Source: Squalus acanthias
Taxonomy: Eukaryota
Reading direction: 5' to 3'
Assembly (NCBI GenBank): GCA_030390025.1
Contig: CM059431.1
Span: 155,498,001-155,562,000, forward strand
Length of the DNA: 64,000 nt
Below, piece by piece: positions 1 to 64,000 of the stretch (position 1 is the first letter of the stretch; each line of letters begins with the position of its first letter). The position numbers and the translations under genes were made by a program. The notes below the pieces were generated by a model, which saw only the letters and a program-made list of their open reading frames with translations, was not told the origin of the DNA and did no database searches.

Positions 1-3000
1 TTAAATTTATGTAATGATGTAGCTTCTACAGCTTTTTGGGCCAGCATATTCCATGGACCTACCACCCTCTGAGTGAAGTAGTTCCTTCTCATCTCAGTAT
101 TGAAAGAGCAGCCCCTAATTATAAGACTATGCCCCCTAGTTCTAGTTTCACCCATCATCGGAACGTCCTCCCCGCATCCACCCGATCCAACCCCTTCACA
201 ATCTTATATGTTTCAATAAGATCGCCTCTCATTCTTCTGAACTCCAATGAGTATAGTCCCAATCTACCCAACCTCTCCTCAAATGTCCATCCCCTCATCC
301 CCGGGATTAACCGAGTGAACCTTCTTTGTACTGAGTCGAGAGCAAGTATGTACTTTCTTAAGTATGGACACCAAAACTGTATGCGATATTCCAGGTGCGG
401 TCTCACCAATACCCTGTACAACTGAAGCAATACCTCCCTATTTTTATATTCTATCCCCACAGCAATGAAAGCCAACATTCCATTGGACATATTAATCACA
501 TGCTGCACCTGCATACTAACCTTTTGAGTTTCGTGTACCAGGACCCCCAGATCCCTTTGTATTGCATTACTTTCCAGTTTCTTGCCATTAAGATAATAAC
601 TTGCTCTACTATTTTTCCTGCCAAAGTGCATAACCTCACACTTTACAGTGTTGTATTCCATCTGCCAAATCTCTGCCCACTTACTTAGCCTGTCTATGTC
701 CACTTGCAGATTTTTTATGTCCTACTCACTCATTACTTTCCCTCCCATCTTAATATCATCTGCAAACTTTGATATGTTACAATCGGTCCCCTCCTCCATA
801 TCGTTAATATAGATTGTCAAGAGTTGGGGAGCCAGCACTTACCCCTGCGGAACACCACTAGTTACTGATTGTAAGTCTGAGAATGAACTATTTATCCCAA
901 CTCTCTGCCTTCTGTTAGATAGCCAATTCTTTATCCATGCCAGAATATTACCCCCAATCCCTTGATTTTTTTATCTTAAGCAATAATCTTTTGTGTGGCA
1001 CCTTGTCAAATGCCTTTTGGAAGTCTAAATACACCACATCCACTGGTTCCTCTTTATCCACCCTGTATGTTACTTCCTCAAAGATCTCCATAAAATTTGT
1101 CAAACATGACTTCCCCTTCATAAAACCATGCTGACTTTGTCCTATTAAATTATGATTATCCAAATGTCCCGTTACTGTTTCCTTAATAATGGACTCCAAA
1201 ATATTTCCTACCACAGATGTTAGGCTAACCGGTCTATAGTTTCCAGCCTTTGTCTACTGCCCTTTTTAAATAAGAGTGTTACATTAGCAGTTTTCCAGTC
1301 TGCCGGGATCTTTGCTGAGTCCATGGAGTTTTGGAAAATTATTACCAATGCATCCACAATCCCTACCGCCACTTCCCTCAAGACCCTAGGATGTAAGCCA
1401 TCAGGTCCAGGTCACTTATCCGCCTTGAGTCCAATTATTTTACCCAGTACCACTTCCTTAGTGATTTTGATTGTGTTTAGCTCCTCCCACCCTATAGCCC
1501 CCTGTTTGTCCAGTGTTGGGATATTCTTATTTTCCTCTAGTGTAAAGGCTGATACAAAATATTCATTCAGTGTATTTGCCATCTCCATATTTCCCACCAT
1601 TAATTTTCCGGTCTCATCCTCTAAGGGACCAACATTTACTTTAGCCACCCTTTTTCTTTTTATATAACTATAAATAATTTTTACTGTCTTTTTTTATAAT
1701 TTTTGCTAATTTACTTTCATAATTTATCTTCCCTTTCTTAAACAATCTTTTTGTTATTTTTTGCTGTCTTTTAAAGTTTTTCCAATCCTCTATTCTCCCA
1801 CTAGATTTGGCTACCTTATAAACCCTTGTTTTTAATCGAATACTATCCTTAATGTCTTTACTTAGCCACGGATGACTGTCTTTTCTTTTACAGCCTTTTC
1901 TTCTCAGTGGAATATATATTTTTTGGAAGTTGTAATATAACTCCTCAAATGTACACCACTGATCATGTATCGTCTTACCCTTTAATCTATTTTCCCAATC
2001 CACTCTACTCAATTCCGCTCGCATTCCTTCATAGTCTCCTTTATTCAAGCTTAGCACGCTTGTTTGAGATCCAAACTTCTCACCCTCTAATTGAATATGG
2101 AATTCAACCATGTTATGGTCACTCATTCCAAGGGGGTCCTTTACTAGGACATTTTTAATTAATCCTGTCTCGTTACACAGGACCAGATCTAAGGTTGCTT
2201 GCGCCCTGTTCGGTTCAGTTACATCCTGCTCAAGAAACCCATCCCTAATGCATTCAATGAACTCATCCTCATGGCAGCCCTGCCCAATTTGATTTGTCCA
2301 ATTAATATGATCGTTAAAATCACCCATAATTAAAGATGTTCACTTATTACAAGCCTCAACTATTTCCTGATTGATACATCGTCCAACAGATTTGCAAGTG
2401 TTCGAAGGCCGATAGACTACAACCACTAGTGTTTTTTCCCCTTATTATTCCTTATCTCCACCCAAACTGTTTCATTTTCCTGATCTTTTGAACCAACATC
2501 ATTTCTTTGTATTACAGTGATTCCTTCCTTTATTAACATAGCCAATTCACCTCCCCTTCCTTCCTGCCTGTCCTTCCTGATCGTTAAATATCATGGTATG
2601 TTTAATTCCCAGGCATTGTCACACTGCAGCCATGTTTCTGTAATGGCCACAAGATCATACCCATATGTAGTTATCTGTGCATTAACTCGTCGATTTTGTT
2701 ACTAATGCTACATGCATTCAAATAGAGAACTTTCAAATATGTTTTGTGACACTTAGTTCCTGCTTTTGCACTTTTTCTTACTTTACCTTTTACTCCATAC
2801 CTTCTGCCCTTTCCTGACGCACTCTGGTTTTTAATTTCCCCACTGCTACCTTCTCTGTTGTCATTTTTATTATTTGCTCTCTGGGAACCTCCCGCCCACT
2901 AGTTAGTTTAAAGCCCTCTCTACAGCCCCAGTTATATGATCCGCCAGGACTCTATTCCTACCACTGGCCAAGTGAAGCCCATCCCAACGGAACAGCTCCC

Positions 3001-4330
3001 TCCTGCCCCAGTACTGGTGCCAGTGTCCCAGGAAGCAAAACCCATTTATCCCACACCAGTCTTTGAGCCACTCATTTAACTCTCTAATTTTATTTGCTCT
3101 AGCCAAATTCGCTCGTGGCTCAGGTAATAATCCAGAGATTAATACCCTTGAGGTTCTGTTTTTCAATTTGACCCCTAGCTGCTCATACTCCTTTAACAGA
3201 ACCTGCTTCCTTGTCCTATCTACCGTTTGTACCAACATGGAGCACGACAACTGGAGCCACCCCCTCCCACTGCATGTTTCTTTCCAGAGAAGATGTCCTT
3301 AACCCTGGCACCGGGCAGGCAACACAGCCTACGGGACTCTCGTCTCGGCTGCAGAAAACTCTATCTATCCCCCTAATAATATTATCCCCTACCACAACAA
3401 AATTTCTATTTACTTCCCCCTCTTGAATGGTCCCCCGTTCCACGGTGCTGTGGCCAGGTTGCTCATCCTCCCTGCAGTCTCTGCTCCCGTCCCCACAGGG
3501 AGTCAGAACCTCGAACCAGTTGGACAAGAGCAAGGGTTGCGGCTCCTCCAACACGACCTCCTGGATCCCCGTACCTGCCTCACTCGTAGTCAAACCGTCC
3601 TGTCCCTGACCATGGCCTACATCTGAATTAATTAACTTCATAGATGTGACCACCTCCTGAAACACAAAGTCCAGTTACTTCTTCCCCCACCCTGATGTGT
3701 CGCAGTTTCTGAAGGTCAGACTCCAGCTCATCAATACGGAGCTGGAGTACCTGTAGCAGCAGACACTTGTCACAGATGTAATCACCGTGAGCCTCAATGG
3801 GGTGCACCGCCTGCCACATCTCGCAACAGTAACACATCACCTGCTCCATTCTATGTAATGTTTTTTTTTATTGTTAGTTATGGACACTCTCTGACCGATT
3901 ATAGTTGCTAGTATCCCCTCTAATTAATTGGATTTAAATTAAATCAATCCCTCTAAATTACACCAGTTAAATGGTTTACCAACTCTACACCAGAAAGGCC
4001 TTATTAACTACAACCCGCAGAGTTTAAGTTTAAAAAGCGAGAAATATTTACCTGCATTCTGGTGACGTCACACCTCGATTATTTTTACCTCTCTCCCTCC
4101 CTCCGAGTTCGGAGACTGGTCCCGCCTTACCTGTTCTCTGGAGCCTTTTAAACCCTTTGCCGCCGCCTCGCCTCACGGAGGTCCGCCGCCGCAACAGGAA
4201 GCTGACAATGATTGAAAAAGGAAGGCACACCTCCCTCCCCGAACTCCCTCACTCACCAAACTCGCAGCTTAGCACTCTGTTCCAAATCTGCACTCTGTGA
4301 CAAACTGCACTCTAGTCTCCCTTATTTATG
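1..4330 (-). mobile_element. Decayed near-full-length CR1 LINE; 3' end runs off the window; lies in an NLR intron
   Basis: Frameshifted ORF2 pieces (155-703, 948-1214, 1412-1648, 1668-2327) and ORF1 pieces (2903-3849; CxxC finger, HVGTN, DGLHL) closely resemble the intact copy at 42.7-46.7 kb. Confidence 0.95.
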
Positions 4331-4390
4331 CTGCTGAGATTTAAATAAGTGAGCTCTCTGGCAGTTACACAACCAGAACCAGAAACATAT

Positions 4391-6447
4391 AAGGAATGAT
4401 TCAAAATAGAAATCTATAAGTTTGGGTAACACCATAATAATATAATTCTTTGTCTACAAGGCGTTCGTTGTCTTGCACAAAATAATGGAAAAGTGTTGGA
4501 AGAAGAGTTATAAAGACAAATTGGAGATAATGCAGAAATAACAGTAACAGTGATTGGTGACTGTAAATATTCAAAGTAAAGAAGTAACTTAAGTGACGAA
4601 GGTAGGCCTTGGTGTCTGAAGCTTGTCCAGGACATTATTCAGCTGGCTAAAATTTTGGACGACAAGAAAGGATTGAGCATTTCATCTATTTCTAGAAATG
4701 GGCAGGGGCTACTCTGTGAGGTAACGGTAGTGAAACATCTACCAATGTTATCGTTTATATGCTCATATGTTAGTTTTCATATAAATTATAAAATGTTTCG
4801 TTACAATCAAAACAATAATTATGTAAAAGGAATAAATCTAATGTCAACGAGGCTGACATATTAGCTCAGTTATATTGAGGCGGATATGATCAAATAATAT
4901 CCTTGGTAGGAAATAAGAAGATAGACAATATAGGATTCCCATACAAGATACACAAATCACATGGGGAATGAAAGCACTGCAGGACAGTCAAAAATTACTT
5001 GAGCTTGCAGAGATAATGAAATAAACAATAGATTTAAAATTGAATGTACGAGTGTAGGGCTAGTTATATAAAACAAATGAAGGAAGCCTGGCGAATATAG
5101 TGAACATTTAATCGATGAATCCGTGGACGGTGACAGAGTTCGAGACAATGATCATATTCCATATACACTTCAAGGAAAAAAGTTAAACAAAGAAAAGAGC
5201 TGTGTAGAGATGAAATGGGAATGGTTCATACAGAGGACGAGGGATTCACTGAAAAGTTATTGGTACTGTTTCGATGAATTAACGTGATACTTGGAATGAA
5301 TGATAAACTCATTGAAGTCAATAGAAAAGAAAGTCTGACGCGAGTAAAACTGGGCTGCCAATTTGCTTCCGGCAGTTTCACCCAATTGGCCAACACTGGC
5401 CAACACCTTGTGACCCATTTTTTATGGTTGTCAACCAGTGCAATCTGGGTTTCTAAAAAACTAACTGTAAGCTTTCAAAAATATTATGATCCTTAACTAC
5501 CAATAATTATTGGTTTTGATCGTACCTTATACCTGTAACCATAGCTTTGTGCTCTGATTGTGTACTTTACCCTTTTCCTTCAATCAGTTCCTGGTTATAA
5601 TGAGAGAAAGACCAGTTGCCCTGGGTGTCTCAAAGCTGCTACTTTCTATCTCTGTAACCTCTTCCAATCCTACAGCCTGTCAAGATCCAGGCGCTGGTCC
5701 AATTCTTACCTCTTGTGCATTCCCCATTTCCATCGCTCCACCATTGACGGGCTTGCCTTAAGCGGTTTAGCACCTAAGCTCTGGAATTCACTCCCCTATC
5801 CACTATGAATCTCTAACTCTCTCTTCTCTAAGACTCTCTTTAAATCTACTCTGTGACCAAGCTTTGGTCACCTGTCCTGATATCTTCCTCTGATGCTTGG
5901 TGTTACATTTTGTTTGATAACACTCCCTTTGCAAAGCTTTGGGACGTTTTACTACGCTAGTTCTTGTTGTTTCTACTAAATTCTCATTGCAGGCACGCCT
6001 CCTGTCTGACTAATGGCGTATCTTCCTTTTATTCGATTATGGGATCTGGGCGTCGCTGGCAAGGATAGCATTTGTTGCCCGTCCCTTAATTGTTTTCTGC
6101 ATTAACTCCCGATTCTGAGCGTTTCATCGCTCTCCTAAGGAAAGCTAGAAATAGTAAAGACTTTTCTTATCCGAGTTTGTACATTACTTCTCTATATATG
6201 ATTGCAATATACATTCTTGTTAGGAAATCAGATCCCTAGCTGAATGTCACCGCAAAAGCGATGCTTCCCAACTTATTGTCGATACCGTGCTGGAAAAGGG
6301 AGCTCGGGGAGAAAGAACAATGTGGAACATATTACTTCAACTGCAGAATACCAAACCCAAGCTGAAAATGACATTGTCAGATATACAGAGTAGATTTACA
6401 GAGGGAGAAAGTGATCTCGAAGGTTAGTGGTATCCAAATCTAATTTT
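4391..6447 (+). repeat. Segmental duplicate, copy A (intron plus CARD-like exon)
   Basis: Colinear with 12935-14970 from 'aaggaatgattcaaaatagaaa' to 'tggtatcc.aatctaatttt'. Contains very old CR1 and L2-tail remnants. Confidence 0.95.
6224..6422 (+). CDS. NLR exon: C-terminal half of CARD/death-fold-like module 1 (EIRSLAECHRKSDASQLIVDTVLEKGARGERTMWNILLQLQNTKPKLKMTLSDIQSRFTEGESDLE)
   Basis: ttgttag acceptor, gttagt donor, 199 nt open (phase 0 to 1). Amphipathic helices resemble the N-terminal domain of chondrichthyan NLRs (recognised from memory, not searched). Confidence 0.8.
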
Positions 6448-6489
6448 CCGTTAGAATAACAAAGTTTCATTTAAGGTGAGATTTTTATT

Positions 6490-6895
6490 TTATTATTTTC
6501 AGGGATGTGGGCGTCACTGGCAAGGCCAGCATTTATTGCCCATCCTTACCTGCACTTGCGAAGCTGTTGGGTATCCGCTTTGCTGAAACGCTGCAGTCTA
6601 TGTGGTGAAGGTACTCCCACAATGTTGTTGGAGAAAGAGTGCCATGAGTTTGACACAGCGACAATGAAGGAAAGCGATATACTTTAAAGTTAGGATGGTG
6701 TGGGAGTTGGAGGGGAAAATGGAAGTAGTGGTGTTCCCTGGCGCTTGCTTTTCTTGTCCTTCTAGGCGGTAGATCCCGTGGATTTGGGAGGTGACGTCGA
6801 AGAAGCCTTGACGAGTTGACGCAGTGCATCGTGTAGATGGAACACTCTGCAGCCACGGTGTGGCAGTGGGGAAGTGACTGAATGCTACTAATTGA
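6490..6895 (-). mobile_element. 3' fragment of an L2/Crack-like LINE
   Basis: ORF 6533-6856 (IYTMHC...RLLRRHLPNPR) plus the common tail 'gggatgtgggcgtcactggcaaggccagcatttattgcccatcc'. Clade assignment is tentative. Confidence 0.65.
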
Positions 6896-7485
6896 TACAT
6901 GCTTGTATGAGTTTTATACTCGATTCCTTAAATGAAATTTGGCACTTCCCCTTGTAAATTTCAGCTTGGACAGAGACATCTACTCCGATTCAAATTCACC
7001 CTTAGTTCCACGGTTCCGTGATTCCCACATTAACTGACCTACATTGATTCCTTATCCCATATTGATCAATTGTGAAATGCTCCTGCTCATCCTAAAAGCC
7101 CTCCCAACGTTATCTCTGAAGTCGTCTTCACTTCACCTCATATACATTCTTGTCCGTCCTCTACCCTTGCTGTGATCTCCAGTGTACCAGTTCAACTGCT
7201 CCCGACTCCAGGCAGATCTCGTTCACACCAACTGGAACTCAGTTCCTATGAGCTTCCATCTCTGTACGTCTTAATATTTTAAGTATCGACCACATGTTGC
7301 AAGGCCTGGTTCGTTCTCGTAACTCCAGCAAAGCATGTCTGCGTTAATTCTGAGTTCCACCTCTGTAAGTCTCCACTGGCAGTGTCACCGCTAAACAACT
7401 GCTGTCGCGATAGCAGTTAGTTCAGAGTATTCACTGTTTCATAGCGGGCATTTATGTTAATCTGTTCTCATTTACACTTTCAAAG

Positions 7486-7655
7486 ATAATGCAGTTACTG
7501 AACTATCACTAACGTTGGCAAGCTACACGGATTTCCAGCTGCGCAGAGTTATCGTTTGCTACCGTCAGAGACTAGAACAGTCAATTGAAGAATTCGTGGA
7601 GGCCGTTAGCCAGTCGCTTGTAGATGCAAACGTATTTACTGAAACAGATCATAAG
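7486..7655 (+). CDS. NLR exon: N-terminal half of CARD/death-fold-like module 2 (DNAVTELSLTLASYTDFQLRRVIVCYRQRLEQSIEEFVEAVSQSLVDANVFTETDHK)
   Basis: tttcaaag acceptor, gtatgt donor, 170 nt open (phase 1 to 0), phase-compatible with both flanking exons. Contains a 'DFQL...YRxRLEQxIEE.V..VS' motif as recalled from shark NLRs. Confidence 0.8.
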
Positions 7656-7718
7656 GTATGTTTCATATATGTTCGATTCGTATGGTGTTAAATGAGTCAA
7701 ACGATTGACTGTTTATGG

Positions 7719-10700
7719 TCATAGAGTCATAGAGTTACAACACAGAAAGAGGCCCTTCGGCCCATCGTGTCCGGCGCCGGCCATCAAGCCCTGTCTATTC
7801 TTATCCCATTTTCCAGCACTTTGTCCGTATCCTTGTATGCCACGGCGTTTCAAGTGCTCATCTAAAGGCTTCTTGATTGTTGTGAGGGTTCCTGCCTCTA
7901 CCACCCTTTCAGTCTGTGAGTTCCAGTTTCCAACCACCCTCTGGGTGAAAAACATTTTCCTCAAATCCCCTCTAAACCTCCTGCCACTTTCCTTGAATCT
8001 ATGCTCCCTTGTTATTGACCCCTCTACTAAGGGGAAAAGTTCATTTCTATCTACCCTATTTATTCCCCTCATAATTTTATACACCCCAATCAGGTGCCCC
8101 CTCAGCCTTCTCTGCTCTAAGGAAAACAACCGCAGCCTGTCCAGTCGCTCTTCATAGCTGTAGCACTGCTACCCAGGTAACATCCTGGTGAATCTCCTGT
8201 GCACCCTCTCCAATGCAATCACATCCTTCCTATAGTGTGGCGACCAGAACTGCACACAGTATTCTAGCTGTGGCCTAACTGGCGTTTTGTACAGCTCCAT
8301 CATAACCTCCCTGCTCTTATATTCTATGTCTCGGCTAATGAATGCAAGTATCCCTTTTGCCTTCTTAACCACGTTATCTAACTGTCCTGCTGCATTCAGG
8401 GATCTATGTACATGCACACGAAGTTCCCACTGATCCTCTGTCCTTCCTAGATTCCTAACATTCATTGTTTATTCCCTTGCCTTGTTAGTCCTCCCAAAAT
8501 GCATGACCTCACACTTTTCTAGGTTAAATTCCATTTGCTACGTTCTGCCCATCTGACCAACCCGTCTATATCGTCCTGTAGCCTGAGGTTACCTCCTCGC
8601 TATTTACCACCCAACCAATTTACGTGTCATCTGCGAACTTACTGATCATACCTCCTACATTCATATCTGAATCATTAATGTATACTACAAACAGCAAAGG
8701 ACCCAGCACCGATCCCTGCGGTACACCACTGGGCACAGTCTTCCAGTCCCAAAAACAACCTTCGACCATCACCCTCTGCCTCCTGCCAACAAGCCAATTT
8801 GCCATCCAATGTGCCAAGTTGCCCTGGATCCCATGGGCTCTTACCTTCTTGATCAGGCTCCCATGCGGGACTGTGTCAAAAAATTTACTGAAGTCCATGA
8901 AGCCACGTCAACTGCACTACCCTGAACCACACACCTAGTCATCCCCTCCAAAATGCAATCAAATTGGTCAGACATGAACTCCCCCTGACAAAGCAATGCT
9001 GACTATTCTTGATTAATCTTTGCCTCTCCAAGTGGAGACTAATTCTGTTCCTCAAAATGTTTTCCAATAATTTCGCTACCACTGATGTTAGGCTCAGTGG
9101 CCTATAATTCCCTTGTTTATCCCTACTACCCTTCTTGAGTAATGGTACTACGTTAGCTGTTCTCCAGTCCTCTGGCACCTCCCCTGTAGCCAGAGAGGTT
9201 CTGAAAATGTATGTCATAGCCCCTGCAAGCTCCTTCCTTGCCTCACACAGCAGCCTGGGATACATCTCGTCTGGGAGTTGGGATTTATCCACTTTTAAGC
9301 TCGCTAAAACCGCTAGTACCTCCTCCCTCTTAATACTAATTTGTTCAAGTATATCACAATCCCCCTGTCTGATTTCTATGCATACATTGTCCTTCTCCAT
9401 GGTGAACACAGATGCAAAATATTCATTTACAACCCCACCTACATCTGCTGGATCTAAACACAGATTGCCACTTTGATCCCTCATGGGCCCTACTCTTTCC
9501 CTAGTTATCCTCTTGCCCTTAATATACATATAAAACTCCTTGGGATTTTCCTTTATTTTGCCCGCCAGTGTTATTTCATGCCCACTTTTCGCTCTCCTAA
9601 TTTCTTTTTTAATTACCCCCATGCACTTTCTATACTCCTCTATGGTTTCCACTGTTTTTAGTCATTTGGATCTGCCAAAAGCCTCCCTTTTTTCCGACTC
9701 CATTCTCGTATATCACTTGACATCCAGGGTTCCCTTGGTTTATTGGTCCCACCCTTGACCTTTAAGGGAACACGTTGCCGTTGTACTCTCTCTATTTCCT
9801 TTCTGAAAAACTCCCACTGCTCTGATGTGGATTTTCCTACAAGTAGCTGATCCTAGTCCACTTTATCCAGATCCTGCCTTATCCTGTTAAAATCGGGCTT
9901 CCCCTAATTTAGAATCTTTATTTCCGGTCCATCTTTGTCCTTTTCCATGACTACCTTAAATCTCACTGAATTATGGTCACTGTCATCAAAATGCTCTCCT
10001 ACTAACACTTCTACCAATTGCCCGGCTACATTCCCTAGAATTAGGTCCAGTACCGCCCCCTCTCTTGTAGGACTTCCTACATGCTGGCTCAAAAAGCTCT
10101 CCTGGATGCACTTTAAGAATTTCGCACCCTCTAAGCCTTTCACACTGTAACTATCCCAGTTAATATTGGGGAAGTTGAAATCCCCTCCTATTATTACCCT
10201 ATTCTTTCCAAACTTCTATGAGATTTGCCTACATATCTGTACATCTATCTCCCGCTGACTGATTGGGGGCCAATGGTGCACTCACAACAAAGTGCTTGCC
10301 CCCTTTTTGATTTTATGTTCTACCCATATGGCCTCATCAGTGGAACCTGCTAAGATATCATCCCTCCTTACAGCAGTAATTGACTCCTTGATTGATATTT
10401 CGACACCCCCTCCTCTTTTACATTCCACTCTGTCTCGCCTGAGGATTCTGTACCCCGGAATATTGAGCTGCCAGTCCTGCCCCTCCCTCAACCATGTCTC
10501 TGTGATAGCAACAATATCGTACTCCCATGTGTTTATCAACAACTTCAATTCATCAACCTGACTCGCAAGACACCTTGCATTAAAATAAATGCCTTACAGC
10601 CTTGCTGTGCCTTTCAGGGTGACTTGTTTTTTTCTCTATAGTTGGATGTGCATCACCCCCTACTATCCTTCCACTCCGTATTCCACCCCCCTGCTAAGTT

Positions 10701-11640
10701 AGTTTAAGCACCCCCCCACCCCCCACCCCTGCAACAGTACTACAAATCTTCCCGCAAGTGTGTTGGTCCCATTCCAGTTCAGGTGCAACCCGTCTGACTT
10801 TTACAGGTCCCACCTTCCCCAGAAGCAGACCCAGTGATCCAGGAAACTAAAGCCCTTCCTCGTGCACCAACTCTTTAGCCACGCATTCATCTGCTCTATC
10901 CTCCTATTCCTATAATCACTAGCACGTGGCACCGGGAGTAATCCAGATATTACTACCTTTGATGGCCTGCTTTTTAATCTGCTACCTAACTCCCTAAATT
11001 CTGGTTGCAGGACCTCATCCCTCTTTCTACCCATGTCGTTGGTACCAATGTGAACCAGGACCTCTGACTGTTCGCACTCCCCCTTCAGAATGCCCTGCAG
11101 CCTTTCAGTGACATGCTTGACTCTGGCACCAGGGAGGCAACATACCATCCTGGAGTCTCGTCTGCGGCCACAGAAACGTCTAGCTGTTCCCTTTACGATA
11201 GAATTCCCTATCACTACTGCTCTCCCACTCGTTTCCCTCCCCTCCTGTGCAACTGAGCCACTCGTAGTGCCACGGACTTGGCTCTTGCTGCATTCTCCTG
11301 AGAAACCATCTCCCCCATCAGTATCCAAAAACGGAAAATCTGTCGGTGAGGGAGATGGACCTAGGGGACTTCTGCAGTACCTTCCTAGTTATTTTACTCT
11401 GTGTGATGGTCACCCATTCCCTGTCTGCCTGTGCAATCTTTACCTGCGGTGTGACCACCTTGTTATCCAAGAGGATCTCAGCTTCGCGGATTCTCCACAG
11501 TCACTCCAGCCGCAGCTCCAGCTCCTAAACGCGGATTTCGATTAGCTGCAGCTGGAGACATTCATGCACATGTGCTCGCCCTGGACACCTAAAGTGTCCC
11601 TGACTTCCAACATAGCACAGGAGGAGCACTCCACGCTGTT
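7719..11640 (-). mobile_element. Decayed CR1 LINE (second family) with ORF1 esterase, ORF2 EN/RT and 3' tail; intronic
   Basis: ORF pieces with ITETWL, PQGSVLGP, FADDT, HIGTND; tail repeat 'tcatagagtcatagag' at 7719. Confidence 0.93.
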
Positions 11641-11869
11641 TAGATAGAGAGTATTCTGTGCAAACCAACGATATAAGCAGTACATTAGGCTGTACTGGTT
11701 TAACTTCAGTCGACAATCTGAAATTAATGTCCTGTGCCAGTGATTTGAAATACTCTTCTGAGATATCACTGTTAAATAAATTTTTCATGAATTGTCAATG
11801 CATGCATTCATAATAAGAGAACAGTACCTCATAGACGAACCGTGATTTTTTAATAGCAGCCTTCTGTGC

Positions 11870-12180
11870 CCAATTTTCGTCGGCTTCTTCATCAATGACC
11901 TTCCTTCAAAAGGTCAGAGTTGGGTCTATTCGCTAATGATTGCACAATGTTTAGTTCCGTTCGCAATTCCTCAGAAAATGAAGCAGTCCATGCCCGCACG
12001 CAGCATGACCGGACAACATCCAGGTTTGGGCCGATAAGTGACAGTTAACATTTATGCCACGTAAGATTCAGGTGCTGGCTAATTGCAACTAGAGAAAGTC
12101 TAACCGATTACCATTGACATTCAATGGCTTTACCTTCGGCGTTTTACCACCATGAGTGTCCCGGTGATCACCACTAAAAC
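11870..12180 (+). mobile_element. Old L2/Crack-like LINE RT fragment
   Basis: Degenerate FIND...FANDCT (YADD region) coding remnant. Confidence 0.55.
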
Positions 12181-13027
12181 CAGCTTTGAGAATTTCCTGC
12201 CAAATCTCTAAAAGTTAACGTTATTCCAGATTCTCGAAATGAGTAATTGAATAAGACAAAAAATGCAGCGCAAGCAACACACTTCATCATTACAGCCCAA
12301 TGGACAACCAGGTGCTAAGTCAAAACTGTTATAATCACATAATTCAAATCTCATGTGAATAAGTTAACTGACACATACAAAATTAACAGTATGACATTTC
12401 CTACATTCACAGCCGAGATGCTCTGCCCATTCTCCATCAAAACGGATGGGCGTTTCGAATTGGATTGAGCCATTGCCGGTGGTGCGGCCTGACCAATTTC
12501 TGCTGAACATATCCAATTAGTTTCTTCCATTCTACATCTTGCTAAGTCCCACCACTACCTCGGCCCAAAACTCAGGGACGTCAACACACCTAGCAGCTCC
12601 CGAGGCCACATCATTAATGCCAAAATGTTGCATTTCATAAAATAACCCTAGTCTAATCTATGCTGTTTATCTGTTCCCTTTCTCCAATACGTCCTCACTT
12701 ATGTAACACAAATATAAAGAGACATATTACTGTGAATAAAGCTGGGAAGTTAAAGGTACAGTTTGTCTGACGGTATGATATAATGATGTGATCGACGTGT
12801 CTTTTATAAGGGTAGGAATGGGAGATGAATTGTGCTCTGTTACCTGAAGTTCATGGAAAATTAAGTTGTATGCAAATAGGGAGCAATCATTAGTAATAGA
12901 TTCAGTTGCAGAATTGTATCTTAAGGAATGATATAAGGAATGATTCAAAATAGAAAAGTTTGGGGTAACACCATCATAACATAACTCTTTGTCGATAAGG
13001 CGTTCGTTGTCTTACACAAAATAATGG

Positions 13028-13245
13028 GAAGTCTCACAACACCAGTTTAGAGTGCAGCAGCTTTATTTGAAATAACAATGTTTCGGAGGGCTGCTTCTAC
13101 GTCAGGTGAAGATGACTTCACCTGACGACGGAGCAGCGCTCCGACTGCTTGTGATTTCAAATAAAATTGTTGGACTATAACCTGATGTTGTGTGACTTCT
13201 CATTTTTGTCCACCCCAGTCCAACACCGGCATCTCCGCATCATGG
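13028..13245. mobile_element. Short palindromic Penelope-type (inverted pseudo-LTR) insertion with 12-bp target-site duplication
   Basis: Inverted arms span 13028-13199. 'acaaaataatgg' is duplicated at 13016-13027 and 13246-13257 but single at the paralogous site 4477-4488. Degenerate CTGACGA-stem-GAAA cores on both strands. Confidence 0.8.
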
Positions 13246-14746
13246 ACAAAATAATGGAAAAGTGATGGAAAAAGAGTTATAAAGACAAATTGGAGATAAT
13301 GCAGCAAAAACAGTAACAGTGATTGGTGACTATAAATATCCAAAGTACAGAAGTAACCGAAGAGGGGAAGGGAGGCCGTGGTGTCTGAAGCTTGTCCAGG
13401 ACATTATTCAGCAGGCTACAATTTCGGACGACAAGAAAGGATTGAGCAATTCATCTATTTCTAGAATGGGGAGGGGTTAGTAGGTGAGGTAACGGTAGTG
13501 AAACATCTACCAATGTTATCGTTCATATGTTCATATGTTAGTATTAATATGAATTATAAAATGGTTCGTTACAATCAAAACATTAAGTTTGTTAAAGGAA
13601 TAAATATAATTTCAACGAGACTGACATATTAGCTCAGTTATATTGAGGCGGATATGATCAGATAATATCGTGGGTAGGCAATAGGAAGATAGGTAAAATA
13701 AGTTTCCCATACAAGATACACAATTCACACAGGAATGAAAGCAGTGCAGGGCAGACAAGAATTACATTTGCTTGCAGAGAAAATGAAATAAACAATAGAT
13801 TTAAAATTGAATGTAGGAGTTTAGGGCTAGTTATGTAAAACAAATGAAAAAAGCCTGGGTAATAGAGTGAACAGTTAATAGATGAATTAGTGGCCGGTGA
13901 CAGAGGTCGAGACAATGATCATATTCCATAAACACTTCAAGGAAAAGAGTTACACAAAGAAAATAGCTGTGTAGAGATGAAATGGGAATGGTTCACAGAG
14001 AGGACGAAGGATTCACTGAAAAGCTATTGGTACTGTTCTGAAAATTAACGTGATAATTGGAATTAATGAAAAACTCATTGAAGTCAATGGAAAAGAAATT
14101 CAGACGCGAGTATAACTGGGCTGCCAATTCGCTTCAGCGCGTTTGACTCAATTTGACTCAATTGGCCAACACTGCCGACACCTTGTGACCCATTCTTTAT
14201 GGTTGACAGCTTGTGCAATCTGAGTTTCTAAAAAATGTATTGTTAGCTTTCAAAAATATTAAGGTCCTTAATTACCAATAATTATTGGTTTAGACCCTGA
14301 ACTCTGGAATTCCCTCCAGAAACCACATGGAATCTCTATCTCTCTCTTTTCTAAGACTCTCTTTAAATCTACTCTGTGACCAAGCTTTGGTCAACTGTCC
14401 TAATATCTTCCTCTGATGCTTGGTGTTACATTTTGTTTGATAACACTCCCTTTGCAACGAATTGGGACGTTTAACTACGCTAGTTCTTGTTGTTTCTGCT
14501 TAATTCTCATTGCAGGCACGCCTCCTGTCTGACTAATGGCGTATCTTCCTTTTATTCGCTAATGGGATCTGGGCGTCGCTGGCAATGACAGCATTTATTG
14601 CTCATCCCTTATTTGTTTCCTGCATTAACTCCCGATTCTGATCGTTTCATCTCTCTCCTAATGAAAGCCAGAAATAGATAAGACGTTTCATATCCGAGTT
14701 TGTACATTACTTCTCTGTATATGATTGCAATATACATTCTTGTTAG

Positions 14747-14945
14747 GAAATCGGATCCCTAGCTGAATGTCACCGCAGAAGCGATGCTTCCCAACTCATT
14801 TTCGATACCGTGCTGGAAAAGGGAGCTCGGGGAGAAAGAAAAATGTGGATCATATTACTTCAACTGCAGAAAACAAAACCCAAGCTGAAAATGACATTGT
14901 CAGAGATACAGAATAGATGTACAGAGGGAGAAAGTGATCTCGAAG
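14747..14945 (+). CDS. NLR exon: C-terminal half of CARD/death-fold-like module 2 (paralogue of 6224-6422)
   Basis: ttgttag acceptor, gttggt donor, 199 nt open, 11 substitutions and no indels versus 6224-6422. Confidence 0.8.
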
Positions 14946-15000
14946 GTTGGTGGTATCCTAATCTAATTTTTATTCGTTTCTGATATGTGGGCATCGCTGG

Positions 15001-15721
15001 AATTTGGGGAGGAGATAGCAGAAGAGCTTGCCATAAGTTTCCAATCTTCGCTAAATGCGGGGGAGGTGCCTGAGGATTGGAAAGTGGCAAATGTGTCACC
15101 ATTGTTCAAGAACGGGTGTAAGGACAATCCTGGTATCTACAGGCCGGTCAGTTTAAGATCAGTGTTGGGTTCAGTTTTAGAAACAATAAAGAAGTAAAAA
15201 AGTAACGGGCACGTGGGGAGGTTTAAGCCTATATATATATATATATATATCAAAAACTGCAGTGGCCCCAGCACTGACCCTTGGGAAAAAGGACTGTCTA
15301 CCATCCTCCAGTCTGAAAAACATCCATTTACTACAAATCGCAGTTTTCTCTCCTTAAGCCAATTTTCTCTCCTTAAGCAGCATCCTATGTTTTTGCCTCA
15401 CCCCAAGTTTGATGTCTTCGGTAAATTTAGAAATTCTACTCTGTATTCCAATATCAAGGTCATTTATATATATATATATACAGAGTAGAATTTCTAAATT
15501 TGCCGAAGACACCAAACTTGGGGTGAGGCAAAAACATAGGATGCTGCCCATCGACTGCAACATGAGATAGATAGGCTAGCAGAATGGGCAGGGAAGTGGC
15601 AGATGGAATTTAATACAGATAATTGTGAGGTGATGCATTTTGTTAGAAGGAAAAGTGAGAGGCAATATCCACTTAATGACACTGTTTTAAAGAGGGTGCA
15701 GGGACAGGGAACTGGGAGGTA
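15001..15721. mobile_element. Rearranged old CR1 RT fragments with an inverted duplication
   Basis: CR1 peptide pieces on both strands. ~69-bp inverted arms at 15377-15445 and 15479-15547 around (TA)n. Confidence 0.8.
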
Positions 15722-18650
15722 CGTATGGGTATGATCTTGTGGCCATTACAGAAACATGGCTGCTGGGTGACAACGACTGGGAATTAGATATGCCAGGGTA
15801 TTTAACAATCAGGAAGGACAGGCAGGAAGGAAGGGGAGGTGGGGTGACTATGTTAATAAAGGAAGGAATTACTGTAACACAGAGAAATGTTATTGGGTCA
15901 AAGGATCAGGATAATGAAGCAGTTTGGGTGGAGATAAGGAATAATAAGGGGAAAAAAACAATAGTGGGAGTAGTATATAGGCCTCCTAATAGTTGCAAAT
16001 CTGATGCAAGAAGTATTAATCAGGAAATAGTTGGGGCATGTAATAAGGGAACAGCTAAAATTATGGGGGATTTTAACTATCATATTAACTGGACAAATCA
16101 AATTGGGCAGGGCAGCCTTGAGGAAGAGTTTATTGAGTGTATTCGGGATGGATTTCTTGAGCAGTATGTAACTGATCCTACAAGGGGGTAAGCAACCTTA
16201 TACCTGGTCCTGTGTAATGAGTCAGTATTAATTAATAATGTCCTAGTTAAGGATCCGCTTGGAATGAGTGACCATAACATGGTTGAATTCCATATCCAAT
16301 TAGAGGTTGAGAAGGTTGGTTCTCAAACAAGCGTACTGAGCTTGAATAAAGGAGACTATGATGGTATGAGAGCGGAATTGATTAAAGTGGACTGGGAAAA
16401 TAGATTAAAGGGTAAGACGGTACATGAGCAGTGGAGTTCATTTAAGGAAAAATTTTAGAACTTTCAAAAAATATATATTGCACTGAGGAAAAAAGGGTGT
16501 AAAAGAAATGACAGCCATCCGTGGCTAAGTAAAGAAATTAAGAATATTATCCGACTAAAAACAAGGACATATAAGGTAGCCAAACTTAGTGGGAGGATAG
16601 AAGATTGGGAAGTCTTCAAAAGACAGCAAAAAGTAACTAAAGGATTGATTAAGAAAGGGAAGATAGATTATGAAAATAAATTAGCAAAAAATATAAAAAA
16701 CAGATAGCAAGAGTTTCTATAGTTATATAAAAAGTAAAACGGTGGCTAAGGCAAACGTACGTCCCTTAGAGCATGAGACCGGAAAATTAATGGTGGGAAA
16801 CATGGAGATGGCAAAAATGCTGAACAAATATTTTGTTTCAGTCTTTACGGTAGAGGACACTAAGAATATCCCAACACTGGACAAACAGGGGGCTCTAGGG
16901 GGGGAGGAGCTAAATACGATTAAAATCACTAAGGAATTGGTACTCAGTAAAATAATGGGACTCAAGGCGTATAAATCCCCTGGAACTGATGGCTTACATC
17001 CTAGGGTCTTGAGGGAAGTGGCAGTAGGGATTGTGAATGCTTTGGTAATAATTTTCCAAAATTCACTGGACTCAGCAAAGGTCCTGGCAGATTTGAAAAC
17101 TGCTAATGTAACACCCTTATTTAAAAAAGGTAGTATGCAGAAGGCTGGAAATTATAGTTAAGTTAGCCTAACATCTGTGGTGGGTAAAATTTTGGATTCT
17201 ATTATTAAGGAGACAATAACGGAAGATTTCGATAAACATAATTTAATAGGACAAAGTCAGCATAGCTTTATGAAGGGGAAGTCATGTCTGACAAATTTGC
17301 TTGAGTTCTTTGAGGACAGAACGTACAGAATGGATAAAGGGGGAACCGTTAACGTAGTGTATTTAGACTTCCAGAAGGCTTCCGACAAGGTGCCACATAA
17401 AATATTATTGCTCAAGATAAACAATCACTTGATTGGGGGTAATATTCTGACATGGGTGGAGGATTGGTTATCTAACAGGAAGCAGAGATTTGGGATAAAT
17501 GGTTCATTCTCGGACTGGCAACTAGTGGTGTTCTGCAGGGCTCGGTGCTGGGTCCCCAACTCTTTACAATCTATATTAACGATTTGGAGGAGGGGACCGA
17601 GTGTAACATATTAAAGTTTGCAGATGATACAGAGATGGGAGAGAAAGTTGAAAGTGAGGAGAACATAAAAAACCTACAAGGGGATATAGACAGGCTGGGT
17701 GAGTGGGCGGAGATTTGGCAGATGCAATACAATAGCGGAAAATGTGAGGTTATGCAATTTCGCAGGAAAATCAGAGAGCAAGTTATTATCTTAATGGCGA
17801 GAAACTGGAAAGTACTGTAGTACAAAGGGATCTGGGGGTCCTAGTGCAAGAAAATCTAAAAAATTAGTATGCAGGTGCAGCAGGTGATCAAGAAGGCCAA
17901 CGGAATCTTGGCTTTTATTTCGAGGGGGATAGATTACAAAAACAGGGAGGTATTGCTGCAGTTATATACGGTATTGGTGAGACCGCACCTGGAATACTGC
18001 ATACAGTTTTGGTGTCCATACTTAAGAAAATACATACTTGCTCTCGAGGCAGTACAAAGAAGTTTCACTCGGTTAATCCCGGGGATGAGGGGGTGGACAT
18101 ATGAGGAGATGTTGTGCAGATTGGGACTCTACTCATTGAAGTTCAGAAGAATGAGAGGCGATCTTATTGAAATATATAAGATTGTGAAGGGGCTTGATCG
18201 GGTGGATGCGGTAAGGATGTTCCCAAGGGTGGGTGAAACTAGAACTAGGGGGCATAATCTTAGAATAAGGGGCTGCTCTTTCAAAACTGAGATGAGGAGA
18301 AACTTCTTCACTCAGAGGGTAGTAGGTCTGTGGAATTTGCTGCCCCAGGAAGCTGTGGAAGCTACTTCATTAAATACATTTAAAACAGAAATTGACAGTT
18401 TCCTAGAAATAAAGGGCATTAGGGGCTACGGGGAGCGGGCAGGAAATTGGACATGAGGTTCAGTTCGGATCGGTCAGTGCCCTGTGGGTGGCGCAGCGTG
18501 CCCAGGGGCTGAGTGGCCAAGTCCTTCTCCTACTTCTTGTTTTCTTTAGATTTGAGGTGCCGATCAGATCAGCCATTATCTTAATGAATGGCGGAGCAGG
18601 GCGAGGGGCCGATTGGCCTACTCCTGCTCCTATTTCTTATGTTCTTATGT
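15722..18650 (+). mobile_element. 5'-truncated decayed CR1 ORF2 copy nested in an older CR1
   Basis: ORF pieces 15739-18456 are homologous to ORF2 at 42726-45677. Ends in 'ttcttatgttcttatgt'. Host CR1 resumes at 18651. Confidence 0.93.
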
Positions 18651-19342
18651 AATGCACATAGGTCCCTGAAGTTGGCAGGAGATATTGAGTGATTGGTTCG
18701 CAAAGCATATGGGATCTTGGGGCTGCATAAATAGAGGTACTGAGTACAAAGGTAGAGATGTTATACTGAACCTTTATAATGCGCTGGTTAGGCCACAACT
18801 GGAGTATTGCGTCCAGTCGTCGTCATCACACTTTAGGAAGGACATCAATGCCCTTGAGAGGGTTCAGAGGAGATTTGCCAGAATGGTTCCGGGGATGGAG
18901 TATCTTAGGTACGAGGACAGTTTGGAGCAGCTGGATTTGTTTTCATTAGAGCAAAGGAGGTTGAGGGGTGATTTGATAGATGTGTGTAAGATCATGACGG
19001 GTTTGGATAGGCTAGACGAGGAAAGGAATGTCCCACTAGTGGATGGTACAAGTACAAGGGGACACAGATATAATGTTTTCGGCAAGATATACAGTGGGGG
19101 GGAGGGGCGGAGCGGGTGTGAGGAAAAATATTTTTACGCAGCGAATGTTGAGGACCTGAAACTCGCTGTTGAGGAAGTGTTGGAAGCGGACACGCTCAAT
19201 GTTTTCAAGGGGAGACTGGATAGGTACTTCAGGCAAATAAACTTGCAGGGTTACGGGGATAGAGCGGGGGAATGGACTGACTCGATTGCTCTACAGAGTG
19301 TCGGCACTGACTCGATGGGCCGAATGGCCTCCTTCTGTGCCG
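18651..19342 (+). mobile_element. 3' part of the older host CR1
   Basis: ORF 18685-19362 with LVRPQLEYCVQ and RRLRGDLI; tail 'tgactctgactctgtgac'. Confidence 0.88.
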
Positions 19343-19705
19343 TTATGACTCTGACTCTGTGACATAAAATACCAGCAATTTACCAAGATTTACTTTTGCA
19401 ATTGATTTCGAAGTTTTAAAATCTTCATTGCTAGAAGCTCAAAATCCAACAGCAAACAGCCCACAAACCTCAACCTTGCTTCATGAAATATTTTCCTGGT
19501 ACTTCAGAAATTCTATCAGTATTTTTTTATCAGTGAGTGTCTAGGCATTAACGTGCAAAAAGTAAATAAGGGATTACTCATTGCTGAGAAACTTTTAACA
19601 TTTTTAAATTTTCTTGACGATAAGTTTCTCCTTCATAACACTGATCTGTTAAATATGTTTCTCCTTATTACAATGACTACACCAATGACGTTGTTCGTAT
19701 TCAAG

Positions 19706-21425
19706 AGATAGAATTAAAGCACAAAGACACTCTCCGCAAACAGAATGAGAAAATAACAGTCAAATCCACTGTAGGAAAAGAAAGATCTCGAAGATGTTTT
19801 CTGGATGAAAAGTATACTAAAGTAACGATTGTTGCTTCCCTGCGTGAGCGGAGACTGGTAGAAAATGAATTGAAGGCCCGAGGTAGAGAGCGTGAAGAAT
19901 TACAGAGGAAAAACATCGAGAATGAGCTGGAAGAGATTCAGCTGAATCAGTTGCTGAGTTTAGCTAAAACAGGCAATTCTGGGACAACCGTGGTAATTGG
20001 GTCCTCGGGGATTGGGAAAAGCACCATGATACAGAAGATAATCCGGGATTGGGCAGCAGGGAAAATATACAAACAGTTTAAAGTTGTCTTTCCTTTTAAA
20101 GTTCGACAATTGAATTTAATAAATGGAAAAACATGTCTAAATAGCCTGATCCTGGATTCCTACCCCGATTTCGAAAATGAGTTGAAACTTCTGTGGAAAG
20201 AACCCGGAAACATATTATTTATATTTGATGATTTAGACCAATTTGAAAAAAACATTGATTTCACCGATATTCAGAGAAACAACGACCCCCAATATCAGTG
20301 CTTCGATCCCGAGGGCTGCAATGAAGTGTTAGACATCGTGCGCTGCCTCATACAGGGACATTTACTGAAAGGCTGCTCAGTGCTGATCACAAGCCGGCCG
20401 TGGAAACTGGAGTCTCTGGGAAAGGCAAATATAATTCCAACGGTCGAAGTTCTGGGTTTCAACTCTGAGAAAATAAAGCAATACTTCGGCCGTTATTTTG
20501 GAGATGGCCATTTTGCCACAGTTGTAATCGAGTACATTGAGCAGAATGAGACATTGTCCACCATGTGCTATAACCCGCTGTACTGCTCGGTCCTCGCTTC
20601 ATTATTAGAGTCACACCGGACAGAAGGAGCGCAGGAGAGTCCATTGTCCGTCACAACCAGCACAAAGGTGTTCTCCGCTTACGTCACAAGACTTCTAGAG
20701 AGAGGTGGCTGTGACGCGGAAACTTCTCGCGACATATGGCTGAAATTGGGCGAGTTAGCCTACCAGGGAGTTTGCAACAAAACCGTTTTGATTATGACAG
20801 ACCAATTCAATCGCCACATCATCACACTTTCCAATCTTATCTGTGCGTTTATGATGGAGATTCCAGACAAAGACATGTGTACTGTTGTCTACACATTCAC
20901 TCACTCCGTTATGCAGGACTTTGTCGCTGCTCTTGCGAAAAGTCTAAGTACAGCAGGACTTGGACTGACACGATTGCTCGATAACGGATACACGTGCGCT
21001 GACGACAGATTTAGGACATTTTCACGGTTTCTCGTTGGTCTCTCCTCACGGCATTCAACGGATCAGCTTGAGCGGAAATTAGGTCAATTTCCTTCTGAAG
21101 CAATCCCTTGTGTGTCGGATTGGCTGAAAAAAAATGTCGAAAAACGCGTTACACACTTAGAAGATGGGCAAACCCAAAGGACGTTCTTACAGATATTGGA
21201 TTATTTCCGTGAATTCGGAGATACAAACCTGAAGATGGCCGCGTTAACACCGATTAAGAAGGCCATTTTCACAAAATGTCGTCTTAAACCTTTTGAATGT
21301 GCGATTCTTTCAACGATGTTAGTGGCCGTTGAACTCATAGAAGAGCTGAATCTGGACACTTGCCGGGTTGAAGATGAAGGGATCCGTCAGCTGGAGCCCA
21401 TGCTGCACAAATGTAAAATACTCAG
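19706..21425 (+). CDS. NLR large exon: FISNA-like region, NACHT, HD1/WHD/HD2 and first LRR (NLRC3-like/NLRP-like receptor)
   Basis: Frame is open upstream of the tracked ORF, back to acceptor ttcaag (phase 1). Walker A GSSGIGKST, Walker B ILFIFDDLDQ, sensor 1 VLITSRP, CYNPLYC, FTHSVMQDFVAA. Donor CTCAG|gtattg. The exact acceptor is less certain than the donor. Confidence 0.93.
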
Positions 21426-22936
21426 GTATTGCGCAGAAATAGTTACATCAACTCTTTCACTGGCATGTGTGATATTATTATTTAAGTGAAAAGCAAAAAG
21501 ACATTATCCATTCGAACAGTTAATGAGCACATTCACTCATTCGCCTCTCTGCTGTGCTCAATGGAACGGTAAGAGACGGCGCCTATGTGTCTGTTCCGTA
21601 GATACCTGTAAGTGCTGGAATGCTCATTTAAATAGATCGGTTTGGGTGTTGACCACATTAAATTCGATGTTAACGCACTCATCGTACCACGTGAGAATCT
21701 AGATTAATCAGTGCGATATACTCCCCTCACCTTGACCATCATATATTACATCTCTGTTGGGAATAAAACACAATTTCAAAGAAATGTATAGCACAAAAGG
21801 ATTACATTCGGCCCATCGTGGACATACCGGGTCTTCCAAACAGCTTTCTAATTAGTCCCGCTACCGTGCTCTTTCCCCATAGCCCTTGCAATTAGATCCC
21901 CTCCAAGTATTTAAACAATTCCCTTTCGAAAGTAACTATTAAATCTGTTTCCACTAGCCAGTCAGGCAGTACATTCTAAACCATAACAACTCGCTGCATC
22001 AAGCACATTCTCCTCATCTCACCTCTATTTTTTTTGCCAATTAACTTAAAATTGTGTCCTCCAGCAACTGATCCACCTGCCATCGGCACCTTGTCATTAA
22101 GAAAATATTTGGCTTTGTTTTAAACAATGACAATAAATGTTAAGGAAAACTGTTTTATTTGGCAGTTTGATTAAATTACAAGTGAGTTATTACCGTCCTG
22201 TTAGAAAGTTCCCAATTATTCGATCATACCGGATTTGCCTACTCAATACCTTGTTGTTGAGCTCAATTATGCCAATTGTGACAGTTAGATTTGGGTTCGT
22301 CTCTGCGAATCCTAAAACTCTGAATACACTTTCCAGCGGCACAGTTACGTTAAGGCATTATCAGCGGCCGAGAGGAAAGGAATATGCGACAGAATATCAC
22401 TCCACCTGTTATTAGGCATATTCGATTGATGTGTTATAAATCCCCCTCAGTCGATTGTCCAATAAACTTCTCAGAAATTTCTTCTTGTTTTGGCATGAAG
22501 TGCATTTTTAACCTCAGTGCATCAAAAAGATACTTCTCCTACAATAGAGACAAGGTCGGAGGTACGGTCCCTATATTTACCCCAAATGTATTCTTTTATT
22601 AAAGAGAAGCACCCCTGAGAGACATTTGTACTGCATTCCTCTTCGTTACAGACCACCCGTTTACAGCATTTAACCTGTTTACATGTAACCGTTTTATAAC
22701 GTGTGGTTAAATTTTGACCTCGGACATTAAAGTTACTTCCGGTTTACTGTTTTTACCACATATGATATTTGCAATTAACTTAATGAAAATCACAGAATTG
22801 CATTTAAATTACGGGTCTTATATTAGAGTTTTTATGGTCCAACGTGTCCCACGTTAAATATATCACTTAATCGACAAAATTTCCTGTCTGCCGCATTATT
22901 CCATATTCATTAATCATGTTATTTATTTGTTTTTAG

Positions 22937-23023
22937 ACTCAATGAAAATAAACTGGGAGATTCGGGAGTGATACGGCTCTCTGCAGTTCTAAAGAAAAAT
23001 GATTGTAAAATACAGAGACTCGA
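22937..23023 (+). CDS. NLR LRR exon (RLNENKLGDSGVIRLSAVLKKNDCKIQRLE)
   Basis: 87 nt, phase 2-2, tttttag acceptor and gtgagt donor; RI-like LRR consensus NxLGDSGV. Confidence 0.92.
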
Positions 23024-23298
23024 GTGAGTAATTTTGAAAAAAATTCGTACAGCACCACGAGAGAGTTATTTATGTATAAAAATACGAATTACAGTGTTAA
23101 TGATAACCAGTCGATCTCACTGTTCAATTTACGTTAAAACGGAAGTAATTTAGAAAGGGTTCAGTATACATATATCATGAACAGGATTCCCCCCCGCCCA
23201 CCTTATTTTGGAATTCCAAAGTAATTTTTTGCATTTGTCAAAAATTTAACGTGCGTGTGTGTTTTGTATAATCTGTGTTTATGTTTCGATCTCTGAAG

Positions 23299-23490
23299 GT
23301 TAAAATCTAACGCTCTCACAGATGATTGTGTGCAAAGTCTTGTCTCTGCTCTCCGTATAAATGCTTCACTGAAGAAACTGGATCTGAGTAACGATAATCA
23401 GGATGGTGAACAGGCCAACAGATTGACTGACAATTCTGTTCTGTTATTGCGCAGTCTCATACAGAGTAGCGATACTCTCAAGGAAATCAG
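23299..23490 (+). CDS. NLR LRR exon (LKSNALTDDCVQSLVSALRINASLKKLDLSNDNQDGEQANRLTDNSVLLLRSLIQSSDTLKEIR)
   Basis: 192 nt, phase 2-2, AG/GT boundaries, two RI-like LRRs. Confidence 0.9.
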
Positions 23491-23736
23491 GTGATTTTTT
23501 TTCCTGTTTAACTATTAATTATTTAAATTTTCTTTCACGTGTAAAATACATTTTCATATTTTTACTTTAATAAATGGACTTGTAATGTAAAATATATCGT
23601 CATTATTTTGCGGAGAATATATCTCCTCCATACGATTAAACACAAATATTTTGAATGAATCTCACAATATCGCTACTCATAGTGAACAGAATAAAACTCA
23701 TTGATAACAATTTTCTTTATGTTAATATTTTTACAG

Positions 23737-23824
23737 ATTGATACGCAATCAGCACATTGCAGAAGAAAAACAAATTCTGAAGTCAATCAATGTATCGGAT
23801 CACTTCACTGTAATTAAAGAATGA
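23737..23824 (+). CDS. NLR terminal exon (LIRNQHIAEEKQILKSINVSDHFTVIKE*)
   Basis: tttttacag acceptor, phase 2, LxxN start, TGA at 23822-23824. Confidence 0.8.
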
Positions 23825-23936
23825 AGGATTGTTTACGATGAAGATTGTTTTATGTAAATATCCTAATTATATTTTGGGTTATACTCTATATAATGTAACC
23901 AATTTTGAACATGATTTCGGGACGTGCGCTAGAGGA

Positions 23937-23942
23937 AATAAA
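23937..23942 (+). promoter_or_regulatory. Candidate polyadenylation signal of the NLR gene
   Basis: AATAAA about 110 nt after the stop codon. Confidence 0.5.
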
Positions 23943-26900
23943 ACACACTTGGAACTGTGTAATGACGAGGAGATTTAAACTCACGGTTTCCGATTCGGGG
24001 GGCCGCCGTGTCAACTTTCAACAAAGATATATCGCCTGCTCCGGTATCTGTGAACCGTGAGCCAAGTAATGAAAATTTGTATCAAAACAAAACCTTGCAC
24101 TGATTACTATTAATTCCACTAATGTGTCAGGATTTACACGCATTAATCGCACTGCTCGACTTCTCTGTACATTCAAAGGAGAGGTAGCTCAGGCAATATG
24201 ATTACCAACTGCTTCACCCACTGTTATCGCTGAGATCGATGTGACAATATTATTGATTAATCTGCCGTTATTTTTTGCAGTATTTGGTAACTGGCTTTAT
24301 TAAAACGGAGTTTTCCTTTTTATAATTAATACATTTTGGCGACAATTGAAACTTGTTCAAACTAAACTGATATTATATTTTACGTTCATATGTTTAAAGT
24401 AGACATGTAAAGGGACAAAGGGCACGCAAATGTGAAGACACCCAACTGGAAGAGAACCAATTTCAGTGATTTAAGAAGGGATCTGGCAGAGTTGGACTGG
24501 AAGGAATGATTGGGCAGGAAAACAGTAAATTAGCAATGGCAGGCCTTTGTGGACATATATATATAGGTTACAAACGAAGCGTATGCACATAACGAGGACA
24601 TATGGGGCTTCGAAAGCTCAGCCACCCTGGGTGACAAAGAAATATACTTCAAAATAAAACAGCAAAAAGGATGTTTATGCAAAGTTTCAAGTACAGGATA
24701 CGGTTCAAAACCAGGCAGAGAGTGAAGGGGACAATTGAACAAAAAGATTCAAGAAGATCAAATAAATTGTACGAGGAAAGATTATTGGGTATCTATAACA
24801 ATCTTTGAATAAATAATATTAGCTAATTAAATGAATAAAAAAAGCTTGTCTAAGATATGGCTGGGCAGGTTGTGTGTCTGAATTGCAGTATGTGGGAGTT
24901 GGTGGACTTCGAGACTGTCCTGAGGAAACACGTCTGCAGGAGATGTCTCCATCTTGAATTTCTCTGGCTCAGAGTCGTTGAGCTGAAGTGCGAGTTGGAG
25001 AAACCCCGACACATAAGGGAGCGAGAGGAATTTCTGGACAGTTTTAGCCAGAATACAGTCATACCCGAAAGGAAAGCATAGGTTCAGGAATGGAAGGCTG
25101 TGAATGCTAGGGAGCCGGTTAGCGGGGAATTTGGAGAAGTTGAGAAGCAGGTCGCCCAGATACTGGTCCTGTCCAACAAGTATGATGTACTCGCTACCTG
25201 TGAAGACAAGATGAAAGACAGCAGGGAGGAAAGACAGAATGCAGACCAAGACACCGTGGCTCAGAAGACTGTCCAGGGGTCGGGGGTGGATCTGGTGGGC
25301 GGAAAAGCAACATAGAAATTTCGTACTGATAGGGGACTCTAAATTTACGATGACAGATAACCTCCTCTGAAGCCATGAACGATAATCCCTAAGCGTGTGT
25401 TGCCTACTTGGTGCCAGGGTAAGGGATATCTCATGGCGGCTGAAGAGGAATTTGAATAGGAAGGGGTTGAATCCAGTTGTCGTGGTCCATGTTGGAGCAA
25501 AGGACATTGGAGGTAAAAGGGAGGAGGTCATGCTGCAAGTGTTTCAGGAGATAAGCTCAAAATTAAAAGGCGTCCTCGAGTTTAATAATCTGCGGGTTAT
25601 TGCCCGAGTTACGTGCAAATTGGCAGAGATGAAGACAGATCAGGAGAATTAACAGGTGGCGAAAGGGCTGGTGTGGGGAAGAGGGGTTCCTTTTCATGGC
25701 ACATTGGCACCAGCCCTGGGACATGAAGGAGCTCTACCAATGGAACGGTGTCCATCCTAACCGGGATGGGAGCCGTGTCCGAGCAGAAATGTTAAATAGG
25801 GAGGTGGCAAAGGGTTCAAACTAATAAGAAGGGGAGAGGGATCTACAAGAAACGTAAGCAGCTAAAATATAATCCTAACAGTGAGCATATGGAAATAATA
25901 AAGTAAGGGAGGATATTGACTGCAAGGGAGAAAATAAAGTTATAGAACAGCAGTCTAAAAAGATGGTTAAACATAAAAAGAGAGGAAATGCTATTAAAAA
26001 TGAGTTAACATGTCTGTACAGCAATGCACACAGTGTCTGAATTAAAACAGGGGAACTGGAGGCAATCATGCGTTGGGAGGAACCAGACATAGTAGGATTA
26101 TTAAGACATGGCTACAGAAAAATCAGGGTGGGAATTAAACATTGCAGATTATAACATATTTAGAAAAGATAGAGAGGATAAAAGGGGGGGGGGGGGGGGT
26201 TGGAATAGCTGATGAGGGATACCATAATGGCAGGGGAAAAAAGGGATGTAGATATCAGCGTGACAAAAATAGAATCCATATGGATAGAGATAAAAGGTAA
26301 TAAACGATCAATCACCCTAATAGGTGTAGTCTACAGACCACGTAATAGTGAAAGGGAGCTGGAGGAAGAACTATACATGGAAATTAGAGCATGAGTAAAA
26401 AACAAGTAATAATAACCATGGGGGATTTCAACTACCCCGATAATAATTGGACAGAAGAGGTCATTAAAGGGGATAATAGAATCGAGTTCCTACAATGTAT
26501 ACAGGGCAACTTTCTAACCCAATATGTAAAAAAGCCCACCAAGGGAAGATTCGCTATTGGATCTAATTATGGGGATTGAGCCAGAGCAGATAAGAGAAGA
26601 AAAAGCAGGTAAACATATGTGCAATAGTCACCATAATATAATACGCTTTAAGATGACAATAGAGAAGGAAATAAGGACAAATTACCAATTGAATAGATTG
26701 GTGAAATGTTGATTTTGAGGGGCTGAGAATAGAATTTGTGTAGCTAAAATGGGCAAAAATATTGGCAGCAACGATGTAGAACGACAACGGGAAACATTTA
26801 AAACAGTGTTCAACAAAGTGCAGGAAAATATCTATTCCGCTAAAAGTAAAGAACAAGCTAAACACTAATAACAATTCATGGATGAAAAAGGACAGAAGGA

Positions 26901-27180
26901 AATAATTAAGTTTATGGAAGAGGCATACATTAAGTACACAGAGAGCAGAGGAGTGCATGATAAGAGAGAATACGAAGGGATTAGGAGATAAGTCAAAAAG
27001 CCAATAAGCTCGGCAAAGAGGAACTATGAAATTAAATTATCAAGGAACATAAAGAGAAATATTAAAATATTTTACAGTCATATCAATAAAAAAGGAAGGT
27101 TGGGATGGGAATATGGCCCTTAAGTGATTGACAGGACAATACCACAAGTAACGATAGGGAGATGGCAGAAATATTAAATC

Positions 27181-27690
27181 ATTGGCCTAGAAATTCGCGT
27201 TGCCTGCTTGCCGCGGGGGTAAGGATCGAGCGCTCTTACCCACCGCGCCTGCCGTTGTGTTTTGGGCCCACAGGAACTTCGAGTCCTGGGCCTCTCCCAA
27301 GAGCCGGCGCGCAGTGCTTGCGTGTTCCAAGGGTCGCGGTTAGTGCGATGCGACCCCTGGGATCACGTGGGCAATGGAGAGCCAAAAAAAGCAGCCAATC
27401 TTTCATTCATAGATTTGACAGGATGCCTGTCAATTCAGTGAATTGAAATCGGCCGCAAAAGAACAGCTAAACTTAAAATAAATTAAAGAAAAAAACGCAT
27501 CACATTTGTAAAATTACTATAGTTAAATAAATTAACCACTTTAAACAAAAATTTTAATTTTTGAAAAAATTTAAATACTTTTTAAAAGTTATAAAAATAA
27601 ACTTACCTTTCTTTAAAGTATCTAAAAAAGGTAAACCTGTTGAAAAAAATGTAAAATTAAACTTAATTATCTACTTACCTTGTTCAAAAG
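27181..27690. mobile_element. Partial MITE-like element (GC-rich end, AT-rich core)
   Basis: Begins 'attggcctagaaattc', the reverse complement of the 58328 terminus, and shares 'ccctgggatcacgtgggc' with the other copies. Confidence 0.65.
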
Positions 27691-27762
27691 GGGTCTTCCT
27701 CTTTTAATGTAAACCAATCAATTATCTGTAACTAAATAAAACTTTAAAGGAAAATTAACAAA

Positions 27763-27900
27763 TCAAATTAAAATTTGGTAGTCCGGGGTGACGATGCACT
27801 CCAGCCCCCGCGGCGCCCACCGGTCGCGGAAAAACTCAAGCGTGCCGGCGGACACCGCGTGCTCCATCTCCAGGGCCACCCGGGCGCGAACATGGCCGCG
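27763..27900 (-). mobile_element. Tx1/L1-like ORF2 C-terminal fragment
   Basis: Minus strand reads RGHVRARVALEMEHAVSAGTLEFFRDRWAPRGLECIVTPDYQILI*. Family recognised from memory only. Confidence 0.5.
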
Positions 27901-30109
27901 GAAGAACAAAAGGGGTCTGAAGCCTCCTTTTTATTAGCTTAGAATCTTCAATACTTAACCTCGCGTTGAAAACTGAAAAAAAATCAAAGTGTGCTGCGTG
28001 CGCGCCGCCTCTAGTCGCCTAATTATAAAAAGGAAATCGAGGCACTGGAGAGGGTGCAGAGAAGATTTACAAGGATGTTACCAGAAATGCGAGGGTATAT
28101 TATGAGGAAAGGATGAACAGTCTGGGTCTCTTTTCACTTAAAAAAAGAATGCTGAGAGGTGACCTGATAGAGGTATTTTAAATTATGAGAGGTTTTGATA
28201 GAGTGGATACAGAGAGAATGTTTCGACTTCTGGGGAGAAGTATAACGAGAGGCCATCAATATAAGATATTCACAAAGAGAATCATTAGCGAATTCAGCAG
28301 AATCATTAGCCAGAGAGTGGTGAGAATGTGGAACTCGCTGCACAGGGAGTGATTGAAGCGAAAAGTATTGATGCTTTCATGGGGGGGCTTGACAAACATA
28401 TAAGGGCGAACACAACAGAGGTTTATTCTGATAGATTTAGATGAAGAAAGACGGGAGGAGGCTCGAGTGGTTCATAAGCACCGGCATGGATTGGTTGGAC
28501 CGAAAGGACTGTTTCTGTGACGTATATCCCTTGTAATCCTTTGTAAGATAGCTGGCAGTGATAAGTGGTGAACTGCTTTTTTTCTGACCGGAGATAAGGC
28601 TGCTATAGAGTCCACAGGGGGCGGTATTCCGACAATTGCTTTTCTTGTTACATATAAATGACATGGACTTGGGCATAGAGAGTACAATTGTGAAGTTTCA
28701 GGATGATACAAAACTTGGCAACGTAGTAGGTATTGAGCAGGAATGTAGAGGATTTCAGGAAGATCTAGGCGGACTGGTGTAAGGAGCAGACTCACGGATG
28801 ATGAAAGTTAATGTGGATAAATGTGAAGTAATGTAATTGGGACGAACAACATGTAGCAGCAGTATATTCTAAACAGTACTATTTTGAGGGGGTGCATGAG
28901 CCGAGGGATCTGGGGTGCATATTCACAAATCCTTAAAGCAGCCAGGGCTTCAGGCGACAGCATTTTAGGCAGGTTGTTAATACCTTGGCGAGTGTGCAGA
29001 GGAGGTTTACCAGAATGATACCAGGGATGAGGAACTTCAGCTCCGTGGATAGATTGGTGAGTCTGTGATTGTACTACTTACAGCAGAGAAGGTAAGACGG
29101 GACCGAATAGAGTATTCAAATTATGATAAATCAGCTAGGAAAGCATATGTGGCAATGTGATTCGTGAACAGGAACATTGAACACAAAGCAAGGATGTCCT
29201 GCTAAACATTTACAAATCACTGCTTAGGCCTCAGCTGCAGTAATGTGCACAAGTCAGGGCACAACATTTTGGGCAGGATGTTAAGGCCTTACCGAGTGTG
29301 AAGAGGAGGTTAACCAGGATGACCCTAGGGATGAGGGACTTCAGTTATGAGGAGAGATTGGTGAATCTGTGATTGTACTCCTTACAGCAGAGAAGGTTAA
29401 GGCGGGAACTAATAGAAGTATTCAAAATTATGACGCGGTTACTATACAGCTAGTAGGGCGAAACTATTTCCTCTGGTAAGTGGTTCGATAAGCAGAAATC
29501 ATCTTTTTAAAATAATTCCCAAACGGACTAGACGGGAAATGAGAAGAAATTATTGTACTCTAAGTTTTTATGAACTGGAATGCACTACATGAAAGATTGG
29601 TGGAATCAGATTACATAGGTGCTTTCAAAAGCAAATTCGACTTGTATTTGAAGAGGAATCATTTGCAGGATTATGGGGAAAATCTGGGGTGTGGAACGTA
29701 ATTAGACAGTTCTTTCACGGATATGGCGCAGGCAAGGCCGTCTGATAGGCCTCCTTCTGGGGTGCAAGAATATATGATTCTATGAATTTTCGAAGATATT
29801 CTTACACATATTGTATCATATATGATTGCAACTTTGATTAACACAGTTTATACGGAAAACAGCAATAAAATAACTCAGCTTAAAATCGAAAACATGTAAT
29901 TCTAACTTATAACTACAAATGATGAAGTGTCCCCTAATAATATAGCACCAACCAAGATAAGGTTGCGATTTCAAATTTACTTTGTGTTATCTTATCTTAC
30001 CAATCATTCAATATCCTTCGTTTTCGGAAAATATTTTTTAAAATGTGGAAAGATAGAACCAGCGAAATAAGACAGTAATTTCTTTGTCTTTCAATATTTA
30101 TAAATCACG

Positions 30110-33100
30110 AAAGCTCTTGACAGATCGGACGCCTGCCAAAGAGAAGGGCCTCTGAGGGCGGATAGTTCTGCTTTCCGGAGAACCTCCGCCCGCGCAAAAC
30201 CGTTAGAAATCGTACATAAATTAAAAACGGAAAATGCTGGAAATGCTCAGCAGGTAAGGCAGCATCTGTGGAGAGAGAAACAGAGTTAACGTTTCAGGTC
30301 AATGAAGCCTTCGTTAGAACGGGATAAAGCTGGAGATGGAACAAGCTTTTCAGCAAATGTAGGGGCAGGGAAAGGGCGGAGTCGAGGAAAGAACAAAAGG
30401 GAATCTCCGTGATAGGATGGAAGGCAGGAGAGATTAAGAGACGAAAGGGATGATGGTGCAAGGCAAAAGGATATGGTAATGGGACAAGTTAAGAAACAAA
30501 TGATGAAGTGTAAATGGAACTGGCAGAATGAAAGACAGCTGTCATGTGAGAGAGAGAGAAATTCAATGGAAAAGAAAGATAGGGGCAGTGGTTATGTTCT
30601 GAAATGTTGAGTCCAGAAGGCATAAAGTGCCTAATCGAAAGATGAGGTTTTGTTCCTCGAGCTTACCTTGAACTTCATTGGAAAAGTGTAAGAGGCCGAG
30701 GACAGTGAGGTCTGAGTGGGAGTGGAGCTGAAAATTAATGTGACGGGCGACCGAAAGCTCCGGGTGAACGTTACGGACTGAATCGAGGTGTTCCACAAAG
30801 CGGTCACACAATCCGCGTTTGGCCTCCCCAATGTAGAGGATACCGCATCGTGAGCAGCAAATACGGTATACTAAATTTCAAGAAGTACAAGTAAATCGCT
30901 GTTTCACCTGGAAGGATTGTTCGGGGCCCTGGATAGTGGGCAGGGATCAAATAAAAGTGCATGTGTTGCATCTCCTGCGCTTGCACGGGAAGTTGCCAGG
31001 CGAAGGGGAATGGGTGTTGGGGATGATAGAGGAGTGGACCAGGGTGTCGCGGAGAGAGCGGTTCCTTCGAAAAGCTTAAAGGGGAGGTGAGGGGAAGTTG
31101 TGTTTGGTGGTGGGATCACGTTGCAGGTGGCGGAAATGGCGGAGGATGATCCGTTGAATGTGGAGTCAGGTGGGGTGAAAGATGAGGACAAGGGGAACCC
31201 TATCGTATTTCCGGGAGGGAGGGGAAGGGTTGAGAGCGGAAGTGTGGCAGAAGAATGGACATGGTCAAGGGCCGTGTCAAACACAGTAGAGCTGAATCCT
31301 CAGTTGAGGAAAAAAAATACATGTCGGAAGCACTAGTAGGAAGGTGACATCGTCGGAGCAGATGCAGCGGAGACAGAGAAACTGGGAGAATGGAATAGTG
31401 TCCTTCCAGGAAGCGGGGTGGGAGGAAGTGTAGTCTAGGAAGCTGTTGGGGTAAGTGGGTTGGACTGAATGTCTGTCAATAGCCTATCCCTTAGTGATGG
31501 AGAAAGAAAAGTCGAGGAAGGGAACTGAAAATTCGGAGATGGAACATGTTGAAGGTGAGGGACGCTTGAAAATTGGAAGCAAAGTGAATGAAATTTTCTA
31601 GTTCAGGGCGAGAGCACGAAGCAGCACTGATACCGTCCTCAATGTACCGGAAAATGAGGTGAAGGAGGGGGCATGAGTAGGACTGGTAAAAGAATGTTCC
31701 ACATATCCCATGAAAAGTTAAGCATAGCTAGGTCCCATGCGGGTTCCCAAAGCAACACCTTTAATTTGGAGGAATTGAGTAGATTCAAAGGAGAAGTTGT
31801 TCGATATGAGAACAAGTTCAGCCAGGTGGAGGAGTTTGGTGTGGATGGGGAATGTTTGGGCCTCTGTTCAAGGAAGAAGCGGAGCGCCCTCAGGTCATCC
31901 TGGTGGGGAATGGAGGTGTTAAGGAATTGGACGTCCATAGTGAAAAGTAGACGGTTGGGGCCAGGAAACTGGAAAATGTTAAAGTGGCAGAGGGCTTCGG
32001 AAGTGTTTCGGATGTAGGTGGGAAGAGACTGGACAAGGGGAGAAAAAATACTGTCGAGATAGGATGAGATAAGCTCCTTGGGGCAAGAACATGCTGAAAT
32101 GATGTGTGAGGATATTGAGAAGGATATAGAAGCGGGCTGTGCGGGGTTGGGGATCAATGAGGTTGGCGGCCGTGGAGGAACGATCTCCAGAGGAGATGAG
32201 GTCAGTGACGGTCTTGGAAACGTTTGCTTGATGTTCAGTAGTGGGGTCACGGTCCAGGCAGAGGTAGGAGGAGGTGTCGGAGAGTTGGCGTTCAACCTCC
32301 GCTAGGTAGAGGTCAGTTCGCAAAACAAAAACAGCAACACCCATTGTCGTAAGGTTTAATGACAATTTTGGGGATGGATCTGAGAGAATGGAGTGCTGCA
32401 AGTTCACAGGGAGGTAGATTGGAGTGAGTGAGGGGTGGAGATAAATTGAGACGGCCGATGTCACGCCGGCGGTTTGCAATGAAAAGATCTAGAAAGTTTA
32501 CGAGGCCAGAGGGAGGGGTCCAGGCAGAAGGAGAATTCTGAAAACGGGAGAATGGGTCAGCTGTGCGGGGGGAAGTTCCTGGCAAAAGAAGTGGACATGG
32601 AGACGAAGGCGGCGGAGAAAGAGCTCAGCATCTTGCCGAGCTCGAAATTCATTGAGATGGGGCGTCAGTGGATGAAGCTCACGCTTTTGCTAAGGACTGA
32701 TCTTTCGGGGTCAGAGACGGGAAGGTCAGCGTGGATAGTGTAATCACTGCAGAGGGTGAGATTGGAAGAAGGGATGGGGTCAGACAAAAGTGAAGGGTAA
32801 GAAGGTTCCGGAGGGGTGTTGGTGTCCAGGAGTTGTTGAAGCTTGCGATCCTTGACACCTGAAAGGAAGAAAACATTTTTTTGTTAAAGCGCCGAATGAG
32901 GCGAAGGATGAAATGGAACTGCGGACCAGGATAGCTTTGAGATACAGTGAGGCGTTGCTGCTGAAGAGCGTGGTCGAGAGTGTTCATGTGGTGGCGCATG
33001 GCATTCAGCGTGGATCTCACGATACGGCGAGAGCAGTGGTTCGAGGAACGCTGACTATCATGAAGGTATCTGTAGTCCTGCGTGGATCCAAAACACGAAG

Positions 33101-33730
33101 GGTGGAATTTTAATTGGAATACACATGGAGTAAGTCGAAGGCGCAGACAGTTGCTGTGGAAAGATATGTGGGTTTGAAAGCGAGTTTTGGTAGATACCTG
33201 ATCAAACACGATAAGGGAGACATAAAGCAATGAAGATGAACAAGATAAAAGAGACAAACGGAAATCCCGCCGGAGAGTAGAGCAGAACTTCTTCAATTGG
33301 GCATTCTTAGAAGATTTCTCTTCTTAAAAACCTTATGCTTAGTTAAAAAAAAACTTTTGTTAACTCATTTATAATTTAAAAATACTTTTAAAATATGTAA
33401 GTTTATTTTTAGCCCTGTAAAAAATGTATTAAAAAATATTTAATTTATTGTAATTTCAACTCATTTTAAAAACGTGATTTAAAAAAAATATTTAAAGTTT
33501 GACTGTGCTTTTGGGGTGATCTCCATTCATATATTTGACAGATCTATCTTTCAAGTGTATGGAGGGAGATTTACTTCCATTGGCACCCCATGGCCTACGT
33601 GATCCCAGGGACGCTTGGAAATAAATGCGCCTCTGGGATACGTGGGCCCTGCGCATTTCGAGTTTGGAGTGGCACCTCGGGAGCCCTCCGGTAAGTTGCT
33701 AGAAGCCTCAGATCGGAAAATACGGGCCGG
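30110..33730. mobile_element. MITE-like element split by the Penelope insertion (halves ~30110-30215 and ~33320-33730)
   Basis: Both halves align in order with the copy at 57584-58328. Confidence 0.7.
30220..33312 (-). mobile_element. Decayed Penelope-like retroelement (RT plus GIY-YIG endonuclease)
   Basis: Frameshifted pieces: LFTMDVQFLNTSIP, GTRMGPSYA region, VYRICCSRCGILYIGE...DRFVEHL. Terminal repeat carries a degenerate hammerhead core at ~30284-30320. Confidence 0.9.
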
Positions 33731-34319
33731 AGTGTTTCAACTACACGAGTTTGCGCAGGAAACTATAACTGAAAAACTGATGCAAGAATGAGAATGGAAT
33801 CAAAGAGAATCTTACGGCAAGTCAAAACCAAATGACGTCTTGAGGTTGTGGTTGAAGTTGTGGAAGGATTCGCAGGATAATTAACATTCTGACAGGGTTC
33901 GATACAACACTGCTTCCATGTCCATAACCATCTCTTATACCAGCCCATAGGGTGGTTAGGTTCTCGAGGTCTGGACGGTTTTAAGGGCTCCTTTGACTGA
34001 TACGGTGAAGAGGAGTGGGGCAATGTACAGCCACTAGAGGTGAGTTTCCCGCTGGTTATTATCGCAGAATTCAGTGCTGGAGCTTAGGTTTGAGCTCGGT
34101 GCGATCAGGGTTCGAACCCTGCCCCTTGTCACTCAGATGCGATAATGTTGCTACGATGTCGAATTCCCGAAGTGAAGAGGTTTTATTAACAGAGGTGGGC
34201 AGATCGAATTCATTCACAATTTTAAAGGAGTGCATTCTGTCCTATTTGTTTAGATATTATTTGTGATACATAATAACAAAGCTATTAACAATGTAGCTTG
34301 CAGATAAGTAGAGTTCACT

Positions 34320-35058
34320 GATGCCTTGCGATTTCTCGGCTGGGAGCTGGACAATGATTTCTGGAGGCGCTGGTTGGAGTCTGCCCACGTGCCGAGTCCT
34401 GGGATCAGGAACAATCTATGAACTTACCTGAGGCCCGGGACGCACACACTTCCGATCCTGGGCCTCACCAAACTACAAGTTCGCGGGCTCACGTATCCCA
34501 GAGGCGCATGTAGTTCGCAGCGTCTTTGGGATCAGTGGGCCATGGGGAGCCAATCAAAGAAGGGAATCTCCCTTAAATCACTTGACAGGAAGACCTGTCA
34601 AATATATGAATGGAGATCGCCCCAAAAACATAGTAACTTTTTAAATATTTTTTTTTAATAAAATCACATTTTTAAAATGACTTGAAATTACAATACATTA
34701 ACTATTTTAAACAAAAAAATAAAACTTTTGAAAAAAAAAAAAGTTTTTCACGGGGCTAAAAATAAACTAAACTTTTAAAAATATTTTTAAATGATAAATC
34801 AGCCCTTATGCCTGCGTTTACCAGGCGTAAGAATTGTAAGGGTTTTCTGCGGGTGGCGCGTCTCAAAAAGCGGAACCATCCGCCCGCAGAGGCCCTTCTC
34901 GAGGGCAGCCGGAGGATCTGTCAAGAGCATTCTTCACAGATCGGAAATGCCTGTTTTCAGCACATGCGCTGTGCATGCCTGAAACCGGCATTTCCGATGT
35001 CCCTACGGGTGTGTACACAGCGCGTACCCACCCGTATGGATCGGAATATCTGGGCCAA
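34320..35058. mobile_element. MITE-like element, inverted relative to 57584-58328
   Basis: Same triple-hairpin end (34917-35040) and terminus 'ggaatatctgggccaat'. Left boundary approximate. Confidence 0.7.
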
Positions 35059-35394
35059 TATATTACAAAGACATCTAATGCAACATTAATTTAAAACAAT
35101 ATTAAAAAGGACGACGTTTTCAATTGATTGCTGATTTAACTACGCAAGAGAGGGATTTTGGATCACTTGTTCAGAATGTGTTCACTCCTGACTGAGTGCT
35201 GGACAGCTAAGCACACAAGTAAAGTGTAAACAAACTAATGCTTGCGACAACCCGCAGGGCTGAAAGAGAGAGAGACAGGTGTCACAGGTGGAGCGTATTC
35301 CGAAGTATCCCAAACTGTCCAGTGGATGTCGACTGCAGGTCTGTGAGTTCGATGGTAAAGTGACATAGAGGTGAGTTCTCGTCGATAATATTGG

Positions 35395-35580
35395 CTCAAA
35401 TTGGAGCTATTTGCTGACACTACATGCAGTACCGAGGGACAGCAGCACAGGCCGAGCTGTCGTCTTTCGGATAAGACGTTAAACCGAAGCCCTGCCTGCC
35501 CGCTCATGTACATGTAAACAATCCCACGGCACTATTTGAAAGAAGACCAGGGAAGTTCCCCGTGTCCTCGCCAGTAATCC
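35395..35580 (+). mobile_element. SINE fragment (DeuSINE/SacSINE1-like core)
   Basis: 'gcagtaccgaggga...gtctttcggataagacgttaaaccgaagccc...atcccacggcactattt' resembles the Deu-domain core; recognised from memory. Confidence 0.55.
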
Positions 35581-35974
35581 TACAATCCCGCACTGGAGTA
35601 ACAGCCTCGATATTGTGTTCAATCTCAGCAGCGGCCCTAAATGTACATGTATGCACCTTTATGTATTTTTTCCGCGCCAGTCAAAACTTCAGTCCATCAC
35701 GAAATGGCCATGCTCTAACTGATGCATAACCTCGTGCAATTCCTCTGCAGAATGTTCTTTAGTGTGAGCATGCATAGCGTGTATGTTCTGCTCTTATAGC
35801 GAGTGGCAGCAAACTTCAGACGTCAGATTCTGAAAAGAAAGTCATTCATTTGCTCTTTTATGCAAGAGCCAGAAGATAGTGATTGGTAGAGAGAGGCCTG
35901 GCTCATTGACATATCCTGTACACAAGGCATGCTTTTGCAAATTATGGCACAGCTATCAACTGGCGATCAGCTAA

Positions 35975-38900
35975 CGCTGCATATCCCAGGGTACTCTGAC
36001 CTTCTCAAGGCCCAATGGCCTTGGGTATTCTAATATTCGACAGCTTCATATGATTGGATACTCAGATTGTCTCATTATCCGAATAGACCAGGATACACTG
36101 ACGGACTATAGATCCAATAGCCCAGGATACTCTGACCCTCTATTTGACTATAGCCCAGGTTAATTTAACCCTCTGCAAAGCGCAGTAGCCTTGGTTAATT
36201 TGACCCTCTGCATAGCCCAAAAGCTCAGAGTACTCTGACTATCTTTACAGCCCTGGGGAATCTGAATCATTATCGCACAATTGCACAGTTACTCGAACCC
36301 TCAATACCTGAGGGTACTCTGACCCTCTGAAGGACAAATAGGCCAGGATACACCGAACCTCTGTATAGCCCTAAGAACACTGACCCTCGCCAAGCCCTAA
36401 ATACGATGGTATGCTGTCTATCTAAAGGCCCAGTTGCCCAGTATACTCTGATTCTCTGTATAGCCAAGGGAACTATGACCCTCTGCAAAGCACAGAGTAC
36501 ACTGAGACTCTGTCGGTCATAACGGACAGGACACGTTCTGCATTCACAGGCCCAATACCCAGGTTAATCTGACACTCTTTATGGCCCGTGGTAATCTGGT
36601 CCTCGACCGGCCCAATAAACCTATGTATCTGACCCTCTGTATTGCCGGTTTATTCTGTCCCTCTGCATCACCCTGGGTAATCTGACACTCTGCCTGCCCA
36701 ATAGCCCATGTTCTCTGAACCTCCAAAGGGGTAATAGGACTGAATATTCTGACACCCTGTATCGCCCAACGTACTCTGACCCTGTACAGGCAATATATGC
36801 CAGGATACAGTGACGCTTGATCGGCCCAATTGCCCACAGTACTATGACACTCTACCTGCTCAATCGTCCAGGTTACACTAACACTCCACATGCTCAATGT
36901 CACAGGGTACTCTGGGCCTGTACAGACCCACTAGCCCATAATACTCTAACACACTGAAATGCCCATGGTATTCTGACAATCTGCATAGCCCAATATCCCG
37001 GGGTACTCCGATACTCTTTATAGTCCATGCTACTCTGACACTTTACACGCGCAATAGCCCAACTATTGTTTCCCACTGCCGGCTCTGTAACTCAGGGTTC
37101 TTTGACCCACTACATGCCCAAAAGACAAGGGTACACTTTACCTCTAGGGTCCAACAGGTCAGTTGCACTGACCCTCTAGAGGCCAATAGCCCTGACTAAT
37201 CTAACACTCTGTGTTAGCATGGGTACTCTGACCCTCGGCAGGCCCAATAAAGAAGGGTACATTGACCAATTATAAGCCTAATTGCCCACGGTAATCTTCC
37301 CCTCAATTTGTTTCAAAATCGCTCCGTGTGCCCTGAAGCTACGCAGGCCCGATAACTCAGGGTATTATGACCCATTATGTAGCTCAGGGTATTTGACCCT
37401 CTACAGACCCACTAACCCAAGTTACTTTATCCCTCTGAACAGCGCATCGTATTCTGACATGCGTACCCCAAATGCCTGAAGTTCTCATAACCTCTTTATA
37501 GCAGGTATTCAGCCATTATACATGTACAATAGACCAGGATACTCTGAACCTCTGAACAGCCCAGGATACTCTGAACCTCTGAACAGCCCAGGATACTCTG
37601 AAACACTGAACTGCTCAGATAATCTGACATTTTAGACGCTCAATAGCTCAGCTACTCTGACCCTCTGCAGGCTCCAAACTGAGGATGTTTTGACCCATTG
37701 TGGGCCCAATCGCACAGGGTATTCTTACCTTTCAGAGGCCCAATAGCCCAGGATACTCTGAAACTCTGAATAGCCCAGGATACTCTGAACCTCTGAACAG
37801 CTCAGGTAATCTGACATTTTAGACGCTCAATAGCTCAGCTACTCTGACCCTCTGCAGGCTCCAAACTGAGGATGTTTTGACCCATTGTGGGCCCAATCGC
37901 ACAGGGTATTCTTACCTTTCAGAGGCCCAATAGCCCAGGATACTCTGAAACTCTGAATAGCCCAGGATACTCTGGACCACTGAATAGCCCAGGATACCCT
38001 GCCTCTCCGAATAGACCACAGGATACTGACTCTCTGCAGGCCCAATAGACCAGGGCAATGTGTCCTTTTCGAGGCCTAATAGCCCAGGTTACACTGACCA
38101 GCTGCACAGCCCAGGTTAATCTGGTCCTCCCAATATCGCAGTTTACTCTGACCAGCTGCAGAGTCCATGTTACGCTGAGCTTCTGAATTACCCTGGTTAA
38201 TCTGACCCTCTGCATGCACGATGAACTAGGTACTCTTACCCTCTACAGGCTTCATAGCCCAGGGTAATCTGGCACTCTGTGTAGCCCAGGGTACTCTGAC
38301 ACCCTCTGTAGTCTAGGATGCTATTACACTCTGTGTAGTCCAGGATTCTCTGACACTTTGTGTAACCTAGGGTATTCTGACGCTGTTTGTAGTCCAGTTC
38401 ATTCTGACGCTCTATCGTCCGATAATTTCACGGTGCAATTACCCTTTATAGCCTAAATTACCCAGCGCACACTTACCCTCTACCTGCTCAATCGCCCTGG
38501 TTACCCTGAGACACCACATTTCCACTATCTCAGGGTACACTGATCTTTAACAGACCCATTAGCCCAGGGTACTCTCACACTCTGAACAGCCCATGCGTTT
38601 CTGGCACTACATACCTCAAGAGCGCGAGGTATTCTGAAACTCATTCAAGCCCAGTTTACTCTGACACGTTATACGTCCAACAGCTCAACTACTCTGACCC
38701 TCTGCAGGCACTATAGATCAGGATACTCTGTACATCTAAAAGCCCAATATCGCAGGGTACTCCTAACCTCCAGTGGCCCAAGTGCTCAGGATATTCTGAA
38801 CCTCTGAATAGCCCTGGATACTCTGTCTCTCTCGATATCCCAAGGGACACTGACACTCTGCAGGCCCAATAGCCCAGGATACGCTGTACCTGCAAGCCCA

Positions 38901-40612
38901 AAAGCACAATATACTCTTATCCTCTGCAAAACCCAGGGCATCCTGACCCACAGGTTCCTCTGACACGATAGAGACGTAATAGCCCAGGGGACACAGACCC
39001 CCCCGCAGCCTCAATATCTCAGGGTACACTGAACAGATAGAGGCCGAATGGACCAGGCTACTATGAGCCCTACAGTCCCATTAGCCATGCGGACTCAGAT
39101 CCAACAGAATTCCAGTAGTCCAGGCTACACTTACCCTCTAACGTCACATTCGCCCGGAGAAATCTGGCAATCTGTATATGACAGGGTAGTCTGACACTAT
39201 TTAGGCACAAAATTACCGGGTACATGGACACTCTTCCGTCTCAATGTCCCAAGGCAATCTGGCCCATGACAGCCAATAGCACTCACAACCACTACAGGTC
39301 CAATAGTTCAAGGGCAATCTCCCCCTCTGCGTAGCAGAGCGTACAGTCAGCCTCTACAGGCCCAATAGTCTTAAATTATTCTGACGCTCTGCACGCGCAA
39401 TAGCTCAGGCTAAACTAGCCCGCTGCATACCCAATATCCTCATTACTCTGACCTTTTGCATAGCCCAGTGTCCTCTGACCATCTACCGGCCCAATTTCTC
39501 AGGGTCTCTGACAACCTCCGGGGCCAATAGCCCAGAAACATTGACCCTCTCTTTTGCCAAAGCTACTCTAACCGTCTACACGCGCAATAGCCCAGAGTAT
39601 CCAATCCCCTATATAGCCGATTGTAATCTGACCATACACATTCCCAATAACCCAGGTTACACAGAAACTCTTCAGTCCAAAACGCCCAGGAGAATCTGAC
39701 GTCAGGCCCAATAGCCCAGGGTAATCTGTGCCTTTATATACCCCGGTAAACTCTGGTGCTTTAAGACCCAATATACCTGGGTACGCTGACAGACCTAATA
39801 GTCCAGGGTACTCTACCGCTCTATCGGCGATATATCACAGCGTATGATGACCACGTACATGCCCAATAGCCTGGCGTGTGCTGACCCTCTACAGGCCCAT
39901 TTACTCAGGGAACACTGACCCTCGACATAGCCCAGAGTAATCTGACACTACATAGTCCAGGACACTCAAAACATCTACATACACAATAGCCCGTAGCCCA
40001 ACGTACTCTAGCCCTCTACAGGCACAATAAATCAGCGAACTGTGGTCCTTTGCATATTCCAAGTTACTTGAATCCTCTAAATAGCCCGTATTCGCTGTCA
40101 CTCTAAAGACCCTATATAGCTCATGATATTCTGACCCTCTGTAGGTCCAATAGTGCAGGTTACTCTGAACCTATGTATTGCCCAAGGTAATCTGACCATT
40201 TCCAGGCTAATTAGCCCACGGTACGCTAAACCTCTTTACAACCAAGGGTACTCTGAACATCGACAGGCCCATTTGCTCAGGGTACTTTGATCCTCTGCAG
40301 GCCGAGTAGCCCAGGGTACACTCAGGTTCTGTGCATCCCCAGTTACTTTGACCTTCCGCAGGCCCAATATTGCAGAACGTCTGATTCTCCAAGTAGCCTA
40401 AGGTACTTTGACCTTTTCAAGGCCGAGTAGCCCAGGGTACTCTGAATATCTGCCTAGCCCAGGATACTCTGACCCTCTACAGGCCCAATAGCCCAGGGTC
40501 CTCTGATCCTCCGCTTACTCAGTATTCTCTGAAACTCCAGAAGACCAACAGCCCAGGATACTATATCCCGCTGCTTACCTTAGGATACTGTGAACCTCTA
40601 CAGGTCCAATTC
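35975..40612. repeat. Degenerate satellite/minisatellite of mixed ~25-bp and ~33-34-bp units
   Basis: Recurrent 'actctgaccctct(gcaggcccaa)tagcccagg(g/a)t' throughout. Near-perfect ~187-bp higher-order duplication starting at 37621 and 37808. Confidence 0.92.
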
Positions 40613-40959
40613 AATGTTATCCTTGACGTTGCACTGTACAGATTTGGAGCTGATTAGAAAATACCTTGATATTGCTTCTAATCTACAACTGCTTCGCTAG
40701 GAAGGCTCGAGTGATTCTCGCCTTAAAACCGATCTATGATCAATAAAACGGTCTATGCTGATTTTGATGCTCTCTTATGGATATTAGGCCATTATTTTTG
40801 TTTTTATGTTAATATTTGGAACCTTTATAATATTTGAAACTGCATTGGAAATATCCTCAACACATTTTCTTTCAAACTGTGCATCCACATCCAAACGAGT
40901 AAGTACAATAACCAGATATTATTTGTCAGAAAATCTGGAGAATTAAATTCAAATGCATA

Positions 40960-41570
40960 GCATTTACAGCACAATAACAGGCCATATTGTCCCAACTGGT
41001 TTATGCCGGAGTTTATGATCCATCAGAGTCTTCTCCCCACCTATTTCAACTAAACCATACAGCATATAATTTTATTAATTTCTCCCTCATACACTTATCT
41101 AGCTCCCCCTTAAATGCATTTATGCCATTAACCTCAACTACTCCATGTGATAGTGAGTTCCACATTCAACGACTCTCTGGATAAAGAAATGTGTCCTGAA
41201 TTTCCTATTGGATATAATAGTGACTCTTATATTATTGAACCCCAGCTTTGGACACCCGAACATGTTTAAATATTTTCTCCACATCTACTCTGATCAAATC
41301 CCTCCATAATTTTAAGGACCCCTTTTAGGACACCTCTCTGCTTTCCCCTTTCTTGATAAAAGAACCACTGCGTGTTCAATCTTTCGTGATAGTTATAATC
41401 TCTCAGTTCTAGCATCAATCTGGCAAATATTTTTTCCACCTTCACCAGCGATTCTCTATCCGTTAAATTAGGTTCTATATAAGTTTATCATAACTTCTAT
41501 CCTCGTGAATTCTAATCGTATATAAATGAACACGAGTGATCTATTTTCAGTTTTTGTGGCCTGTTCACTT
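40960..41570 (-). mobile_element. Old CR1 3' fragment
   Basis: Degenerate RT C-terminus and tail. Confidence 0.7.
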
Positions 41571-41577
41571 GCGTTGC

Positions 41578-42192
41578 AAACAGAAAATGCTGGTTATACT
41601 CAGCAGGTCAGGCAGAATCAGTAGAGAGAGAAACAGAGTTAACGTATGGTAGGTTGCAACGTCAGAGCAGATGAGGCGGTGACAGAGAAACTGGGAGAAT
41701 GGAATAGAGTAGTTACAGGAAGCTGGTGGGAGGAAGTGCAGTCCAGGTAGCTGTGGGAGTCAGTGGGCTTATAGTGAATGCTTGTCAATCGCCATTTTTC
41801 CAATGAAGCTCAACGTAAGCTCGAGGAACAGCACCTCATCTTTCGATTAGGCACTTTACAGCCTTCTGGACTCAACATCGAGTTCAACAATTTCAGACCA
41901 TAAGCTCTGCCTCTATTTATTTTCACATGACTGCTGTTGATGATTCTGCCACTGCCATTTATCTGGAGTCATCTTTTGTTTCTTAACTTGTACCATTACC
42001 ATCTCCTTTTGCCTTGCAGCATCATCCCTTTTGTCTCTTAATCTCTCCTGCCTTCCACCCTCTCACAGACCTTCCCTTTTGTTCTTTCCTCTCCTCGCCC
42101 CACTCCCAACCCTTACACTTGCTAAAAAACCTTTGACATCTCTAACTTTTTCCAGTTCTGACAAAGGGTCTTTAACCTGAAACGTTAACTCC
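41578..42192. mobile_element. Rearranged Penelope fragment with inverted terminal-repeat pieces
   Basis: 41581-41645 matches 30228-30292, 41650-41790 matches ~31340-31480, and 41795-42190 is the reverse complement of ~30284-30690. Ends in a degenerate hammerhead core. Confidence 0.85.
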
Positions 42193-42725
42193 ATCTGATC
42201 TAGTTTCTCCAGATAACTGAAACCCATCATCCCTGGTACTATTCTAATAAATCGTATCTACATTCTCTCCAAGGCATTTACGTCCTTTCTAAGGTATGGC
42301 GCCATAATTGGACATTATGATCTAACTGAGCTCTAGAAAATGATTCATAAGGTTTTAGCATCAATTACTTGCTTTTGTAATCTATACCTCTATTTACAAA
42401 GCAAAGGACCCCTTTATTTTTTTAACAGATTGATTCACTTTCCTGCCTCCTTCAAACATTTGTGTATGCAAACCCCGAGGTCTTTATAACATAACATAAG
42501 AACATAAGAAATAGGAGCAGGAGTAGGCCAATCGGCCCCTCGAGCCTGCTCCGCCATTCAATAAGATCATGGCTGATCTGATCCTAACCGCCAATCTACT
42601 ATCTATCACAGAACCATCTCCTGCATCTAACAGAATTGCACACACGAAATAGGAGCAGAATCAGGCTACACAGTCCCTGGGCCCGCTCCACTACCCACAG
42701 GGCCATGACCGATCCGAACCTAGAC

Positions 42726-45677
42726 TCATGTCCAAATTCCTGCCCGCTCCCCGTAACCCTTAATGCCCTTTACTTCTAGGAAACTGTCTATTTCTGTTTT
42801 AAATTTAATTAATGTTGTAGCTTCTACAGCTTTTTGTGGCAGCATATTCCATGGACCTACCACCCTCTGAGTGAAGTAGTTCCTCCTCATCTCAGTTTTG
42901 AAAGAGCAGCCCCTTATTCTAAGACTATGTCCCCTAGTTCTCGTCTCACCCGTCATCGGGAACATCCTCCCCGCATCCACCCGATCCAACCCCTTCACAA
43001 TCTTATATGTTTCAATAAGATCGCCTCTCATTCTTCTGAACTCCAATGAGTAGAGTCCCAATCTACCCAACCTCTCCTCATATGACCACCCCCTCATCCC
43101 CGGGATTAACCGAGTGAACCTTTTTTGCACTGCCTCGAGAGCAAGGATGTCTTTCCTTAAGTAAGGACACCAAAACTGTATGCAGTATTCCAGGTGCGGT
43201 CTCACCAATACCTTGTACAACTGAAGCAATACCTCCCTATTTTTATATTCTATCCCCCTAGCAATGAAAGCCAACATTCCATTTGCCTTCTTAATCACTT
43301 GCTGCACCTGCATACTAACCTTTTGAGCTTCGTGCACCAGGACCCCCAGATCCCTTTGCACTTCAGTACTCTCCAGTTTCTTGCCATTAAGATAATAAAT
43401 TGCTCTAGGATTTTTCCTGCCAAAGTGCATCACCTCACACTTTCCAGTGTTGTATTCCATCTGCCAAATCTCTGCCCACTTACTTAGCCTGTCTATGTCC
43501 CCTTGCAGGTTTTTTATGTCCTCCTCACTCACTACTTTCCCTCCCATCTTTGTATCATCTGCAAATTTTGATATGTTACACTTGGTCCCTTCCTCCAAAT
43601 CGTTAATATAGATTGTGAAGAGTTGGGGACCCAGCACTGACCCCTGTGGAACACCACTAGTTACTGATTGCCAGTCTGAGAATGAACCATTTATCCCAAC
43701 TCTTTGCTTTCTGTTAGATAGCCAATCCTCTATCCATGCCAGAATATTACCCCCAATCCCGTGATTTTTTACCTTAAGCAATAATCTTTTGTGTGGCACC
43801 TTGTCAAATGCCTTTTGGAAGTCTAAATACACTACGTCCACTGGTTCCCCTTTATCCACTCTATATGTTACTTCCTCAAAGAACTCCAGCAAATTTGTCA
43901 AACATGACTTCCCCTTCGTAAAACCATGCTGACTTTGTCCTATTAAATTATGATTATCCAAATGTCCTGTTACTGTTTCCTTAATAATGGACTCCAAAAT
44001 TTTACCTACCACAGATGTTAGGCTAACCGGTCTATAGTTACCAGCCTTCTGTCTACTGCCCTTTTTAAATAAGGGTGTTACATTAGCAGTTTTCCAGTCT
44101 GCCGGGACCTTAGCGGAATCCAGGGAGTTTTGAAAAATTATTACCAATGCATCTACAATCCCTACCGCCACTTCCTTCAAGACTCTAGGATGTAAGCCAT
44201 CAGGTCCAGGTGATTTATCCGCCTTGAGTCCCATTATTTTACCGAGTACCACTTCCTTAGTGATTTTGATCGTGTTTAGCTCCTCTCCCCCTATAGCCCC
44301 CTGTTTGTCCAGTGTTGGGATATTCTTAGTGTCCTCTACTGTAAAGACTGATACAAAATATTCATTCAGTGTTTTTGCCATCTCCATATTTCCCACCATT
44401 AATTTCCCGGTCTCATCCTCTAAGGGACCAACATTTACTTTAGCCACCCTTTTTCTTTTTATATAACTATAAAAACTCTTACTATCTGTTTTTATATTTT
44501 TTGCTAATTTACTTTCATAATCTATCTTCCCTTTCTTAATCAATCTTTTTGTTATTTTTTGCTGCCTTTTAAAGTTTTCCCAATCCTCTGTCCTCCCACT
44601 AGATTTCGCTACCTTATATGCCCTTGTTTTTAGTCGAATACTATCCTTAATTTCTTTACTTAGCCACGGATGACTGTCCTTTCTTTTACACCCTTTTCTT
44701 TTCAGTGGAATATATATTTTTTGGAAGTTGTAAAATAACTCCTTGAATGTACACCACTGATCATGTGTCGTCTTACCCTTTAATCTATTTTCCCAATCCA
44801 CTCTACTCAATTCCGCTCGCATACCTTCATAGTCTCCTTTATTCAAGCTTAGCACGCTTGTTTGAGATCCAACCTTCTCACCCTCTAATTGAATATGGAA
44901 TTCAACCATGTTATGGTCACTCATTCCAAGGGGATCCTTTACTAGGACATTTTTAATTAATCCTGTCTCGTTACACAGGACCAGATCTAAGGTTGCTTGC
45001 CCCCTGGTCGGTTCAGTTACATACTGCTCAAGAAACCCATCCCTAATACACTCAATGAACTCATCCTCAAGGCAGTCCTGCCCCATTTGATTTGTCCAAT
45101 TAATATGATAGTTAAAATCCCCCATAATTATAGATGTTCCCTTATTACATGCCTCAACTATTTCCTGATTGATACTCCGTCCAATAGAGTTGCAACTGTT
45201 CGGAGGCCTATAGACTACGCCCACTAATGTTTTTTTCCCCTTATTATTCCTTATCTCCACCCAAACTGTTTCATTATCATGATTTTTTGACCCAATATCA
45301 TTACTCTGTATTACAGTGATTCCTTCCTTTATTAACATAGCCACCCCACCTCCCCTTCCTTCCTGCCTGTCCTTCCTGATCGTTAAATAACCTGGTATGT
45401 TTAATTCCCAGGCATTGTCACCCTGCAGCCATGTTTCTGTAATGGCCACAATATCATAACCATATGTAGTTATTTGTGCCATTAACTCGTCTATTTTGTT
45501 ACGAATGCTACGTGCATTCAGATAGAGAACTTTCAAATATGCTTTGTGGCACTTAGTTCCTGCTTTTTCACTTTTTACCAGTTTACCTTTTACTCCACAC
45601 ACTCTGTCCCTTCCTGCCACGCTCTGATTTGTGATTCCCCTACTGCTACCTATGTCTATGACCCTCTCTGTTGTCAT
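42726..45677 (-). CDS. CR1 ORF2: APE endonuclease plus reverse transcriptase (983 aa)
   Basis: YLNARS, ITETWL, MGDFN, SDH, PQGSVLGP, FADD; no stops. Confidence 0.97.
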   Translation of the reverse strand: MTTERVIDIGSSRGITNQSVAGRDRVCGVKGKLVKSEKAGTKCHKAYLKVLYLNARSIRNKIDELMAQITTYGYDIVAITETWLQGDNAWELNIPGYLTIRKDRQEGRGGGVAMLIKEGITVIQSNDIGSKNHDNETVWVEIRNNKGKKTLVGVVYRPPNSCNSIGRSINQEIVEACNKGTSIIMGDFNYHINWTNQMGQDCLEDEFIECIRDGFLEQYVTEPTRGQATLDLVLCNETGLIKNVLVKDPLGMSDHNMVEFHIQLEGEKVGSQTSVLSLNKGDYEGMRAELSRVDWENRLKGKTTHDQWCTFKELFYNFQKIYIPLKRKGCKRKDSHPWLSKEIKDSIRLKTRAYKVAKSSGRTEDWENFKRQQKITKRLIKKGKIDYESKLAKNIKTDSKSFYSYIKRKRVAKVNVGPLEDETGKLMVGNMEMAKTLNEYFVSVFTVEDTKNIPTLDKQGAIGGEELNTIKITKEVVLGKIMGLKADKSPGPDGLHPRVLKEVAVGIVDALVIIFQNSLDSAKVPADWKTANVTPLFKKGSRQKAGNYRPVSLTSVVGKILESIIKETVTGHLDNHNLIGQSQHGFTKGKSCLTNLLEFFEEVTYRVDKGEPVDVVYLDFQKAFDKVPHKRLLLKVKNHGIGGNILAWIEDWLSNRKQRVGINGSFSDWQSVTSGVPQGSVLGPQLFTIYINDLEEGTKCNISKFADDTKMGGKVVSEEDIKNLQGDIDRLSKWAEIWQMEYNTGKCEVMHFGRKNPRAIYYLNGKKLESTEVQRDLGVLVHEAQKVSMQVQQVIKKANGMLAFIARGIEYKNREVLLQLYKVLVRPHLEYCIQFWCPYLRKDILALEAVQKRFTRLIPGMRGWSYEERLGRLGLYSLEFRRMRGDLIETYKIVKGLDRVDAGRMFPMTGETRTRGHSLRIRGCSFKTEMRRNYFTQRVVGPWNMLPQKAVEATTLIKFKTEIDSFLEVKGIKGYGERAGIWT

Positions 45678-45715
45678 TTTTATTTTTTGCTCTCTTGAAA
45701 CCTCCCCCCCACTAA

Positions 45716-46672
45716 TTAGTTTAAAGCCCTCTCCACAGCCCTAGTTATTCGATTCGCCAGGACACTAGTCCCAGCACTGGCCAAGTGAAGTCCGTCCCAA
45801 CGGAACAGCTCTCTCCTGCCCCAGTACTGGTGCCAGTGTCCCAAGAAGCAAAACCCATTTTTCCCACACCAGTCTTTGAGCCACGCATTCAACTCCCTGA
45901 TTTTATTTACCCAAGCCAAATTTGCTCGTGGCTCAGGTAGTAATCCAGAGATTATTACCCTCGAGGTTCTGCTTTTTAATTTGGCCCCTAGCTGCTCAAA
46001 CTCCCTCAGCAGAACCTCTTTCCTTGTCCTATCTATGTCATTGGTACCAACATGGACCACGACAACTGGATCCTCCCCCTCCCACTCCAAGTTTCTCTCC
46101 AGCCCAGAGGAGATGTCCTTAACCCTGGCACCGGGCAGGCAACACAGCCTTCGGGACTCTCGCTCTTGGCTGCAAAGAACCCTATCTATCCCCCTAATGA
46201 TACTATCCCCTACCACTACAACATTTCTTTTTACTCCCCCCACTTGAATGGCCCCCCTTACCACGGTGCTGTGGCCAGGTTGCTCATCCTCCCTGCAGTC
46301 CCCGCTCCTATCCACACAGGGAGTAAGAGCCTCGAACCTGTTGGACAAGAGCAAGGGCTGCGGCTCCTCCAACACTACCTCCTGGATCCCTGTACCTGCC
46401 TCACTCGTAGTCACACCTTCCTGTCCCTGACCACGGGCTACTTCTGAATTAGTTACTCTAATTGGTGTGACTACCTCCTGAAACACGGAGTCCAGGTAAC
46501 TCTCCCCCTCCCTGATGTGTCGCAGTGTTTGAAGCTCGGACTCCAGCTCATCAACACGGAGCCGGAGTTCCTCGAGCAGCCAACACTTACTGCAAATGTG
46601 TTCACCGTGAACATCAATGGTGTCCACCAGCTCCCACATATTGCAGCAGTAACACATCACCTGCTCTCCCAT
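45716..46672 (-). CDS. CR1 ORF1: zinc finger/leucine zipper plus SGNH esterase (318 aa)
   Basis: CYCC...CSKC, heptad leucines, GDS, GTND, DGLH. Confidence 0.96.
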   Translation of the reverse strand: MGEQVMCYCCNMWELVDTIDVHGEHICSKCWLLEELRLRVDELESELQTLRHIREGESYLDSVFQEVVTPIRVTNSEVARGQGQEGVTTSEAGTGIQEVVLEEPQPLLLSNRFEALTPCVDRSGDCREDEQPGHSTVVRGAIQVGGVKRNVVVVGDSIIRGIDRVLCSQERESRRLCCLPGARVKDISSGLERNLEWEGEDPVVVVHVGTNDIDRTRKEVLLREFEQLGAKLKSRTSRVIISGLLPEPRANLAWVNKIRELNAWLKDWCGKNGFCFLGHWHQYWGRRELFRWDGLHLASAGTSVLANRITRAVERALN

Positions 46673-46882
46673 TCTATGTAATTAATTAAAAATGTATTAT
46701 TTACCCTTCAGTTAATTTATGCCAGCAGTCTCTGCTACACCACAGATACCCGAGAAACAATAAAATTGAAGTTTTGTATATAAAAAAAAGAGAAATACTC
46801 ACCAACCAATCACTTACCTGCTTTCTGGTGACGTCACACTTCGATTATTTTTTACCTCTCTCCTGCTCTCGGCTTGGTGAAA

Positions 46883-47182
46883 GCCTACCTGGTCGCTGCC
46901 GCCTTTTACCGCCGCCGCCTCGCCGCTGTTGCTCCACCCAGGTCCGCCGCCTCTGTGGGCCTACCTGGTCGCTGCCGCCTTTTACCGCCGCCGCCTCGCC
47001 GCTGTTGCTCCACCCAGGTCCGCCGCCTCTGTGGGCCTACCTGGTCGCTGCCGCCTTTTACCGCCGCCGCCTCGCCGCTGTTGCTCCACCCAGGTCCGCC
47101 GCCTCTGTGGGCCTACCTGGTCGCTGCCGCCTTTTACCGCCGCCGCCTCGCCGCTGTTGCTCCACCCAGGTCCGCCGCCTCT
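46883..47182. repeat. Four identical 76-bp GC-rich monomers at the CR1 5' end (last one 4 nt short)
   Basis: Unit starts at 46883, 46959, 47035 and 47111. Confidence 0.97.
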
Positions 47183-47627
47183 TTCTTTTCTGCAACCACT
47201 TTAAAATTGTACAATTTAGTTTATACTGCCATTGATCATTTTCCTTCCAAAATGCATCACGTCGCACTTCTCTGCATTATCTTTCATTTGTCATATGTCT
47301 GCCCATTTCACCAGTCTGTGTATGTCGACATGAAGTTTGCTTCTATAATTCTCAATGTTTGCTACATTTCCAAACGTTCTGCTTGCTGCAAACTTTGAAA
47401 TTTTGCCTCTATACCTAAGTACAGGTCATTAATATTTATCGAAAAGAGCAGTGGTCCTAATAACGACCAGTGAGAGACACAATTGCATACTTACCCCAGT
47501 CCGGGAAACAACCGTTCACGATAAAACTCTATTAGACAATTTCGTGTCGACGCTGTCAGTGCCCCTTTAATCCCAGGGGCTTCAAGTTTGCTATCAAGTA
47601 ATTTATGACTTCAGTGTGACCGTACTT

Positions 47628-48110
47628 TTAGTGACCCTGCTCAAACATTACTGGTGGTGATTCTATCCTAACATTACTGATGGTGACTCTAGTCTAACTT
47701 TACTGATTGGGATCCCACTATAAAATTATTGATGGTGAATCTATTCTAACAAACTTGGAGGTGACTTTAATTTAACATTACTGATGATTCTGCCTGGCTG
47801 TTGAGTATTTGGATCATTCTTTGTTTTATTTCATGTTCCACACCTGCAATATTTTGTTTTTCATTACAGGTGATGATTCTACTCAAACTTTCTGGTGGTG
47901 ACCCTAATCTAACATTACTGGTGGTTACCATACCCTATAATTACTGGTGACGACCCTATTCTGACGTTACTGTTGATGACTGTAGCTTAACAGTATTTTT
48001 TGGTAGTGCCTCAACTCAAATTAATGGTGGTGACTCCACATTAACCCTACTTGTGATGACCTTAATTTAACATTACTGGTGGTGACTGTTAATGGCTACA
48101 GTGTTACTGG
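47628..48110. repeat. Degenerate ~26-bp minisatellite (aacattactggtggtgactctattct-like)
   Basis: Repeated 'aacattactg(g/a)tggtga', interrupted by a short Penelope-tail-like piece at ~47790-47860. Confidence 0.8.
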
Positions 48111-48519
48111 TCAGAATTGTAACGGAACCTGCTGGGACCGAAAACAACGGGTGTGTCAGAGGAAAGTGACCTTCCGCTATATCACCCAGACAGCAGCTGA
48201 CGGGTCTACTCGGGGAATTAATGGTGTGGAAAAACATTTATTAGTTTGAATTCGCTATTTTCACAATTTCTACTTTATAATACATTTTCCGTGAACCGTT
48301 CAAAGTGTTTAAATAAAAAAAAATTCAAAGATGACAAGCGGGCGAGTGTGTAAAACACAAAAGACGGGATATGTATAATCCTTTCTATTTTCGCTTTTTC
48401 CCAATTCTGTTCCATTCTTCAATTTTATAATCTTTCTCTCTTTTTCATCACCCCGTCGCTCTCAGTCTCTTTCTGTATATCTCTCTCAGTCTATTTCTGT
48501 ATCTCGATCTTTATACAAT

Positions 48520-48676
48520 AGCTAAATACTGCGGATGCTGGAAAAATTCTGACGAGTGGTCTTCGAGCCGAAAAGTTCTGACAATGGGTCCTCGACGCGA
48601 ATGCATTACATCTGTTTATTTCTCCTCGATGCTGCCTAAACAGCTGAGTGTTTCCAACATTTTCTGTTTTTATTTC
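48520..48676 (+). mobile_element. Penelope terminal-repeat remnant with two tandem degenerate hammerhead-like cores
   Basis: 'ttctgacgagtggtcttcgagccgaaaag' directly followed by 'ttctgacaatgggtcctcgacgcgaatg' and the family tail 'cattttctgtttttatttc'. Confidence 0.65.
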
Positions 48677-49424
48677 TCACCCATTATCACTCGCACTGTC
48701 TCTTTTTGTCTTTCATGTCTTTATCACTCTCTCTCTCTCTCTCGCTCTGCCATGCAAAATAGAACAGCGTTTAGTAATACCAAGCTAACTTACCTCATGG
48801 GCCCCTTTGCACAAAGAAGTTCCCGCGCCAGGATGACTGCGTATTTGAGTTGTTGGACTTAAGATCCCGTCAGCACATGTTCAACCCCCACTCCTTTATT
48901 TAGTAATGAGTTTCATGTTTAAATTCGCATCTGCTGGTTGCAAATTTACTTACCCTGCCTTAAAGTAACGTGTGCTATAAAATCAATGCGGTTAAAGTAC
49001 TTACCGGGATACCACAATACATAGTTCAAGATTCATTAATGTCCTTAAGGGAAGGAAATCTGCCGTCCTTACCTGCTCTGGCCTATATGTGTTTCCAAAC
49101 ACAAAGCAATGTGATTGACACTTAACGGCCCTCTAAAATGACCTAACAAGTCCCTCAATTGTAATAAACAACTACATAATCAATAAGAAGAATATAATCA
49201 GACGGATCACCCTTCATTTGCCAAGGCACCGGATTCGCACACGAAAAAGGCTAACTTAGCCTAGACGACCCAGCATGTTCCTCCTCACTAACATCTGGGG
49301 AGTTGTGACAACATTCGGAAAGATGTCCCACAGACTGTTCAAGTAACAGCCTGACATATTCATGCTCAAAAAATCATACCTTTCATCCAACGTTCCAGAG
49401 TGCTCCATCAACGCTTCCACATCA

Positions 49425-52400
49425 TTACTTCTGTCCCCCAACGATCTATCCTTGGCCCCTTCCTATTTCTCATCTACTTGCTGCCCCTTGAGGACTTTAT
49501 CCGAAATCATAGTGTCAGTTTCCACATGTAGACTAGCGACACCCAGCTCAAACTTATCAACACTTCTCTAGACCCCTCCACGGTCTCTAAATTGTCAGAC
49601 TGCTTATCCGACATCCAGTTCTGAATGAGCAGATTTTTTATCCAATTAAATATTAGGAAACATAGAAACATAGAAACATAGAAAATAGGTACAGGAGTAG
49701 ACCATTCGGTCCTTCGAGCCTGCACCGTCATTCAATGCGTTCATGGCTGAACATGCTTCCTCAGTACCCCATTCCTGCTTTCTCGCCATACCCCTTGATC
49801 CCCCTAGTTGTGAGTGTTATATCTAACTCCATTTTGAATATATTTAGCGAACTGGCCTAAACAACCTTCTGTGGAAGAGAATTCCATAGATTCACCACTC
49901 TCTGGGTGAAGAAGTTCCTCCTCTGCTCAGTCTTAAATGGCTTCCCCTTAATCCTTAGACTGTGACCCCTGGTTCTAGTTTTCCCTAACATTGGGAAAAT
50001 TCTGCCCGCATCTAATTTGTCTAAACCAGTCAGAATTTTAAATGTCTCTATAAGATCCCCCCTCATTCTTCTGAACTCCAGAGGATACCAGTTCAGTTGA
50101 CCCAATCTTTCTTGATATGTCAGTCCGGCCATCCCAGGAATCAATCTAGTGAACCTTCGCTGCACTCCCTCAATAGCAAGAATGTCCTTCCTTAAGTTAG
50201 GAGAACAAAACGACGCACAATACTCCAGGTGTGGCCTCACCAAGGCTCTGTACAACTGCAGCATCACCTCCCTACTCCTGTACTCAAATCCCCTTACTAT
50301 GAAGGCCATCATTCCGTTTGCTTTCTTGACTGCCTGCTGCACTTGCATTCCCACCTTCAGTGACTGATGTACCATGACGCCCAGGTCTCGTTGCACCTCC
50401 CCTTTCCCTAATCTGCCACCATTCAGGTAATAGTCCGCCTCTCTATTTTTACCACCAAAGTGGATAACCTCACATTTATCCACATCGTACTTCATCTGCC
50501 ATACATTTGCCCATTCACCCAACCTGTTCAAGTCACTCTGTAGCTTCCTAACATCCTCCTCAGTGTTCACACTGCCTCCCAATTTAGTGTCATCCGCAAA
50601 TTTGGAGATATTACATTTAATCTCTTCGTCCAAATCATTAATATATAATGTAAACAGCTGGGGTCCCAGCACCGAACCCTGCGGTACCCCGCTGGTCACT
50701 GCCTGACATTCTGAAAAGTACCCATTTACTCCTACTCTTTGTTTCCTGTGTGCCAACCAGTTCTCAATCCACGTCAACACATTACCCCCAATCCCATGTG
50801 CTTTAACTTTGCTCACCAATCTCTTGTGTGGGACATTGTCGAAGGCCTTCTGAAAGTCCAAATACACCACATATACTGGTTCCCCCCTGTCCACCCTATT
50901 GGAAACATCCTCAAAAAATTCCAGAAGATTTGTCAAGCATGATTTCCCTTTCACAAATCCATGCTGACTTGGACCTATCATGTCGCCACTTTCCAAATGG
51001 TCTGTTATGACATCTTTAATAATTGCTTCCATCATTTTACCCACGACCGATGTCAGGCTGACCGGTCTATAATTCCCTGCTTTCTCCCTCCCTCCTTTTT
51101 TAAAAAGAGGGGTTACATTGGCCACCCTCCACTCCATTGGAACTGATCCAGAGTCTAAGGAATGTTGGAAAATGATCGTCAATGCATCCACTATTTCCAA
51201 GGCCACCTCCTTAAGTACTCTGGGATGCAGACCATCAGGCCCCGGTGATTTTTCAGCCTTCAGTCCCATCAATTTCCCCAATACCTTTTCCCGACTAATA
51301 AGGATTTCCCTCAGCTCCTCCCTCTTACCAGATCCTCTGACCACTTTTATTTCCGGCAGGTTGTGTGTGTCCTCCACAGTAAACACCGAACCAAAGTACT
51401 TGTTCAATTGATCTGCCATTTCGTTGTTCCCCATTACCACTTCCCCTGTTTCCGACTGCAGGGGACCTACGTTTGTTTTTACTAACCTCTTTCTTTTTGC
51501 ATATTTATAGAAGCTTTTGCAGTCCATTTTAATGTTCTCTGCAAGCTTCCTTTCATATTTTATTTTCCCTGCCCTAATCAAACCCTTCGTCCTCCTCTGC
51601 TGAGTTTTGAAGTTCTCCCAGTCCCCGGGTTTGCTGCTACTTCTGGCCAATTTGTATGCAACTTCCTTGGATTTAATACTATCCCTGATTTCCCTTGTTA
51701 GCCATGGTTGAGCCACATTCCCTTTTTTATTTTTACGCCAGACCGGGATGTACAATTGTTGTAGTTCATCCATACGATCTCTAAATGTCTGCCATTGCCC
51801 TTCCACTGACAGCCCCTTAAATATCGCTTGCCAATTTAACCTCGCCAATTCACGCCTCATACCTTCAAAGTTGCCCTTATTTAAGTTCTGGACCATGGCA
51901 AATATTACCCCGAGGACATCGGTTCCAGTCCTGCCCAAGTGCAGACCGTCCCTTTTGTACTGGTCCCACTTCCCCCAGAAATGGTTCCAATGCTTCAGGA
52001 ATTTGAATCCCTCCCTCCTGCACCACTGCTCAAGCCACGTATTCAATCTCACTATCCTATTCTCTCTATTCTGATTAGGACGTGGTCCTGGTAGCAATCC
52101 AGAGATTACTACCTTTGAGGTCCTACTTTTTAATTTATCTCCTAGCTCCCTAAATTCTGCTTGTAGGACCACTTCTCGCTTTTTAACTATATCGTTGGTA
52201 CCTACATGCACCACGACAGCTGGCTGTTCACACTCCCTCTTCAGAATGTTCTGCAGCCGCTCCGAGACATCCTTGACCCTTGCACCAGGGAGGCAACATA
52301 CCATCCTGGAATCTCGGTTGCGGCCACAGAAACTCCTGTCTATTCCCTTTACAATTGAGTCCCCTATCACTATAGCCCTACCACTCTTTTTTCCCGCCCT

Positions 52401-52775
52401 GCTGTGCAGCAGAGCCAGCCATCGTGCCATGAACCTGGCTGCTGGTGCCTTCCCCTGGTAGGCCATCTCCCCTAACAGTATCCAAAGCGACATACCTGTT
52501 TTGGAGGGAGATGACCACAGGGGACTCCTGCACTACCTTCCTGATATTGCCCTGCTTCTTGGTCAACCATTCACTGTCTGACCAAAGCCGTTCTTTTCAG
52601 TCCCCAACACAAACTCCGTTCCCCAGCCATTTACTTCAGCCCGCTCTCTGACATCTATCTGAGGCTGAACCACACTGTTTGCATACTCGGTGTCATATTT
52701 GCCCCTGAAATGAGCTTCCAACCACATATCCACAGCATAACTAAGAAGCCTTTTTCCACCTCTGCAACATTGCCA
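49425..52775 (+). mobile_element. L2 LINE RT fragment split by a CR1 (halves ~49425-49657 and ~52580-52775)
   Basis: PQRSILGPFLFLIYLLPL...QLNIR|(K)TKAVLF reads through across the insertion. Confidence 0.75.
49658..52579 (-). mobile_element. 5'-truncated, internally deleted CR1 (third family): ORF1 esterase fused in frame to an endonuclease-less ORF2 (878-aa ORF 49857-52493)
   Basis: GDS/GTND/DGLH followed directly by MVQNLNKGNF and the RT with FADD. Tail (aacataga)n at ~49659. Confidence 0.93.
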
Positions 52776-53039
52776 CTGAAGTGATGGTATCTAACTTATC
52801 GAAAAACAACACCATGAGCTCCTCACACTTGTTGTTGTATGTGAAAATGGAGGAGAGAGGAGAGTGTGATTTATGAAGACGGTTAGCAGTAGAGAGTAGA
52901 AGCCAGGGTTTATCTTTGCATTCCAGATTGATTCGGGAACAGTGAGCAGTTTTGGCAGACGTGAGCAGGACCCCATAATGCCTTATGCAGTCCAGACAGA
53001 TCTTGCTCAGCTGATGAAACAGTACTCTTCCACGTTAAA

Positions 53040-55545
53040 TACCACTTGGGAGAAGCTCTGATGTTAGCAAGGGCACTGAACGTAGTCTGGCTTGAGGACT
53101 CCAATGTCCTTCACCAAAAGTGGCTCGGCAGCATCACTACTGACAGTGCTTTCTGTGTCCTGAAGGATATAGCTGCCAGATTTAGCCTGCTGCTAATGGT
53201 GAGAGAATCAACAGGAGGGAACAACCTAAATGAACCCGTCCTCATCAATATAACTGTCGCAGATGCATCTTTCAATTACAGTATATGTAAGAGTTACTAC
53301 CGCACAATCTATGTGGAGACAAAGTCTCGTCTTCACACTGAGGACACGCTGCATCGTGTTGTGTACCTCTACTATCCTGCTAAATGGGATAGATACAGAA
53401 CAGATCTAGCAGCTCACAACTGGGTATGCATGAGGCGTTGTGGGCCATCAACAGCATCATAATTGTATATCACCACAATATGCAAACTCATGGCCCGGCA
53501 TATCCATCACAGTACCCTGACTAACAATTCAGGGGACCAATCCCGGTTCAATGAGGAGTGCAGACGAGCATGCCAGGAGTTCCTAAAATGAGTTGCCAAA
53601 CTGGTGAAGCTACAAAACTACATGGGCCTTGAATTTGCTGTTGGATGCATACCTCCAGGGTATGCCTCCGAACCTTGAAATATTTCTGTACTTACCTCCT
53701 CGCTCCACAGCTGTAGAGAGCTCCCATTTCGGGGCTGCAGACGTTTGCCTGCATGAAGGCCCTAGGATCCCAGAGGCAAACGCGGTTATCAAGCCACCCT
53801 TGGATCACGTGGGCCTGGCCAACCAGTCAGAAAGGTGGATTCCTATGATGTTTCGGGTAAGTCCATTTACGGGTGTGTAGCTCTGCTACGGAATCCCCAT
53901 ATGCATATTGGAACTACCCAAATAAATAAAAAAAATCACACCACATAAACAAAAAATATTTGTTCCCATGTTCAAAATTGATGACAAGACCATTTAATTG
54001 TGCATTTAAATTAAAAAAATAACTTTTTGAAAAATATATTTAAACATTTTTATCGGGTCAAAATTTACCTAAATAAATTTTAAATGAATGCGTATGTTTT
54101 AAGCATTTAAACAAATTAATTTAAACATTTATTTTAAACATTATGCTGGTAAAAGAAGGCCTGATGCCTACCAGGCGTAAGGGTTTCGTGCAGTGAATGT
54201 GAAAGGACTATCAATGCGAAATTTGATAGATATTGTCCCGTAATTTCCGATAGGAGGCTTCCTGTGTGCGCATGCCTCCTATCGGAAAAAGACTTGCGCT
54301 CTTACCTGAGGGCTCTCGAGGTTCGGACACTTCTGATGCTGGGCCGCTCCACAGTCGAAATGCGCAGGGCCTACGGATCCCAGGGGCGCTGGGATCACGT
54401 GTGCCAGGCGAGCCAATGAAGGATGGGAATCCCCATTCATATATTTGACGGATAGACCTTTCACAAGTACGAATGAAGATCATCCCCAAAAGACAGTAAA
54501 ACATTAAATAATTCAAAAAAAAACTTCACTTTTAAAAAAGTTCAAATTACATTAATTAAATATTTTAAACAAAAATGTGATTTTCGCTAAAAATAATTAA
54601 AGCTTTTGACGGGGCTAAAAATAAGCTTACATATTTAAAAAGTATTTTAAAATTATAAATGTGTGATTTTTTTTTTATTTTTTAAACTCTTATGCTGGTA
54701 AAAGCAGGCCGGTTTTTAACAGGTGTAAGATGTCTAAGGCTTTTCAGCGGGTGGAAGATGTGAAGAAAGCAGAAATCTCTGCCCACTGAGTCCCTGCTCC
54801 AGGGCAGGCTTCCGATCTGTCAAGAGCATTCTTGATAGTTAGGAAATGCCGGTGTTCAGCGCACGCGCTTCGCATGCCTGAAACCGCCATTTACGATGTC
54901 CCTACGGGTGTGTGTACAGCTCGTACACACCAGTAGTCATCGGAAAATACGGGCAAATATGTTCCATGTTTTCGCGCATGTGCAGCACATGCAGAAAATC
55001 TGAAACTTGCTGGTCCTTTCAGAAGACTTCCGACTGCTCACGCTGAGTGTACCCTACCGAAACCACCGTAATTTCAGGCCCGTCTTGCTAAACAGCGGAA
55101 GCAGCAGTCCATATACACAACTAAGCCATCGCACAAACAATGGTTGGGATAAAAGCTCTGCCATCCTGCCACATCCAGTCGTGAATGGCGGTGGACAATT
55201 GCGGAACTAACAGCAGGAGAAGGCGGAGCCCAGTACGTGAGTGCAAAAAGTCAAGACCGATTTCCGAGCATCAACATCCTGGTGTTTACCATCGACCAGA
55301 AACTTAACTGGAACAACCACAAAAATACTGTGGCTACAAGAGCAGGTCTGAGGTTGGGTAATCTGCGGTACTGGCTCACATTCTGATTCCCCAAATACTT
55401 TACATTATCTACAAGGCACACGTCGGGAGTGTGATGGAATAATCCCAAATTGCTTGGATGAATGTAGCTCCAACAACACTCGAGAAGGTCGACACCATCC
55501 AGGACAATGCAGCACGCTTGATTGGCACCTTCTTCATCCACCTTA
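53040..55545 (+). mobile_element. Old L2/Crack-like LINE fragments interrupted by nested MITE-like elements (53623-55081)
   Basis: HQKWLGS, WFNEECRRA and LEKVDTIQDNAARLIG remnants. Insert is bounded by 'gggccttgaattt' / 'aatttcaggccc' and holds an inner copy (~54225-54957) of the hairpin family. Confidence 0.7.
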
Positions 55546-55790
55546 ACCAGACAGCTCCGCTAAGAGACAGACCCCAGTTTTATCCAGTGACCCCAGGGCA
55601 GTCGATCGGCTCGTTATCAGAACTGAACAGACCTTCCTCACTTTTCCTTGCACAAGACAGCGAACAATATCAGAAACTTCACACTTACATCAGCATCTAA
55701 ACAATGATACTCAGATGCAGCTTTTTTGTGCTGATCATTGAAATCAACTTCTTTTCAAATTCATCCAAACCATCAAATATCGGAAACACA
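55545..55790 (-). pseudogene. NLR pseudogene fragment: Walker B to sensor 1, inverted
   Basis: Minus strand with 2 frameshifts: VFPIFDGLDEFEK / VDFNDQHKKAASEYHCLDAD / CEVSDIVRCLVQGKVRKVCSVLITSRSTALGSLDKTGVCLLAELSG. Aligns to the NACHT exon at ~20.2-20.46 kb. Confidence 0.88.
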
Positions 55791-55848
55791 CTTCTGTTTT
55801 TGTTTTAGCCTGGTTCATGGAGATAGCCTAAAGGAAATCGAGAGATCT

Positions 55849-56031
55849 GCCGAGAAATCCGTTGCGGCCGTTGACGCAAAGCTAGCGGTATCGGATCGGC
55901 TGACTGTTATACGCAGCGCCTGATATTCAGTTCTATTGCAGTCAATGGAGCTGAAATCAGACACTGCGTATAACAGGCGGCCGACCCGATACCGCCCGTT
56001 TATCGCCACCGCCCGAGACAAATTTCTCGGC
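55849..56031. mobile_element. Small MITE with 10-bp TIRs and a long internal palindrome
   Basis: gccgagaaat / atttctcggc termini; gcggtatcgg...ccgataccgc imperfect hairpin. Confidence 0.75.
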
Positions 56032-56044
56032 CAATTAATTTTCA

Positions 56045-57161
56045 TGGTCAGCAGTTCAACCATGTCTTCCTTTTCAAACTTCAAGAATTGAATAAAACGG
56101 GAAAGATCGCATGTCTGAACCAAGTGATTCTTGATTCATGCACATTTGTTCTCAGAATTATCTTCGGAGAGTCTTGAAAGAAGAGAATAATTTAGAAATT
56201 GAACAATTATTTACCTGGGTGCACTTAATTGTCTTGTGAACTTGGTGTTCTTTGAGGAGGAAAGACGATAATATTTGAAGAAATATTTTGGAGAGGAAAA
56301 ATGTGCAGCTGAACTCTTTGCTTACGTTGTGGACATTGCTATCCTATACATCCTGTACATTAATCTTCGCTGCTGTCGCATTCTTTGTTCTACTCTAGGG
56401 CCTCTCTTGAAACAGCGCAAGTGAGTCGATGAATCTATCTCTGATCTATGTTTAAAGGACATCGCTGGTCTTTTAAACAATGAGGGCGTGATGTTCAAAA
56501 CCAACGCGAACTTTTAGAAAAATTAGTGCGATTGTTAATAGAGGTTTGTGGTATTTTATTGAGATCATTTTAGTAGCCACGGTATCAAAACTTTGCAGAT
56601 CACCAATGGTTTTATGATGGAAATTCTGGTGAAAGATACCACTACCAAGACTGTTGTCCACACATTCTCTCACCTCTCCACCAAATAGTTTCTCGCAGCT
56701 CTCTAAATTCTTCTGAACCCACTCCACAAGTTATGAAACACATTCTGAATAACGCTTATAGTAACAGTGATGGTCGCTTGGAGATATTTCTTAATTGGTC
56801 TCTCCTCGACTTCTCCAGGATGACTTGGGTTCATTTCTTCATAGTTCAGCAAAGTAGATCAAAGCTATGCTGAATGCGCCGCTGGTACAAACTTTTAAAA
56901 AACGTGCACAATCCCGAGAACAAAAGAACCCTCCTGGACACATTCTATCTCCTGTATGAATTTCAGGACAAGAACCTAATGTGAGATCAATGAAGACAAT
57001 GGAATTATTTGGTGTTGCATTGTAATTGATAGACTGCAGAGTACTACCGACATTCTTAGAGCCCTGTGAGATGATCGAGGAAGTGAACCTTGTTTACTTT
57101 GCCCTTGAAACTGAACACATCCAGAGGCTTCTACTAGTGTTAAACAAATAAAAAAAACCCG
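56045..57161 (+). pseudogene. NLR pseudogene: remainder of the NACHT exon with stops and frameshifts
   Basis: QFNHVFLFKLQELN...CLNQVILDS; KYFGEEKCAAELFAYV...CRILCSTLGPLL; HTFSHLSTK*FLAAL; DGRLEIFL; KRTLLDTFYLLYEFQD; CEMIEEVNL...HIQRL; relic donor gtattt. Confidence 0.88.
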
Positions 57162-57583
57162 GTATTTTTATCAATTCTGAAAAAATCTATTATTGTTTGC
57201 TGAATTATAGCCTTCCAAACGTGAGGGATTAATATTGGACATGAGCGGGAGCACAGAACAGCTGGAATCGCATCGGTCGCACGTTATACTTTGGCCTCAA
57301 TAGAACAGTATATGCGGCGTGTCGTAAAGCAGGCGAAAAATGCGATTCCACCTGTTTTGCGTCATCGCCCATTTCCAATTTGTCCATGATTTCTAGCTTT
57401 CCTTTAGGATATCTGCTTGAAGCAATATAAAACATAAAATGGGTTGTGATCATGGAAATGACTTGGGAAGAAAACAATGTTGAAATCTGTACATTACACG
57501 TCGTATAAAGTTGTGCTAGAATTCAACCAGTTTGGACAAAATGTAGACAGCGCTTAAAAGCTATCCCGAAAACTGCTGCAACA

Positions 57584-58328
57584 TTGGCGCAGAAATTCCA
57601 ATCACTACGGGTGGGTACGCTCTGTGTACTCACCCGTAGCGACATCGGAAATGCCGGTTTCAGGCATGCACTGCGCATGCGCTGTAAACCGGCATTTCCG
57701 ATCTGTCAAGAAAGCTCTTGACAGATCCTCCGGCTGCCCTGGAGAAGGGCCTTTGCGTGATGAGATTTCCGTTTTTTAGAGACCCTCCGCCCGCAGAAAA
57801 TACTTACAATTCTTGCGCCTGGTAAAAGAATTCCCAGTATAAGAGTGGAAAAAAGTGAGAAAAAAAATTCTCCACTGACTTATCATTTAAAAATACTCCA
57901 AAAAGGTAAGTTTATGTTGTAGCACCGTTAAAAACTTTAATTATTTTTTTCAAAAATGTAATTTTTTGTTTAAAATAGGTAATTTATGTACTTTCAAGTC
58001 ATTTTAAAAATGTGATTTTTAAAAACAATGTATTTAATGTTTTACTATGTTTTGGGGTTGATCTCTATTCATATATTTGACAGGTCGTCCCGTCAAATGT
58101 ATGAAGGGAGATTGACTTCTCTGATTGGCTGCCCATGGCCCACGTGATCCCAGGGACCCTGCGATCCGCCTGCACCCCTGGGATACGAGGGCCCTGCGCA
58201 CCGGCAGTTTAGAGAGGCGCAGCCGCGGAACTCTGCGCCTCCCGGGAGTCCGCCGGTCTTGGCGCAGATTTTTCGAGATCGCAGCACTCTGTCCGCGGGA
58301 GGCCTGCAATCGGAATTTCTAGGCCAAT
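57584..58328. mobile_element. Complete MITE-like element with imperfect TIRs and three subterminal hairpins
   Basis: attggcgcagaaattcc versus ggaatttctaggccaat (15/17 match). Hairpins at 57605-57639, 57644-57702 and 57700-57727. A further end fragment lies at ~58420-58512. Confidence 0.75.
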
Positions 58329-58592
58329 GCCTTCCAACGAATAACCACAGACATGAGATTTTTCAGAAAATTATTATTTTTCCTTAGACTGCATTTCGTG
58401 AATTCCTGCATTTAGGTGTCATTGCCCCGTATTTTCCGATACCTACGGGTGTGTACGAACTGTGTACACACCCGTAGGGAAATCGGAAATGCCGGTTTCA
58501 GGCATGCGAAAAGCCTCTGTATGTTTTTCTAGCCGCATTCTCAACCGGCTCTGCCATTTTCAACAACTTGTGTACACATACCCCTATATCTC

Positions 58593-58803
58593 GGAAATAG
58601 TCAGCAGGTCAGGCAGCATCTGTGGACAGAGAAACAGAGTTAACGTTTCAGATCGATGACCCTTCGTCAGAACTGGCGAAGGGTCATCGACCTGAAACGT
58701 TAACTCTGTTTGTCTCTCCACAGATGCTGCCTGACCTGCTGAGTATTTCCAGCATTTTCTGTTTTTATTTCAGATTTCCAGCATCTGCAGTTTTTTGCTT
58801 TTG
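58593..58803. mobile_element. Solo palindromic Penelope terminal-repeat element
   Basis: ~78-bp inverted arms spanning 58593-58750, plus the family tail. Homologous to 30228-30320. Confidence 0.85.
58638..58674 (-). ncRNA. Minimal type I hammerhead ribozyme-like motif (Penelope-associated)
   Basis: Minus strand: AGUU-CUGACGA-AGGGUC AUC GAUCU-GAAA-C-GUU-AACU. Core intact, stem I AGUU/AACU, self-complementary AACGUU in place of stem III. Confidence 0.65.
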
Positions 58804-60690
58804 TACCCTTAGATCTCTCTGTTCATGCACCACTTTAGAATTGTAATCTTTAGTTTATATTGCCGCTCCTCGTTCTTCCGACCAAAATGTATCACATCAC
58901 ACTTTACTGCGTAAAATTTCATCTGCCACGTGTCCGCCCATTTCACCAGCTTGCTTATGTGTTCTTAAAGTCTATGATTATCCTCCTCACTGTTTACTAT
59001 ACTTCCAAGCTTTGTGTCATCTGCAGATTTCGAAATTGAGCCCTGTACACCCATTTCCAATTCATTAATATATATCCAGAAAATTGTGGTCCTCGCATCG
59101 ACCCCTGGAGAACAGCACAGTATACCTCCCTCTTATCCCAAAAACAACCGTTCACCACTACTCTCGTTTCTTGTCACTTTGTCAATGTCGTATCCAAGCT
59201 GCCACTGTCCCTTTTATTACATGGACTTCAGCTTTGCTGGCAAGCCTATTATCTGTCACTTTATCAAACGCTGTTTGGAAGTCCATGTGCACAACATGAG
59301 CCGCATCAATCATCTCTGTTACCTCATCAACATACTCGATCAAGTTATTAAACACGATTTGCCTTTAACAGATCCGTGCTGGATTTCTTTAATTAATCCA
59401 CATTTGTACAAGTGACTGTAAATTTTTTCACTGAATATCGTTTCAAAAATGCTTCCCCACTACCGAGGTTAACCTGACTGGCATGTAGTTGCTGGGTTTA
59501 GTTCACACCATTTTTTGAACAAGGGTGTAACATTTGCAATACTGCAGTTCTCTGGCACCACCGCTGTATCTAAGGGGGATTGGAAGTTTATGGCCTCCGT
59601 TCTTTGAGTTAATCAACGAACTTCGTCAAGTAAGGCAAACACGATTTACCTTTAACAAATCTGCACTGACTTTCATTTATTAACCCATACTTTTTCCAAG
59701 TGCCAATTAATTTTGTCCGGATGTCTAAACATTTCCTCACCCCCGAAATTAGACTGATTGGCCTATAATTGCCAGATTTATCTTCCACCCTTTTTTGAAC
59801 GGATCGTCTAATATTTTTCACCCTGCAGTTAACTGGCGCCTCTCCCAAATCAGAGGAGGATTGGAACATTATGTCAATAGACTCGGCAACTTCCACCCTT
59901 ATTCCCAACAGCAACCATCCCGACCGGGCGACTTTTCAAGTTTCATTACTGAACACCTTTTTAGAACATGCACTCTAACCCTATCTTAGTCTGCTTCGTT
60001 TTGTCCCCCTGTCTGATAGCTCTTATTTCTGAAATATTATGTTTAGTATTGCTGTTTGTCACTCCCAGTTCTCTGTGATTTTTACTCTCCTATCTAATGT
60101 TTCATTCTTGCCCCATCTATCTGTCAAATTAATGTATACCCTCCCCTACAAAACTAGTTAACCGACCTGAGAAGATATTGCTCCCTGCCTGTTACAGTGC
60201 TACACTCCCATACTTTACAGAGTTATTCTGCAGCATGCCTGTTCCAATGCCCGTGGAATCTGAAGCCCTCCCTCCGACACCATTTCTCCAGTCGGGCGTT
60301 AACCGTTAATATTTTACTGCTCATATACTCACTAGCACGCAGCACTGCGTGTAATCCTGAGATTACTCATTTTGAAATCCTGCTCTTTAACCTTATTCCT
60401 ACCTGCTAAAAATCTGTCTGTACGTTAACAACCCTTTTCCTACCTACGTTATTGGATGCAACATTGACCACGACTTCTGGCTGTTCCGGTCCCGTCGCAA
60501 CGTATTCTGCGCCTGTTCAGTGATGTCCTTTACCCTGGCACCAGGGAGGAAGCATACCATGCTTGAATCACGTCGGCGTTTGCAGAAACGGTTGTCTATA
60601 TCCATGATCATGGAATCGCCTATGCCCAATGCATTTCTGCACTTTTCTGTGCCCCCTGTGCAGTAATTTGCCCCACTGTGCCGTGGATGT
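58804..60690 (-). mobile_element. Old decayed CR1 fragments (RT pieces and ORF1 esterase)
   Basis: GNYRPISL, FVKGKSCL and IGDSM...PGARVKD remnants. Confidence 0.8.
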
Positions 60691-60869
60691 GCTCTAGAGT
60701 ACATGACAACAGTAACTACATTTCAAAAAATAAGTACATGAATGTATAGCACTTTGGGACGTCCTGAGTTCGTGAAACCGCAATATAAATGCAATGTCTT
60801 ATTTTTTAAGACTGCAGTTTCCCGTGCTGTTGTCCGCACTGAAAATAAGTTTGAGACTGACACATTACC

Positions 60870-60912
60870 GGGGGTTTCCTGCTTTTCCTGCCGTTCCTAC
60901 CCAGCAGATGGC
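60870..60912 (+). promoter_or_regulatory. Candidate NF-kB site (GGGGGTTTCC) next to a CTCF core (CCAGCAGATGGC)
   Basis: Consensus matches only, in an apparently non-repetitive island. Confidence 0.3.
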
Positions 60913-62246
60913 CACACTGTTACTGTACTTCAGTAACAAGAGCGATACTGATAATGAGGCAAAGCATCAAATTACATGGTCAAGTGAGCCTCCCGTTACC
61001 CTGACACCTCCCTTAATGATTCACTTTCCAATGAAGAGCAACAGATTTTGTCCGCAGCAGATTTTAAAAATATATATTCTAAAGTGATAAATTGGTATAT
61101 TATTACGCATTGGATAAACTCAGGCAGACTCTTGCACTTATTTGAAAGTTGCATTGAGGTTACCTTAAACGAGCACTTTTTGTGCTGAATACAAGTGTTT
61201 GCAAGTGTGTGGTGGTTCCTCGCAGGAGTCAGTCTGGGGCCACTTATGGTTCTATTACAAATTTTAATATAGATCTTGTTCAATACTTGCAGATGGTGTA
61301 AAAAATAAATATTTATAACTTTCCTAACGTGATATATATTTACTATTTATGAAATTGAAAATTTGGTGTTCTAAAAATGACATATGAAATCAAGGTCTGT
61401 GTCAGTTAATAAATACTTGTAAAATATCAGCTGTAATTGCACACTGAATTGAGGTAGATTCGGTGCTGTGGCGGAGCTGAGAGATGAAAGGGTACACGTT
61501 CAAAGGATATAAAAGGCAGCACCTCAGGTTGTTAAGACCGTAGAAAATGGACTGTAGTCTAGGTTTAATTTCAAGACTTATAGAATAAACAATTTCAGTT
61601 AGTAATGTATTTATATAAATACTTCGTAAGACTTCCATTTGAGTAGTGTATGCACAATCAAACTGTAGTCTTCAATAAGGATATTCAGGTCTACAGAGCG
61701 TCAAATCAGATTGACTGGTATGCTAACTGATATCAACTAAACAGATACAAATGAAGACTTGGAAAGCTCCTTTTTCTCATTAGAACCGCACATATTAAGA
61801 GTGATGTGATAGATCTTTTTAAAATTATGAACGGTTGAGACAAAATAGATGGAAGCTGGCTATTTTGATTAGCTGATGTATCACGAACAAAGGCGCCAAT
61901 TAAGTTAACGTTTAAATTTTCCCAATCCCACAATGAATTGAAGACACTCCCAAACATTTAAAATACGGATTACCTCAAAAGGTGAAATTACAACACCACA
62001 ATTGAAGAAAACAGGCCGATGAACCAGCAATTTCACTTGTTTACCGAAACACATTTGCGGTTTAAGTTTCAGTAATTGAATCTCGGAGCCTGATAATCAT
62101 GAGTAGGAATATCCTGATCAAGGCAGAAGCTGTAACACATCAACTAGAGACTTTCTGCCGGAGAATATAATCATTGCTATTTTGTTCATAGGAAAATGAA
62201 CCGTGACAGCAATTGTACACAATCATGGCAATAAGGATTGGATTAG

Positions 62247-63870
62247 CATAAGAACATAAGACATAAGAACAGAAGAAAATAAAACATAAGACGTAGAAGC
62301 AGGAATAGGTCATTTGGCCCCTCGAGCCTGTACCGCCATTCAATAAGATCATGGATGATCTGATCTTGGCCTCAACTCCACTTCCCTGCCCGCTCCACAT
62401 AACCCTTCACTCCCTTAACTTTCAAAAATCTGTCTATCTCCACCTTAAATATATTCAATTACTCAGCCTCCACAGCTCTTTGGGGAAGAGAATTCCAAAG
62501 ATACACGACCCTCTGAGAGAGGAATTTCCTCCTCATTTCCGATTTAAAAGGGTGCCCCCTTATTCTGAAATAATGCCCCCTTGTTCTAGATTCCCCCACG
62601 AGGGGAAACATCCTCTCTGCCTCTACCCTTTCAAGCCCCTTCAGAATCTAATATGCTTCAATAAGATCCACATCATTCTTCTCAACTCCAATGAGTATAG
62701 GCCTAACCTGCTTAACCTTTCTTCATAAGATAACTCCTTCATCACCGGAATCAACCTCTTGAACCTTCTCTGAACTGCCTCCAACGCAACTAATTTCTTC
62801 CTTAAATAAGGAGACCAAAACTGTACGCAGTACTCCAGGAGTGGTCTCACCAACGCCCTGTGCAGTTGTAAGAGGACTTACCTACAATTATACTCCATTC
62901 CGTTTGCAATAAAGGCCAACACTCCATTTGCCTTCCTAATTAATTGCTGTGCATGCATGCTAACTTTTAGTGATTCATGTACAAGGACCGCTTCCGGTCG
63001 GTCTGTTCCTCAGCATTTCGTAAACTCTCTCCATTTTAATAATAATGGGCTTTTTTATTTTTCCTACCAAAGTGGAAAACCTCGCATTTTCCCACATTAA
63101 TCTCCATCTGCCAAATTTTTGCCCACTCACTTGGCCTATTTATATCCCTTTGGAGATTATTTTCGTCCTCCACACACTTTTCTTTCCCACCTATCTTTGT
63201 ATCATCAGCAAATTTGGCTACATTATACTAGGTACCTTCATCCAACTCATTAATATAGATTGTAACCAGTTGAGGCCCCAGCACTGATACCTGAGGCACA
63301 CCGCTTGCTAAAGTTTGACAAACTGAAAATGGCCCATTTATCCCGAATCTCTATTTTCTGTTTGTTAGCCAATCCATGCTAATATATTACCTCAAGCTCT
63401 GATTTTGTGTAGTGGCAACTTTCTGGTAATCCAAATACACGACATCTACTGGTTCCCCTTTATCCACCCTGCTCGTTACTTCCTCAAAGAACTGCAGCGA
63501 ATTTGTCAAACATGATTTCCCTTTCATAAACCATGCTGACTCTGCTTGATTATATTGTGATTTTCTAAATGTCCTGCTATCACTTCCTTAATGACGGATT
63601 CCAACATTTTCCCATTGACCGATATTAGGCTAACTGATCGAAAGTTGCCTGCTTACTGTCTCCCTCCTTTCTTAAATAGGGGCGTTACATTTGCGGATTT
63701 CCAGTCCGCTGGGACCTCTACAGAACCAGGGAAATTTGGTCGGAAATGGGAGTAGCAGTAGCCCATTTGGCACTTCGTGCCTGTTTCGCCATTCAATGAG
63801 ATCATGGCAGATCTTGCACCTCATCGCCACTTTCCTGCACTATCCCCATATCCCTTGATTCCCTTAATAT
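62247..63870 (-). mobile_element. 5'-truncated decayed CR1 (RT to 3' tail) plus a further tail fragment
   Basis: MVRPLLEYCVQFWSPYL; (cataagaa)n tail at 62247-62290. Confidence 0.88.
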
Positions 63871-64000
63871 AAAGGGCCTCATACCGAGATTACCAGGACC
63901 GGGATTCGAATGTAGTTAATTTGCACAGAGATGGAATCTGGACAAAGAAGCAGCTAGATATCGACATTTAAGATAATTCAAAACAGTTAAAGTTTCAGTT

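What the first reader, a model, noticed from the sequence alone, without database searches (positions are those of the whole stretch)
6224..23824. Hidden multi-exon NLR with tandem CARD-like modules built by intragenic exon duplication
Seen: three small open exons among intronic LINEs splice in phase (0-1, 1-0, 0-1) to the NACHT exon. Two of them are paralogues inside a ~2-kb duplicated block. Each two-exon module is phase 1-1 symmetric, so it can be duplicated without a frameshift. Known: NOD2 has tandem CARDs, and fish NLR-C receptors vary their N-terminal effector domains. Inference: a lineage-specific receptor with at least 2 death-fold modules, arisen independently of NOD2, with more modules possible upstream. 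This is my best candidate for an undescribed system.
Basis: partly seen in the sequence, partly recalled or inferred. Interest (0 to 1): 0.8.

Follow-up and report, generated by a model that had tools for sequence, protein, structure and literature searches.

The report
Shark NLR with duplicated CARD exons
The window holds an open-framed shark-type innate immune sensor gene (NLR) whose two-exon signalling unit, predicted to fold as a CARD domain, was recently duplicated so that the protein likely carries two CARDs in a row, a layout that also recurs in automatic gene models of other sharks and rays.

Summary
The exons, phases and duplicated block are real. Seven exons (6224-23824) join into an 884-residue open frame: half a module, one whole module, NACHT, short LRR tail. 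Only 1.5 modules lie in the window; the first module's front exon would lie beyond a LINE that runs off the left edge, so 'two CARDs' is inferred. Two relatives' modules (50% and 60% identical) are predicted to fold as CARDs. Spliced contigs of 83-90% identity (paralogues, same species label) use the predicted intron inside the module, and one runs A-B-A; splicing at this locus is untested. The gene belongs to the NLRP-related expansion described in whale shark, not to NOD2. It is not unique: 9 of 162 module-bearing proteins retrieved carry tandem modules, in seven shark and ray genera, and this scan noted the family earlier in this genome (up to 17 modules; unchecked). Its subclade has a changed Walker B motif (26 of 27 relatives) and often a predicted N-terminal membrane helix (12 of 27); no such exon is in the window. 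I found neither feature nor tandem CARDs for this family in the papers searched. Verdict: a real, modest example of an under-described variant.

The parts
6224..6422 (+). Exon A: C-terminal half of the upstream CARD module (phase 0-1); its partner exon is not in the window
   Evidence: profile positions 57-113, 58.9 bits; acceptor position matches the spliced joint in paralogous contigs
7486..7655 (+). Exon B: N-terminal half of the NACHT-proximal CARD module (phase 1-0)
   Evidence: positions 5-56, 55.0 bits; donor position matches the spliced joint in paralogous contigs
14747..14945 (+). Exon A': C-terminal half of the NACHT-proximal CARD module (phase 0-1); 94.5% identical to exon A
   Evidence: B+A' scores 119.8 bits over positions 5-113
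19706..21425 (+). Large exon: NACHT, winged helix, HD2 and first LRR; Walker A intact, Walker B of the subclade type (DDLDQ)
   Evidence: Pfam NACHT E 5e-33, NOD2_WH 2.7e-6, NLRC4_HD2 7.3e-7 (below cut-off); motifs; 55-61% identity to Heterodontus models
22937..23023 (+). LRR exon 1 (87 nt)
   Evidence: matched by 54 relatives in tblastn
23299..23490 (+). LRR exon 2 (192 nt)
   Evidence: matched by 53 relatives
23737..23824 (+). Last coding exon with stop codon; AATAAA at 23937
   Evidence: similar to the ends of subclade relatives
4387..6447 (+). Duplicated block, first copy (intron plus exon A); left edge set by a LINE
12931..14970 (+). Duplicated block, second copy (intron plus exon A')
1..4386 (-). 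LINE (CR1-like, label recalled) that interrupts the first copy and runs off the window; about 300 more bases expected if full length
   Evidence: 91% identity of 1-3859 to the copy at 42799-46682

Best explanation
This is an open-framed elasmobranch NLR gene of the NLRP-related family whose two-exon module, predicted to be a CARD, was likely duplicated by unequal crossing-over inside the gene, so that the protein would read CARD-CARD-NACHT-short LRR and would signal as an oligomeric platform that recruits a CARD-bearing partner. Shown: the exons, their phases, the open frame, the recent duplicate of exon A, and family membership. Predicted: the CARD fold (on relatives). Inferred: an unseen B-type exon at least about 1.6 kb left of the window completes the first CARD, and A splices to B at this locus. 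From established NLR biology (NLRC4, NLRP1, NOD1/2; recalled and PMC2323615): a trigger opens the NACHT, it oligomerises, and the clustered CARDs nucleate a CARD partner, most likely caspase-1-like or ASC given the NLRP kinship; a second CARD would raise avidity. The subclade's Walker B (acidic residue restored at +1, extended glutamate lost) likely means slower or differently catalysed ATP turnover.
For: Open 884-residue frame, canonical splice ends; open frame by chance 3 of 20,000. Fold: P0022 module pLDDT 91.8, top VIA rows CARDs at Z 11.7-11.1, rmsd 1.4-3.1, 80-102 aligned, first death domain at rank 33 with Z 8.4; P0108 module 2 (60% identical to B+A') best Z 12.3, rmsd 1.9, 96 aligned to SP100 CARD; Pfam CARD weak in 9 of 21 rows, best E 1e-4. 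Paralogous contigs join B end to A start at 7653/6222 with 3 ambiguous letters, equal to 7655/6224 (2 contigs each in X1 and X2; a looser one in X3), and one 383-nt contig in X1 and X2 runs A-B-A. The A-to-B linker has the same length as the first tandem junction of P0085 (counted). No NACHT exon lies between A and B. Tandem modules in 9 of 162 module-bearing proteins. NACHT nearest NLRP3 (E 1e-39). P0038 is on the whale-shark expansion list.
Against: The first module's B exon is not in the window. A versus A' shows no purifying signal: 9 non-synonymous and 2 synonymous changes, pN 0.058 against pS 0.047; the exon is no more conserved than the near intron (94.5 against 91.3%, p 0.20), though more than the far intron (89.2%, p 0.02); power is low. 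The contigs are 83-90% identical, so they speak for the family and not this locus; they come from one study, and the letters across their A-to-B joint are not given (at most 42, against 51 in the window model). Foldseek gave no match at E 0.001 or better, and Z near 12 for a helical bundle is within the range the tool warns about; the case rests on CARDs filling nearly all top rows. In NLRP3 a G-to-E change at the +1 position blocked ASC specks, so the variant motif could mean poor signalling. No partner or ligand was tested.
Confidence: 0.6

Rival explanations
1. Exon A is an orphan: a duplicated half-module that is skipped or lacks an intact partner, and the gene makes an ordinary single-CARD NLR (B+A', NACHT, LRR).
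For: No partner exon in the window; the visible duplicated block holds only exon A; pN about equal to pS; single modules are the norm, 153 of 162. A alone starts inside helix H52-63 of the model and could not fold.
Against: Exon A keeps its frame and both splice ends; the block's left edge is a LINE insertion rather than a breakpoint; A-B-A contigs show that the family splices this way in this species label; linker length matches P0085.
Confidence: 0.2
2. The gene's unseen 5' end has a signal peptide and a membrane helix, making it a membrane-anchored NLR with its CARDs and NACHT on the cytosolic side. This can hold together with the best explanation.
For: 12 of 27 subclade relatives have a hydrophobic 19-residue segment before the NACHT exon, mostly followed by basic residues, against 0 of 24 other chondrichthyan models. 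The window's modules group weakly (0.78-0.83) with modules of P0085 and P0108, which carry such a segment. One paralogous contig has 943 nt ahead of its B-like part.
Against: No exon for a membrane helix found in 1-19700 by homology or by a scan of open phase 1-1 candidates. The models are automatic and not independent; 15 of 27 show no such segment, 9 of them with N-termini under 80 residues. The test was a hydropathy window, not a topology predictor.
Confidence: 0.25
3. The protein is made but works as a damper or decoy: its ATPase site is altered and its LRR short, so the CARDs sequester partners instead of activating them.
For: Walker B is DDLDQ. In human NLRP3, G303E cut hydrolysis 8.4-fold and abolished specks, and E306Q cut it to 0.22 (PMC9633759). 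The LRR tail after the NACHT exon is about 120 residues.
Against: The change is shared by the subclade across sharks and rays (D at +1 in 26 of 27) and restores the hhhhDD form of Apaf-1 (PMC2323615). Walker A, sensor-1 arginine and the winged-helix histidine are kept. E306Q alone made NLRP3 hyperactive. Short tails of about 115 residues also occur in relatives with the usual motif.
Confidence: 0.15
4. The duplicate is an assembly artefact, or the gene is a young silent copy in a birth-and-death cluster.
For: A dead NACHT copy lies 32 kb downstream; the region is rich in LINEs.
Against: The two blocks differ by 5-11% and have different insertions, which a false duplication would not give; all seven exons are open over 2,655 nt.
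Confidence: 0.07

Closest known systems
NLRP-related 'whale shark lineage-specific expansion' of Tan et al. 2021 (PMC8455134)
   Same: One listed member, XP_020370463 (P0038), has the same N-terminal module and 39% identity over the NACHT exon. It and the window gene fall in one chondrichthyan group in the FastTree run (0.97).
   Different: P0038 has one module and the usual DGLDE Walker B; the window gene lies in a long-branched subclade with a changed motif. The passages seen give no CARD, tandem or membrane layout for the family.
RefSeq models XP_078087540.1 (Mustelus asterias, P0084), XP_072354261.1 (Scyliorhinus torazame, P0085) and XP_078390056.1 (Cetorhinus maximus, P0108)
   Same: Same subclade (P0084, P0085), tandem copies of the same module (3, 5 and 2), similar junctions; P0108 module 2 is the closest match to B+A' (60%).
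   Different: Automatic, uncharacterised models. Their duplications are separate events from the window's. All three have a predicted membrane helix, which is not seen in the window.
NOD2 (CARD-CARD-NACHT-LRR)
   Same: Tandem CARDs in front of NACHT and LRR (PMC2323615).
   Different: The window's NACHT is much nearer NLRP3 (E 1e-39) than 5irm (E 1e-23; that 5irm is NOD2 is recalled). Sharks have a separate NOD2 orthologue. The window's modules are a recent pair, and its LRR is short.
Human NLRP3
   Same: Nearest solved NACHT; Walker A, sensor 1 and winged-helix histidine kept.
   Different: CARD-type fold instead of PYD; altered extended Walker B; far fewer LRRs.
Anthozoan putative membrane-bound NLRs (PMC3879445)
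   Same: Precedent for NLRs with N-terminal membrane segments, relevant to the subclade.
   Different: Three to four helices of a gap-junction-like domain in cnidarians, against one predicted helix in the shark models; none shown for the window gene.

Membership tests
NLR (NACHT-LRR) | NACHT domain with winged helix and HD2 | tested here: met
   Pfam NACHT 114.7 bits, NOD2_WH above cut-off, HD2 30.2 bits just under it
NLR (NACHT-LRR) | C-terminal LRRs | tested here: met
   Exons 22937-23490 match LRR exons of 53-54 relatives; Pfam found nothing on exon 23300-23488 alone
NLR (NACHT-LRR) | N-terminal death-fold effector domain | tested here: met
   B+A' 119.8 bits on the family profile; relatives' modules predicted as CARDs. 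The window's own joined module was not folded.
NLR (NACHT-LRR) | Extended Walker B hhhhD[GAS]hDE of most NLRs | tested here: not met
   DDLDQ in the window; D at +1 in 26 of 27 subclade relatives, 0 of 35 outside; final E in 6 of 27 against 35 of 35. Typical, not defining: human exceptions exist.
NLR (NACHT-LRR) | ATP-dependent oligomerisation and signalling | not testable with these tools
   needs protein work
NLRP-related expansion of Tan et al. 2021 | NACHT groups with the listed whale-shark members | tested here: met
   P0038 is XP_020370463, on the list; one group at 0.97 in FastTree. Only 1 of the 17 listed entries was traced, and the fast IQ-TREE run did not recover that group under a distant root.
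NOD2 | Two N-terminal CARDs | tested here: inconclusive
   1.5 modules in the window
NOD2 | NACHT orthologous to NOD2 | tested here: not met
   Best solved match NLRP3; none of the 81 hit rows is a NOD2 orthologue by closeness, one Heterodontus paralogue merely carries a 'NOD2-like' automatic name. No NOD2 sequence was in my trees.
NLRP subfamily | N-terminal PYD | tested here: not met
   CARDs rank far above the one PYD row (Z 12.3 against 6.8); no Pfam PYRIN among the 25 families shown
Teleost NLR-C | FISNA domain, often B30.2 | tested here: inconclusive
   No FISNA hit on the window exon; weak sub-threshold hits in some relatives; the frame ends after the LRRs with no room for B30.2
Membrane-anchored NLR | Signal peptide and membrane helix before the CARD/NACHT | tested here: inconclusive
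   None in the window; 5' end outside it; 12 of 27 subclade models have a candidate

The most novel reading that the evidence does not exclude
The gene belongs to an elasmobranch subclade of NLRs that are single-pass membrane proteins with a CARD cassette whose copy number expands freely by exon-pair duplication and an ATPase site rewired to an Apaf-1-like Walker B: a membrane-tethered, valency-tunable CARD platform not described for jawed vertebrates in the papers searched. This copy would be a two-or-more-CARD member whose membrane exon lies left of the window.
Probability: 0.2. Interest if true: 0.7.

Novelty: new variant of a known kind. Interest (0 to 1): 0.4.

Why it matters
Tan et al. 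(PMC8455134) found no NACHT-bearing NLRP orthologues in whale shark and suggested that this expanded family supplies inflammasome activators. Showing that its effector domain is a CARD hidden from Pfam, split over a symmetric exon pair and repeatedly multiplied gives a testable route: direct CARD-CARD recruitment without a PYD, with valency set by exon copy number. The subclade-wide Walker B change is a natural experiment on whether NLRs need the extended glutamate. This particular copy adds one small, recent duplication to that picture and is not the strongest example.

Tried and rejected
No whole genome is held, so the upstream B exon and 5' end could not be sought. No RNA holder listed for 19400-23900; the three runs offered were same-label additions. 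At 92% likeness they gave no cover over 19831-21621 and no joint at this locus's exons; at 80% the contigs on A and B all carried other letters. These blanks say nothing about expression. Pfam on single exons gave no CARD, only sub-threshold noise (Herpes_IE68, CoV_NSP15_M). Foldseek gave no row at E 0.001 or better, although CARDs led the list. The sequence-profile search of PDB gave weak CARD rows only (best E 0.03). The first module of P0108 was modelled poorly (pLDDT 33-69, shallow alignment) and was not used. The word-index search with the module missed many shark members (30 hits); the full-profile search replaced it. A scan for a membrane-helix exon found only LINE-derived candidates. 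Exon A as part of a separate upstream gene copy was rejected because no NACHT exon follows it before B; a remnant of such a copy falls under the orphan rival. The fast IQ-TREE run supported the subclade at 82.3 but was unstable at the root. Sequence look-ups of earlier findings returned nothing. No complex prediction was run. Paper searches showed no paper on tandem CARDs, membrane helices or the Walker B variant in shark NLRs; the library lacks most subscription journals, and supplementary files 13-24 of PMC8455134 were not searched.
Full report
Setting. The best protein matches of the large exon are shark 'NLRP3-like' models at 55-61% identity, so the window is inferred to be elasmobranch DNA. 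It is rich in LINE fragments. No whole genome is held, so nothing left of base 1 could be read.

Observation. I fixed the 3' exons at 22937-23023, 23299-23490 and 23737-23824. The seven exons give 2,655 nt and 884 residues with one stop at the end; an AATAAA follows at 23937. Shuffled A+B exons stay open in 3 of 20,000 trials. A and A' differ at 11 of 199 bases inside a duplicated block, 4387-6447 against 12931-14970. The block's left edge coincides with the 5' end of a LINE that fills 1-4386 and would run about 300 bases past the window if full length. A profile of the module built without window rows finds exactly A, B and A' in six frames. So the window shows one whole module (B+A') and the second half of another. 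By analogy with the second copy, where about 1.3 kb of unique intron (11640-12931) lies between the LINEs behind B and the block, a partner exon would be at least about 1.6 kb left of the window. That is inference.

What the module is. B+A' aligns without gaps to the N-terminal domain of many relatives. Pfam does not call it: CARD appears below cut-off in 9 of 21 rows. The window's own joined module was not folded; two relatives stood in. The P0022 module (50% identical) gave pLDDT 91.8, and the wide structure search put CARDs in nearly all of the first 32 rows (Z 11.7 to 8.6), with the first death domain at rank 33. P0108 module 2 (60% identical) gave the same picture, best Z 12.3, rmsd 1.9 over 96 residues. 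Foldseek led with CARDs but had no row at E 0.001 or better, and Z near 12 is middling for a helical bundle, so the call rests on the consistency of the lists. The intron falls inside helix H52-63 of the model, so exon A is useless without a B partner.

Splicing. Three runs with the same species label were offered, guessed by the tool to be RNA, one study, contigs only. Laid on 6200-7699 at 80% likeness, two contigs each in X1 and X2 join the end of B to the start of A at 7653/6222 with three ambiguous letters, which is the predicted 7655/6224 splice; X3 has one looser, low-depth contig. One 383-nt contig in X1 and in X2 has an A-like piece ending at 6389, then B from 7504, then A again. At most 42 letters lie between its A and B pieces, against 51 in the window model; they are not given. 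These contigs are 83-90% identical to the window, so they are most likely paralogues. They confirm the intron position inside the module and show a tandem arrangement in a transcript of the family. Splicing at this locus remains untested; the blanks are listed under Tried and rejected.

Is exon A used? For: open frame, intact splice ends, no NACHT exon between A and B, an A-to-B linker as long as the first tandem junction of P0085 (counted), and the A-B-A contig. Against: no partner in view, and no sign of purifying selection between A and A' (9 non-synonymous, 2 synonymous; pN 0.058, pS 0.047; exon 94.5% against 91.3% and 89.2% for two intron parts, p 0.20 and 0.02). With 11 differences the test is weak. 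I put inclusion at about two in three.

Family and spread. The module occurs in sharks, rays, chimaera, sturgeon, bichir, frogs and lizards. Of 244 proteins retrieved, 162 have a full module and 9 have tandem modules: Mustelus (3), Scyliorhinus (5, and an alternative model of probably the same gene), Hemitrygon (two models), Hypanus, Cetorhinus, Chiloscyllium and Stegostoma. Only three of the nine (P0084, P0085, P0107) also hold a NACHT in the same model. In a module tree the window's two modules are sisters (0.94), apart from the other tandem sets, so this duplication is its own recent event, while some P0085 and P0108 modules pair across orders. The whale-shark protein P0038 is XP_020370463, listed in the NLRP-related expansion of Tan et al. 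(PMC8455134; passages; supplementary file 11 read whole; files 13-24 not searched). Among solved structures the NACHT is nearest NLRP3.

The subclade. A NACHT tree of the window and 62 relatives (picked by hand from the 103 then held, each with more than 400 aligned residues) places the gene with 27 elasmobranch models on a long branch (0.83 in FastTree; 82.3 in a fast IQ-TREE run). Two features mark it. First, Walker B: the window reads DDLDQ; 26 of 27 relatives have D at +1 against 0 of 35 outside, and the final E is kept in 6 of 27 against 35 of 35. PMC2323615 (passages) describes the NLR form hhhhD[GAS]hDE and the hhhhDD form of Apaf-1. PMC9633759 (passages) reports that G303E lowers NLRP3 hydrolysis 8.4-fold and blocks specks, while E306Q lowers it to 0.22 and is hyperactive; the double change was not among the rows I saw. 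The effect here is therefore open. Second, 12 of 27 relatives have a hydrophobic 19-residue segment before the NACHT exon, mostly followed by basic residues, against 0 of 24 other chondrichthyan models. These are automatic models, related to each other, judged by hydropathy alone; a GPCR-fused model (P0086) was not in the tree or the count. No such exon was found in the window. PMC3879445 (passages) gives a cnidarian precedent for membrane-bound NLRs; PMC12436146 (passages) does not mention sharks.

Mechanism. The best-supported reading is a CARD-CARD-NACHT-LRR sensor that, like other NLRs (established knowledge), oligomerises on triggering and clusters its CARDs to recruit a CARD partner; caspase-1-like or ASC is my guess from the NLRP kinship. 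The symmetric exon pair explains why copy number can change without breaking the frame. Ligand, partner and ATPase activity are untested. Rivals are an orphan exon (0.2), a membrane-anchored form (0.25, compatible with the main reading), a decoy (0.15) and an artefact or silent copy (0.07).

Earlier notes of this scan describe the same family across several megabases of this genome, with up to 17 modules in one gene and membrane-helix variants. I had reached the tandem and membrane leads before reading them (note). I could not check the 17-module claim, and it is not used as support.

Novelty. Eight paper searches (listings only, except the five papers named above) showed no description of tandem CARDs, membrane helices or this Walker B in shark NLRs. 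The family is published and the tandem layout is present in public automatic models. I class it as a new variant of a known kind, with this locus a modest instance: interest 0.4.

Noticed in passing
window 55546-57127: Dead NACHT-exon copy with many stops and frameshifts; its part 55546-55795 is inverted and lies beside a palindromic element (55849-56031). It is nearer P0017/P0022 and reads the usual DGLDE motif, so it is of a different subclade from the main gene; no CARD exons near it.
   Followed up: partly
window 42490-47200 (- strand): Near full-length LINE with open frames of 1004 and 321 residues and a perfect 76-bp repeat (3.9 copies) at its 5' end; possibly young. CR1-like is a recalled label.
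   Followed up: no
window 37534-38900 and 40245-40610: Nested 27-bp and 187-bp tandem arrays.
   Followed up: no
window 13020-13207, 15377-15547, 55849-56031, 58593-58750: Short palindromic elements; the first interrupts the second copy of the duplicated block.
   Followed up: no
P0108 and P0008 (Cetorhinus maximus): Consecutive accessions on a contig of the same length: two CARDs plus a predicted membrane helix, then a partial CARD with NACHT. Probably one split gene laid out like P0085, which has four CARDs before and one after its hydrophobic segment.
   Followed up: partly
P0099, P0100, P0103 (Erpetoichthys): Reedfish models with Ig domains, a predicted membrane helix, the same CARD module and NACHT: a second, bony-fish case of a possibly membrane-anchored member, outside the shark subclade.
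   Followed up: no
P0112, P0139, P0097: Carpet-shark models with the module at the C-terminus after long repetitive regions; P0112 and P0139 have two modules and no NACHT.
   Followed up: no
P0084 (Mustelus asterias): Its three modules are almost identical (branch lengths under 0.05), so a very recent triplication or an assembly effect.
   Followed up: no
window 19706 and 19712: Two in-phase acceptor candidates for the NACHT exon, six bases apart (AAG and TAG).
   Followed up: no
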